A program made the translations under genes and the position numbers. This document shows, one piece after another, positions 1 through 64,000 of a stretch of DNA of 64,000 bases. Location: assembly GCA_036171915.1 (NCBI GenBank), contig JAVHRY010000092.1, positions 15,298-79,297 on the forward strand, in the 5' to 3' direction. Under the pieces are notes generated by a model. It searched no databases and was not told the origin of the DNA. It saw only the letters and a list, made by a program, of their open reading frames with translations. The stretch is from Elusimicrobiales bacterium. Lineage in GTDB: Bacteria; Elusimicrobiota; Elusimicrobia; Elusimicrobiales; UBA9959. Every line of letters starts with the position of its first letter. Position 1 is the first letter of the stretch.

Positions 1-136
1 ACCGAATCCGACCAAAAGAGCAACGCCAGGGCCTTCAGGCAGGGCGCCGAGATACTGGCGCTGCTGCTTAAATATTCAATAAGCCCCGCCTCCGTCTTTG
101 CCGCTGACCGCGGCGCGAAGACGTACGGCTTCAGGG

Positions 137-1690
137 TTATTTATTCCCAGGCGCTTTAGCTCCACGCGCTTCTCCCTCCCCCCCGCGGGCCCGCAACAAG
201 ACCTTAATATTCTGTTTCAGCCGCTGCTCAAAAACCGAGCTGGAGGTGTTCCAGGACAGGAAGGCCTTCAGCAGCTGCCCCGGCCGGGCCAAATAATACA
301 CCGCGTAGAACAGGACCGTCCCGGAAAGCTGGTATATGGACAATTCAAAAGGCCCTGCGGCCCCGCAATAGCGGTTTTTATTCTTAAGGAAAAGATTGAG
401 GCCGAGAGAATTGAAATACCCGTCGTCCAGCGCCGGGATAATTTTTTTCTCCAGCAGGCTTTTAAAATACTCCGAGCCGGGATAAGGGGAGAACTGAAAA
501 ACCGGCGCGTCGTTCACCCCCATAAAAGCGAGCTTCAACTGCAGGAAAAGGGTCTTAAATATCTGGGCCCTTGTTTCTCCGGGGAAGCCTATTATCAGGT
601 TGGCTTTTACCCCCAGCCCCAGTCGGCGGGCGCTCTTCACCACCTTTGTAAAAGCCTTAAGGTCCAGGTTCTTGCCCGCCGCGTCCAGCACCTGGCCGGA
701 CCCGCTTTCGGGGGCGAAACCCAGATACCTGGCCCCGCTGGCGCTTGCCAGCCCAAGGAGTTCTTCATCCAGGGCTTCAAAGCGGGTCCCGGAAGCCATC
801 TGCCAGGTTATTTTTAATTTCCGGGCCAGCAGCAGCGCGCAAAAGTCATGCAGCCATTGTTTCCCTATAATAGGGGACAGGTCGTAAAATTCCACGCATT
901 GTACGCCGTATTTCTTTATATACAGCTCAATCTCATCAACTACGTTCTGCGGGCTTCTGTGAATGTAATAATCCCCCCACATGCCGGGGTTCGAACAGAA
1001 TTTGCATGAGTACGGGCACCCGCGGCTGGAGAGTATCGGCAGTGTCCTGCCCTGATAAGGGCCGTGCGACAGCCCGGCCCGGAAATAGTTTTCAACCGGG
1101 ACCGCGTCCCATAAAGGCAACGGCATCCCGTCAAGCGCGGCTATCCTGGCCCTCGGCGGGGTTTTTAAAAAAGCCCCGTCTTTTCTGAAAGCGATACCGT
1201 TTATTTTTTCTATGCCGGAACCGCCGGACAGGGCCCCGGCGAGTTCACTTAAGGTTTCCTCGCCCTCCCCGATAACGGCGATATCTATTCCCGGAGCCTG
1301 GGCCAGCACAAGTTCGGGCAGGGCGGAAACATGCTCCCCCCCGGCCACAATTTTTATGCCGGGTAAAGCCGCCTTTATTATTTTCACAACTTCCCTGTTG
1401 AACGGCCATTCCGGGGAAAACATGCAGGAAACCCCCAGCACGGCCGTATCGCGCGGGATTTTGCGGATTATTTCCGCTATAGCCAAGCCCCGGTATTTGT
1501 AGTTTTTTACCCCCGGGAGGACCGCGATATTTTCAAGCCCTTCGCCCAGAGAATCTATAACCGTAACAGGGAAACCGTGAATTGTCAGGTATGCCGCCAG
1601 GCTTGCCAGAGCCAGCGGCGGGGCGACGGAGGAAACATTGAACTGCCCCTCCGGCACCGGCGTAGGGAAGCGCAGCAGGGTGAGCCGCAT
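137..1690 (-). CDS. B12-binding-domain radical SAM protein (class B, likely methyltransferase-type)
   Basis: CxxxCxxC radical-SAM motif (GCPYSCKFCSNP) follows an N-terminal Rossmann-like B12-binding region. Start moved to ATG 1690, which has a GGGAG SD ~6 nt upstream and lies 1 nt after the upstream stop. The ORF track gives 1732. Confidence 0.8.
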   Translation of the reverse strand: MRLTLLRFPTPVPEGQFNVSSVAPPLALASLAAYLTIHGFPVTVIDSLGEGLENIAVLPGVKNYKYRGLAIAEIIRKIPRDTAVLGVSCMFSPEWPFNREVVKIIKAALPGIKIVAGGEHVSALPELVLAQAPGIDIAVIGEGEETLSELAGALSGGSGIEKINGIAFRKDGAFLKTPPRARIAALDGMPLPLWDAVPVENYFRAGLSHGPYQGRTLPILSSRGCPYSCKFCSNPGMWGDYYIHRSPQNVVDEIELYIKKYGVQCVEFYDLSPIIGKQWLHDFCALLLARKLKITWQMASGTRFEALDEELLGLASASGARYLGFAPESGSGQVLDAAGKNLDLKAFTKVVKSARRLGLGVKANLIIGFPGETRAQIFKTLFLQLKLAFMGVNDAPVFQFSPYPGSEYFKSLLEKKIIPALDDGYFNSLGLNLFLKNKNRYCGAAGPFELSIYQLSGTVLFYAVYYLARPGQLLKAFLSWNTSSSVFEQRLKQNIKVLLRARGGEGEARGAKAPGNK

Positions 1691-1691
1691 C

Positions 1692-2480
1692 TTAGCTCCC
1701 GCCCGGACCGGGCCGCGGGAAAACGGGAGCACCTGTTCTTTTCAGGAACCTCCCGGCTATGTTCATTTTAGCGAACCTGTCCACATCCCCGGGGATCCCC
1801 AGCCCGTACATCCCGTTGAATTCTTCCCCCACGTTGAACAGGGCGACCCGGAGCCCCTTCGCCAGCATTTCGTTGTAAACGGGTGCGACATAAAATTCGC
1901 CGTTCACCCGGAAATCTTTTTTGATCATGCTTTCGGCGGCCTCTACAAAACAGCGCCCGCGCTTGAAGTTATAGACGCCCACGGTCGCCTCGTTCGACAC
2001 CACCTGTTTTTCAACCACTTCCACTGCCCTGCCCAGCCCGTCCAGCCTTACGAACGACCACTTGGGATCGTCCGCCAGCATTGTCATTATAAGGCCGTCC
2101 GCGCCCGCCATGGCGTTCAAATAAGCGTCGATATCGACGTCCGCCAGCTGGTCGCTGTTGGCCAACATTAAAGGCTCGTCGTTGTTTATCAGCTCTTTGG
2201 CCAGCAGCACAGTGCAGGCGGCGCCGGCGGTCAGCCCGGGGACCGCGATAATTTCACAGCCGGGCTCCAGCGCTCTTAAAACCTTGTCTATGCCGTACCG
2301 GGAAAGGTGTTCTTCCCGGCAGAGAAAAATAAACCTGTGCGGCGCCAGGGGCCTCAGGTTGCTGATCACGTAGTTTATGATCGGGACCCCGTCTATGGGG
2401 ATAAGCGGTTTCGGCAGGGTAAACCCGGCTTCCGCGAAACGCCTGCCCTCCCCAGCCATCGGGATAACTATATTAAGCAT
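1692..2480 (-). CDS. Sugar/alcohol-phosphate nucleotidyltransferase (NTP_transferase fold)
   Basis: N-terminal IVIPMAGEGRRF...LPKPLIPIDG signature of nucleotidyltransferases. Packed tightly against the flanking genes. Confidence 0.75.
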   Translation of the reverse strand: MLNIVIPMAGEGRRFAEAGFTLPKPLIPIDGVPIINYVISNLRPLAPHRFIFLCREEHLSRYGIDKVLRALEPGCEIIAVPGLTAGAACTVLLAKELINNDEPLMLANSDQLADVDIDAYLNAMAGADGLIMTMLADDPKWSFVRLDGLGRAVEVVEKQVVSNEATVGVYNFKRGRCFVEAAESMIKKDFRVNGEFYVAPVYNEMLAKGLRVALFNVGEEFNGMYGLGIPGDVDRFAKMNIAGRFLKRTGAPVFPRPGPGGS

Positions 2481-2481
2481 G

Positions 2482-2811
2482 CTAAGGCCGCCCCGTACTG
2501 AATTTGTCGTCCGGGGCTCCGGGGACCTTGACCACCACGGTTACCACGTCGGACTCCGCCCTGAAGTCGGCGCTTTCCCCCGGCTCAACAACTATAATAT
2601 CACCGGCCCCGTATTTTACGCCGTTCATCTCCGCGCTCCCTGAAATTATGGCCGTTACCTCCGTAGCTATTTTATGGAAGTGGGCCCCGCCATAATAGCC
2701 TTTCTTATATTCTTTAACCCCCACCTCCGCGGACGGCGTCGCCAGGCAGGAGGGCGTGAAGCCGCCGACGAACCAGCCGCGCGTCATATCCTTTAATTTA
2801 TATTTTTTCAT
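2482..2811 (-). CDS. Small cupin-fold protein
   Basis: 109 aa with a GGAHFHK...GDIIVVEPGE pattern typical of cupin barrels. Overlaps the upstream gene by 4 nt. Confidence 0.5.
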   Translation of the reverse strand: MKKYKLKDMTRGWFVGGFTPSCLATPSAEVGVKEYKKGYYGGAHFHKIATEVTAIISGSAEMNGVKYGAGDIIVVEPGESADFRAESDVVTVVVKVPGAPDDKFSTGRP

Positions 2812-3449
2812 TTCAAGTCCGTTCCCCTGGCGGCCGCGATTATCCGCTCCTTCACGAAAGCATAACAGACCTCTTTAATATCCCTTACCCTGGCCACATG
2901 CGCCCCAGAACCGTAAGCGGCCTTTAAGCCCGCGGGATGGTCCTCCACAACAAGGCATTCCGCGGGCGCCAGCTTTAACCGGAGGAACGCCTCCAGGTAA
3001 ATCCGGGGGTCAGGCTTGGACTTCGGGACGTCCTGGTTGCCCAGGTAAAAATCAAAATAGCCTGCCAGGCCGCTCCCGGAGAGCGCGGCGGCTATGGTTT
3101 CCCTGGTAGAATTTGAAGCCGCCGCAAGTTTATAACCTTCAGCTTTCAGCCTGCGCAGCATCTCCGTGCGCGCGCCGCAGGGCCGGCAGTTTCCCGCAAC
3201 AAGTTCAATGGTATAGCGCTGCTTCAGCGCGTTTATTGAAGAATAAAGCTCCGCCGGCAGCCCCTTCAGCCTGGACATGAGCTTAAGCTTTTCCCTTGTA
3301 GGCAGCCCTTCGTAATGGCGCTCGTGCTCCTCCCTGGTAAGAGTGAAGCCGTGTTCGGAAAGCGCGCGGCTGAGGGCCTGGTAATGCCAATCCCCGGTGT
3401 CCACGAGCACGCCGTCCAGGTCGAAGATTACGGCCTTAATTACGCCCAT
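2808..3449 (-). CDS. HAD-superfamily phosphatase (beta-phosphoglucomutase-like subfamily)
   Basis: Motif I FDLDGVLVDT is present, with later HAD motifs (AAASNS, VVEDHPAG). Confidence 0.8.
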   Translation of the reverse strand: MGVIKAVIFDLDGVLVDTGDWHYQALSRALSEHGFTLTREEHERHYEGLPTREKLKLMSRLKGLPAELYSSINALKQRYTIELVAGNCRPCGARTEMLRRLKAEGYKLAAASNSTRETIAAALSGSGLAGYFDFYLGNQDVPKSKPDPRIYLEAFLRLKLAPAECLVVEDHPAGLKAAYGSGAHVARVRDIKEVCYAFVKERIIAAARGTDLK

Positions 3450-4050
3450 TAAAATACAGTTCCGCCCGCCGCGGAAAATCCGTGCAAAGCATCAGCTGGC
3501 CACTCCCGGCAGCCGCCTCTATTTTTTTCAGTTCCCGCCAGGTTTTTTTAAAATTCCTGTTATGCAGCTCCGGGGACACTACGCAGACCCGTTTATCGCT
3601 GGCCAAGTGTTCTTTTATGGCCTCCGGGCCTATCCAGCTGCTGTAGAACTCGTCCAGCCAGACGCCCCGCGCCTTACCGTAAAAGGCCGGGGCCCGTTCG
3701 TATTCGCTTTGCCGCGTAAATATTTTCATGCCGCTCTTTAAATATTCAACCCCGTCAGGAACGGACATGTCAAAAACGAAATAGTTCTTGATCCTGAATC
3801 TCTTGACAAGGGCAAGCAGCCTTCCCTGCAGGCCGCAGGCTTTAATGTTCAAAGCCAGGGGCGGCTGCGGTTTTAACGGCGCGTAGACCTTCAAGAATTT
3901 TTCAAGCTTGACGGCCCGCGCCGTAGGCAGGCCGTGAGACACCACGAGTCCGCGGGCAAGATCGCGTATATCCAGCTCGGCGCCTAAGCCGGCCCGCAGA
4001 GCGGCCCGGAAACTTGCAGGCTTATTGGCCCTGTGCCAGAGTATTTGCAT
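3436..4050 (-). CDS. Hypothetical protein, glycerophosphodiester-phosphodiesterase-like (PLC-like TIM barrel)
   Basis: N-terminus WHRAN...AELDIRD...VVSHG resembles the HR..E.D..HD pattern of GDPD enzymes. AAGGA SD upstream; 15-nt gap to the upstream regulator gene. Confidence 0.4.
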   Translation of the reverse strand: MQILWHRANKPASFRAALRAGLGAELDIRDLARGLVVSHGLPTARAVKLEKFLKVYAPLKPQPPLALNIKACGLQGRLLALVKRFRIKNYFVFDMSVPDGVEYLKSGMKIFTRQSEYERAPAFYGKARGVWLDEFYSSWIGPEAIKEHLASDKRVCVVSPELHNRNFKKTWRELKKIEAAAGSGQLMLCTDFPRRAELYFNGRN

Positions 4051-4065
4051 GCTGTCCTTTCCCGC

Positions 4066-5448
4066 CTAACGTTTTACACCCAGGCCGTAGGCCTTTATTT
4101 TGTCATAAAGCGCCTTCCTGTCAATGGAAAGCAGTTTCGCGGCCCTGACCTTGTTGCCGCCGGCGGCAGCCAGGGCCGCCGTTATGAGGCGCACCTCGGT
4201 TTCGGCCCTGGCCCGCCTCAGGCTTTCTTTCATGTTCAGGTCCAGTGGCCCGGCGGCGGTTTCGGGCGCGCGGGCCGCCGGGTAAGGCTGCCCTTCAAGC
4301 CCCAGGTGAACGGGCAGGATCTCACCGCCGCTGAGCAGTGCGGCCCTTATTATCACATTACGCAGTTCGCGCACATTCCCCGGCCAGTTGTAGGCGGCCA
4401 GGGCGGCCAGCGCCGACTCTGAAATGGTTTCGATTTTTTTATTTACCAGTTTCTCCGCTTCCCGCAGGAAAAAAACCGCGAGTACGGGGATATCTTCTTT
4501 CCGCTCGGCCAGGGCCGGCACCCGCACGGTAAACTGGTTCAGGCGGTGGTAGAGGTCCTCCCTGAACACCCCTTCCCTTATTTCCCCGGGCAGGTCACGG
4601 TTGGCAGCCGCGATAATGCGCGCGTCCACCGGGATGTCTTTTTTGCCGCCGAGGTGGCGTATTTTCCTTTCTTCCAGCACGCGCAGCAGCTTGGCCTGCG
4701 TAGCCGCGGTAAGGTTGGCTATTTCATCCAGGAAGAGCGTGCCGCAGAAAGCCATTTCAAAAAGGCCCGGCTTGCGCCTGTCCGCCCCGGTAAACGCCCC
4801 GCGCTCATAGCCAAAAAGTTCGCTCTCCACCAGGTTCTCCGGCAGCGCGCCGCAGTCAAGCGCCACAAAAGGGTTTGAGTTCCTGGGGCTCAGGCGGTGG
4901 ATCTCGCGCGCCCAGACTTCCTTGCCGGAGCCGGACGGGCCGGAAAGGATCACGGTAAGGTCGGTGGCGGCCACCTGCGCGGCCAGGGCGGAGACCTGGC
5001 GCATTACGCGGCTGGGGCCCAGCACCGGCCCCTGGCCCTGGGCGCTTTTTACATGGCTGCGCAGCGCTTCGAATTCCTGCTTAAGCCGGCGCTCTTTTAT
5101 GGCGTGTTCCATTATCATCAGCAATTCTTCATTCCCGAAGGGCTTTACCAGGTAGTCCAGAGCGCCGAGCTTCATGGCTCTTACCGCGCTCTGCACGTCG
5201 GCGTGCCCGGTAAGTATCACCACCGGCAGCCCGGGGTCTTCCCCTTTAAGTTTTTCAAGCACCGCCAGGCCGTCGGCGTCGCCCAGCTTAAGATCCAGCA
5301 CAACGGCGTCAAAGGCAAAGCTCTCGGCGAAGTCCACGGCCTCCGCCCCGGAAGCCGCGGCGGTGCAGGCATGCCGCCCGGACTCAAGCGCGGCTTTAAG
5401 CACAAAGCGGGTGTCTTCGTCGTCCTCGGCTATTAAAATATTTCCCAT
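4066..5448 (-). CDS. Sigma-54-dependent response regulator (NtrC family: REC + AAA+ + Fis-type HTH)
   Basis: REC acidic pocket (EDDEDT, VVLDLKLGDADG), Walker A GPSGSGKE, intact GAFTGA loop (ERGAFTGA) and a C-terminal HTH (NKVRAAKLLSIDRKALYDKIK). Confidence 0.9.
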   Translation of the reverse strand: MGNILIAEDDEDTRFVLKAALESGRHACTAAASGAEAVDFAESFAFDAVVLDLKLGDADGLAVLEKLKGEDPGLPVVILTGHADVQSAVRAMKLGALDYLVKPFGNEELLMIMEHAIKERRLKQEFEALRSHVKSAQGQGPVLGPSRVMRQVSALAAQVAATDLTVILSGPSGSGKEVWAREIHRLSPRNSNPFVALDCGALPENLVESELFGYERGAFTGADRRKPGLFEMAFCGTLFLDEIANLTAATQAKLLRVLEERKIRHLGGKKDIPVDARIIAAANRDLPGEIREGVFREDLYHRLNQFTVRVPALAERKEDIPVLAVFFLREAEKLVNKKIETISESALAALAAYNWPGNVRELRNVIIRAALLSGGEILPVHLGLEGQPYPAARAPETAAGPLDLNMKESLRRARAETEVRLITAALAAAGGNKVRAAKLLSIDRKALYDKIKAYGLGVKR

Positions 5449-5487
5449 TAGTCCCTGTTATCCCCTTCCCGGCCGGTGTAAAGCGGC

Positions 5488-6597
5488 TTATACTATTTTC
5501 CGGAACCGCAGGCTCACCACGGCTCCGCCGTCCGGAGAGGGCTGCACGCTTATCCGCCCGCCGTGCTCGTCCATTATCTGGCGGGCCAGGTAAAGCCCCA
5601 GGCCGGTTCCATTTTCCTTGGTGGTAAAAAAAGGCTGAAAAATATTTTCAAGGACCGCCGGCTCCAGCCCCGGTCCGTTGTCGGAGATAGTTAAGAAAAC
5701 TTCGCCCTCCGCCTCAAGCCAGCCCGAAGCTATCTTTATAGTCCCGTCCCGCCGTCCGGCAAGCGCCTGTGCGGCATTATTAAGCAGGTTGTAAATTACG
5801 CTGTGCATGTAGCGCGGGTCCAGGAAGACCTTCGGCGCCTTGTCGAAGTTTTTTTCAACGCCGATCTTTGCGGCTTTAAGGGAGCTGTCCATAAGCCCCA
5901 GGGCGTATTCGGCGGCTTCAGTTGCCGAATACGGTTCAAGCCGGCACATGCCGCTGTGCGAGAAATCCAGCAGGGTCTTAACTATTTTAGAAGCGCGCCG
6001 CGCGTTGCGCTCTATCAGCTCCGCCGAAGACCGGACCTGCTCCGTCTGGCCCTCCTGCGCCCGCAGCAGTTCCGAGGCGGACAGGATAACGTGCAGCGGG
6101 CTCTTTATATCGTGCGCGAACATGGAGGTGAGCTGGCCGATGGAGGTGAGGCGCCCCAGTTTGCGGGCCGCGTTACGGAAAGCGTGGGGGTCTTTGAGCA
6201 GCGCCCACTCGTCGGGGGAAACCGGGGACAGGTAAAGGCAGAAACCGTTGACCCCGCCGGCGTCGTCTTTAAGCGCCTGCGCCGTCAGAAAGATCCGGAC
6301 TATGCTGCGCTGGGCGGTAAGCAGGTAAAAACAGTAGTTGCGCACGATGCCGTTCTTAACGGCCAGCCCGGCCAGGCGCGAAAACTCCTTAAAGTCTTTT
6401 TCAAGCATCAGGGACGCTGCGGAGTTCCCGGTTATGGCGTTTTTTTCCCAGCCGAGCAGGACCAGGGCGCTGTTATTTACCAGCAGTACGGTAAGTTGCC
6501 TGTCCAGCACCAGCGCGGGCTCCGGCGAATTGACGAAAATAGAGTTAAAAAGGCTGCGCTGTATTCCGTGCAGTTGAGACTCGTCGCTTCCGGTCAT
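5488..6597 (-). CDS. Soluble PAS-domain sensor histidine kinase
   Basis: H-box FAHDIKSPLH, N-box LLNNAAQA, G-boxes DNGPGL and GTGLGL. No obvious TM segment. Its start overlaps the upstream stop (ATGA). Confidence 0.85.
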   Translation of the reverse strand: MTGSDESQLHGIQRSLFNSIFVNSPEPALVLDRQLTVLLVNNSALVLLGWEKNAITGNSAASLMLEKDFKEFSRLAGLAVKNGIVRNYCFYLLTAQRSIVRIFLTAQALKDDAGGVNGFCLYLSPVSPDEWALLKDPHAFRNAARKLGRLTSIGQLTSMFAHDIKSPLHVILSASELLRAQEGQTEQVRSSAELIERNARRASKIVKTLLDFSHSGMCRLEPYSATEAAEYALGLMDSSLKAAKIGVEKNFDKAPKVFLDPRYMHSVIYNLLNNAAQALAGRRDGTIKIASGWLEAEGEVFLTISDNGPGLEPAVLENIFQPFFTTKENGTGLGLYLARQIMDEHGGRISVQPSPDGGAVVSLRFRKIV

Positions 6598-7640
6598 AAA
6601 TTTTTCCTATAGAGGTTTACCGAGCGGCGGGAAACCTTGAGCCCGTAACCGGCCCGAAGTGCCGCCGCCAAAGCCGCGTCGGTCATTTTTATTCCGCCCT
6701 CCCCCAGGACTTCCATTATTTTACCAATTACAAAATCCTTTTTAGCAAAGAAAAGACTTCTTAATTTTATTTCCTCTCCACCGGGAATAATTACGGTTTT
6801 AAGCGCTATCAGCCTTGAAAGAGTGCCGGGGTTCAGGCCCAGCCTGTCGGCAAGCTGCCGCTGGCTTAAAGGCTTAAGCGGGCCCCGGCCCGACAAAAAA
6901 TCCGCCTGCGCTTCCATCAGCGCGGAGAGCGCCCTGTGCAGCCCGTCCTTGCGCCAGGACAGGCGCTGCGCCATGGAAGCCAGCGCCCGCGCCCGCGCTC
7001 TTTCCTGGCGGCTGAGCCCGCCGCTTTTAAGCAGCCGCGAAAAGGCCGGCCCGTTTATGACGTAGGCGCCGCGGAAATAGGACGGGTTAAGATAGGAAGC
7101 GTACAGGCGCCCTTCTTCGGCGCAGATCTTCGCGGCGCAACGCAGATACACCGCCGGCAGGGCGGCCGGGGCGGTGCGCTCGTGGGCAAGAATAAAAGCG
7201 TCCGCGAACCCCCTGAGCGCGGCGGTTTGGGCTTCGCTTATGCCGCAGGCCAGGGCGGACTCCTCCACGGAGCGCCGCCGGCCTGAAAGGAAATATTCGG
7301 AAAAAGCCGCCTCGCCCACGCGCCCGGCCAGCGCCGCCATGGCGGGCCGGTCGGAGAGCCACTCGCCGGCGCTGGCTCCGGAAGCCGCGGCAGCCAGGGC
7401 AGCGTCGGACACGGCGTAGGAAAAAGCGTAAGAAGCGCCGGCGAACTTGCGCCGGACGACCGGCGCGTCCCCGCCCGTCCCGGGGGCGCAAAGCCTGGCG
7501 AACAGCGGGTCGGCCTTCAGCTCGGCCTCCAGGCGCAGAAAATCCTCCTCCGGCGCCGCCAGCACCGAAAACAGCCGCAAGTCCTGGCGCAGCACCTGCG
7601 CCTGGGAAAGATCAAGTCCCTGTTTCTTCCGTTTTTCCAT
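6594..7640 (-). CDS. rpoN: Short RNA polymerase sigma-54-like factor (348 aa)
   Basis: Region-I-like Leu/Gln-rich N-terminus (LSQAQVLRQDLRLFSVL...DPLF). C-terminal HTH segment LKPLSQRQLADRLGLNPGTLSRLI...EIKLRSLFF. RpoN-box-like end LKVSRRSVNLYRKNL. The middle is Ala-rich and much shorter than the usual core-binding region. Confidence 0.6.
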   Translation of the reverse strand: MEKRKKQGLDLSQAQVLRQDLRLFSVLAAPEEDFLRLEAELKADPLFARLCAPGTGGDAPVVRRKFAGASYAFSYAVSDAALAAAASGASAGEWLSDRPAMAALAGRVGEAAFSEYFLSGRRRSVEESALACGISEAQTAALRGFADAFILAHERTAPAALPAVYLRCAAKICAEEGRLYASYLNPSYFRGAYVINGPAFSRLLKSGGLSRQERARARALASMAQRLSWRKDGLHRALSALMEAQADFLSGRGPLKPLSQRQLADRLGLNPGTLSRLIALKTVIIPGGEEIKLRSLFFAKKDFVIGKIMEVLGEGGIKMTDAALAAALRAGYGLKVSRRSVNLYRKNL

Positions 7641-7712
7641 TGGAGAAATCCTAAACTGAATTATAACAATTTTGCCCCTTTTAGGAGGTTTAAGCCCCAG
7701 CCGTCGGCAGAA

Positions 7713-7741
7713 TTGACATACGGCGTTATGATTGATAGATT
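7713..7741 (+). promoter_or_regulatory. Sigma-70-type promoter candidate for nrdJ (TTGACA-17-TAGATT)
   Basis: TTGACA at 7713-7718, 17-nt spacer, TAGATT at 7736-7741. It lies ~44 nt upstream of ATG 7785. The ORF-track start at 7713 is the TTG of this -35 box. Confidence 0.5.
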
Positions 7742-7784
7742 AACCCTAATCCCTATTTTCAGGACCTTTAAGGACACAACAAGA

Positions 7785-10295
7785 ATGAAAACTATTCCGA
7801 TCTACAGAAAACCCGTCACCCTCAGCGAAAACCAGGCGAAGGTTATCAAGGACAAATACCTGCGCGGCGAAAGCACGGTTGAGGAACTCTTTGAGCGCGT
7901 GGCGCATAATATTTCCCTTTCCGAACTCGTTTTCCACCCCGACGCCGGACAATGGGGCCTTTTTGAAGGAGTCCGCTGCCGCGTAGCCGGAGCGGGCGGC
8001 GCGGAAAATTCTTCGCGTTCGCTGCTTTTTCACGATGGGATCTCCGAAGCCTCGGAGCGCGAAGCTAATTTCCTCAGGTTCACCGCCAACCTCGAGAACG
8101 CCTATAAAACCATCCCCGCGGCCCGCGAAGCCGCCGACCGCAGGCGCGCGGAGTTCTACGGCCTTATGGCCCAATTCGACTTCCTGCCGAACTCCCCCAC
8201 CCTGATGAACGCGGGCCGCGAGCTGCAGCAGCTGTCCGCCTGCTACGTGCTGCCCGTGCCGGACTCCATGGAAGGCATAGCCAAAGCGCTCACCGCCCAG
8301 AGCCTTATACAGAAATCCGGCGGCGGCACGGGCTTTTCTTTCTGCCGCGTGCGCCCCAAAGGTGATACGGTAAAGAAAACCAACGGCGTGGCCTCCGGCG
8401 CAATTTCGTTCATGAAGCTTTTTGACAAGCTGACCGACGTGGTAAAGCAGGGCGGCACGCGCCGCGGCGCCAATATGGGCATACTGCCCTACTGGCACCC
8501 GGAGATAAAAGAGTTCATCGCCATAAAGTCCCAGCCGGGCGCGCTTGAAAATTTCAATATTTCAATAGCGCTGGACGACAAATTCATGAAAGCCGCGGCG
8601 GCCAACGCCGGCTACGACCTGATAAACCCGCGCGACGGCCGGGCAGCCGGCTCCATGAAAGCCAAAGAAATATTTACCGCGCTGGTAAATTCCGCCTGGG
8701 AGACCGGCGACCCCGGCATAGTTTTTCTTGACCTCATCAACGAGACCAATTCCAATCCCACCCCGGCGCTGGGGCAGATAGAGAGCACAAACCCCTGCGG
8801 AGAACAGCCTTTGTTGCCGTGGGAATCCTGCAACCTGGGGTCTATAAACCTGGCGAATTTCGTTGTAAAAGGCGCGAACGGAGCCGGAATGGACTGGGAC
8901 CGCCTGGGCGCCACCGTTTTCAAGGCGGTGCGTTTTCTGGACGACGTTATAGAGATAAACAATTATCCGCTGCCGGAAATTGAGAAGATAGCCAAGGGCA
9001 ACCGCAAGATAGGCCTGGGCGTTATGGGCTGGGCCGAAACCGCCGTAAAACTGGGCGCGGCTTACGACAGCCCGCAGGGTCTTAAGACCGCCGAAGAGGT
9101 GATGAAATACATTAACGAGCGCGCGCTTGAAGCCTCCGTTGAACTGGCCAAAGAACGCGGGGTTTTTTCGAATTGGAAAGACTCAATTTACGACGCGCAG
9201 GGGAAACATTTCAGGGGCGCGGCGGCCAGGCCCAGGAACGCCTCGCGCACTACCATCGCCCCCACCGGCACCATAGCGATAGCGGCCGGGCTGCAGGGCT
9301 CGGGCATAGAGCCTTTTTTCGCCATCGCTTACACCCGCTATAACGCAAGAGCGCTGGACGCCATAAAGAACAACCGGGACCCGGAAGCCAAAGACACCTT
9401 CTATGAAGTAAATACGCTGTTCAAGCAGGCGGCAAAGGAACACGGTTATTTCGGCCTGGACGAGGCCGCGCTGTGGAGGAAAATAGAGACCAATCATAAA
9501 TCTATACGCGGCATACCAGAGATCCCCAAACGGATACAAGATCTTTTCCCGACCGCCCACGACGTATCCATAGAGAACCACGTAAGGATACAGGCGGCTT
9601 TCCAGAAGCATACGGACAACGCCGTTTCAAAGACCATCAACATGCCGAACTCCGCCTCCGCGGAGGACGTAAAGAACTGCTACCTGCTGGCGCATAAGCT
9701 GGGCTGCAAGGGAATTACGGTTTACCGCGACGGCTGCAAGGCCCAGCAGGTGCTTAATCTCGACGCGAACGCTCCCCGGCAGGCAAAGACGAAAAAAAGG
9801 AAAGCCGCGCAGCAGTCTTTCGGCGTTTCTTCGGAATACTTCCAGCTCAAGACCGGTTACGGCCCCCTGCACGTGCATATAAACTACGACGAGCACGGCC
9901 CCTCGCAGATCTTCACCAACATGCCCCCCCTGGGCACCGAGATCAGCGGGCTTACCTCGCTTATCGGCATACTGCTTTCCAAATACCTGGAGGAAGGCGG
10001 CGACCCCGTCAAGATCATAAAACATCTCAACTCCATTAAGGGCGACCGGCCGATGGGGCTGGGTGATAACCGGGTTAATTCTATAGCCCACGGCATAGCT
10101 TTGGCGCTAAGGAGCCACCTTAAGCGCACGGGGATAATATCCTCAGACCAGGATATTAACGGGGTGGAGAAACTGGAACTCTGGGAAGCCTCCCGCACCC
10201 AGTACTGCCCGAAATGTTATTCTTCCAACGTCAGCTACGAATCCGGCTGCTCCGGCCCCGCCTGCCACGACTGCGGCTACTCGGAGTGCTCCTGA
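7785..10295 (+). CDS. nrdJ: Class II (adenosylcobalamin-dependent) ribonucleotide reductase with C-terminal Cys-rich zinc-ribbon tail
   Basis: Active-site block ESTNPCGEQPL, with extended similarity pattern to NrdJ. C-terminal CPKC...CHDCGYSEC. Start set at ATG 7785 with AAGGA upstream. Confidence 0.9.
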   Translation: MKTIPIYRKPVTLSENQAKVIKDKYLRGESTVEELFERVAHNISLSELVFHPDAGQWGLFEGVRCRVAGAGGAENSSRSLLFHDGISEASEREANFLRFTANLENAYKTIPAAREAADRRRAEFYGLMAQFDFLPNSPTLMNAGRELQQLSACYVLPVPDSMEGIAKALTAQSLIQKSGGGTGFSFCRVRPKGDTVKKTNGVASGAISFMKLFDKLTDVVKQGGTRRGANMGILPYWHPEIKEFIAIKSQPGALENFNISIALDDKFMKAAAANAGYDLINPRDGRAAGSMKAKEIFTALVNSAWETGDPGIVFLDLINETNSNPTPALGQIESTNPCGEQPLLPWESCNLGSINLANFVVKGANGAGMDWDRLGATVFKAVRFLDDVIEINNYPLPEIEKIAKGNRKIGLGVMGWAETAVKLGAAYDSPQGLKTAEEVMKYINERALEASVELAKERGVFSNWKDSIYDAQGKHFRGAAARPRNASRTTIAPTGTIAIAAGLQGSGIEPFFAIAYTRYNARALDAIKNNRDPEAKDTFYEVNTLFKQAAKEHGYFGLDEAALWRKIETNHKSIRGIPEIPKRIQDLFPTAHDVSIENHVRIQAAFQKHTDNAVSKTINMPNSASAEDVKNCYLLAHKLGCKGITVYRDGCKAQQVLNLDANAPRQAKTKKRKAAQQSFGVSSEYFQLKTGYGPLHVHINYDEHGPSQIFTNMPPLGTEISGLTSLIGILLSKYLEEGGDPVKIIKHLNSIKGDRPMGLGDNRVNSIAHGIALALRSHLKRTGIISSDQDINGVEKLELWEASRTQYCPKCYSSNVSYESGCSGPACHDCGYSECS

Positions 10296-10315
10296 ACCCG
10301 CCCGCAGAACGGATA

Positions 10316-10350
10316 AAAACCCCGCGCCAGGAACGCGGTGTTTTTATTTT
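10316..10350 (+). terminator. Rho-independent terminator candidate after nrdJ
   Basis: Short GC stem (CCGCG...CGCGG) followed by TTTTTATTTT. Confidence 0.45.
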
Positions 10351-10386
10351 AACCCCAAAGGCGGGCATATTTTATAAAATGTATTG

Positions 10387-11040
10387 ATGAACAAGGGGCT
10401 TTTTATCGTTTTGGAAGGGCCGGACCGGGCCGGAAAATCCACGCAGGCCGCGCTGCTGAAAGCGTGGCTTGAAAGCCTCGGTCGGGTAGTGTTGGTAACG
10501 CGCGAGCCCGGCGGCACATACCTGTCCGAAAAAATACGCAGGATACTGCTGGACCCGAAAAGCAATATAGAGCCGCTCACCGAGCTATTCCTCTACGAGA
10601 CCTCGCGCGTAAAACACACGCTTGAAAAGATAATCCCGGCGCTCAAAGCCCGTAAAGTGATAATCTCCGACCGCTACACCCTTTCCACAACTGCGTACCA
10701 GGGTTACGGGCGCGGCCTGGACCTCAAGATAGTGGAAACTCTCAACAGGATCGCCACGCTTAATTTAAAACCGGACCTGACGATAGTGATGGATATCCCG
10801 GACAAAGTTTTCGCGAAACGCGAACGCCTTGCCCAGAAAGTCTCCGGCCCCGACCGCATCGAAAGCGCCTCCGCCGCGTTCCGCAAGCGGGTAAACAGCG
10901 CGTACAAACTACTGGCCCGGCGCCCCGGGATAACGCGCGTGGACGGGGGCCGGACGGTGGAAGAGATACAGGCCGACATCCGCGCCCGCGTGGGAAAGAT
11001 TTTGAGCGCAAAGCATAGAACGCGAACCGGAAAGCGTTAA
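10387..11040 (+). CDS. tmk: Thymidylate kinase
   Basis: P-loop LEGPDRAGKSTQ, DRY motif (SDRYTLST), typical length. ATG 10387 is preferred over TTG 10384. Confidence 0.9.
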   Translation: MNKGLFIVLEGPDRAGKSTQAALLKAWLESLGRVVLVTREPGGTYLSEKIRRILLDPKSNIEPLTELFLYETSRVKHTLEKIIPALKARKVIISDRYTLSTTAYQGYGRGLDLKIVETLNRIATLNLKPDLTIVMDIPDKVFAKRERLAQKVSGPDRIESASAAFRKRVNSAYKLLARRPGITRVDGGRTVEEIQADIRARVGKILSAKHRTRTGKR

Positions 11041-11100
11041 TGAAAAGTCTCCAGACCTTAAATACTGTTCCCGATTCACGGTTCACGATTCGCTCCTGAT

Positions 11101-12177
11101 ATGTCATTTTCAAACGTACTCGGCCAGGACAGAACCATTAAACGCCTGCGCGCGCTGGTGGAGACCGCAAGAATACCGCCGGCGATGATCTTCCACGGGG
11201 CCCCGGGCACAGGGAAGTTCCTGACCGCGCTGGAATTCGCCAAGGCGCTTAACTGTTCCCACACCGAGCATAAAGAAAAACCCGCCGCCCCGCCGCCCCC
11301 CGCCGATGACGACCTTTTCGCGCAGGCGGCCCCCACGCCCCCGGCCGTACCTGTTGCCGAACCTGCAAAAAAACATTCGGACATGTCGGATTCCTGCGGG
11401 ATGTGCTTATCCTGCCTTCAGGCGCAAAGCGGGGCGCACCCCGACATCCGCGTGGTGGACACGGCTTTCCAGGCCGCGCTGCTGGACGAAGCGGAGAGCG
11501 CGAATCTTAAGATAGACACCATGCGCGAGCTCACGCGCTGGGCCCAGCAGAAGCCTATGCTTTCCGCCTGGAAGGTTTTTATAGTGCGCGACGCCGAGGC
11601 GCTGATGCCGCAGGCCCAGAACGCGCTGCTTAAGACCCTGGAGGAGCCGCCGCGCGGCACGCTGGTCATACTTACAGTTTCGAAGAAGACCTCGCTGCTG
11701 GCCACTATTCTTTCCCGCTGCTGCTTAATAGAATTCGGGCTGCTGCCGTCCGCCGCGGCGCGCGCCATCCTTGAGGCGTCGGGGAAGGATCCCCGCGAAG
11801 CCGCCGCCATGGCTGCGATAGGGCGCGGTTCGCTCGAAAAGGCCGGGGAAGCCGGCGGTTTTCTAAAGCGGGTCACGGCCTTGCGCACCGGGGACCCGGC
11901 CAGGATCTTTAAATTTTCAGCCGGCCTCAGCCGCGACAGCCACAAAGCGCGTTCGGAAGTCAAAACGCTGCTGGACCTCATACTTCTGAGGGAACGCGCC
12001 GCCTGGAGCGGCGCCCAGGGCCCGGCCAAGGCAAGGCTGACCGCCCTGCTCCGGCGCACGCTGGACCTGAGGCGCATGGCGGACCGCAACGTCTCTTACC
12101 TGCTCCTGCTTGAAACAGCCCTGCTGGAAAGCGAGCGGGCGGGAATAAAATTAGAAGACCTGATAAGGACGGAATAA
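11101..12177 (+). CDS. holB: DNA polymerase III delta-prime subunit, with a Pro/Ala-rich insertion in the zinc module
   Basis: GAPGTGK P-loop-like motif, CGMCLSCLQAQSGAHPD zinc/HPD block and an SRC motif (ILSRC). Confidence 0.8.
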   Translation: MSFSNVLGQDRTIKRLRALVETARIPPAMIFHGAPGTGKFLTALEFAKALNCSHTEHKEKPAAPPPPADDDLFAQAAPTPPAVPVAEPAKKHSDMSDSCGMCLSCLQAQSGAHPDIRVVDTAFQAALLDEAESANLKIDTMRELTRWAQQKPMLSAWKVFIVRDAEALMPQAQNALLKTLEEPPRGTLVILTVSKKTSLLATILSRCCLIEFGLLPSAAARAILEASGKDPREAAAMAAIGRGSLEKAGEAGGFLKRVTALRTGDPARIFKFSAGLSRDSHKARSEVKTLLDLILLRERAAWSGAQGPAKARLTALLRRTLDLRRMADRNVSYLLLLETALLESERAGIKLEDLIRTE

Positions 12178-12180
12178 AGA

Positions 12181-13659
12181 ATGAACACTAAAAAGTACTA
12201 CATTACCACGCCGCTTTATTACGCGAACGACAAGCCGCACCTGGGCCACGCCTATACCACGCTCGCCGCGGACATCCTGGCCCGGCACCTGCGCTCTAAA
12301 GACATCCCGGTATATTTCCAGACCGGCACCGACGAACACGGCTCCAATATAGAAAAAATAGCCAGGGAAAAAGGCGTGGAACCAAAAGCCTGGTGCGACG
12401 GGATCTCCGCGGACTTCAGGGAACTCTGGAAGGCTCTCAATATAAACTACGACAAGTTCATCCGCACCACTGACCCCGGGCACGAGGCCGCGGTACAGGC
12501 GGTATTTGAATATCTCATAAAAACCGGCGACATCTACCTGGGCTCCTACTCGGGGCTCTACTGCAGTTCCTGCGAGGCCTTCTACGACGAGGGCGAGCTG
12601 AAGGACAAGAACTGCCCCGTCCACGCCAGGCCCGTAGAGCAAGTCAGCGAAGAAACTTATTTCTTCAAGCTTTCAAAATACGAGGGGGCGCTGCTGAAAT
12701 ATTACGAGCAGCACCCGGATTTCCTCTCGCCGCGTTACCGTTCCCAGGAACTCATCAACTTCGCCAGGTCCGGGCTTAAGGATATTTCCGTTTCGCGCAC
12801 AAAAGTAAGCTGGGGTGTAAAGGTACGATCGAACCCCGGGCACACGGTCTATGTCTGGTTCGACGCCCTGCTTAATTACGCCACCGGGGCCGGCTACAAC
12901 CCGGAGAACCCCTCCCCTGATTTCCCCACGCTCTGGCCGGCCGACTTGCACCTGGTGGGCAAGGAGATCTTCCGTTTCCACGGAGTGATCTGGCCCGCCA
13001 TGCTGATGGCGCTGGGGCTGGAACTGCCGCGCAAGGTTTACGCGCACGGCTGGTGGACGATAAACGGCGACAAGATGTCCAAGTCCCGCGGCAACTTCAT
13101 AAAGGCCGAGGATGTGGTAAAGGATTACGGGGTGGACGCTCTGCGCTATTTTATCTTCAGGGAAGTCACCTTCGGACAGGACGGGGATTTTTCAATGGAC
13201 GCCTTCAAGCGCCGCTATAACTCGGATCTGGCCAACGACCTCGGCAACCTTTTTTCCAGGGTAATGAACATGGCGGCTAAATGCCTGGACAACCGCCTGC
13301 CGGAAAAGCCGGAGGAGTCCGCCACTTTCAGGGAACTCTCGTCGTGGACCCCGGCCATACACCGCAGCCTGGAGGACCTGCAATTCAGCGAGGCCCTTGA
13401 GAAGATCTGGCAGGGCGTCAGCACGCTTAACCGCCTGGTGGACACGCAAAAACCCTGGGTAATGGCCAAGACAGATCCCGCGGCTTTAAAAGCGTTCCTT
13501 CATGAAATGATCTGGTGCCTGCGCCTTATAGCCGGTTGGATAGACCCCTTCATGCCGGACACGGCCAGCCGCATGTACCTGCAGCTGGGAGTCGGCAAGC
13601 CCTCGGTTCCCGGAGTGGAACCGCAGAAAGTCCCGCCCCTGTTCCCGCGCAAACAATAG
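12181..13659 (+). CDS. metG: Methionyl-tRNA synthetase (short form, no C-terminal tRNA-binding extension)
   Basis: HIGH-type motif KPHLGHAYT, KMSKS motif, and a CSSC...CPVH knuckle. Confidence 0.95.
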   Translation: MNTKKYYITTPLYYANDKPHLGHAYTTLAADILARHLRSKDIPVYFQTGTDEHGSNIEKIAREKGVEPKAWCDGISADFRELWKALNINYDKFIRTTDPGHEAAVQAVFEYLIKTGDIYLGSYSGLYCSSCEAFYDEGELKDKNCPVHARPVEQVSEETYFFKLSKYEGALLKYYEQHPDFLSPRYRSQELINFARSGLKDISVSRTKVSWGVKVRSNPGHTVYVWFDALLNYATGAGYNPENPSPDFPTLWPADLHLVGKEIFRFHGVIWPAMLMALGLELPRKVYAHGWWTINGDKMSKSRGNFIKAEDVVKDYGVDALRYFIFREVTFGQDGDFSMDAFKRRYNSDLANDLGNLFSRVMNMAAKCLDNRLPEKPEESATFRELSSWTPAIHRSLEDLQFSEALEKIWQGVSTLNRLVDTQKPWVMAKTDPAALKAFLHEMIWCLRLIAGWIDPFMPDTASRMYLQLGVGKPSVPGVEPQKVPPLFPRKQ

Positions 13660-13674
13660 GGAAACGTCGTAAAT

Positions 13675-13705
13675 AAAAAACCCGGGGCAAGCCCCGGGTT
13701 TTTTT
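13675..13705. terminator. Bidirectional rho-independent terminator between convergent metG and pssA
   Basis: AAAAAACCCGGGGC-AA-GCCCCGGGTTTTTTT: an 8-bp GC stem with an A-tract on one side and a T-tract on the other. Confidence 0.8.
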
Positions 13706-13718
13706 ATTCCCCGTGTTT

Positions 13719-14528
13719 TCAGGGCAGAACTTCTTTATTGCTGAATATTTTCCTGAAGGCCCCGTACAACCCCGCGATAACGCCGGAGACCGCGTACAGG
13801 GAAAAGAACATGAACAGCGCGTCCTGCGGGTAAGCCACTATCATGGAAAGAATGGCCGTTATCACCAATATTCCCTTTATCGAATTGGGCTTCAGCATGC
13901 CCCCCTTGAAGGCCGCATAAGGGGCCGAGGAGACCATCAGCAGGGCCAGCGCTATCATTATGAACGGTATCGCGGCGTAGACAAAAGGCATCTGTTCCAT
14001 TACCAGGCGGATATTGCGCGTCCCGCCCTCGCCCTCAAGCATGCTGTAGGCGAGCACAAAAGACACCAGTATCCCCGCGGCTCCGGGGATAGGCAGGCCC
14101 TGGAAGTAATCCTTGGAACTTCCGCCGAAATGAGATTTAACGTTATACCGGGCCAGGCGCAGCGCGCCGCAAAGGACGTAGAGAAAAGCCACCGGGTAGC
14201 CCCAGAAGCCGTAATCCTTAAGCGCGAACTTGTAGATAAGGTACGCAGGAGCGATACCGAAAGAGATCCAGTCTGACAGGGAATCTATCTCCACGCCGAA
14301 GGAACTCTCGCCGTGCACCAGGCGGGCCACCCGGCCGTCCAGCATGTCCATGACGTAGGAAAGCATTATAAACCAGGCGGCCACCACGTAATTGCTTTCA
14401 GAAGCTGAAAGTATGGCGAAGAAGCCGAAGGCCATGTTGGCTATGGTGAAAATAGACGGCAGAACCACCGCCCCGGTCTTTTTAAGTTTCTCAATATCTA
14501 TGCGTTTTTTATCCTGTATTTCTTCCAT
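13719..14528 (-). CDS. pssA: CDP-diacylglycerol--serine O-phosphatidyltransferase
   Basis: CDP-alcohol phosphatidyltransferase motif DMLDGRVARL...GVEIDSLSD. Multiple TM segments; GAGGA SD. Confidence 0.85.
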   Translation of the reverse strand: MEEIQDKKRIDIEKLKKTGAVVLPSIFTIANMAFGFFAILSASESNYVVAAWFIMLSYVMDMLDGRVARLVHGESSFGVEIDSLSDWISFGIAPAYLIYKFALKDYGFWGYPVAFLYVLCGALRLARYNVKSHFGGSSKDYFQGLPIPGAAGILVSFVLAYSMLEGEGGTRNIRLVMEQMPFVYAAIPFIMIALALLMVSSAPYAAFKGGMLKPNSIKGILVITAILSMIVAYPQDALFMFFSLYAVSGVIAGLYGAFRKIFSNKEVLP

Positions 14529-14566
14529 TTTATAATCCTCTTCATGAACGGATGAATGCCCGGAAT

Positions 14567-15193
14567 TTACCAGATGCCCAGCAAGGTCTCGGCGCCGGCC
14601 ACTTTATCTCCCGGCTTCACCATCACCTTGACGGTATCCGGCAGGTAGACCGCCACCTGGGAACCGAAATAGATCATCCCCACGCGCTCGCCTATCTTAA
14701 CGTCCTGGCCTTCTTTAACGTAGCAGGCTATGCGCCGCGCTATGGCGCCGGTTATCTGCTCCATCTCAACGGAGCGGCCGTATTCGCCGCTTATGCGGAT
14801 AAGGTTGCGCTCGTTCTGGGCGGCTTCCGGCGCGTAAGCCAGGGCGAACTTCCCCCTGGTGTATTTGATCTTTTCTATCCTGCCTTCCATGGGAGCGCGC
14901 TGCACGTGCACGTTGAACACGGACAGGAAGATGCGGATCACCGTCACCCCTGGAGTTCCCTCGTTCTTTATAGTCATAACCGTGCCGTCGGCGGGGCAGG
15001 CTATTTCACCGGGAGCGAATACCCGGTCGCGCTCGGGGTCGCGAAAAAAGTAGGCTGAAAACGCGGCAAAAGCCAGTCCCAAAAACAGCACCGGCACCCC
15101 GGCCAGCCTGGACCATGCCGTCAGGATACCCCCGACAGCCGCCGCCGCAACGCCGATAATTATAAGTTTTATTCCCACAGGCGCAAATCCCAT
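14567..15193 (-). CDS. psd: Phosphatidylserine decarboxylase proenzyme (small type)
   Basis: FGSQV self-cleavage-type motif near the C-terminus and an N-terminal TM hairpin. Start set to ATG 15193 (GGAGGA SD); the longer ORF-track version would overlap the tRNA. Confidence 0.8.
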   Translation of the reverse strand: MGFAPVGIKLIIIGVAAAAVGGILTAWSRLAGVPVLFLGLAFAAFSAYFFRDPERDRVFAPGEIACPADGTVMTIKNEGTPGVTVIRIFLSVFNVHVQRAPMEGRIEKIKYTRGKFALAYAPEAAQNERNLIRISGEYGRSVEMEQITGAIARRIACYVKEGQDVKIGERVGMIYFGSQVAVYLPDTVKVMVKPGDKVAGAETLLGIW

Positions 15194-15228
15194 ATTATCC
15201 TCCGGAGTCTGCCGTCGCGAAATCTTAA

Positions 15229-15312
15229 TGGGCATGGTGGGACTCGAACCCACACGGCCTTGCGGCCAACGAATTTTAAGTCCGTCGCGTCTACCAGTTC
15301 CGCCACAAGCCC
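15229..15312 (-). tRNA. tRNA-Leu (anticodon UAA), 84 nt, long variable arm, no encoded CCA
   Basis: The reverse complement folds as a cloverleaf: acceptor GGGCUUG/CAUGCCC (one U:U mismatch), D-arm GCGGAACUGGUAGACGC, anticodon loop CUUAAAA, variable arm UGGCCGCAAGGCCGU, and T-arm GUGGGUUCGAGUCCCAC. Confidence 0.9.
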
Positions 15313-15343
15313 TTAACGCTTCCGGCCTATTATTCTACTAATT

Positions 15344-15766
15344 TTACCGGCGTTCCTTGCGCAGTTCGGAGTCGGCAAGCCGCTGAAAACTTTCGCAGGT
15401 GAGGGTTTTAACGCTTTCGGCGGCGGCACGGTCGCGCAGGCCGTTATCGGAGGTGACTATTATGGCGCGTATCCCCTCCCGGTGCATAAAGTAGCCGCGC
15501 TCCGCCAGCATTTCGTCGGCCGGCTCGGAGTCGCTGAAGTAAACCGTTATGGAAGGCCCGGAGGGGCAGGAGCGGTAAGGGCCGTCAAAGACAACGCGGA
15601 AGCACGAGGCTTTCAGGCTTTCCGTCCTGGAAACGTCGACAAGCCACTGCATAAATTCTCGTTCAAGCTCCGCGGCTGAAGCGCCGCCCGCCTTCTCCCA
15701 GAAGCGCATGGAGAAGTTTGAACCGTCCACAAGGTATACCGTGGGTTTTGTTGAAAAGCGCTTCAT
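15344..15766 (-). CDS. NYN/YacP-like putative ribonuclease
   Basis: VYLVDGSNF near the N-terminus, VVFDG mid-protein and IIVTSDN near the C-terminus match the YacP/Rae1-like NYN pattern. Confidence 0.55.
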   Translation of the reverse strand: MKRFSTKPTVYLVDGSNFSMRFWEKAGGASAAELEREFMQWLVDVSRTESLKASCFRVVFDGPYRSCPSGPSITVYFSDSEPADEMLAERGYFMHREGIRAIIVTSDNGLRDRAAAESVKTLTCESFQRLADSELRKERR

Positions 15767-16926
15767 TTAAGGCCTACCTGCAGCGTCCGTATCTTCCTGA
15801 GCTTGCGCTCAATTTTAAGCCCCAGCTGCTTCTGGAGCTGGATATTGATACCCTTGGCTTCGCGCGAAGTAAAATCAAAATTATAGGAGAACGGCCCCCC
15901 CGCTCCCGTCTCGTCAAGCACCGGGTCTTTTACAAAATCTTTTATCGCGGCCGCCAGAACTCCGAAAGAAGCCCCGTCCGCGCTGAACACCGTCCCCTCG
16001 AACTTAGAGCCGCCGAAGTTTTCCGCGGACTTGATGTTTATCGGCCCGCCTGGGGCGGCCTTCAGCACGTAAACCTCGCCTTCGCGAACCGTCTCTTTAA
16101 CTTTAAGCCCCAGGGCTGTTTCAAGACCGTTAAGGAAAAAACCGCGTTTATCCCCAGCGCGGCCCGGCGGGAGCCGCAGCCGGATATCGTAGCTTGCCGC
16201 CATGACCTTTTTCGCCTCAGGGTTCACTTCAAGTTTATCCACTCTGCCGAAAACAGACTCCAGCGCGTATTCAAGCGGCATGCCGGTGGCGCGCATAAAC
16301 TCCGGGCCGTACTGCGCCGTACCGCCGCCGGACCGGCCGGCGGCTATATAAAATTCCGCCAGGACTTCGGGAGTTGAAAGCTGAACGCCAGCCGCGTCCG
16401 CTCCGCCGCCTTTTACCTGGCCCGCTCCTCCCGAAATAAGCCCTTCCACCGACTCCTCCGTAACGTCGGAGGGGGAGGTTAAAGCCGCCACCTTCCCGTC
16501 CCGGCCCACCAGCACGGTGTACGGGCGCCCGTATACGCGGAACGCCTTGAACACCTCAGCCTCGGCTTCGGGCGCTATCCAGCCGCCCAACTGGTGGTCC
16601 TTCAGGAAAGCGCGCACTTCAACCTCGCTCTCGTCAGTAACGGAAATAAAAACTACGGGCTTGCCCTTGAATTTTTCCACAAGTTGATTTAAATGCGGGA
16701 TATTTTCGACACAGGGTTCGCACCAGGTGGCAAAAAATTCAATGACGGCTGCCTTGTTGTCCAGATCCGCCCAGCCTTTCAAGCCCGGGAACGGGGCGTT
16801 TATCAGTTTTTTAAGGCGCAGCTCGGGGGAGGGTTGCCCGGTTTTTACAAGCCTGGGGCGTTCTACGGGCTGCTTTTGACAGGCTGCCAGTGCCAGCAAA
16901 AGGGCTGCAAAACATATTTTTTTCAT
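15763..16926 (-). CDS. Lipoprotein fusing a TlpA-like thioredoxin domain to a TIGR03435-like C-terminal domain
   Basis: Lipobox LLALAACQ at the chosen ATG 16926. Redox motif FFATWCEPC. The C-terminal half carries DETGAGGPFSYNFDF...LQKQLGLKIE, which resembles the TIGR03435 family signature. Confidence 0.65.
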   Translation of the reverse strand: MKKICFAALLLALAACQKQPVERPRLVKTGQPSPELRLKKLINAPFPGLKGWADLDNKAAVIEFFATWCEPCVENIPHLNQLVEKFKGKPVVFISVTDESEVEVRAFLKDHQLGGWIAPEAEAEVFKAFRVYGRPYTVLVGRDGKVAALTSPSDVTEESVEGLISGGAGQVKGGGADAAGVQLSTPEVLAEFYIAAGRSGGGTAQYGPEFMRATGMPLEYALESVFGRVDKLEVNPEAKKVMAASYDIRLRLPPGRAGDKRGFFLNGLETALGLKVKETVREGEVYVLKAAPGGPINIKSAENFGGSKFEGTVFSADGASFGVLAAAIKDFVKDPVLDETGAGGPFSYNFDFTSREAKGINIQLQKQLGLKIERKLRKIRTLQVGLK

Positions 16927-16930
16927 AGCT

Positions 16931-17407
16931 TTAAACCGGGATACGGTGCAGGGTAACCCCGTAACGGCGGCCGCCCTCCGCAGCTCCGGCGCAGGTGAGC
17001 ACGGGGAAAGGCGCAAAATCCGCGGCATTAAGCGCGGCGCTGCAGGCCGCTCCGGCGGGTCCGGAAACAAGTACCTGCGCCTGGAAATAGCGCCCGGGGC
17101 AGGTTTCGGTTTTGCCGGCGTAAGGGCAGACGGCGTAGAAATCCAGCCGGACCTTGATCTCGCCGCCGTCCAGTGCCAGGGTTTCGCAAGCAGATGACGC
17201 CGCCGCCTCTCCGGGGACGGAGGGCAGGCTCAGGCGGGCCGTTACCGGGTGGTTGCGTTCGCCGGGAACAGGCAGGCCGCATTTCCCGTCCGGGCACTCC
17301 TGGGTCCAGGCTGAAAGATAGCCGGACAGTTCAAGGCCGGGCTCGCCTACCGAAGCCGCGATAGGCCTGGTTATCAGTACGGCCAGGATCAGGAGCGGTC
17401 TTTTCAT
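16931..17407 (-). CDS. Secreted Cys-rich hypothetical protein (8 Cys)
   Basis: Signal peptide MKRPLLILAVLITRPIAAS. The ORF ends 4 nt before the thioredoxin lipoprotein gene. No recognisable family. Confidence 0.45.
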   Translation of the reverse strand: MKRPLLILAVLITRPIAASVGEPGLELSGYLSAWTQECPDGKCGLPVPGERNHPVTARLSLPSVPGEAAASSACETLALDGGEIKVRLDFYAVCPYAGKTETCPGRYFQAQVLVSGPAGAACSAALNAADFAPFPVLTCAGAAEGGRRYGVTLHRIPV

Positions 17408-17531
17408 CTGTTATATTTTACTAAATATTGCGGCCATGGCTTTTGCGGCCGGCGCCAAGTTGGGCCGCGGCATTTATTGCGCCCCGCGCCTATTCGCTTT
17501 CTCACTTGTTTTTTGCTATATTTCAGTAACT

Positions 17532-19028
17532 ATGGCGACCTCAAATATAAAGTTCGGCACCTCAGGCTGGAGGGCTATAATTGCCGAAGATTTCAATCTC
17601 TCGAACCTGCGCCGCGTCAGCCACGCGGTAGCCGACCACGTTAACAACAACAAGGAATACGGCTACAGGGGAGAGGAATACCTGCTGAATCTGAGAAAAA
17701 AAGGCAAGCCGGTCCCTAAAACGGCGACCATAATCATAGGGTACGACACGCGCTACCTGTCGGAAGATTTTGCCAGGAACGTGGCGGAAGCCCTGGCCGC
17801 GGAAAGCATTACCGCGATCATTTCCGACGTTGAGGCCCCCACCCCGGTGGTCGCCTGGGAAGTCCTGCGCACCTCGGCTTCGGGCGGAGTCATGATAACG
17901 GCCAGCCACAACCCGCCGTATTACAACGGTTTTAAATGGACGCCCTACTGGGGCGGCCCCGCCATGCCGGAGATCACGGCGGACCTTGAGGCCAGGGTAG
18001 GGAGCCTGACCATAGCCGAAATTGAAAGGCATATCCCCTTTGAGCGAGGAGCAGCGGCCGGAATAATCCGCGTGGAAGACTTCCATAAGAATTACTTCAA
18101 GCAGCTTTCCTCGCTGCTTGACCTGGGCGCCATTAAGAAAGCCGGACTTAAACTAGCCGCCGACTCGGTACACGGTGCGGCGCGCACCTACCTGCGGCCC
18201 ATGCTTGAGAGCGCCGGCGCCAAAGTTACCGGGCTGCGCGAAGATCGCGACGTGCTTTTCGGCGGACATTCCCCGGACACCGACGAGGAAAACCTGGCGG
18301 TGCTCAGGCAGACCGTGGTTAAGAACAAGCTCAACCTCGGGCTTGCCTGCGACGGGGACGCCGACCGTTTCGGCATAATAGATTCCGACGGCTCCTGGAT
18401 TTCCCCCAATCTGGTGCTGGGCCTGGTGCTTGAGCACCTGGTAAAGAACCGCGGGCTGAAAGGGAAATTCGCCCGTTCCGTAATGACCTCCCATTTTGCG
18501 GACGCCGTAGCGCGCAGCCACGGACTTGAAGTCAGGGAAACGGCTGTCGGTTTTAAACATATCGGCAACCTCCTGCGCACCGGCCAGTATCTGCTGGGCG
18601 GTGAAGAGTCGGGCGGACTTTCGATAATGAACCACGTCCCGGAGAAGGACGGCATTCTCGCCTGCCTGCTGATAGCCGAAATGGTAGCCTACGAGCGCAA
18701 GCCCATAAAGAAAATACTCGCGGAACTCAATAAGCGCGTGGGGAATTTCATTAATTCAAGGGTCAACCTGAAAGTTGACAAGAACATGAATATGGATTCG
18801 CTCATCGAGCGCCTGAGGCTCAACCCGCCGCTCAACCTCGCCGGGAACTCGGTCTGGCGCATTGACCACACCGACGGCTTTAAATTCATAATGAGGGACG
18901 GCAGCTGGCTTGGGCTGCGCCCCTCCGGGACGGAACCGCTGGTGCGCATTTACGCGGAATCCTCCTCGGCGCAAAAAACAGCCGCTTTGAACGAAGCGGG
19001 CAAAAGGATAGCGAGCGGCAAATTTTAA
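17532..19028 (+). CDS. Phosphoglucomutase/phosphomannomutase family protein
   Basis: Phosphoserine loop TASHNPPYYNG and Mg loop ACDGDADRFG. Start set at ATG 17532 (MATSNIKFGTSGWR). Confidence 0.9.
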   Translation: MATSNIKFGTSGWRAIIAEDFNLSNLRRVSHAVADHVNNNKEYGYRGEEYLLNLRKKGKPVPKTATIIIGYDTRYLSEDFARNVAEALAAESITAIISDVEAPTPVVAWEVLRTSASGGVMITASHNPPYYNGFKWTPYWGGPAMPEITADLEARVGSLTIAEIERHIPFERGAAAGIIRVEDFHKNYFKQLSSLLDLGAIKKAGLKLAADSVHGAARTYLRPMLESAGAKVTGLREDRDVLFGGHSPDTDEENLAVLRQTVVKNKLNLGLACDGDADRFGIIDSDGSWISPNLVLGLVLEHLVKNRGLKGKFARSVMTSHFADAVARSHGLEVRETAVGFKHIGNLLRTGQYLLGGEESGGLSIMNHVPEKDGILACLLIAEMVAYERKPIKKILAELNKRVGNFINSRVNLKVDKNMNMDSLIERLRLNPPLNLAGNSVWRIDHTDGFKFIMRDGSWLGLRPSGTEPLVRIYAESSSAQKTAALNEAGKRIASGKF

Positions 19029-19085
19029 CGAAGAGATCACGACAGCGCCTAAAAAGCTAATTGTGGTTTCTCTAAGGAAAAACAA

Positions 19086-20369
19086 ATGGACGCGAAAATA
19101 AAGAAGATCACGGCAAGGGAGATCCTGGATTCCCGCGGATTCCCGACGGTGGAAACCGACATTCTGCTTACAGACGGTTCCTTCGGGAGGGCGTCGGTGC
19201 CCAGCGGCGCCTCGACCGGCACGCACGAGGCGCTTGAGATGCGCGACGGCGGGAAGCGCTACCAGGGCAAGGGGGTAAGCAAGGCCGTTGAGAACGTCAA
19301 CACCGCCATAAACGAGGAGATAACCGGCCTCAAGGCGGACCAGGTCAGGATAGACGAGATGATGATAAAGCTGGACGATACCCAGATGAAAACGAAGCTG
19401 GGAGCTAATGCCATACTGTCCGTTTCAATGGCGCTGGCGCGGGCGGGCGCGGCCTCGGCAGGCCTCCCCTTGTACGCCTATATCCGCAAAGTTTACGGCC
19501 TGAAGCATAAGGACTTCATGATCCCCGCCCCGATGATGAATATAGTCAACGGCGGCAAGCACGCCGACTCCGGGCTCAACATCCAGGAGTTCATGATAGT
19601 CCCCACGGGCGCTGCCACATTTTGCGACGCTCTACGCATGGGCAGCGATATCTATCACACGCTCAAGGGCATTCTCGCCAAAGCCGGCTACACCGTGGCG
19701 GTAGGGGACGAAGGCGGATTTGCCCCGAGGATATTCACGCACGAATCGGTGCTTGAAACTATCTGCAACGCCATAAAAGAGGCCGGCTACACCTTTAAAG
19801 ACGCGCAAATAGCGTTAGACTCGGCGGCCAGCGAGTTCCACCAGAACGACAGGTACGTTTTTGAAGGTTCGAACCTTACGCACCAGGACCTCTCCTCCAG
19901 GTACACGGAGTGGAAAAAGAATTTCCCCATAGTCTCATATGAAGACCCCCTGGCAGAGGATGACTGGGAAGGGTGGAGTTATCTTTCGAAGCACCTAGGG
20001 AAAAAAGTGCGCATAGTGGGAGACGATATTTTTGTAACCAACCCGGAACGCCTTAAAAAGGGCATTGAAGAAGGAGTCGCTAATTCCATCCTGATAAAGC
20101 TGAACCAGATAGGCTCGCTTACGGAAACGGTGCGCGTCATAGAGATGGCGCACAAGGCCGAATACACTACGGTAATTTCCCACCGCTCGGGAGAGACGGA
20201 AGACCCCTTCATAGCCGACCTGGCCGTAGCCACCAACGCCGGAGCAATAAAGACGGGCGCCCCCTGCCGCTCGGAGCGCCTCTGCAAATACAACCAGCTT
20301 CTGCGCATTGAGGAAGAACTGGGCAAAAAAGCCCGTTACGCGAAGGATAGCTCCTTCAGGCTTAAATAA
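19086..20369 (+). CDS. eno: Enolase
   Basis: Full-length match to the enolase pattern ([25 protein letters not shown]). Confidence 0.97.
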
Positions 20370-20384
20370 CCGGGCCTCCGCCAA

Positions 20385-20415
20385 AGCCCCGCCGCGCCGC
20401 GGCGGGGCTTTTTTA
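20385..20415 (+). terminator. Rho-independent terminator after eno
   Basis: AGCCCCGCCGCG-CCGC-GGCGGGGCT stem-loop followed by TTTTTT. Confidence 0.75.
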
Positions 20416-20426
20416 TAGTCTTTTAA

Positions 20427-20717
20427 ATGAAACAGATACGCTTTAAATTCAGCCTTAAATTCCTGGTCATTTTGCTGCTCGCAGCGCTGCTGCTGGGAAA
20501 CCGCGGCTTCAGGCGCCTTATCACTAATTTCGCGGAATACCGGCGCCTGCAGGCGCAAAGCTGCGAACTTGCCAGGCAGCGGGGCATCCTTGAAACACAG
20601 ATCAAGGAAACAACGGCCCGGCCGGCGATAGAAAAAAACGCCCGGAAAAATCTTGGGCTTATCCGCCCTGGAGAGACCGAGTACCGCTTTACCCCGCCCG
20701 CGGAGGCCGACAAATGA
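20427..20717 (+). CDS. ftsB: Septum formation initiator (FtsB/DivIC family)
   Basis: 96 aa with one N-terminal TM, a coiled-coil and a C-terminal ARKNLGLIRPGETEYRF motif. It holds the classical position downstream of eno. Confidence 0.7.
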   Translation: MKQIRFKFSLKFLVILLLAALLLGNRGFRRLITNFAEYRRLQAQSCELARQRGILETQIKETTARPAIEKNARKNLGLIRPGETEYRFTPPAEADK

Positions 20718-21340
20718 TCCGCCAATTCAAGCTTGGCCCGATGGATAATTTAGCCTACCTGCTCTGGGACGCGGACACAAAAGAAGCGGCGGCGGTAGAC
20801 CCGGCCTGGGAGCCTGAAAAGCTGGCTTCATTTATCAAGCAAGAGGGGCTGCTGCTCCGCTGCATCCTGCTGACCCACGCCCACCCGGACCATGTAAACG
20901 GAGTCGCTTATTTAACCGGGGCGGGCAATATGCCGGTTTACCTGCACTCCACCGACCATTTTATGCTGGAAACTCCTCCCCCGGGCTTGTGCGCCATTAA
21001 GGACGGTCAAAACCTTGAAGCCGGGCCGGTAAAGATAACGGTGCTTCATACTCCGGGACATACTCCGGGCTCCGTCTGCTACCTGGCGGATGGCGCGGTT
21101 TTTACAGGCGACACGCTGTTCATCGGGGAATGCGGCCGGGTTGACCTGCCGGGCTCAAGCCCGGAAGCGCTCTATGACAGTTTTGTCAAACTTGCGGCGC
21201 TCGCGGACGCCGCCAGGGTATATCCGGGGCACTCCTATAACGGAGACACCTCCACTTTAGGCGTGCAGAAAGAATATAACCTTTACCTGAAGCTCGCCCT
21301 GCAGGGACGCCGGGCCGACTTTCTAAAGGCGGTCTCTTGA
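20714..21340 (+). CDS. MBL-fold metallo-hydrolase (glyoxalase II-like)
   Basis: HxHxDH motif (LTHAHPDH), later HTPGHTPG, and a conserved Asp/His downstream. Confidence 0.8.
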   Translation: MIRQFKLGPMDNLAYLLWDADTKEAAAVDPAWEPEKLASFIKQEGLLLRCILLTHAHPDHVNGVAYLTGAGNMPVYLHSTDHFMLETPPPGLCAIKDGQNLEAGPVKITVLHTPGHTPGSVCYLADGAVFTGDTLFIGECGRVDLPGSSPEALYDSFVKLAALADAARVYPGHSYNGDTSTLGVQKEYNLYLKLALQGRRADFLKAVS

Positions 21341-21996
21341 CTTCCCCGAAGGGTTGGGCGGTGGTTTCCGACTTTGACGGAACGGTAACCCTGCGCGATG
21401 TGGGGGACCACCTGCTGCTGCATTACGGTTTCGCCGACCGCAAGACCATAGAGGGATCGTACTCGCTGAAAGTGCGCGTAGAAGATTTCATGAAGCGCGC
21501 CTTCTCTGGCGCCGGGCTGACAGCCGAAGTCATTGCCGGTTTCGTCAGGGAAAGAGTTAAAGCCAGGGCCGGCTTTAAGGAATTTGTTTCGTTTTGTGCC
21601 GCGACCGGAGTGCCGCTCGAAATTGTCAGCGGCGGAGTGGACCTTTACGCTAAACCCTTTTTTAAAAAGCACGGAGTTAAAGTAAAGTCTTTTTTCGGCA
21701 AGGCCAGGGTGGCCGGCGGCGGGATAAAGATCACCTACCCGTTCCTCAAGGGAATAGACCTCAGTTCGTTCAAAGCGCTCCGGGTGGCCCGCATGAAACG
21801 CGCCGGGCGCATGGTTATCTTTTTCGGCGACGGTCCCAACGATTTAAAAGCCGCCGCGCTGGCGGACCGCGTATACGCCGCGGACCGGCTTTACAGGCTC
21901 TGCCGGGAACGCGGCGTACCGGCCCGCCGGCTTACGAACTTTTTCGCGGCGTCGGAATTTTTAAGGAAACACCAGACACAGGGCACTGACCGCTAG
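21337..21996 (+). CDS. HAD-superfamily phosphatase (MtnX/PSPase-like)
   Basis: Motif I VVSDFDGTVT and a late FFGDGPND motif. The start is uncertain (TTG 21337 or GTG 21361). Confidence 0.55.
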   Translation: MTSPKGWAVVSDFDGTVTLRDVGDHLLLHYGFADRKTIEGSYSLKVRVEDFMKRAFSGAGLTAEVIAGFVRERVKARAGFKEFVSFCAATGVPLEIVSGGVDLYAKPFFKKHGVKVKSFFGKARVAGGGIKITYPFLKGIDLSSFKALRVARMKRAGRMVIFFGDGPNDLKAAALADRVYAADRLYRLCRERGVPARRLTNFFAASEFLRKHQTQGTDR

Positions 21997-22005
21997 GCGC
22001 CAACT

Positions 22006-22803
22006 ATGCACCCGATAATTTTTCAGCTTGGCTCATTCAAATTCCCGTCTTACGGCCTTATGGTCGCAACCGGCTACCTGGCAGCCATACTGTACATCCT
22101 CCGCAAGGCCGGCCGAGCCGGCTTCAGAAAAGAGGACCTGTCCGACCTGATATTTTACTCCGTGCTCTCAGGCATGGCGGGAGCCAAGCTCTTCTATGCC
22201 GCCACTTACTGGAGGGAATTCGGAGCCACTTTCTACGGCAGGGCGGCCTATCTGCTTAGGACCTTCCAGTACGGCTTCGTATTTTACGGCGGGCTTATAG
22301 CCGGCGGGGCGGCGTTCTTTATTACCGCCGGCAGGAAGAAAATGACGGCGCTAAAAGCCGCCGACCTGTGCGCGCCCGCCCTGGCGCTGGGCCACGCCTT
22401 CGGCCGCATCGGCTGTTTTTTAGCCGGCTGCTGCCACGGCAGCCCCACCTCCTGCGCCCTCAGCGTCACTTTTAACGACCCGGCTTCCGAAGTTAATCCA
22501 CTTTACCTCGGGGTGCCGCTGCACCCTACCCAGCTTTACGAATCCGCCGGCAACTTTATTATTTTCCTGGCGCTTAATGCCGCACTCTCCCGCTCGCTCA
22601 AAGGCAGGCTGCCGGCGGGCGCCGTCATAACGCTTTACGCCGCTCTTTATTCCCTGGAAAGGTTCCTGGTTGAATTTTTACGGGGGGACGACCGCGGCGC
22701 CATGCATTTCGGTCTCTCGCCGGCACAATTAATTTCGGCGGCTGTTTATGCCGCGGCGGTCATATTGCTGATAAAGGTAATGTCTAAAAATGAAAAAGAA
22801 TAA
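22006..22803 (+). CDS. lgt: Prolipoprotein diacylglyceryl transferase
   Basis: Polytopic membrane protein with the Lgt signature GRIGCFLAGCCHG and HPTQLYES. Confidence 0.9.
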   Translation: MHPIIFQLGSFKFPSYGLMVATGYLAAILYILRKAGRAGFRKEDLSDLIFYSVLSGMAGAKLFYAATYWREFGATFYGRAAYLLRTFQYGFVFYGGLIAGGAAFFITAGRKKMTALKAADLCAPALALGHAFGRIGCFLAGCCHGSPTSCALSVTFNDPASEVNPLYLGVPLHPTQLYESAGNFIIFLALNAALSRSLKGRLPAGAVITLYAALYSLERFLVEFLRGDDRGAMHFGLSPAQLISAAVYAAAVILLIKVMSKNEKE

Positions 22804-23704
22804 ACTGTCTTACTCGGGCGAGCCCTGCCGGCTTGACGTTTTTCTGACGCAGACCGGAGAAAATTTTTCCCGTTCTTTCGTGCGCCACATGATAGAGGGC
22901 GGCCTGGTAACGGTTAACGGCGCTGAAAAAAAACCCGCCTTCGTGCTTAACCCCGGGGACGAGGTCACGGTATCAGCCCCGGCTTCGGGGGAACTGCAGG
23001 CCGGTTTTGAGGACCTGGTATTTTTCGAGGACAAGTCCCTGATGGCCATAAACAAGCCGGCCGGCCTTTCAGTACACCCGAACTCAGCCAACTGGGAGGT
23101 AAACCCGCAGGCGGCCCTGCTGGGCGAGCCTACCCTTGTGTCCCTGATCTTTTCGGCAAGGCCTAAAATGGCGAAGATGGGGCTTGAAAGGCTGGGGCTG
23201 GTGCACCGCCTGGACCGCGACACCAGCGGCCTTATGCTGCTGGCAAAAACCCCCGAGGCCCAGGAGGCGCTTACGGAAGGCTTCCGGGAGCGCAGGATGG
23301 AGAAGACCTACGTAGGCGCCATAACCGGTATCCCTAAATTAAAAAAAGGACTTATAGACGCGCCCATCGGCCGGGCCAGCGGATTTAAAAAGATTAAAGT
23401 CTGGGAGTACGGCAGGGAAGCGCGAACGGAATACACCGTAAAGGAAACTGGTAAAAAATGCGCGCTGCTGGAAATACACCCGACTACCGGACGCACCAAC
23501 CAGATAAGGATACACCTGGCGCACATAGGCCACCCCATAATAGGGGACAAACTTTACGGCGGCCCCGTTGCGGAGCGCATGCTGCTGCACTCGTTCTCTC
23601 TGGTTTTCGCCCACCCCGTGACCGGGAAGAAAACAAAGATCAAGTCCCCCCTCCCGGAGGACTTTAAGACATTGTGGAAAAAAATAAAGGCGGGCAGCAG
23701 GTGA
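22790..23704 (+). CDS. rluD: RluA/RluD-family 23S rRNA pseudouridine synthase
   Basis: N-terminal S4-like region, catalytic HRLDRDTSGLMLLAK, and a conserved Y..(L/V)..G motif region. Confidence 0.85.
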   Translation: MKKNKLSYSGEPCRLDVFLTQTGENFSRSFVRHMIEGGLVTVNGAEKKPAFVLNPGDEVTVSAPASGELQAGFEDLVFFEDKSLMAINKPAGLSVHPNSANWEVNPQAALLGEPTLVSLIFSARPKMAKMGLERLGLVHRLDRDTSGLMLLAKTPEAQEALTEGFRERRMEKTYVGAITGIPKLKKGLIDAPIGRASGFKKIKVWEYGREARTEYTVKETGKKCALLEIHPTTGRTNQIRIHLAHIGHPIIGDKLYGGPVAERMLLHSFSLVFAHPVTGKKTKIKSPLPEDFKTLWKKIKAGSR

Positions 23705-23740
23705 CGGACTGGTACTACTGTGTCACAAAAAGGATGCTCC

Positions 23741-23909
23741 TAGGAGCCTGTCCGACATAAGCGATTTCGCCTGTAATTGCCGCTTTTGTCCTGCGCCTTT
23801 GCGACGCTCAACTTACAACCTCCGTCGAGGGTGCTCGTTTCGCGTCGCTTCGGCTCGGCTCCAAAATCGGCAATTTCGTCATGAAAGCCTTATGTCGGAC
23901 AGGCTCCTA
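23741..23909. mobile_element. MITE/Correia-like nonautonomous element, copy 1 (165-bp body, perfect 19-bp TIRs, TA on both flanks)
   Basis: TA-GGAGCCTGTCCGACATAAG...CTTATGTCGGACAGGCTCC-TA. The body is a long imperfect palindrome. A second copy with 159/165 identity lies in reverse orientation at 56714-56882. Confidence 0.8.
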
Positions 23910-24131
23910 GTAAAAAATATTTACCGCAGAGTCGAAGAGGATGCAGAGTGGAGCAAAGCGACACCGCAGTAAAGAGTATCGGAGAAAAGGATTATGACAA
24001 CTCTGCGCCTCCGCGGTGAAATATGACTGGCTATGTCCCCGGTTAAAGCCCCTGCTGCGCATAACCTTCACGAATTTGCTGACACAATAGCACCGGGGAA
24101 ATGGACTAATAACCCGGCCCTCGGCCGACGG

Positions 24132-25739
24132 CTATAATTTAGATACCGAAGCGAAAACCCGGAAATCCAGCCTGGGGAAAAGGCTGTTCTGTTTTTCAAG
24201 CGCGGAAAGCGCGGCCTCGTCCACGCCCTTCTCTATAACTTCACCCAGGAGTTTTAACGCGTTAACCGCGTGGTCTTCAAGGCGGGACTTGGCGTAATCC
24301 GAGTGCGAACCTATATACATAAGGAAGGCCCAGTCCGAAGATTGCGCGAGCAGCGTTTCACGCGCGGCCTGGTTAAGCGCCCTGGCGGCCAGGCCGGAAA
24401 GGTCCTGGTTGCGGAAGCGGTTGGCCGTCTCTATCATCTTGTCGGTGGCGGAATATACGGCGGAATAAATAAAATCGTTCTTATCGTTAACCCACGGGTC
24501 AAAATAGCCGTTCTCCCCCCACGAAGAAATACCCGGGGTAATTTCGGGCGGCTCCTGGCAGGAATTAAGATATTCTGAAGGCGTGGCGAACTGCAGCGGC
24601 AGGCGTTCCGCGCGTATTTTCCGGATGACGGCCTCCAGGAAAGCCGGCCCCTCAAACCACCAGTGCCCGAAAAGCTCGGCGTCATAGCAGCTCACTATAA
24701 GCGGCCGTGTTCCGCGCGCCGCGTAGAATTCATCCGTCTGCCTGATGCGCCGCGCCAGGAAATCCGAGGCGTGCGCCTCAACCCTGGCCAACGCCGCCTC
24801 GGGGTCGTAATACTGCTTGGCCGCCAGCTCGGTGCCGCCGCCGGTTATCCTGTGGTATTTAAGCCCCAGCGGGCGCCGGGCCCCGTCGGCGCCAAGGTAG
24901 GGGCGCACATATTCATACTCCCCGTCATAGCCGAAGTCGCGGTAAAATTCGCGGTAGGCCGGATCTCCGGGATAGCCGAACTTGGCGCTCCAGACCTCGC
25001 GGGAGCTTGAGGCGTCCCTGGCAAAAATGCCGAGCCCGTTGGACGTGCGATAGGGCGAATAAACTCCGTTGGGGGCCGAGGGATAAGCCAGCTCGACAGA
25101 GTGGGATTCCGTAAAAGTGTAGCTAAACCCTGAAAGTTTAAGATAAGAATTAAGGCGCGGCTCATAGGCGCACTCGGGCAGCCAGAAGCCGGAGGGCTTG
25201 CGGTTGAACCTGTCCAGGTAATCTTCAGCGGCCACCGCCACCTGGGCGCGCACGGCCTCGGGCCGGGCCAGCAGCGGAAGCACGGCGTGCGTGGCGGAGG
25301 TGGTTATTATTTCTATCTGCCCGGAATACTGAAGAGCCTTAAGGGGAGTTATAAGGTCGCCGCTGTATTTATGCAGCAGGGAGGCGGCGTCCAGGTAAAG
25401 TTTATGGTAAAGTTTTACCGTCTTGAGCAGAGCGCCGTCGTCGCGCGCGCGGTCCAGCTCCCGGCCGATAAGTTCAAGGCGGGACTCCACATAAAGCTGC
25501 AGCTTGTTTTCAAGCGCCTCGTTTTCGAGCATCGCCCCCAGCGTCGGAGAAATTGAGACGGCTATGGCCGGGCGTATACCCTCCGCGGCCAGGCGTTCAA
25601 GCATGGAAATTATGGGGACGTAAGTTTCGACCACGGCCTCGAAGAACCAGCTCTCCTCAAGAAAAGCGGAGTCCTGCGGGTGATTCACGTAAGGCAGGTG
25701 CGCGTGAAGCAGGAACATCAGCGTGGCGCGGGAGCTCAT
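24132..25739 (-). CDS. Glycoside hydrolase family 57 protein (glycogen branching-enzyme type)
   Basis: N-terminal FLLHAHLPYVNHP signature of GH57 enzymes. Length (~535 aa) and C-terminal helical region are typical of GH57 branching enzymes. Confidence 0.8.
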   Translation of the reverse strand: MSSRATLMFLLHAHLPYVNHPQDSAFLEESWFFEAVVETYVPIISMLERLAAEGIRPAIAVSISPTLGAMLENEALENKLQLYVESRLELIGRELDRARDDGALLKTVKLYHKLYLDAASLLHKYSGDLITPLKALQYSGQIEIITTSATHAVLPLLARPEAVRAQVAVAAEDYLDRFNRKPSGFWLPECAYEPRLNSYLKLSGFSYTFTESHSVELAYPSAPNGVYSPYRTSNGLGIFARDASSSREVWSAKFGYPGDPAYREFYRDFGYDGEYEYVRPYLGADGARRPLGLKYHRITGGGTELAAKQYYDPEAALARVEAHASDFLARRIRQTDEFYAARGTRPLIVSCYDAELFGHWWFEGPAFLEAVIRKIRAERLPLQFATPSEYLNSCQEPPEITPGISSWGENGYFDPWVNDKNDFIYSAVYSATDKMIETANRFRNQDLSGLAARALNQAARETLLAQSSDWAFLMYIGSHSDYAKSRLEDHAVNALKLLGEVIEKGVDEAALSALEKQNSLFPRLDFRVFASVSKL

Positions 25740-26125
25740 ACCTGGGCCTTCTTGTGGAATTCCAGGCTGGCGTAGGCCCGGTCCTGCTCCCGGCCCGCCG
25801 CGGCCGGCGCGGCCGCCTGGTTTGACTCGAGAATTTTTTCCCAGGCGCCGCCGCGCAGGGCGTAAAGCGAGGCCTGGTAGGTTTTCCCCTGCGCCGGCAC
25901 AGGCAGGTAAGCCCGCCCGGCCTGCCAGTGCGCCCTGTGCGCCGGGGCGGCGGCATTGTCCCCGGCATAGGCCAGGCGCAATTCCACTTCGGGAGCCAGC
26001 GCCGCGGAGACAAAAGCTTTCGCCCTTCCGGCTGAAAATTGCCAGAAAATAAAAAACATTCCCGGGTTTTTAGGGAGCAGCACAAGTTTGTCTTCTGCCG
26101 GAAGCGGTTTTGAAAGTTCGGTCAT
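25736..26125 (-). CDS. Small conserved hypothetical protein, possibly DUF4912-like partner of the GH57 enzyme
   Basis: LVLLPKNPGMFFIFWQF resembles the DUF4912 N-terminal pattern. Translationally coupled (ATGA overlap) to the GH57 gene. Confidence 0.4.
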   Translation of the reverse strand: MTELSKPLPAEDKLVLLPKNPGMFFIFWQFSAGRAKAFVSAALAPEVELRLAYAGDNAAAPAHRAHWQAGRAYLPVPAQGKTYQASLYALRGGAWEKILESNQAAAPAAAGREQDRAYASLEFHKKAQV

Positions 26126-26147
26126 AGCACCAGTTATAATTTACCAA

Positions 26148-26177
26148 ATTTTAGGTGATTTAAAAATGTATTTTCAA
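26148..26177 (-). promoter_or_regulatory. Sigma-70-type promoter candidate for the DUF4912-like/GH57 pair (TTGAAA-18-TAAAAT)
   Basis: On the minus strand, TTGAAA (26172-26177) and TAAAAT (26148-26153) are separated by 18 nt, in an AT-rich divergent intergenic region. Confidence 0.4.
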
Positions 26178-26239
26178 AAGGCCTTTTTTTTATATCATAT
26201 TATTGACGTATCACCAGAGTTCCAAAAAGAGGAGCGCCG

Positions 26240-27274
26240 ATGCAAGCTATTTCAAAAATCTCCCGCGCGCGCGGAGCAGCCTACCGCGACGCTCCGGTCC
26301 CTGTTATCAACAAAGAAGAACTGCTTGTCCGCGTAACCGCCGCTTCCATAAGCCCGGGGGACCTCGCTATTTATAATTCCGCCGGCCCCGGCTTTGTAAC
26401 TCCGACCCTCCCGTTTATTTTCGGGAGGGAATTCTGCGGCGAAGTCGTTGAAATAGGCACCCTGGCGAAAGGCTTTGACAAAGGCGACTTCGTTTCGGTA
26501 GAATCGCATATTTTCTGCGGGGTCTGCGGCCAGTGCCGTAACGACCAGCGGCATATCTGCCAGAACCTGCGTATAATAGGGCGTGATATTCCCGGGGGCC
26601 TGGCCGAATACGCCGCCGTGCCTGCGCGTTGTGCCTGGAAACACACTGACGACTCATTAAAAGATATCGGCGCAGTAATGGCGTCTTTCGGGAGTTCCGT
26701 GCACGCGGTGCTCTCCGAGGACCTGGTAGGCCGCACCGTACTTATTTCAGGCTGCGCGCCGCAGGGGTTGTTCGCGACAGCCATCGCTAAGGCCGGCGGC
26801 GCCCGGAAGGTTATAACCCTGGACGCTTCAGGTTACCGCAGGAAACTCGCGCTGAAGATGGGCGCCGACGTAGTCATAGATCCTTCCGGCGCCGGGTGCG
26901 CCGGGGAAATAGCCAAGATCTGCGGGCCGGAGGGCGTAGACGAGGTTATAGAAATGAGCGGCGGTGCGAAGGCGGTCGCCCGCGGCCTGAAAGCCCTGCG
27001 CCCCGGCGGACGCTTCGTGGCCTTCGGGCTGCCTGAGGCGGAACTCAGCCTGGACTACGCCGGCGACATCGTTAAGCGCGGCATACGCCTTGAGGGCGTG
27101 GCGGGCCGCGAGATCTTCCGGAGCTGGTACAAGATGGAAAGTCTGCTTAAATCCGGCGCAGTAAACCCCCGCCCCGCGGTCACCCACACCTTCAGCTTCA
27201 GGGACTTTAAAAAGGCTTTCGCTCTTATAAATTCCAAGGATAAAAAGTGCGGAAAGATAATCCTGACGCCGTAA
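26240..27274 (+). CDS. tdh: L-threonine 3-dehydrogenase (Zn-dependent MDR family)
   Basis: Zn-ADH motifs GREFCGEVVEIG and CGVCGQCRNDQRHIC. AGAGGAG SD. Adjacent to kbl as in classical tdh-kbl operons. Confidence 0.8.
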   Translation: MQAISKISRARGAAYRDAPVPVINKEELLVRVTAASISPGDLAIYNSAGPGFVTPTLPFIFGREFCGEVVEIGTLAKGFDKGDFVSVESHIFCGVCGQCRNDQRHICQNLRIIGRDIPGGLAEYAAVPARCAWKHTDDSLKDIGAVMASFGSSVHAVLSEDLVGRTVLISGCAPQGLFATAIAKAGGARKVITLDASGYRRKLALKMGADVVIDPSGAGCAGEIAKICGPEGVDEVIEMSGGAKAVARGLKALRPGGRFVAFGLPEAELSLDYAGDIVKRGIRLEGVAGREIFRSWYKMESLLKSGAVNPRPAVTHTFSFRDFKKAFALINSKDKKCGKIILTP

Positions 27275-27326
27275 GCGCCGGGGTTTCGGGACTTTTAATT
27301 TCCAGTTAATAAGGAGATACCAACAA

Positions 27327-28517
27327 ATGACATTCGACACGCTGAAGTTCGCAGACGAGGAAGTTGAAGCTCTGAAGAAAGGGAACCGCCTCATCACCCC
27401 CAGAGTACTTGAATCCGCGCAGGAGCCTGTTTCCGTCATAGACGGCAAGAAAGTGGTGAACCTGACCTCCAACAATTACCTGGCCATGGCCAACAATCCC
27501 GAGGTAAAAAAAGCGGCCATCGACGCCATCAAAAAATACGGCGTGGGCTCGGCCGCAGTGCGCACCATAATAGGCACCATGTCCATCCACACCGAGTTGG
27601 AGAGGAAGTTCGCGGAATTCAAACACGCAGAGGCCTCTATACTTTTCCAGTCCGGTTTCACCTCGAACACGGCAGTCTGCCAGTCTGTGATGTCCAGCGA
27701 CCAGGACCTGCTTATCTCCGACGAGCTTAACCACGCCTCCATCATCGACGGCGGCCGCCTTGCCAAGGCGCAGCGCAAGATCTACCGCCACAAGGATATA
27801 AAGCATTTGACCGAAATACTTGAGACCCCCGAGGCCGCTAAGGCCCGCCGCAAAATGGTGGTGACCGACGGGGTGTTCTCGATGGACGGCGACATCGCTA
27901 ATTTGGACGAAATAACCGCGGTAGCGCACAAGTACGGCGCGTTCGTGATGGTGGACGACGCGCACGCCAGCGGCGTGATAGGCAAGGAAGGCCGCGGCAC
28001 GGTTAGCCACTTCGGCCTGGACGGAAAAGTGGAGATCCAGATAGGCACGCTATCGAAAGCTTTCGCGTCGGTAGGCGGTTACGCGGCCACCTCGCAGAGC
28101 CTGCGCGACTATATGGGCTCGGTGGCCCGCCCGTTCCTGTTCTCCAGCTCTCAGCCGCCTTCGGTGGCGGCCACCTCGCTGGCCGTGCTTAACATCCTGC
28201 TGACCGAACCCAAGTACCTAAAGAAGCTCTGGGATAATACCGCCTTCTTCAAGGAAGAGATGAAAAAAGCCGGCTTCGATACCGGCCACTCGGTCACCCC
28301 CATAACCCCCGTCATGGTGGGCGACATGCAGAAAGCGGTAAAGCTCTCCACCCGGCTTTTCGAGGAAGGGGTGTTCGCCCTGCCGCTCGGCTTCCCGACG
28401 GTACCGAAGGGCAAAGAGCGCCTGCGCACTATAGTGACCGCAGGCCATACGCTCAAAGACCTTGAGTTCGCGGTGGAGAAGTTCAAGAAAGTCGGCAAAG
28501 AACTGAATATAATTTAG
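27327..28517 (+). CDS. kbl: 2-amino-3-ketobutyrate CoA ligase (glycine C-acetyltransferase)
   Basis: Alpha-oxoamine synthase pattern with PLP-lysine block GTLSKAFASVGGY and DDAHASGV. AAGGAGA SD. Confidence 0.9.
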   Translation: MTFDTLKFADEEVEALKKGNRLITPRVLESAQEPVSVIDGKKVVNLTSNNYLAMANNPEVKKAAIDAIKKYGVGSAAVRTIIGTMSIHTELERKFAEFKHAEASILFQSGFTSNTAVCQSVMSSDQDLLISDELNHASIIDGGRLAKAQRKIYRHKDIKHLTEILETPEAAKARRKMVVTDGVFSMDGDIANLDEITAVAHKYGAFVMVDDAHASGVIGKEGRGTVSHFGLDGKVEIQIGTLSKAFASVGGYAATSQSLRDYMGSVARPFLFSSSQPPSVAATSLAVLNILLTEPKYLKKLWDNTAFFKEEMKKAGFDTGHSVTPITPVMVGDMQKAVKLSTRLFEEGVFALPLGFPTVPKGKERLRTIVTAGHTLKDLEFAVEKFKKVGKELNII

Positions 28518-30013
28518 TGTCTGAAATGCCGGATGCCGGCAAAGAGCATAGCTATATTTTTTGAGTCGCACAATGCCGCGCAATCGGCGTCGTCCTGCCA
28601 GCCCCCCGGCTGGATGACGGCGGTTACGCCGCCGGAAATCGCCGCCTGCAAAGTCCTGAGCGGCAGGGCCGCGTCGGCCGCCAGCACCAGCGGGCCGGCC
28701 CCCGGAAGGATAGCCCGCTTTTCCCTCATTTTCCACAGCACGTTTCTGACCGCGTCGTAGGTGGAGCTCTCGGAGGCGCTGACCGCAACGGAGGCGTTCC
28801 CCTCCGCCAGCGCCGCCGCGTAGGTCTTGGCGTACTTCACGGTTTTCCAGGCGAGTTTTAAAGCCCGGGCCTCGGCTTCGGAAGGCTTGCGCCTGGTAAC
28901 ACAGGAAGGCTCTGAGAAAAAAAGCCGGTTATCCTTGGCTTCTATCAGCACTCCCCCGGAAACCGAGTGCAGCTCCACCTCGTAGGGAGAAAGCACCGGG
29001 GCCGGCAGCAAAACGACCCGCAGGCCTTCTTTGGACTTCAAGATCTGCAGCGCCTCTGCGCTGTAGCCGGGAGCGACCACGCTCTCCATAAAGGTTCCGG
29101 CGAGAGCTTTTGCCGTTCCCCCGTCCACCTGGCTGTTGAAAGCCGCTGTGCCGCCCACGGCTCCTGCGGGGTCGCTTCTAAGCGCTCCGCGCAGGCAGTC
29201 CTCCGGCGCGCCGGCGGCGCAGACCCCCGCCGGGCGGGCATGCTTGGCAATTACGCACACCGGCTCGTCAAATTCCAGCGCCAGCTCAAAAGCCGTGTCC
29301 AGGTCGAGGTAATGGTTAAGGTTGAAACTGCTCCCCGCAAGGACCTTGGCGGCGTTCAGGCCCCGGGGGCGGGCCCCGCTCAGGGCGTAAAAGGCGGCCT
29401 TCTGGTGGCGGTTCTCCCCGTACTCCAGGTCCGCCACTTTTTTAAGGCTCAGCACCACCTCGTCGGCGAGCAGGTTGCCGGTTTCGGAAAGGTACTGCGC
29501 CACGGTGGCGTCGTAGGCGGCCAGGTACTGCCAGGTTTTGGCGGCCAGCTGTTTTTTTATCTCCGGCTCTACTCCGCCGTCTTCCTTAAGCGCCCGCAGG
29601 ACCGGGGCGTAATCCTCCGGGGAGGAAATAGTAATTACAGTCCCAAAATACCGCGCGGCCCCGCGCAGCACGGCGGAGTTGGACTGGTCCAGGTAATTTG
29701 CAAGTTCTTCGGCGGCGAACTCTTCCTGCCCTACTATGCCGGCTATAGGGTAAAGGTTCGCCGCCACCACAAAAAAAGAAGGGAGTTCCACGCCGTTCTC
29801 CGAAACCGCCGGGAAGCGTCCATCCAGGGCTTTAAGCACGGCGCAGGGCACCGGCGGGGAATAGCGCACCTCCTCGGCCTCTATGCCTGCTTCGGCCAGG
29901 AGTTTATAAGTTGACCCCGATGCGTAGATCTCAAACCCGAGCTCCCCAAGGCCGCGGGCGAAATCCTCCAGCCCGGACTTGTCGTAAACGCTCAGATAAG
30001 CGGTCTTGTCCAT
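28514..30013 (-). CDS. purH: PurH-like AICAR transformylase with a divergent N-terminal MGS/IMP-cyclohydrolase-like domain
   Basis: N-terminal YLSVYDKSGL...ASGSTYKLL (MGS-like), YGENRHQKAAFY, and C-terminal FAGIRHFRH. Confidence 0.8.
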   Translation of the reverse strand: MDKTAYLSVYDKSGLEDFARGLGELGFEIYASGSTYKLLAEAGIEAEEVRYSPPVPCAVLKALDGRFPAVSENGVELPSFFVVAANLYPIAGIVGQEEFAAEELANYLDQSNSAVLRGAARYFGTVITISSPEDYAPVLRALKEDGGVEPEIKKQLAAKTWQYLAAYDATVAQYLSETGNLLADEVVLSLKKVADLEYGENRHQKAAFYALSGARPRGLNAAKVLAGSSFNLNHYLDLDTAFELALEFDEPVCVIAKHARPAGVCAAGAPEDCLRGALRSDPAGAVGGTAAFNSQVDGGTAKALAGTFMESVVAPGYSAEALQILKSKEGLRVVLLPAPVLSPYEVELHSVSGGVLIEAKDNRLFFSEPSCVTRRKPSEAEARALKLAWKTVKYAKTYAAALAEGNASVAVSASESSTYDAVRNVLWKMREKRAILPGAGPLVLAADAALPLRTLQAAISGGVTAVIQPGGWQDDADCAALCDSKNIAMLFAGIRHFRH

Positions 30014-30018
30014 ATCCG

Positions 30019-31647
30019 TTAATTCAAGGCCTCCGCTTTTTTCAGCAGTTCCCTAAGGTCGGACTCGGCGCCGCGCGCGCCGCCCCCCGCGGCGGCCAGT
30101 TCAGCCAGCGCGGCGTTTAGCGTCTTTATCGCCGCGGCCTTGTCTTTCTGTGCCAATTCTATCTTCGCTTTCAAGACCATGATGCTGGAATGTATGTCCC
30201 CGTAGGAGAGCCGCGCGGCGAGCCCGGCCTCTTTGAGCGCTTCAGGGTAATCCTTCATCGTCAGCAGCGCGCCGGAGTAGGAGCGGTGGAAAGCGTATTC
30301 TTCCGGAAACTTCGCCGTAAGCCCGCCGTAAACGGTTGCAGCCTCCTTGTAGCGCTTCGCGCCCATCAGGCACCTGGCCTGGGACATGCGCAGCCCTTTG
30401 GCCTGGTCCGCCCTGGCCGAGGCCACGGCCATATCCGAATAAGCCTGCGCCGCCCGGCCGTAAAGGTCTTTTGACAGATCCTCAAGGCCCGCGTCGTCCA
30501 TATCCACGGCCGCCTGATAGAGGACATCGGTGTAGTCATAGCCTTCGTTTACGGCGTCTTTTGAGACTTTCAGACGTTCTATAAGCGCGTCCAGGCCGGC
30601 GATGTAAGGCTTTGCCGCCGCGGGGTTGAGTTTATACAGGGCCGCCGTCCAGTCCAGCACGGCTCCCTCCGCGTCCAGACCGTCCTTACCGTCAAAGCGG
30701 TCTATCAGGCCGCAGTAAAGCCCGGTCAGTTCAACCGTATCGGTGGATTTATTTTCTTCAACCTGCGCCTGCGCGTCCAGGTAGGCCGCGGCGTGCGTGT
30801 TTAGGCCGGAAAGCGCCCCGCGCGCCTCCGCCCATTTAGAGCCGGTCATATACCAACGGGCCACCCGCAATTTGCCGGCCTCTTCCAGGGAAGCGACCGC
30901 GGCTATGGCTTTCTCTATCGGCTGGTCCTTCCAGCGCTCCTGGTCTTTTATCCACGCCGTGAAAGCGCTGAGATTGCTGCTCCCGGTCCAGCGGCCGATT
31001 TCTTGGAGGTCCGCGTCGGCTACCAGATAGGTAGGGTAGCCGCCCGGCTTAAAGAGCCGCTTCCATTCCCGCGCCGCGGGCCTGTCGGTGTCCAGGCTGA
31101 CCCGGACCATGTCCCGCGTCGCTTCAAGGAAAGACGGCTGGGTCAGCACGGTATCTTCCATTACGCGGCAGGGCGGGCACCACCTGCCGAAGAAATCTAT
31201 GAACAGCAGCGCATGCTCTTTTTGGGCCCTGACCAGCGCGCCGCCCGGGTCGTTGAGCAGGAACCCCCCGAGGCCTTCGTCTTTCACTACGGCCCCGGCG
31301 GCGGCGGGCTGTTTGTTCCCGGCGCCCTTTACCAGCACGGTAAAATCCTCGAACATACAGGCGGTTTCTTTATCGTCGCAGATCTTAAGGCTGACGGCGA
31401 TCTCGCCGGCGGAGCTGAATTTACATTTAAGCTCTTTTTTTGAGACGTCGAAAGCTTCGGAATCGCCGCATTCCTGCGGGGCTTTCAGGTTAAAATGGTA
31501 GCCGTCCCTGGCCGCGTACGTAATTGTCTCGTTAATTGCAGCGTCCTTGCGCGGGGGCTCGGTAAGCAGGGAGGGCGCCTCCGCCCGGACGGGCCGGGAG
31601 CAGGCAAAAGAAAAGGCTAACGCCGCCGCTAATATTTTACAGGTCAT
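30019..31647 (-). CDS. Secreted thioredoxin-fold protein with C-terminal TPR-like repeats
   Basis: Signal peptide, then redox motif FFGRWCPPC. The C-terminal half is helical and repeat-like (Ala/Leu/Tyr-rich TPR pattern). Confidence 0.65.
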   Translation of the reverse strand: MTCKILAAALAFSFACSRPVRAEAPSLLTEPPRKDAAINETITYAARDGYHFNLKAPQECGDSEAFDVSKKELKCKFSSAGEIAVSLKICDDKETACMFEDFTVLVKGAGNKQPAAAGAVVKDEGLGGFLLNDPGGALVRAQKEHALLFIDFFGRWCPPCRVMEDTVLTQPSFLEATRDMVRVSLDTDRPAAREWKRLFKPGGYPTYLVADADLQEIGRWTGSSNLSAFTAWIKDQERWKDQPIEKAIAAVASLEEAGKLRVARWYMTGSKWAEARGALSGLNTHAAAYLDAQAQVEENKSTDTVELTGLYCGLIDRFDGKDGLDAEGAVLDWTAALYKLNPAAAKPYIAGLDALIERLKVSKDAVNEGYDYTDVLYQAAVDMDDAGLEDLSKDLYGRAAQAYSDMAVASARADQAKGLRMSQARCLMGAKRYKEAATVYGGLTAKFPEEYAFHRSYSGALLTMKDYPEALKEAGLAARLSYGDIHSSIMVLKAKIELAQKDKAAAIKTLNAALAELAAAGGGARGAESDLRELLKKAEALN

Positions 31648-31684
31648 TTTTTCCTTGGTTCGCTAAGTATAAAGGCTCCCGCGG

Positions 31685-34101
<2,417 letters not shown>

Positions 34102-34123
34102 AAGTTAAAGACCTTAGCGTATA

Positions 34124-34138
34124 TGGTACAAAATTTGC
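34124..34138 (+). promoter_or_regulatory. Sigma-54-type (-24/-12) promoter candidate TGGTAC-N5-TTGC upstream of the SPFH gene
   Basis: TGGTACaaaatTTGCC has the GG and GC dinucleotides at the canonical spacing. It is intergenic, correctly oriented, and ~100 nt upstream of ATG 34241. Confidence 0.45.
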
Positions 34139-34240
34139 CGGGCCCGGGAAAAACTGCGGGGCCCGCGCCGTTTTGCATTTTGCGGTTTTCTTTAGTAGAC
34201 TTTAAACAGATTAAAGTCCCGGGTTTTAATGGAGGTTCTA

Positions 34241-34987
34241 ATGGCCATGCTGCCACTTGTAATAATCGCGGTCGTAATATTGTTCGCCAGTATAAAAGTG
34301 CTTAACGAATACGAGCGGGGTGTAACGCTCACTTTAGGGCGCTTTACCGGGGTAAAAGGCCCGGGCCTGATCTTCCTTATCCCCGGCGTGCAGCAGATGT
34401 TCCGCATGAGCACCCGTGTGGTCGTGCTGGACGTCCCCCCGCAGGACGTTATCACCCGCGACAACATCTCCGTAAAAGTCAACGCCGTAATTTATTTCAG
34501 GGTGGTGGACCCCCAGGCCGCCGTGCTGAACGTTGAGAATTTTATGTATGCCACCAGCCAGCTGGCGCAGACCACGCTCAGGAGCGTGCTCGGCCAGCAG
34601 GAACTGGACGACCTGCTTGCCCAGCGCGACAAGATCAACAAGAACCTGCAGGAGATCCTGGACCTGCACACCGAACCCTGGGGCATCAAGATCTCCAGCG
34701 TGGAAGTAAAGAACGTGGACCTGCCGCAGGAAATGCAGCGCGCCATCGCCAAGCAGGCCGAAGCCGAGCGCGAGCGCCGCGCAAAGGTCATCCACGCCGA
34801 GGGCGAATTCCAGGCCGCGCAGAAACTGTCCGACGCCGCCGCCATCATGGCCGTGAACCCCGCGGCCATTCAGCTGCGCTACCTGCAGACCTTGACCGAG
34901 ATAGCCACGGACAATAATTCCACCACCATCTTCCCGGTGCCGATGGATATGCTCAACCTGCTCCTGAAGAAAGATACCCCGAAATAA
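34241..34987 (+). CDS. SPFH/band-7 (stomatin/slipin-like) membrane protein
   Basis: N-terminal TM followed by the band-7 core (VLNEYERGV...[16 protein letters not shown]...) and a coiled-coil tail. ATG 34241 is preferred (GGAGG 5 nt upstream) over 34229. Confidence 0.9.
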
Positions 34988-35004
34988 AGGAACAGCGGCT
35001 GAAT

Positions 35005-35046
35005 AAAGAACGGGAGCGGCTCACCGCTCCCGTTCTTTATTTTTTC
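35005..35046 (+). terminator. Strong rho-independent terminator after the SPFH gene
   Basis: Perfect 15-bp stem AAAGAACGGGAGCGG/CCGCTCCCGTTCTTT with a 4-nt loop, followed by a T-tract. Confidence 0.9.
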
Positions 35047-35078
35047 CCTCTGCTTCGGCACTTAGCTATAATCTAAAT

Positions 35079-36170
35079 ATGCCCGGCCTCTACATACACA
35101 TCCCGTTCTGCCGGGCCAAGTGCGGCTATTGCGATTTTGCCTCCCAGGCCGGGCAGGAAAGTTCTATTGACGCCTACCTGGAAGCCGTGGCCCTGGAAGC
35201 CGCGCTTTACAGTTCGCGGGCAGGTTTTTTCGACACGCTGTATGTCGGCGGCGGCACCCCCAGCCTGCTTTCCGCCGCCCAGCTAGCCCGGCTGTTCGCG
35301 ATAGCCGGAACCCTCACCGGGCCGGCCGCGCGGCTGAAAGAAAGCACTTTTGAAGCGAACCCTGAAAGCCTGGACGGAGAAAAAGCGGCCCTGCTTAAGC
35401 GCTCGGGGATAAACCGCGTAAGCCTGGGCCTCCAGGCCGGCCAGGACCGCCTGCTTAAGCGCCTGGGCAGGATTGCCCTGACCGCGGACTTCCTGCGGGC
35501 CTACCAGGACCTGCGCGCGGCGGGCTTCGCTAACATAAACGCGGATTTAATGTGCGGCCTGCCCGGGCAGACCGACGGGGACTTTATGGAGGGCCTTAAC
35601 CGGCTGCTGGCGCTGAAGCCGGAACATGTCTCCCTTTACGCCCTGGAAATCCATGAAGGCACGCCTTTCGCCGCGCAGGGGGTAAAGGAAGAACCGGAAG
35701 CGGCCGCCGGGATGTACGCCGCGGCTGTAAAGGCGCTGGCTAAGGCGGGCCTGGAACGCTATGAGATCTCTAATTTTTCCCTGACCGGCCGCGAGTCCGC
35801 TCATAATCTTAACTACTGGGCCCAGGGGAGCTACCTCGGCCTCGGGGCGGCGGCGGCCTCCTACCTGGACGGAGAGCGGCGGGCCAACGCCCCGGATATG
35901 CGGGCTTACATAAACTCGCTCGCCTCAGGCCGCGGAGCGCCGGAGGCGTACCGGGAGACCCTTAACGGCCGCGCCCGTACCGGAGAGCGCCTGATGCTGG
36001 GCCTGCGCACGACGCGCGGAATTGAACTCACGGACGATATATTTATAGAATTTAAGCCGGAGATAGAGCGCCTGCTTAAAGCGGGCCTGGTAGAAAGAGC
36101 GGGCGGCTCCCTAAGGATAAAGGAAGGCTGTTTTTACGTCTCCAACGCCGTTTTTAGAGAATTTGTTTGA
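35079..36170 (+). CDS. hemW: Radical SAM heme chaperone HemW (coproporphyrinogen-III-oxidase-like)
   Basis: N-terminal LYIHIPFCRAKCGYCDF (CxxxCxxC), then GGGTPS. Typical length. Confidence 0.85.
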   Translation: MPGLYIHIPFCRAKCGYCDFASQAGQESSIDAYLEAVALEAALYSSRAGFFDTLYVGGGTPSLLSAAQLARLFAIAGTLTGPAARLKESTFEANPESLDGEKAALLKRSGINRVSLGLQAGQDRLLKRLGRIALTADFLRAYQDLRAAGFANINADLMCGLPGQTDGDFMEGLNRLLALKPEHVSLYALEIHEGTPFAAQGVKEEPEAAAGMYAAAVKALAKAGLERYEISNFSLTGRESAHNLNYWAQGSYLGLGAAAASYLDGERRANAPDMRAYINSLASGRGAPEAYRETLNGRARTGERLMLGLRTTRGIELTDDIFIEFKPEIERLLKAGLVERAGGSLRIKEGCFYVSNAVFREFV

Positions 36171-36216
36171 ATTTCACGGTAAGACTCTCAAGTTGCCGCA
36201 AACCCAAAGGAACAAA

Positions 36217-38910
36217 ATGCTAAGCAAGGCGTACGATCCCAAGCCCGTCGAGGCCAAGTGGGCCGAGACCTGGCAGAAAGAAAAACTTTTTATTTCCCGT
36301 CCGAACCCGGAGAAGAAGCCCTTCGTTGTGGTTATCCCTCCGCCCAATATTACCGGCGCCCTGCACATGGGGCACGCCCTTAACTCCACCCTGCAGGACG
36401 TCCTGGTGCGTTACCAGCGCATGCTGGGGCGCGAGGCCTGCTGGGTGCCCGGCACCGACCACGGCGGCATAGCCACGCAGAACGTCATGGAGAAGATGCT
36501 GAAGGCCGAAGGCAAGACCCGCCACGATCTGGGCCGCGAAGAATTTCTGAAGCGCACCTGGGCCTGGTACGGGGAGTGCGGCACCACTATCCTGGGCCAG
36601 CTGCGCAAGCTGGGCTGCGCCCTGGATTTCAGCCCGGAGAACGTGCGCTTCACCATGGACAAGCCCCGGGCGGCCTCGGTCTTTGAAGCCTTCCGCGCGC
36701 TTTGGGACAAGGAACTCATATACCGCGGCGAACGCATGATAAACTGGTGCACGCGCTGCGGCACCGCGCTCTCCGACATAGAAGTGGAGCACGAGGACGA
36801 GAAATCCAAGCTCTGGCATATACGCTACGCTTTTGAGGACGGCTCCGGCTCCGTCACCGTGGCCACCACCCGGCCCGAAACCCTGCTGGGCGACACCGCC
36901 GTGGCCGTGCACCCCGAAGATGACAGGTATAAAGACAAGGCCGGCAAAAAGCTCCGCCTGCCGCTGACGGACCGCCTGATACCGCTGGTGTCCGACGAGG
37001 GCGTGGAAAAAGGCTTCGGCACCGGCGCGGTTAAAGTCACGCCCGCCCACGACCCCCTCGACTTCGAAATTGGCCAGCGCCACGGGCTTGAAGTTATCCG
37101 CATCATTTCCTACGAAGGGACCATGATGAACTGCCCCGCGAAATACGCCGGGCTAAGCGTGCAGGCGGCCCGCAAGCTGGTACTGGAAGACCTCACGGCG
37201 GCCGGCCTGCTTGAAAAAGAGGAGCATTACAAACACTCCGTCAGCAAATGCTCCCGCTGCAACCAGCACATAGAGCCGCTGGTCTCGGAGCAGTGGTTCG
37301 TGAAGATGAAAGGCCTGGCCGCCCCGGCCATAGCCGCCGCCGAGAACGGCGACGTTAAATTCTACCCGCCCTCCTGGAAAAAGCCTTTTACCGAGTGGCT
37401 CGCCAACATCCAGGATTGGTGTATTTCCCGCCAGATCTGGTGGGGGCACCGCATCCCCGCCTGGTACTGCCGTAAATGTTCCGGGGCGGGCCTTAAGTTC
37501 TCGGACAAGGGCGAGCTCTCCCGCGTCTCCTTCGCGCAGGGCGCCAAGCCGGTGATCTCCTTCGAGAAGCCCGCCGCCTGCCCCGACTGCGGCGGCACGG
37601 ACCTGCTGCAGGACCCCGACGTGCTGGACACCTGGTTCTCGTCGGCGCTGTGGCCTTTCTCGGTTTTCGGCTGGCCCGAAAAGACAAAAGAGCTGGCTTA
37701 CTATTACCCCACCTCGGTGCTGGTCACCGGCTACGAGATCCTCTACCTGTGGGTGGCCCGCATGGTGATGAGCGGCATCGAGCACATGGGCAAGCCCCCC
37801 TTCAGCCGGGTGTACCTGCACGGCATCGTGCGCGACAAGCACGGCAAGAAGATGTCCAAGTCGCTCGGCAACGTGATAGACCCGCTGGTGATGATAGAAA
37901 AATACGGCACCGACGCCATGCGCTTTTCGCTGATGGCGCAAACGCTGGGCGGCAAGGACATCCCCTTCTCCGACGACGCCATCATAGGCGGGCGCAATTT
38001 CGTCAACAAGCTCTACAATGTGGCCCGCTTTATGCAGATTTACCTGCCGGAAGCAGCCGGGCCGCTCGCCGGCGCCCGCCCGGGCGAGCTGGCCGACCGC
38101 TGGATAACCGGGCGCTACGCCGAGGCCCTGGAGAAATCCAAAGCCGCCATGGCAGAGTACGACCTCCCGAAGGCCCAGGACGCGCTGTACGCCTTCGTCT
38201 GGGACGACTTCTGCGACTGGTACCTGGAACTGGCGAAGCCGCGCCTGGCCGGTCCGGATAAGGATAAAGTGCTGGGGCTCATGTTGGACCTGTTCACCGG
38301 TTCGCTTAAAGCCCTCCATCCCTTCATGCCTTACGTTACGGAAGAGCTTTACAACACGCTCAAACCATACCTTAAGAGCCCCGGGGGCTGCCTGCTAACG
38401 CAGAGCTGGCCCGCAACGCCCGGCGTGCAGGCGGGGGCCTCCGAGAAAATGAGGGAGCTGATGGGAGTGATAACCCAGCTAAGGACCGCGCGGGCCCAGT
38501 TTGAAATTCCTCCGGGCAAAACCATCAGGGCCATAGCGGTCTCAAAGGACGCGGCCGCGCTTGAGCGCCTTAACGCCGGGGCGGATTACATAAAGCTCCT
38601 GGCGAAAGTAGAGCACTTTGAAATCGGCGCCGCCCTGGCTAAGCCCCCCCGCTCGCTTACCGCCATCTCGGGGGCCTTCAACCTCTATGTCCCCATGGAT
38701 GGAGCGGTAGACCTGGAAAAAGAGAAGGCCCGTCTTTCCAAGGAGCTGGAGAAGACAAAAAGCGACAGCGCCCAGTGTCTGTCGCGCCTAAACGACCCCG
38801 CTTTCGTCGCCCGAGCGCCCAAGGCCGAGATAGAAAAGATAGCCGCCCGTTCCGCGGAGACTACGGGCAGGATCTCGCGCCTTACGGCCATACTGGAGGA
38901 ATTAAAGTGA
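36217..38910 (+). CDS. valS: Valyl-tRNA synthetase
   Basis: HIGH-type PPNITGALHMGH, KMSKS, and a C-terminal coiled-coil. ATG 36217 is preferred over the ORF-track 36163. Confidence 0.97.
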   Translation: MLSKAYDPKPVEAKWAETWQKEKLFISRPNPEKKPFVVVIPPPNITGALHMGHALNSTLQDVLVRYQRMLGREACWVPGTDHGGIATQNVMEKMLKAEGKTRHDLGREEFLKRTWAWYGECGTTILGQLRKLGCALDFSPENVRFTMDKPRAASVFEAFRALWDKELIYRGERMINWCTRCGTALSDIEVEHEDEKSKLWHIRYAFEDGSGSVTVATTRPETLLGDTAVAVHPEDDRYKDKAGKKLRLPLTDRLIPLVSDEGVEKGFGTGAVKVTPAHDPLDFEIGQRHGLEVIRIISYEGTMMNCPAKYAGLSVQAARKLVLEDLTAAGLLEKEEHYKHSVSKCSRCNQHIEPLVSEQWFVKMKGLAAPAIAAAENGDVKFYPPSWKKPFTEWLANIQDWCISRQIWWGHRIPAWYCRKCSGAGLKFSDKGELSRVSFAQGAKPVISFEKPAACPDCGGTDLLQDPDVLDTWFSSALWPFSVFGWPEKTKELAYYYPTSVLVTGYEILYLWVARMVMSGIEHMGKPPFSRVYLHGIVRDKHGKKMSKSLGNVIDPLVMIEKYGTDAMRFSLMAQTLGGKDIPFSDDAIIGGRNFVNKLYNVARFMQIYLPEAAGPLAGARPGELADRWITGRYAEALEKSKAAMAEYDLPKAQDALYAFVWDDFCDWYLELAKPRLAGPDKDKVLGLMLDLFTGSLKALHPFMPYVTEELYNTLKPYLKSPGGCLLTQSWPATPGVQAGASEKMRELMGVITQLRTARAQFEIPPGKTIRAIAVSKDAAALERLNAGADYIKLLAKVEHFEIGAALAKPPRSLTAISGAFNLYVPMDGAVDLEKEKARLSKELEKTKSDSAQCLSRLNDPAFVARAPKAEIEKIAARSAETTGRISRLTAILEELK

Positions 38911-39194
38911 ACTTTAGAAGGTTCTGGATAAGGAAAGACCGGGAGGAGTATTTCCTTAGCGGGGTTATCATAGCGTGCACTATAGGCGGTTTCGTATCTT
39001 CCTACTGGCATTTCACGGACCGCATTGCCGTGCACCAGAACATAAAGATCAAGGAGTGGCTGACCCCGGAAGCGGAACAGAAACAACTTAAAGACATCCA
39101 GTACACTCCCTCGAAACTAAGGGCGGGCACCACGCAATATTACCGGCTGGGCTCGGAGACGGCCCCGGCGGTGCCCAAACTGGGAGCGAATTAA
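38907..39194 (+). CDS. Small single-pass membrane protein, hypothetical
   Basis: GTG 38907 overlaps the valS TGA stop (GTGA) with GGAGGA 7 nt upstream. One TM (FLSGVIIACTIGGFVSSYW). The same GGAG-GAATTAAAGTGAA cassette recurs at the next gene start. Confidence 0.4.
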   Translation: MNFRRFWIRKDREEYFLSGVIIACTIGGFVSSYWHFTDRIAVHQNIKIKEWLTPEAEQKQLKDIQYTPSKLRAGTTQYYRLGSETAPAVPKLGAN

Positions 39195-39195
39195 A

Positions 39196-39819
39196 GTGAA
39201 TAAAAGAGTATTATTCGCGGTTCTGCTCGGCCTGGCCGCCGCCGCGGCCTGGCCGCCGTATTATTGCCGGGCCCAGTCCGCGCCGGAGGACCAGTCTTTC
39301 AACTACAATCCCGGAGCCGGAGTAAAAGAACCCGAGATACAGCGGTCCCTTGCGGAAACATCCTACGACGACGCTGAAATAGTGAACCATCCGGTTTACG
39401 GCACTATAGTGCTCTCAAAGCACCGCTGGAAGAGCTGGGTGGCCCGCGCGCTGTACCTGACCCTGATAAACATAGCGCTCATCGCGGTTATTATCTCCAT
39501 TCCTAAAGCGGATGAATACAGCATCATAATTTCCTATGTGCTGTCGGGGGTCAGTTCCGCCGTTTCATTCTGGATCTTCCTTTGCGCGGTGCTGTTGTTC
39601 AGGCTGAACTCGTCGTCCTGGCTGTACGTGCTGCCCATCCCGGTCATTACCTGGTTTATTTCCCATGTAGTGCTGATGAAAATAAAACAATCGGATATTT
39701 CACTTACCAGCCTTAAGGAATCCTTTCAACAAATGAAATCAGCCGCTTCCGAAGACCCGCGCTTCGTTTCGGTGGATGGTTCCCCCGGCGACTGGCCGGA
39801 CCAGGATTTCATGAAGTAG
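39196..39819 (+). CDS. Hypothetical polytopic membrane protein with signal peptide
   Basis: GTG start. Signal-like N-terminus, then three hydrophobic helices. No recognisable family. Confidence 0.45.
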   Translation: MNKRVLFAVLLGLAAAAAWPPYYCRAQSAPEDQSFNYNPGAGVKEPEIQRSLAETSYDDAEIVNHPVYGTIVLSKHRWKSWVARALYLTLINIALIAVIISIPKADEYSIIISYVLSGVSSAVSFWIFLCAVLLFRLNSSSWLYVLPIPVITWFISHVVLMKIKQSDISLTSLKESFQQMKSAASEDPRFVSVDGSPGDWPDQDFMK

Positions 39820-39838
39820 CGGCCGGCCCCGGCAAAAG

Positions 39839-39876
39839 ACGAATGGCGCGAATAATTACATATTCGTGCCATTCGT
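39839..39876. terminator. 16-bp stem hairpin between convergent operons (likely terminator for the PorV-like operon)
   Basis: ACGAATGGCGCGAATA-ATTACA-TATTCGTGCCATTCGT (one G:U pair). On the minus strand it is followed by CTTTTG. Confidence 0.55.
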
Positions 39877-39898
39877 TTAAGGGCCTTATTCTTATTTT

Positions 39899-40825
39899 CT
39901 AAAACTGCAGCCACATGCCGAAACGGTGTATGCTGCCTAAATCGCCGAAAGGCAGGAAGGCGTAATCAACGCCCAGCCCGGCGACCTTAATTCCGAAACC
40001 CAGGCTTAAACCCACGGCGGCGCCGAGGTTGGAGGTGTCATAGCCGAACTTATAGCCGCCCCGCAGCGCGAACGCTTTGCGGAACCAGTATTCGGCGCCT
40101 ATTGCGGGGTAGATCTTCTCGTCCTGCAGGTATTCGTTAACCTCCGCTACGGCGTTGAGATTTTCTGAAACCCTGTAAAGCGCGCCGGCACTCAGGTTAA
40201 GCGGCAGCGGGTCAGACTCCGAATCGAACTTCATCTTTGTGCCAAGGTTCCGGGCAGCCAGAGAAAGGTTCATTTTAGGCGTGGCGCGGTAGATAGCCCC
40301 GGCGTCAACGGCGGCGGCAAAAGCGGTCTTATCGTCTATAGCCGACCGGATGAACTTAACGGAGAACCCGCCGTCAAGGCGCGGCAGGGAATCCTTCAGA
40401 ATATCTTTTTTAGCGTAAGCCAGGGTAAGGGCCATGTCGCTGGCGCTGAAGCTGCCCAGTTCCGGCACCGCCCCCACGGAGTCGTTCAGCGTCCGGCCGA
40501 TACCGCCTACCGTTATAAAAGTCGCGCCAAGACCGAAGCGGTTCGCCCCCGCCATCCCGGCGTAGGAGAGGTTGCCCATTTTGGCGTCCTGCAGGTAAGT
40601 GGTGAAATCAACGGCAGCTTCCCGGGTATCAAATTCCGCCAGGCCCGCCGGGTTCACGAACACCGCGCCCGAATCGTCGGCCAGGGCCCCGAAAGCCCCG
40701 CCCATGGCCACCGCGCGCGGGCTCATGGCCACCTTAAGGAAGGGAGCCGCCGTGGTCCCCGCGCCTGAGGCATAAGCCCCGGCCGGCAGCGCCAGGGCCA
40801 GCATTAAAAGCAGTATTTTCTTCAT
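39899..40825 (-). CDS. PorV/PorQ-like (FadL-superfamily) outer-membrane beta-barrel
   Basis: Signal peptide, then GTTAAPFLKVAMSPRAVAMGGAFGALADDSGAVFVNPAGLA, which resembles the PorV/PorQ/UPF0164 N-terminal signature. Alternating beta-strand pattern and a C-terminal aromatic residue (WLQF). Confidence 0.6.
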   Translation of the reverse strand: MKKILLLMLALALPAGAYASGAGTTAAPFLKVAMSPRAVAMGGAFGALADDSGAVFVNPAGLAEFDTREAAVDFTTYLQDAKMGNLSYAGMAGANRFGLGATFITVGGIGRTLNDSVGAVPELGSFSASDMALTLAYAKKDILKDSLPRLDGGFSVKFIRSAIDDKTAFAAAVDAGAIYRATPKMNLSLAARNLGTKMKFDSESDPLPLNLSAGALYRVSENLNAVAEVNEYLQDEKIYPAIGAEYWFRKAFALRGGYKFGYDTSNLGAAVGLSLGFGIKVAGLGVDYAFLPFGDLGSIHRFGMWLQF

Positions 40826-40860
40826 AATTTACCTCTTGCCCAAAACGTATTCCCTCAGCA

Positions 40861-43800
40861 TTATTTTATTATCGCCATCTTATGCGCCTTGGCGCCTAGT
40901 TTTTTGCCGTCAAGGTATGTCAGCATGAAATACACCCCGGAGGCGCACTCGGAGCCATTGTCGTTCCTGCCGTCCCACTCGGAATAATACACATTGTTGC
41001 CGTCGCGCGGCCCGTCATTTATGGCGCGCACTTTTTCGCCGGCCAGGTTATATATAACGAACTTAACATTGCCCGACTTGCCAGCCGGCAGGTTATACTT
41101 TATAACCGTACCTTTTGTGGTGTAAGCGCTGACACCGTCAAACCCCGCAAGCCCCGCGAAGGCCGCGGTACCCTGTATGTTTTTGACAGTCTTGGATTTA
41201 AGGCTGAACGGATTGGGTATGTTGTAAACCTCGAACGAGGAGCTGAACGCGCTTATACCGGTAGTGGGCTTGGCCGTGAACACGGCGAACTTGCCCGACT
41301 GTGACGACGAGGTAGCGGCGCTGGGCACGTACCTGCCGCCGCTTAGGGCGCTCATATGGAACTGCTTGCGTTCCAGCGGGGTATTGGCGCCGTCCGCGCC
41401 CCTGTAAGCCCCGTCGAGGCTCCGCACGTCCACCGACACCACGCCCGTCATCGGGTCCACGGTGTAGTTCCCCGGCACCTCCTGCCAATCGCCGGTGTCC
41501 TGGGACTGCTGGTAGATCCGCAGGGCGCCGGAGTTCAGGCCGCGCTCCTTGTCGTATTTCAAGGTCAGCGTGAAGGGTTTGTTCCCCTGCACGTTGGCCA
41601 GGTTAAAGCTGTAAACTTCCGAGGCCATCAGGTTCTGAATAGCGGTCTCTATGCTGGCTTTGCCTTTGGCGGTCTTAACCGTGCGAACCGACGGCAGCGA
41701 GCTGAAAAAGCCGCCTACCAGGCCCGACAGATCGGCGGTGCCGGACGAGGCGGTCAGCGTACCCGCGTCCAGCTCTATGCCGGAATACTCCTCGTTCTCG
41801 GAGTCGAGGTCTATCTCGCCGCCTTCGCTGGCGGCGTCCTCTATGTACTGCTCGGTGCGGACATCGTTGGCCTCGTCGTAAACCACGTTCTTTACCATTT
41901 TAAGGAAGTCGTCCCCCATGCTGTCGTCAAACGCTTCCACGTGGACATTATATGTTTTGCCGGATGAGACGGTGAATTTCCCCACATACGTATTATCAGG
42001 GTCCAGCCTTAAAGACAATGAAACCGCGGTTGCAGGATCATAACAACCGCCGGAATTATTTTCGCATCCGGGCGCGGTTACCAGGTTATACCAACACCGG
42101 GGAGCCTTTATCAATTCTTTGGGGCTTTGGATCATAACATCCGCTTTCATGTCGGAGTCCTGGGACTTCCTTATTTTTACGGTAACCTGCGGGTTGGCAT
42201 CCACAAGCACAATGGGGTTCCCAAGGACGGTCACTCCCACCGAAGCCGTACAGGATGACTTCCCGATAGGTTTTCCCGGGTAAAGCGCCGAGATGTTATA
42301 AACGTGCCCCGGATTTATGCCGGGCAGCTCAAAGCCGCCCGCTTCGTCGGTCTGCGCCTGTATTTTAGGCAGATAAGAAGCGGGGGAGGTTGTGTTGAGA
42401 GTTTCGTCATAAGCCGTTACTTTAATGCCGGCTTTAGCGGTAGCGCCGCCCAAACCCCCGCCCAGCAATACCGTGCCGGTTATACTGGAGGTGGAGGGGA
42501 CCATGTATAAATTAAATGAAGCGTTGTCGCTGCCGGTTATGCTGCCGGCCAGGCTGGTTTTCTCCCCGGTGGTAACAAAGCCGTCGCGCGAAACCTCAAG
42601 CCGGTAAATACCGGGCGGGAGGTTTGTGAAACTGAAAGCGCCGTAATCGTCGGTTTTCGCCAGTTTCTCAACTATGCGGTGCTTTAAATACACGGAAGCG
42701 TTAGGGAGCAGCGCGCCGGCCGCGCCGGAACTCCTGACCACTCCGGAAATAGCCCCTACAGCAAGGCGCTGCGCGTCAAAATCGAACTCCTTGGCCTCGT
42801 CGGCCGGCAGGTTGACGGACACCGGCACCGGGGGATAGTTGGGGTTGGCGAACACAGCCGTATAATTGCCGGGAGGCAGGCCCCAGATCATATAACTCAG
42901 CGGCCGCGCCGCCAGCACCGAAATGATAGTGGCGGAACTTTTATTGGTTACGCCGGCTTCAAAAGGCCCGATAGCCTGTTCGTCCGGCAGGGCGTGAGAG
43001 AAGCCGCGGAAATCCCCCGCCGTATCATAAAGCATTACGGCCGGGATAAGCCCTATTATTTCAGTGTCAAAAGCCGCGAAGATCTTGGCATAGTCGGAAT
43101 CCGTGAATATTTTTGTTCCTCTCACATGCCCGGCAATGCTGTCCTGGCCTATTGAACCGAGTATTTCTACCGAGAGGGGCTGAGCCATAGTTCCAAGGTT
43201 GGGATTAACTTTCGCCTGCTGCGCGGTCACATTTATGGGCACATTTTTCTCCTTGCCTATAAAGTTGGCGAACTGGCTGCAGCTCCCGCCCGGCTTGCCG
43301 CAGTCGAACTTGGTGCCAAGCAGCAGGTAAAAGTCGTACTGGCCGGGGGACATATACTTGGTCTCCCAGCCGGTAGCGGTGCTGTAATTAAAAGCGAACT
43401 GGTCCTGGCCAAAGAACAGGTCGGTTATCTTCTGCTGGTTCATCTGCGTGCCGGAGGGCAGGGGGATGACAAGATAAGACCAGGCCGCAGTTGAGATCTC
43501 GGGCAGGCCGAAGATGTTAGGCTTCACTGCCAGGCCGGTTTCAAGGTTAAAAGTCAGATCAGTGTTCCTGCCAGCCACTATATTTACATTTTCCAGCGTT
43601 TGCACCGGCCAGAAGAAGCTGGTGGTATTAGGCGCCAGGGATACATTATAAGTACCGGCCGGGAGGTTCGGGAACTTGGCGTTGCCATAATTGTTAATAC
43701 TCTCGCCCTCCTGGGCTGAAACATTTTTACCGGTAACATTTATATTGAGCGGGGACCCAATTCCCTGCGGGGGATTATAAAGAGAACCGTCGGGTAATTT

Positions 43801-46800
43801 TACTTTGCAGGAAAGGCTGCCGGATTTTACCAGACTGAAGTCCATGCGCGCCGTCGTGGTGGAAGTAAGGTCTATGTCCCCGCCGAAAGAGGAGGCATTC
43901 CCCCACTCGTTCGAAATCACTCTGCTCCAATAACTGCTGCCGCTGGCCACAATTATAGAGTAGGCCGTGGTGTTGCTGTCAAGCGTGCCGGAAATGGCGG
44001 TAAGCCCCATCTTCCTGGTTTGACAATCCGAGTCGCACTGCTCCTGCGCCATTATTATTATCGCCGAAGATTTGCTGATGACAAAGGTGTTGGAAGGCGT
44101 TACGGTATAGGTGGTGGCAAAGGTGACATAGCCGGTTATACTCCCTGTGGCGTTCGTGTTGCCCTGGATATTAAACACATAAGGCTGCACGCCCTTGCAG
44201 GTACCGGAGCTGTCCAGCACCCAGGCGAGGCCCGCCGTGCAGGGGTTGTGGCTGGGCAGCGCGGGCGCGGTAGCGCCGGCCGCGGAAACAGTCACGCGCA
44301 GGTCGTCGGGAGTGTTTGAAAGATTGTCGGGCCCGTTATTTAACTTTAAATACAGCGGGGATTCAACGCTGAGGCTCACATTGCCGTCTACCAGGCCGTC
44401 AAGCAGGAACTGGCCGTCGCCGTCGGTATAGGCGGTACTTTCCATCCCGACGCAGGGATGCATGCCGCCGTAGGAGTCTGCCCCGGCCCAGTTCTTGCAG
44501 TCCCCCTCCACGCGCACCTGGGAATAAGGCACAGGCATGCCGTTATACCTTATATAGCCCTTTAAAGTGTAAGTAGCCAATTCAAGCTGATACGTGGCGT
44601 TCATCATCGGCAGAACCACGCCTTCGCTCCTGACTTTGTAGCCGTTCTTAAAGATATTCAAAGGATACTGCTGGTTCCAGGGAACTGACTGGAAGGAGAA
44701 TCTGCCGTTGATGTCGGTAAAAGTTTCGGCCTGGAATAAATTTTGGCAGGAGCCAGGACAGACAGACGGATTGCTTGAAATATCGATCCGCACATCTTTA
44801 AGCGCGTTGCCGGAACTATCGCCCACGAAACCGCTGAAAGCTACCGCGGAGGCGGCGCCGGTCTGGTAGGTTGCCAGCGGCGCCATGGCCGAGGACATAT
44901 CAACAGATATGAAATTTTCAGAAGGCAGGGCGAACGAGACAGGGGCCGTAAAAGAAAGCCTGCCGGGAACGGACACGGTCAGGCTTAAGGTGTCTTGGGC
45001 CGAAGGCTGCACATTGTAAATTTCCATTGTACCGGCGGTGTCCGTGGCTTTGAACACCCCATAGGCCACGCGCTCGCGGGTCTGCGTAAAAAAGACCTCA
45101 CCCATAAGGCTGTAGCCGCGTACAAGGCCCGAAAGGCTCACATGCAGGGTAGCGCCCTGGTTGGCCGCAGCTATGGGGTTAAGTTCGTATAGCTTGGTGT
45201 CCGCCTGCCTTAAGTTCACTACGAACTTACCCAGCGGGTCGTTTATCTGGTCTTTAACCGTAGGGGATAAGCTGGGAGAAGACAGTACCACCAGGTAATT
45301 CAGGGCAGGGCGCACCGGAGCGGTAAATTTACCGTCGGCGCCGGTCTTGCCGGTGGTCAGGTAACTTCCATCCGGGGAGCCGCCGGAAGGCATGGGGATA
45401 AGCCCTACGTTAACGCCGCTCCGGGGAGCCGCCTGGTTCACAAAAACGGTCAGGGACTTGTTGTTATCGGACAAGTCGTTCTTTGTGATCCTAAGCCCCT
45501 GTGAATTGTTGCCGCTGAAACTACCCATCATATACGCACTGCCTGCCGCGTCCACGGCCACGGCCTTGCCGTAGTTGTAGCCCTGGCTGTAGGAGGAGGA
45601 GGAAAGCAAGAGCAGGTTGTTGTCGTATTGCAGGCCGATGGCGCTGCCGTTCATCATGGAGCCGCCATAATAATTCTGCTGGCCTGAACCGTCAGAGTAC
45701 CCGGCCACATAAACATTACCGGCCGCGCCCACGGCCACGGAATTGGCGGTTTCCATGCTGCCGGCGTTGAATAAGGCCAGGTTCTGGAAATTCAGGCTGT
45801 TATTGTACTTTACGGTAAGGATATCGTTGCTCATGCCGTTATTGGTGTAGCCGGTAACGAACACATTCCCCGCCTGGTCCACGGCCAGGGAGTTAGCGAC
45901 GTCGTTGCTGGTCTGGCCCATACCGCTGAAGACCGCTGAAGATTGAAAAACGAGCTCATTATTAAACCAGGCTGTCACCCAGTTACTGGCGGTGTCGGTG
46001 CTCGTGGCGCTGTAATAGCCGGTAAGAAACACATTACCGGATTTATCCACGGCGATGTCGGAGGGCGTATCCCAGTAGTTTATACCCGCGCTCCCGGAAG
46101 CGAAAGCGGCTGTGGTCTGCAGTACAGGGGGATTGGAGTTGTCGTATTTAGCCAAAAACATATCCTGGCTCATGGTGGACATGTTGTAGTAGATTCCCAG
46201 AACATACACATTGGCAGCCGCGTCCACAACAAAGGCGACTGGGCGCGGATACTCGTTGCCGATATAAGACGCCGAAGACCGCCAGACCAGGTTTGTGTCG
46301 TACTTGTTTATAAGCATCCCTGACGTCCCTGAATTATAAAACCCGCCCAGCGTATAAACGTTGCCGCCCTGGTCCAGGGCCAGGTCGGCCGGGACGCCGT
46401 AGTCCATGGTGGTACTGCCGATAGTGCTTGAATACACCCGCGCCATGGAAAAGCTATTCGAAGCGGTTGATTTTATTATAAGGTAGTCCCCGCGTACGCC
46501 CTCGCCGGGCATGGGCGCGGTGCCGCCCATATTACTGATCGTCCCCAGGGCGTAAATAAAAGGACCGCCGGCCGTTACAGTGTCAACCGCCACGGCCCGG
46601 GGTTCTATGCTGCCGCCGTTGTCGAACACCAGGCCGTCGGGCTGGCTGAAGCCGCCGGCAAAGCCTTGCCCCACCCTGGGGCCGTACATTTTATTGGTAA
46701 CAGGGTAACCGATAGCGTCGGCGTTATTGATATCTTTAGCCTCAAAACTATAGGAGTAATTGTTGCCTGCCGCCAGGATAACAGTGGATTTATATATCTC

Positions 46801-48207
46801 GCCCGACAAAGGAGAAAACCCGCTTTCCTTGAACATGGTACTGGATATTATCTCAACGCCGTTGCTGAAAATATGCACTTTAGGATAACCCGGCGCGGGG
46901 TTATCAGTATCGGGGTCGGCGTATTTTACCTTATATAAGAAAGGTTCGACGGAAAGACCTACGGCCGGCGTAACCCCGTTCCAGTCGTAACCGGGCTGGC
47001 CGGCCCAGTAAAGAGCGGGCGCCCGGTTGCCGGCGCCGGCGGCGGGGTATTTTACGGTAGCTATATTGGAAAGGGTGGTATAGCCGTTGTACTTATTGGA
47101 ATAACCCGTGGTATACACATTATCAACACTGTCCACGGCTACCGCAAACCCCATATCGGAATCTCCGCCGTCATAGGTGGAAAAAGTTTCAAACCCGAGA
47201 CCGCTATCAAGTTTTACGGTAAGGTAGTCGCCGCCGCCCATACTCTGCGAAGCCCCGGCAAGGTACACATGATGCCCATCCGTGCTTACCGCGATACTAT
47301 TGCACTGGTCATAACCGCCGCTGTCAAACGCGGCGGAAGATACGTCAAGCAGATTACTAGCGAATTTATGAACTACGCAGTCCATGTTTACGCCGTTGTA
47401 ATTATTAGCGACAAGAAACACTTCGCCCGCGTTGCTTACTGCCGCGGCATACGTGTAAGCGGCGGATGAAAAACCCACTGGCAAAGCCGCAGAACCAATA
47501 TATGTAACGCCGGAATTAAATTTAAAGACAGAAGTGTTGCTGCCGGTCCAGCCTGTTATATAGATATTGCCGGAACCATCCACCCCGACGCCGTTAGCGG
47601 AGCCCCAGTTGCCGGTCATCACAGCCGCGCTTGATACGGCCTGAGTTGAATAATTATATTTAACCAAAGCGATCTGGTTATCTATCTGTCCGCCCAGGTA
47701 CAGATATGGGTTCCCATGGTTATCAGGCACAATGCTTTGCATATTTACCGACCCCAGGCCGGCGGTATATGAATAATCGGTTGTTGGCGCGGTCAGGTTT
47801 GAGTCAAATTTCCTTATAAGCAATTTGGCAGGAACGTAATAGCTGCCGATTATGTAAACGCTGCCGTCATAGCCGACAGTCATGGCGGTATAGTTCACCC
47901 CGAAGGCGTTGTAATCTCCCGGCAGCGTGGCGGAAGTTAAAAAGACACCCGCGCCGTTGTATTTTATGATCAAATTATCGCTGCCGGACTGGCCGCGCAC
48001 ATAGATAAACGGGCCGCCGGTGGTTTTGGAATCCACCGCTATATTGTAGCCGTAGGAATAGTTCGGCCCGCCGAAAACGGCGGCGGCGGTTGAGACGGAA
48101 AAGTCCCCGGTTATTGTCGCTCCGACCGCGGTTCCATCCTGCGCCCGGCCGTAAGAGGCGGACAAGGCCAGGACCAGGGTTAAAACAAGTTTTTTTATAT
48201 TGAACAT
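40861..48207 (-). CDS. Giant secreted surface protein (2448 aa): two SBBP-type beta-propeller blocks, several CarboxypepD_reg-like beta-sandwich domains, and a C-terminal T9SS/FlgD-Ig sorting domain
   Basis: Signal peptide. 7+7 repeats of the (A/V)D..GN(V/I)(Y/F).(T/A)GY type. At least 6 segments match G.V.D..G..L....V.....TD..G.F.F..L..G.Y. The C-terminus reads YNIPNPFS...VKFVIYNLAGEKVRAI...WDGRNDNGSECASGVYFML...KMAIIK. AGGAGA SD. Confidence 0.85.
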   Translation of the reverse strand: MFNIKKLVLTLVLALSASYGRAQDGTAVGATITGDFSVSTAAAVFGGPNYSYGYNIAVDSKTTGGPFIYVRGQSGSDNLIIKYNGAGVFLTSATLPGDYNAFGVNYTAMTVGYDGSVYIIGSYYVPAKLLIRKFDSNLTAPTTDYSYTAGLGSVNMQSIVPDNHGNPYLYLGGQIDNQIALVKYNYSTQAVSSAAVMTGNWGSANGVGVDGSGNIYITGWTGSNTSVFKFNSGVTYIGSAALPVGFSSAAYTYAAAVSNAGEVFLVANNYNGVNMDCVVHKFASNLLDVSSAAFDSGGYDQCNSIAVSTDGHHVYLAGASQSMGGGDYLTVKLDSGLGFETFSTYDGGDSDMGFAVAVDSVDNVYTTGYSNKYNGYTTLSNIATVKYPAAGAGNRAPALYWAGQPGYDWNGVTPAVGLSVEPFLYKVKYADPDTDNPAPGYPKVHIFSNGVEIISSTMFKESGFSPLSGEIYKSTVILAAGNNYSYSFEAKDINNADAIGYPVTNKMYGPRVGQGFAGGFSQPDGLVFDNGGSIEPRAVAVDTVTAGGPFIYALGTISNMGGTAPMPGEGVRGDYLIIKSTASNSFSMARVYSSTIGSTTMDYGVPADLALDQGGNVYTLGGFYNSGTSGMLINKYDTNLVWRSSASYIGNEYPRPVAFVVDAAANVYVLGIYYNMSTMSQDMFLAKYDNSNPPVLQTTAAFASGSAGINYWDTPSDIAVDKSGNVFLTGYYSATSTDTASNWVTAWFNNELVFQSSAVFSGMGQTSNDVANSLAVDQAGNVFVTGYTNNGMSNDILTVKYNNSLNFQNLALFNAGSMETANSVAVGAAGNVYVAGYSDGSGQQNYYGGSMMNGSAIGLQYDNNLLLLSSSSYSQGYNYGKAVAVDAAGSAYMMGSFSGNNSQGLRITKNDLSDNNKSLTVFVNQAAPRSGVNVGLIPMPSGGSPDGSYLTTGKTGADGKFTAPVRPALNYLVVLSSPSLSPTVKDQINDPLGKFVVNLRQADTKLYELNPIAAANQGATLHVSLSGLVRGYSLMGEVFFTQTRERVAYGVFKATDTAGTMEIYNVQPSAQDTLSLTVSVPGRLSFTAPVSFALPSENFISVDMSSAMAPLATYQTGAASAVAFSGFVGDSSGNALKDVRIDISSNPSVCPGSCQNLFQAETFTDINGRFSFQSVPWNQQYPLNIFKNGYKVRSEGVVLPMMNATYQLELATYTLKGYIRYNGMPVPYSQVRVEGDCKNWAGADSYGGMHPCVGMESTAYTDGDGQFLLDGLVDGNVSLSVESPLYLKLNNGPDNLSNTPDDLRVTVSAAGATAPALPSHNPCTAGLAWVLDSSGTCKGVQPYVFNIQGNTNATGSITGYVTFATTYTVTPSNTFVISKSSAIIIMAQEQCDSDCQTRKMGLTAISGTLDSNTTAYSIIVASGSSYWSRVISNEWGNASSFGGDIDLTSTTTARMDFSLVKSGSLSCKVKLPDGSLYNPPQGIGSPLNINVTGKNVSAQEGESINNYGNAKFPNLPAGTYNVSLAPNTTSFFWPVQTLENVNIVAGRNTDLTFNLETGLAVKPNIFGLPEISTAAWSYLVIPLPSGTQMNQQKITDLFFGQDQFAFNYSTATGWETKYMSPGQYDFYLLLGTKFDCGKPGGSCSQFANFIGKEKNVPINVTAQQAKVNPNLGTMAQPLSVEILGSIGQDSIAGHVRGTKIFTDSDYAKIFAAFDTEIIGLIPAVMLYDTAGDFRGFSHALPDEQAIGPFEAGVTNKSSATIISVLAARPLSYMIWGLPPGNYTAVFANPNYPPVPVSVNLPADEAKEFDFDAQRLAVGAISGVVRSSGAAGALLPNASVYLKHRIVEKLAKTDDYGAFSFTNLPPGIYRLEVSRDGFVTTGEKTSLAGSITGSDNASFNLYMVPSTSSITGTVLLGGGLGGATAKAGIKVTAYDETLNTTSPASYLPKIQAQTDEAGGFELPGINPGHVYNISALYPGKPIGKSSCTASVGVTVLGNPIVLVDANPQVTVKIRKSQDSDMKADVMIQSPKELIKAPRCWYNLVTAPGCENNSGGCYDPATAVSLSLRLDPDNTYVGKFTVSSGKTYNVHVEAFDDSMGDDFLKMVKNVVYDEANDVRTEQYIEDAASEGGEIDLDSENEEYSGIELDAGTLTASSGTADLSGLVGGFFSSLPSVRTVKTAKGKASIETAIQNLMASEVYSFNLANVQGNKPFTLTLKYDKERGLNSGALRIYQQSQDTGDWQEVPGNYTVDPMTGVVSVDVRSLDGAYRGADGANTPLERKQFHMSALSGGRYVPSAATSSSQSGKFAVFTAKPTTGISAFSSSFEVYNIPNPFSLKSKTVKNIQGTAAFAGLAGFDGVSAYTTKGTVIKYNLPAGKSGNVKFVIYNLAGEKVRAINDGPRDGNNVYYSEWDGRNDNGSECASGVYFMLTYLDGKKLGAKAHKMAIIK

Positions 48208-48295
48208 AAGTTCTCCTAAAAACGACCGCGTGATGAAACGCCGGGCTTAAATAATGACCGGGGCTCCCGGCGCCGTTGCGCCGCTCCGGTTTCCT

Positions 48296-49525
48296 TTAAA
48301 ACTCCCACTCCAGGCCGGCCAGGTAGGTGCTGGCGCGGTAGTTATAGCGGTAATTGGCCTCGTAGCGCATGTTGGAGCTGGAGACCTGGTAATTGTAGGC
48401 CGCCCGGGCGTAGAAACTCTTGAATACCGGGTACCTGGCCGTCAGGGAGCTGAGCCACACGGTCTGGTCGATTTTGGCCGCGCCGTAAACGCCGCTCTCG
48501 TCCTGCCTGCAGCGCCCGGTATAATAAAGCCGGCGCCAGTCAAGGCTGAACCCGAACTGCGTCCCGTCTTTCAGCATAAAATTCATGGAAGGAGCAAGGC
48601 CTATCTCGGTGTAGCTGTAATAGTCCTTGATAAAAGTGGTGCGGGAAGAATCGTAGGAGTTCTGGTTGGAGCTCAGCCAGCCGAAATGCGCCGCCGCCGC
48701 AAGATAAAGAGGCTTCAGGGCGCGCGAGGCTTTTACGCTGAAGTTCTGCAGCAGGTCGGCGCGCTTGTCGCTTTTAAAATAAGGCTGGCCGGTAGCCGGC
48801 TTGGCCACCAAAGCCTGGTCGCCGTAGCTGCGGTAGGTTATGTCGTAGCCGGCTTTCATATTTACGGGGTCGGGGAACCAGGCGTAAACAAACCCCAAGC
48901 GGTGGTTGACGTTATCCATGGTGTCCGTCCCTGCGTTAGCCGACAGCTCGTCAAAGGTGGTGGTATCGATAACGGTCCGGGACTGCGACAGCAGCGTGCT
49001 GTAGTTGGGATACTTCACCTGGTAAAAATCATAGGACTCGGTAAAGGTGCCGTGCGGCCGCTCCTGTTCGGCGTCAAAGCCCAGGGAGAGGGTGGTGTAG
49101 TCAAAAAGGCCTTTACCCCAGTTCTCGTCCTTGGTTTCCTTAATAAGGGCCTTTGAGTACGAGATGCGCGGCTTGTACTTGTCAAACTCGTCGGTGTAAA
49201 CGTATTTAAGCGAGACGGTATGGGTCTGGCGCTGGCGGGTGAGCACGCCGCCGCCGGCCAGTTCCTGTATATCCTGCGTGCCGGAGTAGTTGCCGGAATA
49301 GACCGGGATAAGTTCGTGCCCTTCGGACAGCGTCAGGGCCGGGGAGAGAAAAGCGTCGAACCGCCCCTGGAAGGAAGCGGCGTCGGAGTCCAGGTAATAC
49401 TTGCCGCCCAGCAGGGAAACGTCGGCCACGGGCGTTATCTTAGTTTCGGCCCGGGCCGCCGCAGAGAGCAGCAGCAGTACCGCCGCCAGGGATATTTTGT
49501 CCAAGAGATTTATTTTTATTTTCAT
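48296..49525 (-). CDS. Orphan outer-membrane beta-barrel protein, hypothetical
   Basis: Signal peptide (AAARA/E). Abundant alternating Tyr/aromatic strands. The C-terminal LAGLEWEF beta-signal ends in Phe. Confidence 0.55.
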   Translation of the reverse strand: MKIKINLLDKISLAAVLLLLSAAARAETKITPVADVSLLGGKYYLDSDAASFQGRFDAFLSPALTLSEGHELIPVYSGNYSGTQDIQELAGGGVLTRQRQTHTVSLKYVYTDEFDKYKPRISYSKALIKETKDENWGKGLFDYTTLSLGFDAEQERPHGTFTESYDFYQVKYPNYSTLLSQSRTVIDTTTFDELSANAGTDTMDNVNHRLGFVYAWFPDPVNMKAGYDITYRSYGDQALVAKPATGQPYFKSDKRADLLQNFSVKASRALKPLYLAAAAHFGWLSSNQNSYDSSRTTFIKDYYSYTEIGLAPSMNFMLKDGTQFGFSLDWRRLYYTGRCRQDESGVYGAAKIDQTVWLSSLTARYPVFKSFYARAAYNYQVSSSNMRYEANYRYNYRASTYLAGLEWEF

Positions 49526-49546
49526 AGTCGGAATTTTTTAAACAGG

Positions 49547-50986
49547 CTAAAACCGCAGCAGCCCCGCGTCTTTAAGCAGTTTGGCGGAGTACATCACGTC
49601 TATTGTGCGCCCGTTGAAAAGGGAACTGGTATAAACGCGCTCAAAGTTAAGGCGGTCGGTTATCTGGTCTACGGTCTCGCCCCCGCCCAAAGCGCCGCTG
49701 AAATCCCCGGCGGAAAGGATCTTGCCGTCGTCAAACAGTACAAAGTCCTGCGCCGTTATCCAGGTATGGTCTATATCGCTGTAGGTGTTTTTTTTGACAC
49801 TTTGAAAAACGCTGCCGTTGAGCGTGTAAGTCGGGGCGGAACCCCCCAGGTATGAAACAGAATCCGCGGTGAGCGCGGGGACGTTATAATTCACAGCTTT
49901 CCAGAACAACCTGCCCAGCCCGCCGTTCTCCCCGGACTCAGAAGGCCCGGCCGCGTAAAAAGAATAATTCCCGAAAACCAGGTTATAGCGGGGGTCGGCG
50001 GCGCTGCCGTTATAGGCCATGCGGCCGAAGGAAGCGTCCTCGGTAACCTTGTCCTGGGTATTGGACATCACGCTGTTCATGGCGGTAAGGCGCCACTGCG
50101 GCGCTTCGGAACCGGGAGAAGAGATCATATTGGCCGTAGCCAGCGAAAGGTCGGCAGGGAGGGCGGCATTAAAAGTGAATAAGATCTTGCCAAAATCAAA
50201 ACGGCTGGCGCGGGTGTTCAGCACCACGTATTTAAACTGGTTGTCCGCGGGCCTGATGGTGTATTCTTCCATGCGCACACGGTTGCCGAAGGCGTCTATG
50301 GCTACTTTGCGGCTCTGGAATTCCGCGGATTGTATCTCCTCCTGCGCCCTGGCGATTACGTCCGCTTTGGATATCTCGCTGTAGATCTCGTTGCGGGCTA
50401 TCTGCCTGGGGTCGCCCACCGAGGAATTCATATTACTGGGGTCGTTAAAGTTCTGCCCCGGCTCCCGGAGTTTGCCGCCGGCCGGCACCTCGGCGAACTG
50501 CCCTTCGCGCACCAAACCGGTGTTGCCCTTGCTGTCGCCGGCTAGCACGGAACCCTCGTAAACCTCCACCCGTGAACCGTCGGCATCCGCTTCCACCATA
50601 AAATCAGTGCCGCGCACGGCGCAGACCGCGGAAGGCGTACGCACTTCGAACTTCTTGGAGAATTTCTTAACCCAGGAGCGCACCCGGCCGAAATAAAGGC
50701 CCAGGGAGACAGAGTCTTTGTTTTCGGTACTCATTTTAAAAGAGGACAGCGGCGCCAGCTTAACCAGTGAGCCATCGTCCATGAAGAGCTGCACGGTGGA
50801 GGCGCGGGCAGTGCGCAGCGCGTCCCCGTCGGCCAGGCGGGTCTTCTCGTCACCGGCAAGCCTTACCCATTCGGCGGAAGCGCTCTTTTTTAGATCCACC
50901 TCGCCCCGCCAGGAATCAATATAGGCGGCGCGCGCAGGCAGGCAGGCAAACAAGAAAACCGCTGAAACAATCAGCCGTTTCATCAT
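49547..50986 (-). CDS. Secreted FecR-domain protein with an uncharacterised ~300-aa C-terminal region
   Basis: Signal peptide. The FecR-like block is GDALRTARASTVQLFMDDGSLVKLAPLSSFKM...FEVRTPSAVCAVRGTDFMVE. AAGGAG SD 7 nt upstream. Confidence 0.65.
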   Translation of the reverse strand: MMKRLIVSAVFLFACLPARAAYIDSWRGEVDLKKSASAEWVRLAGDEKTRLADGDALRTARASTVQLFMDDGSLVKLAPLSSFKMSTENKDSVSLGLYFGRVRSWVKKFSKKFEVRTPSAVCAVRGTDFMVEADADGSRVEVYEGSVLAGDSKGNTGLVREGQFAEVPAGGKLREPGQNFNDPSNMNSSVGDPRQIARNEIYSEISKADVIARAQEEIQSAEFQSRKVAIDAFGNRVRMEEYTIRPADNQFKYVVLNTRASRFDFGKILFTFNAALPADLSLATANMISSPGSEAPQWRLTAMNSVMSNTQDKVTEDASFGRMAYNGSAADPRYNLVFGNYSFYAAGPSESGENGGLGRLFWKAVNYNVPALTADSVSYLGGSAPTYTLNGSVFQSVKKNTYSDIDHTWITAQDFVLFDDGKILSAGDFSGALGGGETVDQITDRLNFERVYTSSLFNGRTIDVMYSAKLLKDAGLLRF

Positions 50987-51053
50987 AAAAAAACTCCTTA
51001 AAAACCCTTAATAACCCCCAGGGGAAGCACCTGAATTTAAATTCGCTTTCAGC

Positions 51054-51083
51054 ATTATAATTGTTGAAGGAAGGCCTTGTCAA
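51054..51083 (-). promoter_or_regulatory. Consensus sigma-70 promoter (TTGACA-18-TATAAT) for the FecR/barrel/giant/PorV-like operon
   Basis: On the minus strand, a perfect -35 TTGACA (51078-51083) and a perfect -10 TATAAT (51054-51059) are separated by 18 nt, ~68 nt upstream of ATG 50986. Confidence 0.6.
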
Positions 51084-51144
51084 CGTAACAAAGGTAACAG
51101 GCCGCGGGCCGGAATTTACCGGCACCTGCCCCGCTGCTCCGTTT

Positions 51145-52086
51145 TCAATGGGCGCAGATGTCGCAGGAGGAGTTGTCCGCCGGTTCGGCTTCCACCTGGA
51201 AGACCGCGTGGCGTATACCGAAGCCCGTGGCCACGCCGCAGGTGGCGGCCTTAAGGGCGGCCTGCTGCTTGGCGGGGTCCTTGACCACCAGGTGGGCGCT
51301 CAGGGCGTTGAAACCGGAGGAAAGGCTCCAGGCGTGCAGTTCGTGCACGTCAGAAACCCCGTCTATGGCGCGCAGTTCCTTCTCCAGGTCTTTCAGGGAA
51401 AGTCCCCTGGGCGCGCCCTCCATAAGTATGTGGAAGGCCTCGCGCAGCAGCCGGGTGGAACTTAGAAGTATCAGCGCTATTATAAGCAGGGAAACTATGG
51501 TATCGGCGCGGTACCAGCCGGTAAAGTAAATAATAACCCCGGCGGCTATGGCCGCCACGGAACCGGCCAGGTCGCTCATTACATGCAGGAAGGCGCCGCG
51601 GATGTTTATATTTTCCCCGCTATGGGAGTGCAGTATGAAAGCGCAGGCGATATTGGCGGCCAGCCCCAGCAGCGCCACCGCCAGCATTGGGCCCGCGAGA
51701 ACCGGCACCGGGGAGTAAAATCTCTGGTACACCTCGCGCAGCATATAGCCGGAAAGCAGCCAGAGCAGCATGGCGTTAGCGAGCGCCGCCACCACCTCCG
51801 CCCGGCGGTAGCCGTAGGTGCGGGCCGAATCCGGCTTAAGGCCGGCCAGGCGCGAGGCGAAAAAACTCATACCGAGCGCTGCCGCGTCCGTGAGCATATG
51901 CATGGAGTCGCTCAAAAGGGCCATGCTCCCGGTAAGGAAACCGCCCGCGGCCTCAACAAACATGAAGGCGGCGGTTATAAAAAAAGCCGCCGTTATGGCC
52001 TTGCGCTGCAGGTGCGCCCCGCGGGCATGGTGTTCACCCTGGCAGGAATGTCCGCTGTCATGTTGATGTTCGTGTTTAGCAGCCAT
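51145..52086 (-). CDS. Cation diffusion facilitator (CzcD/ZitB-type) metal efflux transporter
   Basis: His-rich N-terminus, TM2 SDSMHMLTD and TM5 HVMSDLAG metal-site motifs, and a cytoplasmic C-terminal domain. ATG 52086 chosen; the ORF-track 52383 extension has no homology pattern. Confidence 0.85.
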   Translation of the reverse strand: MAAKHEHQHDSGHSCQGEHHARGAHLQRKAITAAFFITAAFMFVEAAGGFLTGSMALLSDSMHMLTDAAALGMSFFASRLAGLKPDSARTYGYRRAEVVAALANAMLLWLLSGYMLREVYQRFYSPVPVLAGPMLAVALLGLAANIACAFILHSHSGENINIRGAFLHVMSDLAGSVAAIAAGVIIYFTGWYRADTIVSLLIIALILLSSTRLLREAFHILMEGAPRGLSLKDLEKELRAIDGVSDVHELHAWSLSSGFNALSAHLVVKDPAKQQAALKAATCGVATGFGIRHAVFQVEAEPADNSSCDICAH

Positions 52087-52140
52087 ACGGTAATTATATG
52101 AATTTGCTGGCGGGTTTAATGGTAAAATATCGTACCTTTT

Positions 52141-53106
52141 ATGTCTAATATAGCCCCAGGCCCGGAAGACTCCCTGCGCAAGGTACACGAGGAGATTTCT
52201 TCCTCCCTTGGCGCCATAGACCCCGAAGTTTTCGACCTGACGAAGTTCCCTTTCAGCTTTATGGGCAAGGCCTCGCGGGCCCGCTTTACGCTGCTTACAG
52301 CTGGCGCGCTGGGCCTTAGCCCCGGGAAGGCCGTTAAGATAGCGGCCGCCGCGGAGCTCACGCATACCGCCTCCCTGCTGCACGACGACTGCCTGGACCT
52401 GGCCCGCTACCGCCGGGGCCTGCCCACTTTAAACTACCAACTTGGGGTAAACGCCGCCATTTTGGTAGGGGACCTTGTAGTCGCGCTGGCTTTCGACTGC
52501 GCCGGGCGGGCCTCCCCGGAACTGTCCGCGGAGCTTGTGCTCGCCGTAAAGCACATGACGGAGGGCGCTCTCCTTGAAGAAAATTCACGCGGCAGGAAGA
52601 TTTCCGCGGCCCGGGCCGAACAGATTGTAGTGCTTAAAACCGGGTCGCTGTTCCGCTGGTGCGCCCTGGCCTCCTGCGCGCTGGCGCGCAGGCCGGACCT
52701 GCTGGAGAACTGCGCGCTTATAGGAGAACGGGCGGGCGCCGCATTTCAGGTTATAGACGATGTACTGGATTTTGAGGGCGACGCCGGCGCCTGCGGCAAG
52801 GAAACGCTGAAAGACATAAAGGAAGGAAAGTTCACCCTGCCGCTGATACTGGCCCTTAACGACGCTGTCTCGGGCCCGTCGGCGGAGAAGCTGGCGGCCG
52901 CCATGCGGAGCGGCCCGGCCGCTGACCTTTCCCCGGCGCTTGAGCTGGCTGACCTTGTAAACAAAGGCGGTTTCGCCGCGGCGGCGCGAAAAACAGCCGT
53001 TGAAAATCTGAAAGGCCTTTTCCCCCTGGTTGACAAACTTCCGGACCAAGAAGGCGCCGCACGGCTGAAAATTTTCCTGGCCGCCCTTGGCGAGAGGAAG
53101 GCGTGA
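52141..53106 (+). CDS. Long-chain polyprenyl diphosphate synthase
   Basis: First and second Asp-rich motifs LLHDDCLD and QVIDDVLD. Confidence 0.85.
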   Translation: MSNIAPGPEDSLRKVHEEISSSLGAIDPEVFDLTKFPFSFMGKASRARFTLLTAGALGLSPGKAVKIAAAAELTHTASLLHDDCLDLARYRRGLPTLNYQLGVNAAILVGDLVVALAFDCAGRASPELSAELVLAVKHMTEGALLEENSRGRKISAARAEQIVVLKTGSLFRWCALASCALARRPDLLENCALIGERAGAAFQVIDDVLDFEGDAGACGKETLKDIKEGKFTLPLILALNDAVSGPSAEKLAAAMRSGPAADLSPALELADLVNKGGFAAAARKTAVENLKGLFPLVDKLPDQEGAARLKIFLAALGERKA

Positions 53107-53128
53107 GCGCCGGCGGGCCGGGGGAAAT

Positions 53129-53980
53129 ATGAAAAAATGGTTTATAATCCTGCGGGCTTACTCCTGGCCGGCCTCTATAGTGCCGGTCATACTCGGCTCC
53201 GTAGTGGCTTGGCGGGGCGGCAGATTTTCCTGGACGGACTTCTGCCTGACGCTGCCTGCGGCGCTGCTGGTACACTCGGCGGCCAACCTGTCCAACACCT
53301 ATTTTGACTTTAAGAGAGGCGTGGATAAGAAAGAAACCGCCGATGACCGCGGGCTGGTGGACGCTATGATAGCGCCCCGCACAATGCTGAGGGCCGCGCT
53401 GGGCATGTTCGCCGCCGGGGCCGCCATCGGCATAGGCCTTTCCCTCAAGAACCACCTGCCCGCCCTGCTGTGGCTGGGAGCGGCGGGTCTTGCGCTGGCC
53501 TGGTTCTACACCGGGACGGGCTTTGCCTATAAGTATATGACGCTGGGGGACCTGGGGGTATTTTTCGCCTTCGGCCCCTGCATAGTCACCGGGACCGCCC
53601 TCATACAGACACGGGCGTTCCTCCCCGAAGCGCTTTGGGCCTCGATCCCGGTGGGGCTGCTTATAGTGGGCATCCTGCACGCCAATAACATGCGCGACGC
53701 CGGTAGCGATTCAGAGGCGAAGTTCACTACTCTCGCCGCCGCGCTCGGGCAGGGCAAAGCGGTTAAGTTCTATTACGCTCTTATCTTTGTGCCGTACTTT
53801 TTTTCTGTCACCTTCGGCAGCGTCTGGCCTTTCATCTTCTGCGCCCTGTCCATGCCTCTCGCCGTAAAACTTCAGCGTAAAGCCGCAAAAGGCGAATTTT
53901 CCGCCCTGGTGCCGGAAACCGCGAAACTGGTGGCTGTCTTCGGCCTGCTGCTCTCCGCCGGCCTCCGCCTGGCGAAGTAA
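53129..53980 (+). CDS. menA: 1,4-dihydroxy-2-naphthoate polyprenyltransferase (UbiA family)
   Basis: Polytopic UbiA-fold protein with NTYFDFKRGVD (N...D...D). Follows the polyprenyl synthase gene. ATG 53129 with a GGGGGA SD. Confidence 0.75.
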   Translation: MKKWFIILRAYSWPASIVPVILGSVVAWRGGRFSWTDFCLTLPAALLVHSAANLSNTYFDFKRGVDKKETADDRGLVDAMIAPRTMLRAALGMFAAGAAIGIGLSLKNHLPALLWLGAAGLALAWFYTGTGFAYKYMTLGDLGVFFAFGPCIVTGTALIQTRAFLPEALWASIPVGLLIVGILHANNMRDAGSDSEAKFTTLAAALGQGKAVKFYYALIFVPYFFSVTFGSVWPFIFCALSMPLAVKLQRKAAKGEFSALVPETAKLVAVFGLLLSAGLRLAK

Positions 53981-54022
53981 CCATAAAGACACGCCTCCGG
54001 GAGCACGCCCGCGACACCCCCA

Positions 54023-54051
54023 TTGTAAAGACGCGGGAATTTTTATAGATT
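54023..54051 (+). promoter_or_regulatory. Sigma-70-type promoter candidate for pal-cpoB-tolB (TTGTAA-17-TAGATT)
   Basis: TTGTAA at 54023-54028, 17-nt spacer, TAGATT at 54046-54051. The -10 hexamer is the same as the nrdJ candidate. Confidence 0.4.
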
Positions 54052-54091
54052 ATATATGGCTTTAGAGATATCCATGGAGGGTCCGGTACAA

Positions 54092-54643
54092 ATGAAGAAC
54101 AATAAACTGGTACTTGCATTCGCTTTGCCGCTGCTGGCCGCGCTGGCGCTTTCATCGTGCGGGGGCAACAAGAACAAAAAGACCGGTACGGGCCCAGGCC
54201 AGGACATGGTTACGGACACCTCCGCCATCCCCACGCTTGACATGCAGGAAAGCACGGACACCCTCAGCACCGAGGGCAACATCCGCGGCGGAGAATTCAC
54301 GCCGCAGGAAAACATAAAAACCATAAACTTCGACTACGACCGCTACGAACTTTCAGAAGGCGCCCGCGCGATCCTGCAGGCCAACGCCGCGCTGATCAAA
54401 GTCCGCAAGGACTGGAGCGTGCTGGTGGAAGGCTACTGCGACAACCGCGGCACCGTGGAATACAACCTGGCGCTTGGGCAGAAAAGGGCTAAAGCGGTGC
54501 GCGACTACTACGTGCGCCTCGGCGTGGCGGAGAACACCGTGGGAACCATCTCCTACGGCCTTGAGAACCCGCTCTGCTCCGAAGAAACGGATGCCTGCTG
54601 GCTGATGAACCGCCGCGCCCAGACCAAGATAAAAGGCAAATAA
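54092..54643 (+). CDS. pal: Peptidoglycan-associated lipoprotein (OmpA-like domain)
   Basis: Lipobox LALSSCG and an OmpA-like domain (FDYDRYELS...GYCDNRGTVEYNLALGQKRA...NRRAQ). GGAGGG SD upstream of ATG 54092. Confidence 0.9.
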   Translation: MKNNKLVLAFALPLLAALALSSCGGNKNKKTGTGPGQDMVTDTSAIPTLDMQESTDTLSTEGNIRGGEFTPQENIKTINFDYDRYELSEGARAILQANAALIKVRKDWSVLVEGYCDNRGTVEYNLALGQKRAKAVRDYYVRLGVAENTVGTISYGLENPLCSEETDACWLMNRRAQTKIKGK

Positions 54644-55417
54644 ATGCGGAAAATATTATTTATAATCCCCGCCTGCCTGCTGGCCGCCGGCTGCGTAGCC
54701 ACTCAGCAGGATATGCTGCAGATGCAGAGCCAGATGGACGACCTCAACAACAGCCTGGCGAACATGCAGAAGAACCAGGCCGAGTTGGCGGTCAAGATGG
54801 AGGAGCTTTCCAAAAATCTTACCGCCTCCTCCGAAAGCATGAAAGATATTTCCACCCAGATGGAAAAACTCTCGGGCCGCCTTGACGAGCGCGATACCGC
54901 CATGAACAAGCGCGTCAACGCCATCGGCCAGACCGTAAGGAAACAGCAGGAAGAGGTTGAAACCGCCCTGTTGCCCGCCAAGCTCTACAACGACGCCTAC
55001 AACGCATTTATCAGCAATAACTTCGACGGGGCCGCCACCGGCTTTAAGACCTATCTGTCCAAGTTCCCCGGCGGAGAGATGTCCGAGGGCGCCTATTTTT
55101 ACCTGGGTGAGTCCCTGTATTTTAAAGAACGCTGGCAGGACGCGGCACTGGCCTATGCCACGGTCATTGAAAAATTCCCCAAATCAGCCAGGATCCCGGC
55201 CGCCAGGCTAAAATACGCCATGGCCCTGCTGAAGCTTCCCGAAGACAAAAAAAGCGAAGCGCTTAACTACCTGCGCTCCGTAGTAAAGGATTACCCCGCC
55301 TCGCAGGAAGCTAAAACAGCGAAAGACTACATTAACCGTATTTCCCCGCCAAAACCCGCGGCGGGCCGCGCAAAGCCGGCAAAAGCCCCGGCCAAGGTCC
55401 CGGCTAAAAAAGGCTGA
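54644..55417 (+). CDS. cpoB: Tol-Pal system protein CpoB/YbgF (coiled-coil + TPR)
   Basis: Signal/lipobox-like N-terminus, a long coiled-coil, and a C-terminal TPR block (YNDAYNAF...GAYFYLGESLY...). Position next to pal. Confidence 0.75.
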   Translation: MRKILFIIPACLLAAGCVATQQDMLQMQSQMDDLNNSLANMQKNQAELAVKMEELSKNLTASSESMKDISTQMEKLSGRLDERDTAMNKRVNAIGQTVRKQQEEVETALLPAKLYNDAYNAFISNNFDGAATGFKTYLSKFPGGEMSEGAYFYLGESLYFKERWQDAALAYATVIEKFPKSARIPAARLKYAMALLKLPEDKKSEALNYLRSVVKDYPASQEAKTAKDYINRISPPKPAAGRAKPAKAPAKVPAKKG

Positions 55418-55426
55418 ACCGCCTCT

Positions 55427-56716
55427 ATGAAAGTTATTACGGCCATGGCAGCCGCGTTTTTAGCGCTGGCTCCGCGCGCCGGGGCGGGCGCCGATATCTA
55501 TATCGGGATAGCCCCCGGCCAGGAAGTTAAAAAAACCTCCGTGGCGCTGGCGAAGTTCCTCCCGGAAAGAGACCAGAGCCCTGAAGACCTGGCCCTGGCC
55601 GAAACCTTCCGCGAGATAGTGCGTTCCGATTTGCTGTACTCCCGCTACTTTGACGTAAAGGAAGACCCCCTCGCGGCCGCTAACCTTGATGCCGGCCCGC
55701 AATCCCTGGCGTACTGGAAAAATTTATCCGGCAGTCTTGTAACCGGCAAGGCCAGGGACGCGGGCCCGGTGTGGACCTTTACCCCCCGCCTATACGACCT
55801 GGCCTCCGGCAAGGGCGTTATTGAAAAATTTTTCCAGGGTGAAAAAAAAGCCATGCGCCGGGCCGCGCACCTGTTCTCCGACGACGTGATATTGCGCCTC
55901 ACCGGGCGCCTCGGCATAGCGCATTCGAAGCTGGCTTTCGCCAACAATTCCACGGGGCGCAAGGAGATCTACACCGTTGATTACGACGGGGAAAATCTTA
56001 CGCGCCTGACTTCGGACAACAGCATAAACCTGCTGCCGCGTTGGTCGGCTGACGCTTCGCGCATCTACTACACCACCTACCGCTGGGGCAACCCGGACAT
56101 GTTCGAGATAGACCTGCGGGCTGGCAAGATACGCCCGTTCACCACCTTCCAGGGGCTCAACATCCCCGGCGGCTTCTCTCCCGACGGGCTTACCATGGTA
56201 ATGACGCTTTCGCGCGGCGACGACCCCAATATCTATACGCTTAACGTGGTCACCAAAGAATTAAAGAAGCTGCTCCAGGGCATCGGAGTAAGTTCTTCCC
56301 CCACCTGGTCTCCGGACGGGAAACAGGTGGCTTTTGTTTCCGACCGCTCAGGGAACCCGCAGGTTTACGTGTTGGAACTGGCCACCCGGAAAACCCGCCG
56401 CCTTACGCGCATGAACTGGTGCGATTCACCCTCCTGGTCGCCCTCAGGGGAGTGGATAATTTTTTCCGGCAGGGAAACAGGCAAGGAGAACCTGAACATA
56501 TTCATCACCGACCTTACCGGCAGCCAGATACGCCGCCTGACCAGCAAGGCGGGCGCCAACGAAGACCCCTCCTGGTCGCCTGACGGCAGGTTCATCGCGT
56601 TTACCTCAACCCGCCGGGGACGCCGGGAAATTTTTATAATGGACTACGACGGCAGCGCTCCCCACCCGCTGACGGAACTTAGGGGGCAGTCTTTTACGCC
56701 CAATTGGTCGCCTTAG
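55427..56716 (+). CDS. tolB: Tol-Pal system beta-propeller protein TolB
   Basis: TolB N-terminal domain followed by repeated P.WSPDG blades (PTWSPDGKQVAF, PSWSPDGRFIAF and others). The stop TAG lies on the TA flank of MITE copy 2. Confidence 0.9.
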   Translation: MKVITAMAAAFLALAPRAGAGADIYIGIAPGQEVKKTSVALAKFLPERDQSPEDLALAETFREIVRSDLLYSRYFDVKEDPLAAANLDAGPQSLAYWKNLSGSLVTGKARDAGPVWTFTPRLYDLASGKGVIEKFFQGEKKAMRRAAHLFSDDVILRLTGRLGIAHSKLAFANNSTGRKEIYTVDYDGENLTRLTSDNSINLLPRWSADASRIYYTTYRWGNPDMFEIDLRAGKIRPFTTFQGLNIPGGFSPDGLTMVMTLSRGDDPNIYTLNVVTKELKKLLQGIGVSSSPTWSPDGKQVAFVSDRSGNPQVYVLELATRKTRRLTRMNWCDSPSWSPSGEWIIFSGRETGKENLNIFITDLTGSQIRRLTSKAGANEDPSWSPDGRFIAFTSTRRGRREIFIMDYDGSAPHPLTELRGQSFTPNWSP

Positions 56717-56882
56717 GAGCCTGTCCGGCATAAGGCTTTCATGACGAAATTGACGATTTTGGAGCCGAGCCGAAGCGACGCGAAACGAGCACCCTCGACG
56801 GAGGTTGTAAGTTGAGCGTCGCGAAGGCGCAGGACAAAAGCGGCAATTGCAGGCGAAATTGCTTATGTCGGACAGGCTCTTA
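56714..56882. mobile_element. MITE/Correia-like nonautonomous element, copy 2 (reverse orientation relative to copy 1)
   Basis: TA-GGAGCCTGTCCGGCATAAG...CTTATGTCGGACAGGCTCT-TA. 159/165 identical to the reverse complement of copy 1, with no indels. Confidence 0.8.
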
Positions 56883-56904
56883 GGATATTGTGTTAAGGCA
56901 GGGG

Positions 56905-56931
56905 AAGCGGGACAAGCGTTCCGCTTTTTTT
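56905..56931 (+). terminator. Rho-independent terminator of the pal-cpoB-tolB unit, displaced from the tolB stop by the MITE
   Basis: AAGCGGGAC-AAGC-GTTCCGCTT (9-bp stem, one G:U pair) followed by TTTTTTT. Confidence 0.7.
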
Positions 56932-57430
56932 ATTTGCAGGCCGCGGAACGTATCTTTTCAAGCAGGGAAGCGAAGAACCCGGCCTCGCGCCCGGAAGCGC
57001 GCACGGGATGGAAATTAAGCCCGCGGCCGCTTTTAAGCGCCGCAGCGAGCTCTTTGTCCAGCAGGGCGAGGAACTCCGGGCCCAGCCGCTTGCGGCGCTC
57101 CGACAACATACCAGGGTTTATGACATCCTCCAGCGTGAAATATTCCTGGCCGCAAAAAGCCTGAATATAAGGGCTCTCCATGAACTCCGCCACGGCGTCC
57201 TCGTCGGAGAGGCTTTTGAGCCGCTTTACCGCCAGCAGGCCGCAGACCAGGCGGGAGTCCCTGGCGGGGCGGCCGTAGCCGGCGGAAAAATACCGGCCGT
57301 ACTCGCCGTCCAGTTTTTCCCAGGGCAGGGCCTCCGCCAGTTTAAGCCAGCGGTTTGAGCCGGCAAGTTTTTCGCCAAGGTGAAAAAGTTTGCCGAAAAG
57401 CGTGGGATTGAATTTTTCAGAGCGGTACAT
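56930..57430 (-). pseudogene. Orphan IS5/IS1182-type transposase N-terminal (DUF772-like) fragment lacking the DDE catalytic region
   Basis: LPWEKL...GRPARDSRLVCGLLAVKRLKSLSDEDAVAEFMESPYIQAFCG matches the InsH N-terminal domain pattern. Only 166 aa; no DDE domain and no flanking IS ends seen. Confidence 0.6.
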
Positions 57431-57443
57431 ATGGGTTAGCGCG

Positions 57444-58007
57444 TTATTTTTCCGGCTTAAAGCACTTGCGGCAGCGGGCTTCGTACTTGTCTCCGGCGCC
57501 CACGTCTATACGCCGGCCGGAGTCGCTCAGGCGCTGGCTGAAATGCGCCGGGTTGCCGCAGACCATGCAGATGGCGAGGTTCTTGGTGACGAACTCCGAC
57601 ACCGCCATGAGCTTGGCCATGTTCACAAAAGGCTCCCCGCGGTAATCCTGGTCCAGCCCGGCCACGATAACGCGCTTGCCGGAATCGGCCAGCTTCTGCG
57701 CCACCTCCACTATTTCATCGCCGAAGAAATGCGCCTCGTCTATGCCGACCACCTGCGTTTCCGGCAGGGTTTCCTTTAGAATCTCCCTGGCAGTTTTAAC
57801 CGGCCGCGCGGCCAGCGTGGATCTGTCATGTGAAACGATATGCTCCCTGGAATAGCGCACGTCCAGGTGCGAGTTGAACACCTGCACTTTCTGCCTGGCT
57901 ATCGCGGCCAGCTTCAGCCTGCGGATAAGCTCCTGTGTTTTGCCGGAGAACATGCTGCCGCAGACCACCTCTATCCAGCCCGAAGACGCCGAAACGTTAA
58001 AGATCAT
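57444..58007 (-). CDS. tdk: Thymidine kinase
   Basis: P-loop GSMFSGKT, DEAHFF, and a C-terminal zinc lasso CMVCG...CRKC. Confidence 0.92.
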   Translation of the reverse strand: MIFNVSASSGWIEVVCGSMFSGKTQELIRRLKLAAIARQKVQVFNSHLDVRYSREHIVSHDRSTLAARPVKTAREILKETLPETQVVGIDEAHFFGDEIVEVAQKLADSGKRVIVAGLDQDYRGEPFVNMAKLMAVSEFVTKNLAICMVCGNPAHFSQRLSDSGRRIDVGAGDKYEARCRKCFKPEK

Positions 58008-58960
58008 TTCCCCCCCTTGAATTTAGCGGAAAAGTAAGCCCAGGTAAGTTTAAGCCCTGCCGGAAATTTTACCAGCGGCCTGTAGCCCAGTTCTTTGCGG
58101 GCGAGGGAGATGTCGGAGTAGGTTTTGCGGATATCCCCCTTGCGCTTGGGGGAGAAGATTTTTTTTATCTTGTGCCCTGTTATTTTCTCAAGTTCGCGCG
58201 CGATGTCCAGCAGGGAGATATTGGTGCCGGTGGCCACGTTGATGACAAGCCCGGAAACCCGCGACGGCGCCAGCGCCGCCCGGATATTCCCGTCCACCAC
58301 GTTGGAAACAAACGTGAAATCGCGGGACTGTCTCCCGTCCCAGTGTACTTCCAGCGGCTTCCCCTGCACTACCAGTTCCATGAAGCGCGGGATGACGGCG
58401 GAGTAAACGGACTCCGGGTTCTGCCTGGGCCCGAAAACGTTGAAATAGCGCAGCGCCACGGTCTCAAGGCCGTAGGTTTTGGCGTAGACGCGGCAGTAAT
58501 GCTCCCCCGCCAGCTTGCTTACCGCGTAAGGGGAGATGGGGGCCGTGGGCAGGCCCTCGGTCTGCGGAAAGATGCGGCACTCACCGTAGGCGGAGCTGGT
58601 GGCGGCGTAAACGAAGCGCTTAACGCCCGCCGCTTTGGCAGCCATCAGCGCGTTCAAGGTGCCGGTGGCGTTATTATCGTTGGCGGCGCGCGGATCGTCA
58701 ACGGACTTGGGCACCGAGCGGAAAGCCGCCTCGTGCAGGACATAAGTAACGCCCTTCATGGCTTTGGCCAGGTCTTTCGGCTCGCGCAGGTCGCCCCGCA
58801 CCAGTTCAAACCTGCCTGCAAAAGGCGCCAGATTTTCTTCCCTGCCGGTAGAAAAATTATCAAAAACGCGCACGCGCTCGCCGCGCTTCAGCAGCTCTTC
58901 CACGATATTGGAGCCGATGAACCCGGCCCCGCCGGTAACCAGCCAAAGAGGTTTTTTCAT
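58004..58960 (-). CDS. NAD-dependent nucleotide-sugar epimerase/dehydratase (extended SDR, WbpP/GalE-like)
   Basis: GGAGFIGSN Rossmann motif and catalytic YAVSK (YxxxK). ATG 58960 chosen; the ORF-track extension to 59140 is not supported. Confidence 0.85.
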   Translation of the reverse strand: MKKPLWLVTGGAGFIGSNIVEELLKRGERVRVFDNFSTGREENLAPFAGRFELVRGDLREPKDLAKAMKGVTYVLHEAAFRSVPKSVDDPRAANDNNATGTLNALMAAKAAGVKRFVYAATSSAYGECRIFPQTEGLPTAPISPYAVSKLAGEHYCRVYAKTYGLETVALRYFNVFGPRQNPESVYSAVIPRFMELVVQGKPLEVHWDGRQSRDFTFVSNVVDGNIRAALAPSRVSGLVINVATGTNISLLDIARELEKITGHKIKKIFSPKRKGDIRKTYSDISLARKELGYRPLVKFPAGLKLTWAYFSAKFKGGK

Positions 58961-59152
58961 AGATTCAATCCTTCCCAGACAACAGTTTATCATTTTAAAA
59001 TCCGCTATTAAAATCCAACCCCGCCGCCACCTGCCAGGGACACAACCACAAGACCACGCAGGGGCTGGCATGAGTTTGCCCTGGAGCCGCATAGCGGGTG
59101 GGCGCAAGGGCAACCCCATGCCCGGCCCTGTGAGGGCCAAAGAGACAGGCTT

Positions 59153-61234
59153 CTAATCCCTTACCTCCCCCGCCTGCCGCCACGGATGCCAGTACTCCCT
59201 GGATTTATCTTCCAGATCGTCCTTGCGCGCGGGCTCGCTAATTTTAAGACTTACGTAAAAGAAAAATTCCCTGACCCCGCCTGAGCGCTCACGGAAATCC
59301 CACTTGGTGCGAAAATCGTGGAAGTCACGGTACAGGGTAATCCCTTTCTCGAAAAACCTGAAATCCCTGAGATCAAGCCCGCCCGCGGAACTCACCCGGT
59401 AGCGCAGCACCGTCTCCGCCCGCCAGCCCGATCCGCGCCAGGGGCGGAACCCGAACATATTGCTTATCACCCAGGCCTTGGGGGCGCTCGAGTAGTTGGC
59501 TATGCCGCCGCCGGCGTAGTTTTCAGCGTCTCCCACGTTAACCTGCGTAACGAAACTGCGCGCCCCGCCCGAAAAACTGTAGGTCTCCGAAGCGAAAATA
59601 TCCACCATCGGGCGCGGCGCATAATATATCTCCGCCGTAACCGGGGCCAGGCGTTTTTTAAACGAGGCTTCATAATAGGTGCGCAGGTCGTAGGAGGTGG
59701 ATAACTTATAGTAAGTATTAAACCTCGGCATCACGAACAGCTGTGAAGATACCGCGCTCGTTTCCTGCCCCTTGTCCGCGGCCCCGTCGTCGCCGGCCAG
59801 CTTATTCTTGCGCAGGCGGCGCGTGTACGCGTAACCCAGATCAAAAGAACCCCAGAACCTGTCATAGCGCAGCGTGGCCCCGCCCCCGTAGCGGCCTATC
59901 CAGGTATCGTTCAGGCCGGGCACCGTGGAAATAAAGACCGACTGGTTGTAAAACACCGACGGGGAAAGCGTTACGCGCGAAACTATGGGCACGGCTTTAG
60001 ACACTGTCCAGACGCCGTTGCCACGTTTCTGGGTGTAGCCGGCCCCCTCGTCGCGCGCGTTCTCGAAATACCCGCCGAAAGAATTCAGCACCGGCAGCCC
60101 GAGCACGCCGAAAGGCACCGTATTAAAATCCAGCCTGGGGATGGAACTGTTGGCCTTCTGGAACTGATTAAAATCCGCGGTGTGGGTTTCCCTGCCGTTG
60201 GCGCTCAGGCGGGTTATGGTGTAGTTGGTCTTGCGGGTAAGGGCGACGCTCGCCTGCTCGTCCGGACTGACGGCGAAAGGGTTGCTCCTGAAAAAATCGT
60301 TATTCACCTTCGGATCGGAAAGCAGCCGGAAAAAACTCTGGCTGTAATACTGGGCCGGGTCTGATTCATTGAAGCGGTTAAGCAGGTGCCAGAACCCCCC
60401 GTTCACGCCCCAGCGGTCGGCGCTGCCGTCATACTCGCGTATGCGGTAAACCGACACGTCCGTAATATTTTTTTCGGGACGGCGGAAATCCAGCTCGCCC
60501 CCGGTACCCAGGCCGCGCTTCGCGAAATAGTCCAGGTACACCTTAGCCCTTGTTTCAGGGTTCACGCGGTAAACATAACTGGACTTAATAAAGAAACCGT
60601 TGCGCTTGTCGTAGCCGGGGCGGAAAATACTGACAAAAGGCGTGCCGCCGCCTATGGGCCGGTAAACTACCGGAAAGTAGAAAATAGGCATTTTACCCAG
60701 GAAAAAAACGTTATTATAAGCGAGAAAGTAGCGTTCCGGCACCAGGTATAGGCGCGAGGCCCTGAGCCTGTAATGCGGGGGCTCCTCGTCGCAGCTTGTG
60801 ATGCTCGCTTTTTTATAAGTGTACTTATCCTTATCGAACTCCACAACCCTGCCCTTGATGATGAAATTTTTATAAGTGAAGCGCCCGTCTTTAATTCTGC
60901 CGGACTCGGAACCGTAGTCCATAACCCCGCTCTTGCCGTAGACGGTGCCGGTGTCGTCGTCCATAACGAAATCGGAAGGCGAAACCACGGTACGGCTGGC
61001 CATGTTGACGGTGAGATTCCTGGCCCGGATAATTTTTACGGGCGTGTCGGCCGCGGAGAATTCCTGTAGCTTTACGTTCCCCTCAAGATCTATGACGCGG
61101 GTATACTCGTTGAACTTGGCGAAATCGGAATTAAAATAAACGCGGTGCGTCCCGGTGGAGAGCGGCAGGTCGTAAGCGCCGGCCGGCAGGGCCGCAAAGC
61201 CGGCAAGAAGCGCTATAATAATTTTTTTCTTCAT
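59153..61234 (-). CDS. lptD: LPS-assembly outer-membrane protein LptD/OstA-like
   Basis: Signal peptide. OstA-like N-terminal jellyroll pattern (NVKLQE...ARNLTVNM...), then TSCDEEPPHYRLRA followed by a large beta-barrel region. Confidence 0.65.
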   Translation of the reverse strand: MKKKIIIALLAGFAALPAGAYDLPLSTGTHRVYFNSDFAKFNEYTRVIDLEGNVKLQEFSAADTPVKIIRARNLTVNMASRTVVSPSDFVMDDDTGTVYGKSGVMDYGSESGRIKDGRFTYKNFIIKGRVVEFDKDKYTYKKASITSCDEEPPHYRLRASRLYLVPERYFLAYNNVFFLGKMPIFYFPVVYRPIGGGTPFVSIFRPGYDKRNGFFIKSSYVYRVNPETRAKVYLDYFAKRGLGTGGELDFRRPEKNITDVSVYRIREYDGSADRWGVNGGFWHLLNRFNESDPAQYYSQSFFRLLSDPKVNNDFFRSNPFAVSPDEQASVALTRKTNYTITRLSANGRETHTADFNQFQKANSSIPRLDFNTVPFGVLGLPVLNSFGGYFENARDEGAGYTQKRGNGVWTVSKAVPIVSRVTLSPSVFYNQSVFISTVPGLNDTWIGRYGGGATLRYDRFWGSFDLGYAYTRRLRKNKLAGDDGAADKGQETSAVSSQLFVMPRFNTYYKLSTSYDLRTYYEASFKKRLAPVTAEIYYAPRPMVDIFASETYSFSGGARSFVTQVNVGDAENYAGGGIANYSSAPKAWVISNMFGFRPWRGSGWRAETVLRYRVSSAGGLDLRDFRFFEKGITLYRDFHDFRTKWDFRERSGGVREFFFYVSLKISEPARKDDLEDKSREYWHPWRQAGEVRD

Positions 61235-61273
61235 CTGTTCCGGCAGCTCTCGTACTGCTTTTCAGCCCGTTCT

Positions 61274-62218
61274 TTATTTCAGCGCCTTTTCCATTCCGAA
61301 CAGCGCCGCGCCGTGCGAACCCAGGTCGGCGTTGTCGGAGACTTTTATCTTCACCCTGGAAAAAGGCGTTTTTATCTGCTGGTGCCGCAGCACTTTTTCC
61401 ATCTCCGGCATGAACCACCGCCGCGCTTTTGAAACTCCCCCGGTAAGCACCACGTAATCAGGGTTTAAAAGCAGGATAAGGTCGGAAAGCCCCACGCCCA
61501 GATAATGTCCGGTCTCGGCCCAGATCTTCTTTGCGGCGGCGTGCCCCCGGGCCGCCGCGTTGGTAAGACAGATAGTGTTGAATCTCTCATGGCCGGGGAC
61601 CGAATATTTCTTTACAAAAGCAGCCTCATTGCCGATAATTTCCCGCGCCCTGGCCATTATGGCGTAGCTGCCGCAATACGCCTCAAGACAGCCGCGCGCG
61701 CCGCAATGGCACTGGCGCCCGCCCAGTTCAAGCTTTAAATGCCCCACTTCACCGGCGGACCCCGTAGCGCCGTGGTACAGCTTGCCCTCCAGAATAAGCC
61801 CGGAGCCGATACCAGTGCCCAAGGTCAGGGCCAGCACGTTGGCTTTTTTTCTCGCCACCTCTATTTCGTAAGCCCCCCACGCGGCCATGTTCGCGTCGTT
61901 TTCCATGGAGCACGGCAGGCCGGTGAGTTTTTCAAGCGGCCCGGCGATATTAACGGAGCGCCAGCCCAGGTTGGGAGAAAAGCGCAGCACCCCGCGCTCG
62001 GGGTCCACGTCGCCCGCCGCCCCTATGCCTATTGAAACCAGCTGGCGGCCGTAGTCCGTTTTAAATCCCTCCACGATAGCGGCTAAATGCTTAACGAAGG
62101 CGCCGTTCCCCTTTGAAGCTTCCGTGCGGAATCTCTCCCGCGCCAGCAGTTTCCCGGCGCGGTTCACCACCACCAGCTTCGTATTAGTGCCGCCGATATC
62201 TATTCCTATTCCGAGCAT
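61274..62218 (-). CDS. ROK-family glucokinase
   Basis: N-terminal GIDIGGTNTK ATP-binding motif and the ROK zinc motif CHCGARGCLEAYCG. Confidence 0.85.
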   Translation of the reverse strand: MLGIGIDIGGTNTKLVVVNRAGKLLARERFRTEASKGNGAFVKHLAAIVEGFKTDYGRQLVSIGIGAAGDVDPERGVLRFSPNLGWRSVNIAGPLEKLTGLPCSMENDANMAAWGAYEIEVARKKANVLALTLGTGIGSGLILEGKLYHGATGSAGEVGHLKLELGGRQCHCGARGCLEAYCGSYAIMARAREIIGNEAAFVKKYSVPGHERFNTICLTNAAARGHAAAKKIWAETGHYLGVGLSDLILLLNPDYVVLTGGVSKARRWFMPEMEKVLRHQQIKTPFSRVKIKVSDNADLGSHGAALFGMEKALK

Positions 62219-62238
62219 ATTGTCTCCTTGAAAAGTAA

Positions 62239-63525
62239 TTACCTGGCGCTTTCTTTATCCCCCAAGATCTTCAGCGCCGCGCCAGCCAGGTAAAAAGACC
62301 CCAGCACCGCCGCGGTGCCTGAAGCCGACGCGGACCTGAGCGCCGCGCCTATATCCTGCTGCACTTCCACCTCCACCCCCGGCCTTATCGCCGCGAGTTC
62401 GTCCGCCAGGACGCAGGGATCGGCCGCGCGCGGGGAGTCCGGCCTTGTAAAAATAAACCTGTCAGCGAGCGGGGCCAATATCCTCAAGATACTCGCGCGC
62501 TCCTTGTCCTGCAGGATCCCCATTACAAAAGCCGCCGGCAAGCCCGCAAAGGGCGAGGTCTTCCACGTGGCGGAAAAAGCGCGCGCGGCCTCCTCATTGT
62601 GCGCCCCGTCAATTATAAACAGGGCGCCGCCGAAAGCCGGCCCGCCGGCAAGCGCCTGGAAGCGGGCCCGCCAGCGCAACGAGGCGAACCCCCGCGCGGC
62701 GTTGGCGCGGCTTATGGGCCAACCCAGGCCGCGCAGTATTTCAAGCCCTTCCCAGGCGAGCGTGGCGTTTGAAACCTGCGGCTCGCCAAGTATGGCGAAG
62801 GGGTAAAGCTCCCCGGTCTTTTTGTGGCGCAGCGTCATACGGCCGCCCGCCCAGTCGCGGGAAACTATCTCGAAAACCGGGGAGAAGAAATGGCACTGGG
62901 CGCCCTTTGCCTCCGCTTCCCTTGATATTTCAGCCCTGGCCTCCGGCTGAAGAATGGGGGAGACGCAGATGCCGCCCTGTTTTACTATCCCCGCTTTCTG
63001 AAACGCTATTTCGGCCAGGGTTTTCCCCAGGTATCGCTTGTGGTCATAATCCACCGAGGTTATAACGCAAAGCTCCGGCTTAGGCAGCACGTTGGTGGTG
63101 TCCCAGCGCCCGCCGATACCCACCTCTATCACGGCCAGGTCTGTTTTTTCCCTGTCAAAACAGAGAAAAGCCATGCAGGTAAGCAGTTCAAAAAAACCGA
63201 GCTCCGGCCCGGCCCTGAAAACCTCGTCAAAAAGCGCGGCGAAAGTTTCTTCGCTGACCGGCTCGCCGCCAAGTTGTATGCGCTCCGTAAGGCTTACCAG
63301 GTGAGGCGAAATAAACAGGCCTGTCTTTAAACCGGCGGCCCTTGCCGCCGCCTCAAAAATAGCGCAGACCGAACCTTTGCCGTTGGTCCCGGTAACGTGC
63401 ACCGTTTTCAGGCGGGCTTGCGGGTTCCCGAGTTTTTCCAGGCAGGCGTAAACGCGCGCCAGGGCGTCTTTTTTAACGAAGTCCTGGCGCGAATTTAATT
63501 TATTTCCGGCTTCTTCAAAGGTCAT
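62239..63525 (-). CDS. folC: Folylpolyglutamate synthase/dihydrofolate synthase
   Basis: Mur-ligase P-loop VTGTNGKGS and a typical FolC layout. ATG 63525 is preferred over TTG 63540. Confidence 0.88.
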   Translation of the reverse strand: MTFEEAGNKLNSRQDFVKKDALARVYACLEKLGNPQARLKTVHVTGTNGKGSVCAIFEAAARAAGLKTGLFISPHLVSLTERIQLGGEPVSEETFAALFDEVFRAGPELGFFELLTCMAFLCFDREKTDLAVIEVGIGGRWDTTNVLPKPELCVITSVDYDHKRYLGKTLAEIAFQKAGIVKQGGICVSPILQPEARAEISREAEAKGAQCHFFSPVFEIVSRDWAGGRMTLRHKKTGELYPFAILGEPQVSNATLAWEGLEILRGLGWPISRANAARGFASLRWRARFQALAGGPAFGGALFIIDGAHNEEAARAFSATWKTSPFAGLPAAFVMGILQDKERASILRILAPLADRFIFTRPDSPRAADPCVLADELAAIRPGVEVEVQQDIGAALRSASASGTAAVLGSFYLAGAALKILGDKESAR

Positions 63526-63576
63526 AAGATAACAAGGCAAAGGTGAAGGCAGAGCTGCAAATTGCGGTTACTTTAC

Positions 63577-64000
63577 CTAAGCCTTAACCCTTGCCGCGTC
63601 CACTCCCAGGTCTTTGAGTTTGTGTTCCAGCCGCTCGTAGCCCCGGTCAATGTGGTAAATGCGGCGTATGACCGAGCGTCCCCTGGCGGCGGCGGCGGCC
63701 ACCACCATCGCCGCGCCGGCGCGGATATCCGACGCCATCACGGGCGCGCCCAGCAGCGACGGCACGCCGCGGATAACGGCCTTCCGGTCCATAACGGTTA
63801 TGTCGGCGCCCATACGGATAAGCTCCGGGGCGTGCATGAAGCGGTTTTCAAAGATCTGCTCGTGCACCTCGGAAACCCCGTTGGCGCGCGCCATGAAAGA
63901 CATCCACGGGGCCTGCAGGTCCGTGGGAAACCCGGGGTGCGGCTTCGTCACCACGCTGACCGGCCTGGGCCTGCCGTGGAACTCCACTTCTATGGCGTCT
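63577..64000 (-). CDS. murA: UDP-N-acetylglucosamine 1-carboxyvinyltransferase, C-terminal part (gene runs off the right edge)
   Basis: PGFPTDLQAPWM...ENRFMHAPELIRMGADI...IYHIDRGYERLEHKL matches the MurA C-terminus. The reading frame stays open to position 64000. Confidence 0.9.
   Translation of the reverse strand, partial: DAIEVEFHGRPRPVSVVTKPHPGFPTDLQAPWMSFMARANGVSEVHEQIFENRFMHAPELIRMGADITVMDRKAVIRGVPSLLGAPVMASDIRAGAAMVVAAAAARGRSVIRRIYHIDRGYERLEHKLKDLGVDAARVKA

Follow-up and report, generated by a model that had tools for sequence, protein, structure and literature searches.

A compact sigma-54-like protein encoded with its own histidine kinase, GAFTGA activator and candidate enhancer-dependent promoter in Elusimicrobiales

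Sigma-54 is treated as a single uniform architecture made up of region I, a core-binding domain and a DNA-binding domain (DBD), and surveys detect it by models of those parts. The canonical references, known as RpoN or SigL, are 477 aa long in E. coli and 398 aa long in Aquifex aeolicus (PDB 5NWT, 5UI5 and 5UI8). Cereibacter (Rhodobacter) sphaeroides has four rpoN genes and the dedicated pairs of sigma factor and activator (bEBP) RpoN1-NifA, RpoN2-FleQ and RpoN3-AprX, and no histidine kinase gene lies near aprX (PMC11999139). In Chlamydia and Borrelia each genome has a single sigma-54 and a single bEBP (Francke et al. 2011, PMC3162934).

Here we describe three consecutive minus-strand genes in the window (the whole 64,000-nucleotide stretch of an Elusimicrobiales genome that was analysed), which encode, in order, SigX, a PAS histidine kinase and a REC-AAA+(GAFTGA)-HTH_8 bEBP. 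The first gene, sigX (6594..7640, stop codon included), encodes a 348-aa compact sigma-54-like protein that NCBI annotates as a hypothetical protein; it belongs to a compact sigma-54 branch that has not been described before. A sequence-only reading of this DNA had singled out the 348-aa ORF, its HTH, its RpoN-box-like end, an ATGA overlap and a GAFTGA loop, and its statements on all of these hold. Relatives that match SigX over its full length, and at the same length, comprise 69 close cluster representatives and about 199 distant ones (the latter clustered at 50% identity), which makes a chance ORF untenable; nearly all of the 199 clusters fall at 340-390 aa, and they match SigX end to end. 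Most family members with names belong to Elusimicrobia, the remainder carrying Dehalococcoidales or Peptococcaceae labels, and divergence is deep even inside Elusimicrobia (about 25% identity). Purifying selection is seen along the whole protein. The best 26 Foldseek PDB matches to its AF2 model (pLDDT 86, pTM 0.80) are sigma-54, every one.

The sigma-54 identity of SigX is clear over residues ~200-348, which hold the long helix, the HTH and the RpoN box. Pfam Sigma54_DBD (PF04552) matches residues 218-348 (6597..6989, minus strand) with E 1.4e-13 (51 bits; cut-off, 22.8), and it matches 120/120 family members. The family profile finds Aquifex RpoN (5UI5) at E 1.2e-21, and hhalign pairs family positions 123-348 with E. 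coli 230-465 at 99.7-99.8% (E 1e-26 to 1e-27). The DBD similarity on which the sequence-only reading depended is therefore significant by Pfam, by PDB profile and by hhalign. The HTH that it had pointed to, LKPLSQRQLADRLGLNPGTLSRLI, is present at 6804-6869 (minus strand), with the DNA-contact residues T273, S275 and R276 conserved and R276 invariant or nearly so. The RpoN-box-like end reads SRRSVNLYR (6632..6606, minus strand), compared with the consensus ARRTVAKYR in sigma-54 and SRR.VN.YR in the SigX family; 44 close members show no variation at R338, R339, V341, Y344 or R345, and all of these but V341 are likewise listed among the conserved residues that contact DNA. Upstream of the DBD, residues 161-199 (7044..7160, minus strand; SP..ARGRY.IDY) form a beta-hairpin segment, with AF2 strands at residues 168-195, that probably corresponds to the PDviV..nG.W.v.LN hairpin of canonical sigma-54. 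The same register is obtained in the full-length hhalign and when the DBD is left out of the comparison (P 0.001; control, 0.37). The full-length equivalog model TIGR02395 scores 53.1 bits against a cut-off of 277, covering model positions 284-425 only.

Aligned to the sigma-54 HMMs, a check that the sequence-only reading had itself proposed, SigX retains only the DBD. Pfam AID (PF00309) has no match in SigX at E<=1 and matches 0/120 family members; CBD (PF04963) has no match in SigX at E<=1 and matches 0/120 members at E<=0.01. Residues 1-51 (7488..7640, minus strand) begin with a basic tip that is disordered (1-18), continue with helices (21-51) and moderately resemble region I as judged by alignment: hhalign of family positions 1-60 with canonical 1-60 is collinear over 1-51 of both, with P 1.3e-4 and a probability of 54% (a reversed control gives P 0.21), and a conserved E.DPLF.KL stands against the canonical E.NP.LE. 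The earlier description of this end as region-I-like thus finds support in the collinear alignment and none in Pfam AID. Residues 52-160 (7161..7487, minus strand) are an Ala-rich, family-specific helical module; the Ala-rich centre noticed earlier amounts to 28% Ala, against 12% in the DBD. Its conserved motifs are IG.E.F..YFLY and CGL. This module has no Pfam match and no convincing match otherwise, hhalign giving ~20% probability for either of two CBD sub-motifs. Searches with the N-terminal profile against PDB sequences retrieved no sigma-54, and Foldseek with the N-terminal model alone found no significant fold match, sigma-54 included. Across the family the N-terminal half is 51-64% identical (the rest, 52-63%), and it occurs with a DBD in the same protein in 87/87 matches. 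As part of our best explanation, we consider it likely that canonical region I, region II and the core-binding domain have given way in this family to the N-terminal ~160 residues, a family-specific stretch through which SigX presumably docks to core polymerase.

The stop codon of sigX and the start codon of the kinase gene share ATGA (6594..6597, minus strand). This 4-nt overlap is repeated at two other loci (L001 and L003); translational coupling, as proposed earlier, suits this locus and some relatives but is not universal. The kinase (369 aa; 5488..6597, minus strand) proves by Pfam to be the soluble PAS-HisKA-HATPase_c protein it had been taken for (HisKA 8e-13, HATPase_c 4e-24), and is AtoS-like by NCBIfam with a score under the equivalog cut-off. 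It follows sigX in all 32 related genomes at 68-78% identity. The 460-aa bEBP (4066..5448, minus strand) is NtrC/AtoC-type by Pfam and NCBIfam (Sigma54_activat E 1e-63, Response_reg 2e-26, HTH_8 2e-11), and its GAFTGA loop is intact at 4800..4783, in agreement with the first description. Its identity across the related genomes is 75-83%, and every cassette examined carries GAFTGA, GSFTGA or GAFTDA. The two proteins have the make-up of an NtrC-class two-component pair (REC, AAA+ with GAFTGA and HTH_8; HisKA/HATPase).

Wherever contigs extend far enough, each of the 32 related species genomes has the three genes together, in one copy each. Among the distant lineages sampled they recur in every one except one, with varying layouts and different sensors. 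At one distant locus, L006, no AAA+ activator adjoins sigX. A hydrogenase-linked clade keeps the same layout but has a different sensor, promoter spacer and targets. Sensors elsewhere include one with a hydrogenase-like domain, and the operons putatively driven include hydrogenases. In the 32 Elusimicrobiales species sigX sits in a stable housekeeping neighbourhood, RNR-tmk-holB-metG, which is the divergent cluster in the window; neither lptB nor hpf occurs within the window. The idea of a self-contained sigma/activator/sensor module, and the survey of the three-gene arrangement suggested along with it, are strongly borne out by this linkage (32/32 genomes), by the distant recurrence and by the adjoining promoter.

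The operon has a sigma-70-type extended -10 of its own, TGTTATAAT, 19 nt upstream of the sigX ATG (7660..7668, minus strand), within a block, TTGTTATAAT, that is invariant in an alignment of 32 upstream regions. On the opposite strand the same alignment conserves the blocks TTGTCAAAT and TAATCTATCAAT, which belong to the divergent sigma-70-type promoter (TTGACA, 17 nt, TAGATT; 7713..7741, plus strand) of a class II ribonucleotide reductase gene.

At the other end of the operon, 27 related genomes share an enhancer-dependent layout, with upstream palindromes and a -24/-12 core promoter at a suitable distance before a gene start. Directly after the bEBP stop come 2-3 palindromes TGTRGAT-N5-ATCYACA, then an invariant TTGGCA-N6-TTGCTAT, then a gene for an exported, repeat-rich, length-variable protein. 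The promoter has the same strand as the operon and precedes the ATG of this conserved gene by 55-75 nt, and its TGGCAA-N5-TTGCT core is identical in 20 of the 27 loci, with variation confined to the spacer. A search of 360 kb yielded 53 palindromes, and every one of the 53 is placed 60-350 nt before the promoter, where chance would predict 0.6. In the present genome a five-gene block (204-aa unknown, HAD, cupin-like, NTP-transferase and B12-radical SAM; 137..4050, minus strand; Pfam run on Logan contig L048) is inserted between the bEBP and its enhancer, promoter and target, which lie off the window, ~2.3 kb to the left of position 1. On L048 the palindrome is at 10391, the -24/-12 promoter TGGCAAAGTCGTTGCT at 10537 and the target gene start at 10611. 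Further afield, TGGCAAGAAAATTGC[AG] occurs downstream of the bEBP at L051, L053 and L055, and strong -24/-12 sites adjoin sigX or the bEBP at L006, L007 and L008; at L008 six -24/-12-like sites surround sigX, upstream of unrelated operons. In 27 close loci and 6 distant ones, conserved -24/-12 elements stand beside the cassette in the correct position; sequence conservation suggests that these elements act as promoters and the palindromes as enhancers.

The explanation that we favour, and believe to be probably correct, is that SigX is a compact, divergent sigma-54-class specificity factor in a self-contained four-part unit with the kinase, the bEBP and an enhancer-dependent promoter. The operon would be transcribed from its own extended -10. 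The SigX RpoN box and HTH would bind the -24 GG and -12 GC of TTGGCA-N6-TTGCTAT, the TTGGCAAAGTCGTTGCTAT promoter being a putative binding target, and with core polymerase SigX would form a closed complex unable to open alone; domain homology and the adjacent conserved promoter are our reasons for proposing both steps. A cytoplasmic signal would then lead the PAS kinase to phosphorylate the REC domain of the bEBP, as expected from its family. The bEBP would assemble on the 2-3 palindromes, 100-300 nt upstream, and use ATP and its GAFTGA loops to remodel the region-I-like N-terminus of SigX. The exported repeat-protein gene, a candidate target by its position, would then be transcribed. In other lineages the same cassette may serve a different sensor (e.g. 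one with a hydrogenase-like domain) and other operons (e.g. hydrogenases).

Alternative explanations have to be weighed against this one. That the short ORF is a frameshift or assembly artefact, which the sequence-only reading had allowed for, or a decaying, functionless rpoN remnant, is suggested by its being shorter than typical sigma-54 and by its hypothetical-protein label. We give this virtually no weight: hundreds of independent assemblies yield the same length and align end to end, making the length a family trait, and selection spans the entire protein, the AF2 model is confident, and operon structure and promoter are conserved. The artefact reading is refuted by the same-length family. 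SigX might also be no sigma factor at all, occupying -24/-12 elements without recruiting core polymerase and acting as a natural competitor of, or placeholder for, a canonical sigma-54 holoenzyme encoded elsewhere, so as to tune or gate the cassette's target promoter. The core-binding domain is indeed undetectable by sequence or fold, and SigX keeps precisely the half that binds DNA. Core is not required for sigma-54 to bind promoter DNA, and sigma-54 promoters are reportedly blocked by an engineered RpoN-box peptide. A canonical RpoN elsewhere in the genome could be the real user of the -24/-12 promoters, although none was seen in the DNA examined, which is a small part of each genome. Moreover, a ~215-residue N-terminal module with a region-I-like start, constrained like the DBD, would be superfluous for mere occupancy, and conserved linkage to a GAFTGA-type bEBP would be expected if SigX were what the activator acts on. 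We therefore regard a non-sigma role as rather improbable.

If SigX is a true sigma factor, it may be a second, dedicated paralog that stands beside a canonical RpoN and serves its own cassette only. This is a sub-case of our preferred explanation and differs from it in genome content only. The near-universal link to one kinase/bEBP pair, with sensors and targets switching by lineage, looks more like a portable, dedicated module than like a general rpoN of housekeeping type, and the patchy cross-phylum spread (Elusimicrobia, Dehalococcoidales and Peptococcaceae labels) suggests horizontal transfer; dedicated RpoN/bEBP pairs also have documented precedent (PMC11999139). On the other hand, sigX is single-copy in a stable housekeeping neighbourhood in the 32 Elusimicrobiales species, its divergence within Elusimicrobia is deep, the six L008 sites before unrelated operons are as expected of a general factor, and RpoN paralogs known elsewhere are all full-length. 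A dedicated paralog is thus a plausible arrangement, if one we would not bet on. That SigX is instead the sole sigma-54-class factor of its carrier genomes, docking core through a non-canonical N-terminal module, we hold to be possible but doubtful. The carriers concerned would be free-living Elusimicrobia, some Dehalococcoidales and others.

Because the SigX family would be missed or labelled hypothetical, sigma-54-type regulation may be under-counted in Elusimicrobia, Dehalococcoidia and other uncultured anaerobes. The cassette offers a natural way of asking how much of sigma-54 is required. If SigX works as a sigma factor, the indispensable part would be the hairpin, long helix, HTH, RpoN box and a short region-I-like tip, and the core-binding part would be replaceable, which bears on the origin of sigma-54. 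Were it also the sole such factor, the activator-gated -24/-12 mechanism would have been rebuilt on a different, smaller core-binding scaffold, and sigma, sensor, activator and promoter would form a plug-in unit moving between phyla. For design purposes, the sigma-kinase-activator-enhancer-promoter cassette is a compact, possibly orthogonal expression switch, each part of which is defined at the sequence level.

Compared with canonical sigma-54, SigX shares a clearly homologous C-terminal hairpin, long helix, HTH and RpoN box, adjoining -24 GG/-12 GC promoters, association with a GAFTGA-type AAA+ activator and, with moderate significance, an N-terminus collinear with region I. It differs in having no detectable AID or CBD, in its family-specific central 110 residues, in being 50 aa shorter than the Aquifex protein, and in sharing an operon with a kinase and a bEBP of its own, whereas canonical rpoN typically, if not strictly, sits in the context lptB-rpoN-hpf-ptsN (E. 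coli reference). A sigma-54 of Paracoccus versutus pTAV3 (382 aa, annotated 'hypothetical protein') is near SigX in length and likewise has a C-terminal Sigma54_DBD, but all three domains are matched (AID 1.7e-9, CBD 1.1e-26, DBD 2.1e-28), so shortness alone cannot explain the domains missing from SigX; nor does it resemble the SigX N-terminal module (hhalign 0.7%). The Cereibacter pairs share with SigX the coupling of one sigma-54-type factor to one cognate activator and a small gene set, but those paralogs are full-length and canonical, whereas SigX has a reduced architecture and a physical link to its kinase, its bEBP and its target promoter. Genomes with sigX, e.g. Dehalococcoidales MAGs, may be comparable to the single-activator systems of Chlamydia and Borrelia, whose sigma-54 has the canonical architecture and is not known to share one operon with the two-component system. 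NtrB/NtrC and AtoS/AtoC, finally, share the PAS-HisKA-HATPase kinase, the REC-AAA+-HTH_8 regulator and tandem palindromes before a -24/-12 promoter. The SigX-linked pair scores under every NCBIfam equivalog cut-off and is therefore not an ortholog of a named system, and its operon, unlike theirs, additionally encodes a sigma-type partner.

The three genes singled out by the sequence-only reading are present as open reading frames, all on the minus strand. They encode a compact sigma-54-like protein, here named sigX (7640..6594, 348 aa), and, by Pfam, a PAS-HisKA-HATPase_c histidine kinase (6597..5488, 369 aa), together with a response regulator of REC-Sigma54_activat-AAA_lid-HTH_8 architecture (5448..4066, 460 aa; the bEBP). 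The sigX stop overlaps the kinase start (ATGA), the central segment of sigX is 28% alanine, and a six-frame scan of the window found the intact GAFTGA and the RpoN-box-like SRRSVNLYR once each, inside this cassette; the overall observation is thus borne out. The proposed sigma-54 identity stood for the DNA-binding domain (DBD; residues 218-348, E 1.4e-13), and the activator-interacting (AID, region I) and core-binding (CBD) domains were not matched by Pfam even at E<=1. Against the NCBIfam rpoN equivalog, sigX scored 53 bits (cut-off 277). The kinase and regulator resemble AtoS/AtoC and NtrB/NtrC and miss every NCBIfam equivalog cut-off.

An AlphaFold2 model of sigX built on the family alignment was confident (pLDDT 86, pTM 0.80). 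It comprises a disordered tip (residues 1-18), helices (21-51), a helical region (69-155), a beta-hairpin (168-195), a 34-residue helix (211-244) and an HTH (260-278) followed by a C-terminal three-helix domain. The best 26 Foldseek matches in the PDB were all sigma-54. A sequence-profile comparison matched Aquifex RpoN over 206-349 (E 1e-21), and hhalign aligned the sigX family with seven canonical sigma-54 proteins from four phyla at 99.7%, placing family positions 123-348 on E. coli sigma-54 230-465, and the DNA-contact residues are conserved. Residues ~200-348, which carry the hairpin, long helix, HTH and RpoN box, are strongly supported as homologous to sigma-54, and we read this half as canonical.

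The N-terminal half is a different matter. Residues 1-51 align collinearly with region I of the canonical proteins (P 1.3e-4, 54% probability, control 0.21), a moderate indication that sigX probably keeps a short tip resembling region I. Residues 100-215 taken without the DBD hold the same register with weak support (P 0.001, control 0.37), and residues 52-160 gave ~20% probability against either of two CBD sub-motifs, a very faint hint. When the N-terminal 215 residues were modelled alone, none of the Foldseek matches reached significance (the best had E 0.24, and sigma-54 came twelfth with E 3.6), and the N-terminal profile found no sigma-54 among PDB sequences. A recognisable CBD is unsupported by HMM searches against the PDB, by Foldseek on the N-terminal model and by hhalign. 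This half is nevertheless functional, since it is conserved to the same degree as the whole protein. In our reading, a smaller family-specific module stands in place of region II and most of the core-binding domain.

Shortness does not explain the missing AID and CBD matches, since a 382-aa sigma-54 of Paracoccus matches AID, CBD and DBD strongly. That protein, encoded beside acetoin dehydrogenase genes on the Paracoccus versutus plasmid pTAV3 (L015:2275-3423), is a short, complete canonical sigma-54 with all three domains significant; it shares no relationship with the N-terminal module of sigX, was rejected as a family member, and appears to be mis-annotated as 'hypothetical protein'. No match to the N-terminal module was found on plasmids of cultured bacteria.

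A first search recovered 69 sigX-like proteins (336-384 aa, 52-63% identity), all with PF04552 (the DBD) alone; those with names all came from Elusimicrobia MAGs and were called 'hypothetical protein'. When 1.84 billion cluster representatives were searched exhaustively with the profile, 199 clusters scored E<1e-30, almost all of them 340-390 aa long and aligned over the full profile. A frameshift or assembly artefact, raised as a possible cause of the short length, is ruled out by this same-length family. Among 120 distant members (20-40% identical to sigX), Sigma54_DBD was found in all, and Sigma54_AID and Sigma54_CBD in none. Searching with the N-terminal 210 residues alone gave 87 proteins, in all of which PF04552 is the sole sigma-54 domain; a number of them carry Dehalococcoidales or Peptococcaceae labels, and several are named 'specialized sigma54-like protein' by JGI. 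Our literature searches found no paper describing this family and nothing relevant on rpoN in Elusimicrobia or Dehalococcoidia.

The order sigX, kinase, bEBP recurs in 32 Elusimicrobia species genomes, at one locus each, with a class II ribonucleotide reductase followed by tmk-holB-metG as the divergent upstream neighbour. Identity to relatives is 53-63% for sigX, 68-78% for the kinase and 75-83% for the bEBP; sigX evolves faster than its partners. Linkage persists at ~25% sigX identity in new layouts: a divergent kinase, then sigX and bEBP in Ca. Liberimonas (Elusimicrobia; L007); a divergent PAS-kinase-bEBP-REC operon around sigX in one Elusimicrobia MAG (L008); and sigX, REC and REC-GAF-kinase, with no AAA+ activator, in another (L006). 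Outside Elusimicrobia, three loci (L051, L053 and L055; L053 labelled Dehalococcoidales) carry sigX, kinase and bEBP, the kinase having an [FeFe]-hydrogenase-like sensor domain and the surroundings consisting of Hdr/Mvh and NiFe hydrogenase genes. A further MAG (L054) has sigX, a periplasmic binding protein, a HAMP-kinase and a bEBP, then Rex and Hdr-like genes. Activator loops across cassettes read GAFTGA, GSFTGA or GAFTDA. As a separate observation, the reductase gene, uninterrupted in the window (7785-10295), is split into two tblastn segments in three relatives (L016:3375-5625, L018:3594-5835, L027:3535-5788), where ~1.24 kb, probably encoding an intein, is inserted at residue 338.

When the loci were scanned for -24/-12 elements with an unbiased weight matrix, each yielded a single site, TGGCAAAGTCGTTGCT, which lies 100-1,600 nt past the bEBP stop on the operon strand. 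It occurs in 27 loci, 20 copies being identical and the variants differing in the spacer only; the candidate promoter, with its GG and GC elements, reads TTGGCAAAGTCGTTGCTAT. A conserved target gene begins 55-75 nt downstream; its product, which has a signal peptide (MKTLKAL...INYQGRLVD..GNPL.G), ranges from ~390 to >1,000 aa and is internally repetitive. In one relative (L023, 10707-13022) the repeats are exact and in tandem, one 16-mer recurring at 192-nt intervals and a second at 156-nt intervals; among the orthologs (L016-L047), the sole domain match was a Chlorovirus-glycoprotein-repeat in one. Upstream of the site lie two or three palindromes, TGTRGAT-N5-ATCYACA: in 360 kb, all 53 fall within 60-350 nt of the promoter (0.6 expected by chance). 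A conserved GTTAACAAGTATTTCACTTTT block lies between palindromes and promoter. Judged from sequence, this is how a classical enhancer-dependent promoter is laid out. In the window's own genome (L048:10440-10536) and equivalents in L017-L047, GTTAACAAGTATTTCACTTTT is joined by TTATCAG-N8-CCTATAAT; these blocks may represent a bending site of the IHF type, an overlapping sigma-70 -10, or both. Some genomes have ~130 nt inserted between them and the promoter.

For the window's genome, the Logan contig L048 places the enhancer at 10391, the promoter at 10537 and the target at 10611, ~2.3 kb beyond window position 1. A ~6 kb glycan-type gene block (window 137-4050 and beyond) separates bEBP from enhancer. 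This block, seen in this genome only (window 137-4050, minus strand, and L048:8109-10219), encodes a 204-aa unknown, HAD, cupin-like, NTP-transferase and B12-radical SAM proteins, with GT2 and a 441-aa gene beyond on the opposite strand. In Ca. Liberimonas (L007), B12-radical SAM genes lie directly 3' of the cassette's -24/-12 site. Within the window, canonical TGGCAC-N5-TTGCW is not enriched (18 found, 27.5 expected), and no intergenic site occurs because the cognate promoter lies off-window. Two relatives (L018, L019) have >1.4 kb past the bEBP with no TGGCAA-N5-TTGCT site; their target unit may be displaced further off, as in the window's genome.

The genome survey used the A1 alignment and so covers the close sigX clade only; the most diverse alignment, A3, has no conserved stretch. 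In the hydrogenase-linked clade, TGGCAAGAAAATTGC[AG] lies 21-82 nt past the bEBP stop, ~60 nt before the next operon, and in L006, L007 and L008 strong -24/-12 sites adjoin sigX or bEBP. The L008 MAG (67% GC) has six correctly oriented intergenic TGGCCGTT-N3-TTGC sites (TGGC[CA]G-type) within 21 kb (779, 2121, 6657, 7461, 9938 and 11086), in front of tatA, an Rrf2-cox operon, the genes for a CBS and a REC protein, sigX itself and the gene for an acetyl-CoA hydrolase.

The sigX operon itself looks sigma-70-driven, given an invariant extended -10, TTGTTATAAT, 19 nt before the sigX ATG; a TTGACA-17-TAGATT promoter points toward the reductase gene. Self-activation through a -24/-12 promoter is ruled out in this clade by that conserved element, and L008 may differ.

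Elsewhere the window encodes a 2,448-aa protein with SBBP beta-propeller repeats, CarboxypepD_reg and FlgD_ig domains (40861-48207, minus) near a FecR-domain protein (49547-50986, minus), a Tol-Pal segment (54056-56716, plus; OmpA/Pal, TPR YbgF-like, PD40 TolB-like), a DUF772 transposase fragment (56930-57430, minus) and a 693-aa protein containing an LptC-related domain (59153-61234, minus) with no lptB, rpoN or hpf adjoining.

Taking domain homology, DNA-contact residues, gene linkage and promoter and enhancer placement together, we consider it likely that sigX is a sigma-54-type factor that reads these -24/-12 promoters and is itself opened by the co-encoded, kinase-controlled AAA+ activator. 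The kinase would respond to a signal by phosphotransfer to the activator, which, bound at the palindromes, would remodel and open the sigX complex at the promoter using ATP; sigX would bind both core polymerase and promoter. In the main rival reading, sigX does no more than sit on -24/-12 sites, competing with a canonical holoenzyme or holding its place. The lack of a recognisable core-binding domain speaks for this, and we judge it improbable.

If sigX does act as a sigma factor, it could be a dedicated paralog coexisting with a canonical rpoN, which we hold possible and rather doubtful. Strict cassette linkage and cross-phylum spread favour such a portable, dedicated module, whereas a general factor is favoured by the housekeeping synteny of the single-copy gene in Elusimicrobiales, by how deeply the family diverges within the phylum and by the several promoters at L008. 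The window holds no canonical rpoN: the six-frame RpoN-box/GAFTGA scan matched the cassette alone, tblastn with seven canonical sigma-54 proteins matched nothing but the DBD of sigX, and none turned up when the other genes were surveyed with Pfam. The gut species Elusimicrobium minutum has neither sigma-54 nor bEBPs (Francke et al., PMC3162934).

By the sequence of its DNA-binding half, sigX belongs to the sigma-54 superfamily; of the tests that define the canonical family, it fails two, having no recognisable core-binding domain and scoring below the equivalog cut-off. We found no prior description of such a compact architecture combined with a conserved sensor/activator operon and an adjoining cognate enhancer and promoter. 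Cereibacter sphaeroides has dedicated sigma-54/activator pairs, whose sigma proteins, unlike sigX, are full-length (PMC11999139).

Follow-up and report, generated by a model that had tools for sequence, protein, structure and literature searches.

The 64-kb stretch of Elusimicrobiales DNA that we analysed (referred to here as the window) contains a short repeat with terminal inverted repeats (TIRs) and flanking TA dinucleotides in the gap between two convergent genes, which raises the question of what kind of element this is, what moves it, and whether it matters to its host. An initial annotation of the sequence had described such an element with a second, inverted copy of equal length and no internal ORF, and this description was borne out in each respect. 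Copy 1 is a 165-bp sequence on the plus strand (23743–23907), in the consensus orientation and with the form of a long imperfect hairpin, which begins 39 bp past the stop codon of an rluD-like pseudouridine synthase gene (22790–23704, plus strand) and lies between this and a convergent GH57 (branching-enzyme) gene (24132–25739, minus strand). Its left TIR (23743–23761, plus strand) is GGAGCCTGTCCGACATAAG, and its right TIR (23889–23907, minus strand) is the perfect complement of the left, with no mismatches in either of these 19-bp sequences. The TA target-site duplications are found at 23741–23742, inside a CTAG at 23740–23743, and at 23908–23909, inside a CTAG at 23907–23910, and are assigned on the basis of the sequence together with the end statistics described below.

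Copy 2 (56716–56880, minus strand) is also 165 bp long and is reversed relative to copy 1, from which it differs by six substitutions (element positions 1, 21, 32, 58, 128 and 153) and no indels, making the two 96.4% identical. Its TIRs (56716–56734, plus strand, and 56862–56880, minus strand) each have one mismatch to GGAGCCTGTCCGACATAAG, the terminal base at 56880 being T where the consensus has C, and it too is flanked by TA on both the low-coordinate (56714–56715) and high-coordinate (56881–56882) sides. We found no credible ORF inside the 165-bp element, as the sole candidate, of 57 aa, begins inside it and runs out. We give no credence to the explanation that the repeat is a chance inverted repeat or a piece of a larger segmental duplication: the TIR sequence has four matches in the window at up to three mismatches where none are expected (100 shuffles), and the similarity between the two copies ends at the element boundaries with unrelated flanks, and there is therefore no segmental duplication. 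The initial annotation had asked whether only these two copies exist within such a duplication, and what we found besides the unrelated flanks was dozens of copies at unrelated sites in other genomes.

The history of the copy 2 site can be read from related genomes. The copy is inserted at the stop codon of a tolB-like gene with PD40 repeats (55427–56716, plus strand), where the TAG stop (56714–56716) consists of the duplicated TA plus the terminal G of the element (56716), and it now separates this stop codon from the intrinsic terminator of the gene, a hairpin with a T-run (56914–56936, plus strand) that is conserved in relatives. All 34 of the related metagenome contigs we compared (TolB 71–82% identical) are without the element here; in these, the gene ends ...AACTGG(A/T)(G/C)CCC(N) followed by a single stop codon, with the terminator 20–40 nt further on, and the window becomes colinear with them through stop codon and terminator once the MITE and one TA are removed. 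Judged from this alignment of sequences, copy 2 is an insertion, with the empty sites drawn from other species, and this supplies the empty-site comparison which the initial annotation had proposed. The reconstructed empty alleles of the two window sites are ...GATGCTCCTAGTAAAAAA... and ...GGTCGCCTTAGGATATTG.... Exact-protein look-ups with TolB and GH57 gave no match and the rluD contigs all end in the MITE, and no same-species empty site was recovered by these means; nor did the retrieved loci offer an empty site for any other copy, and they include a single orthologous filled site (L050/L097, see below).

We scanned species-representative genomes (596 Gb) with an 18-nt core of the TIR and obtained at least 106 loci, with approximately 90% of the matches listed coming from Elusimicrobia/Elusimicrobiales MAGs (at least 24 assemblies). 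Isolated matches in other phyla fit the approximately 35 chance matches calculated for a pattern of such length in 596 Gb, and there was no TIR match in viral contigs. The retrieved loci contain 36–37 TIR pairs with a modal spacing of 165 bp, and mostly 161–165 bp in the 165-bp convention, giving at least 36 complete copies plus many contig-end fragments from at least 24 Elusimicrobia MAG assemblies. BLAST searches with a window copy likewise returned full-length copies with 76–95% identity as well as many that were truncated at contig ends. The 165-bp repeat is therefore a genuine non-autonomous MITE of a multi-copy family, as the initial annotation had expected from two copies, and this family is widespread in Elusimicrobia; the element shows all that is generally looked for in a bacterial MITE: it is short and non-coding, has TIRs, occurs as dispersed copies, and has a target-site duplication and presence/absence variation. 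We found no paper on any MITE in Elusimicrobia.

The element is also a systematic cause of assembly breaks in MAGs, and public short (Logan) contigs carrying the exact rluD gene of the window in every case break off 24 nt into copy 1. In the Elusimicrobiales MAG JBAYJD01, approximately 30 contigs start or stop within the element, at a depth of 115–118 nt, in copies of a divergent subfamily (contig-break loci of this type include L015, L027, L032, L035, L049, L053, L058, L063, L067, L082–L085 and L093, and also L107–L109). Length variants of 127, 190, 210, 219, 242 and 265 bp with internal insertions, duplications or deletions were observed as well (L003 486–750, L011 6074–6257, L044 1945–2103, L054 3232–3450, L074 5826–6035, L059 1555–1796, L017 6549–6738, and L001 2822–2948), and the recurrence of a 219–265-bp form within MAG MGVA01 suggests a longer subfamily.

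Which of the flanking bases are duplicated, and hence where the element ends, was decided from 146 confirmed element ends with both ends pooled. Deviations from the consensus C,T,A,G,G, in which the last G is the first base of GAGCC, amounted to 13.7, 13.0, 11.0, 2.7 and 0%, respectively, and the inner G alone was deviant twice compared with 18 times for the outer C alone (binomial p = 0.0004). As sites within the TIR vary by 0–3%, the inner G (2.7%) is as conserved as the TIR and thus belongs to the element. These statistics support a 165-bp element, GGAGCC...GGCTCC, which duplicates TA, the outer C and G being a flanking preference (C|TA|G), from which we infer the cut geometry at C|TA|G. 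It had been noted earlier that TA is self-complementary and could equally be the outermost bases of the TIR, but matched non-canonical dinucleotides are seen in some copies (TG/TG in L017 and L098, and CA/CA in L029), so the dinucleotide is truly duplicated and no part of the inverted repeat.

The candidate that we rejected at this point was an IS5-style element of 163 bp (GAGCC...GGCTC) duplicating all four bases of a CTAR target, which was prompted by the flanks of the window copies, CTAG/CTAG for copy 1 and CTAA/CTAA for copy 2 (read on its own minus strand); when only TA is duplicated, the matching A/A (T/T) of copy 2 has to be a coincidence. A 4-bp unit would also agree with reports on the IS1182 family, whose members are reported to prefer short palindromic targets, including the 4-bp GGCC of ISPsy36 (PMC8027508), and with the 4-bp direct repeats listed for a MITE derived from ISMac2 (PMC3852290). 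However, under a 4-bp duplication the inner and outer flank positions should vary to the same degree, which is at odds with the two versus 18 deviant ends and with an inner G that varies no more than the TIR does. Five copies have a base other than C at the outer position of one side, and four of them lack the matching inner base that this model calls for on the other. We therefore regard the 4-bp duplication as quite unlikely, and the A/A match of copy 2 is most readily explained by a CTAA site combined with a G-to-A change at the end of the element. The TA and 19-bp TIR boundaries given in the initial annotation thus describe the ends better than a 4-bp duplication does.

Two full-length elements with the TIRs of the MITE indicate what may move it. 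These are approximately 1.66 kb long (L026 1524–3182 and L056 3173–4835) and contain one transposase ORF each (456 or 479 aa) scoring 380 bits on the NCBIfam model NF033551 (IS1182 family transposase; cut-off 270), with further matches to DUF772, DDE_Tnp_1 and DDE_Tnp_1_6, and far higher scores on the IS1182 model than on IS5 models. Over 18–23 nt, the ends of both show no difference from the TIRs of the MITE, among them the left TIR of copy 1, and they are flanked in the same manner (cta|GGAGCC...GGCTCC|tag), so that both the TIRs and the target with its flanks agree between the MITE and an autonomous element. The two insertion sequences (ISs) are mutually only 74% identical, yet have the same ends; both come from MAG MNUR01, which also holds approximately 13 MITE loci. 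More IS1182-type copies occur in L065 and L049, and IS and MITE are found together in MAGs MNUR01 and JBAYJD01. The interior of the MITE shares no sequence with the ISs beyond the approximately 19–23 bp at the ends, and the ISs are only a candidate source from which the MITE may have been derived, given how little sequence the two have in common.

The nearest annotated relatives of these transposases are encoded by genes named 'IS1182 family transposase' on plasmids (49–51% amino acid identity). The relatives on the alphaproteobacterial plasmids of Roseomonas and Bradyrhizobium, at 49% amino acid identity, end in CTAG|GAGC(N)TGTC...|CTAG in the copies compared, and share CTAG|GAGCNTGTC ends; all 14 full copies of the Bradyrhizobium IS lie in canonical CTAG and so are uninformative on non-canonical flanks. 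Since the same ends and CTAG recur in the Elusimicrobia and plasmid elements, they are characteristic of this IS1182 subgroup. In the literature we found neither a report of TA duplication by IS1182 members nor a duplication length for this subgroup.

We infer that the DDE transposase of the 1.66-kb IS1182-family ISs would move the MITE in trans, given that IS and MITE have the same terminal inverted repeats (GGAGCCTGTCCGACATAAG), and the explanation we hold to be very probably correct is a MITE family with an IS1182-family partner, a C|TA|G target and a duplicated TA. The initial annotation had favoured an IS630/Tc1-mariner transposase or a Correia-like element, and TA duplication in a CTAG-like target is indeed the classic IS630 pattern. 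The TA flanks expected of an IS630-mobilised element are statistically supported here, and NTAN is given as the IS630 target in PMC5678879. Against this, all four of the TIR-bounded or TIR-adjacent transposase genes we recovered belong to the IS1182 family and none is of the IS630 type, and every full-length element with these TIRs encodes an IS1182-family transposase, so the search for an IS630-like gene with matching TIRs led to IS1182 instead; the distant IS1182 elements on plasmids also have the same GGAGC termini and CTAG flanks. To our knowledge, Correia elements are restricted to Neisseria, and the TIR of our element presumably bears no resemblance to theirs. We consider mobilisation by IS630, or a Correia-like identity, to be very improbable, and the attribution to these families does not stand.

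In L070, a MITE at 5769–5931 is followed directly after a shared TA by a second TIR at 5936, and L049 (5981 onward) was noted in the same connection. This succession of a MITE and then a full-length IS1182-type element fits an insertion into the CTAG remade at the end of the MITE itself.

There is no homologue of the IS1182 transposase in the 64-kb window, and we rejected a DUF772 ORF beside copy 2 as a remnant of the partner IS because it is syntenic in relatives and shows no BLASTP kinship to the IS1182 transposase. DUF772 is the N-terminal domain of IS5-type transposases. The ORF (56930–57430, minus strand) encodes 166 aa and best matches positions 8–122 of the 419 positions of model NF033578; orthologues of the same length (L113 2920–3420 and L123 3818–4315) share the tolB / X / tdk / epimerase synteny in contigs where TolB is only 77–78% identical, and the protein resembles a transposase DNA-binding domain that is conserved on its own and has possibly been domesticated. 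In this neighbourhood, a gene for a YbgF/CpoB-like TPR protein lies ahead of the tolB-like gene (window 54644–56716), and no pal-like gene comes after it, the terminator being followed by the convergent DUF772 and tdk genes.

The choice of target has consequences for both the element and the genes that it enters. With a G at its start and a C at its end, the element remakes CTAG on both sides when it enters C|TA|G, and where the TA lies within a TAG stop it restores the stop codon, which makes insertion at a gene end harmless. Of the 36 complete copies, approximately ten lie directly against a TAG that ends a long ORF. CTAG itself is extremely scarce, with nine sites in the 64 kb (18153, 19995, 21993, 23740, 23907, 35283, 40896, 47357 and 50542) and observed/expected ratios of 0.04 and 0.16 under base composition and a Markov model, respectively, and two of these nine sites are the flanks of copy 1. 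CCAG and CTGG are enriched in the window (O/E 1.46). MITE flanks that have decayed in other MAGs read mainly CCAG or CTGG, as would be expected if very-short-patch-type repair acted on CTAG. What is of interest here is an element with G...C ends that regenerates both a scarce CTAG target and a TAG stop where CTAG is approximately 6- to 25-fold depleted.

The initial annotation had also proposed that the family was recently active in this genome. Copies 1 and 2 are each other's closest relatives in an alignment of 30 copies and share an A at alignment column 61 where all of the others have C or another base, and this private substitution, together with the 96.4% identity of the pair, fits amplification in the lineage of the window, while the 64 kb contain no transposase and at least one insertion in other genomes goes back far enough for two species to share it. 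The latter is an orthologous insertion in two species-level MAGs (L050 3347–3510 in MGVA01 and L097 2026–2112 in DMES01), in which the shared half of the MITE is approximately 92% identical compared with approximately 80–85% for the coding flanks, the L097 copy having lost the distal half. With an element at the same site in two species, the family is old; recent activity in this particular genome is hinted at by the two window copies, and the proposal stands to that extent only. Copies in different species are 86–95% identical compared with approximately 77% for the sole alignable flanking DNA, which could be due to horizontal spread, to gene conversion or to selection.

The long imperfect palindrome described in the initial annotation was confirmed by folding, in which either strand of the whole element formed a single extended, imperfect hairpin. 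The energies were −91 kcal/mol for one strand (z = −10.7) and −97 kcal/mol for the other (z = −11.8), and none of 200 shuffled sequences folded as stably. We examined covariation in an alignment of 30 full-length copies with a mean column identity of 90%, for which the consensus fold has 54 pairs and 97.2% of the cells are paired. Thirteen pairs were changed on both sides compared with 3.9 ± 1.3 in shuffles (0/500 reached 13) and 1–4 in slid controls, and examples include columns 76/88 (CG in 13 copies, GC in ten and UA in two) and 25/142 (CG in 23 and UA in five). Mis-oriented copies are no source of this signal, because reverse-complementing keeps Watson–Crick pairs in the same columns. The palindrome is thus kept paired through compensatory changes. 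We found no bias in orientation relative to neighbouring genes (ten copies in the same and nine in the opposite direction), no promoter-like or terminator-like motif inside the element, and no match in Rfam at the gathering or a permissive threshold (the best reached 16 bits compared with a gathering score of 73.5), all of which makes the pairing symmetric between strands. (Rfam matched just one family in the window, through a single tRNA gene at 15229–15312, minus strand.) A strand-specific RNA function is accordingly unlikely, and the covariation most likely has a cause at the DNA level, which would be either a structural need for transposition or the correction of quasi-palindromes by template switching, a mutational process known to be able to produce covariation without selection.

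The compensatory substitutions, the identity above that of the coding flanks, and the orthologous copy kept since before a speciation together form the case for a hairpin under selection, whether as a host structural element, such as a 3'-UTR stabiliser or processing site between stops and terminators, or because the IS1182-type transposase requires it for recognition, though on balance we think selection of either kind is improbable. In the first form, a former MITE would have been adopted by the host as a structured element (a 3'-UTR hairpin, RNase III site or DNA-binding site) whose function explains its conservation. Compensatory changes that maintain the entire hairpin, an identity of 86–95% between species with flanking DNA below approximately 80%, the retention of one orthologous insertion in two species with a MITE half that is better conserved than its coding flanks, and the position of copy 2 between stop codon and terminator, where it is presumably co-transcribed, would all be in keeping with such a role. 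However, a functional 3'-UTR element sits poorly with an orientation that is unbiased relative to adjacent genes (ten versus nine), with the lack of promoter or terminator motifs in the element and of any Rfam match, and with positions that are not conserved, the tolB site being empty in all 34 relatives; template switching could produce the covariation with no need of selection, and the similarity between species may reflect the horizontal spread of an active family. Adoption by the host is for these reasons rather unlikely, and we retain the reading of a mobile MITE with an IS1182-family partner. The covariation and cross-species conservation are nonetheless the only aspects that could make the element more than an ordinary MITE.

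The finding alters no general concept. It provides the Elusimicrobia, a phylum that has been little studied and is for the most part uncultured, with a defined high-copy mobile element and a candidate partner, explains many MAG contig breaks, and documents an IS1182 subgroup with a C|TA|G target and an apparent TA duplication, a behaviour usually tied to IS630.

Among known systems, the element is closest to the IS1182 subgroup recognised by NF033551 with GGAGC... termini in CTAG, exemplified by the elements on Bradyrhizobium septentrionale and Roseomonas sp. OT10 plasmids and the 1.66-kb elements of MAG MNUR01, with which it shares CTAG flanks and TIRs (GGAGCNTGTC) that are identical (Elusimicrobia) or related (alphaproteobacterial); it differs from these ISs in having no transposase gene, a length of 165 bp rather than 1.45–1.66 kb, and an unrelated interior. 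A preference for palindromic targets in general is attributed to IS1182 in a passage of PMC5678879 that cites earlier work. The nearest precedent, matched by description and not by sequence, is provided by the ISMac2-derived MITEs of Methanosarcina acetivorans, which have 160-bp (14 copies) and 169-bp (seven copies) forms with inverted repeats of 25–26 bp and also an IS1182 partner (PMC3852290). Like these, our element is approximately 160 bp long with inverted repeats and an IS1182-family partner, whereas theirs has an archaeal host and a direct repeat listed as 4 or 0 bp (PMC3852290) where ours is TA. With IS630-derived MITEs and the Correia elements of Neisseria it has in common its size, TIRs, TA duplication, CTAG-like target preference, intergenic or 3'-UTR sites and a hairpin-forming transcript, but the partner is IS1182, the TIR sequence is unrelated and the host belongs to another phylum. 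It resembles IS5 (target YTAR, 4-bp duplication) in its CTAG-centred palindromic target, the DUF772 + DDE_Tnp_1 architecture of the partner and termini with ...ATAAG, though the flank statistics reject a 4-bp duplication and the transposase fits the IS1182 model far better. Placed among these systems, the 165-bp repeat is a previously undescribed MITE of an ordinary and already known type.
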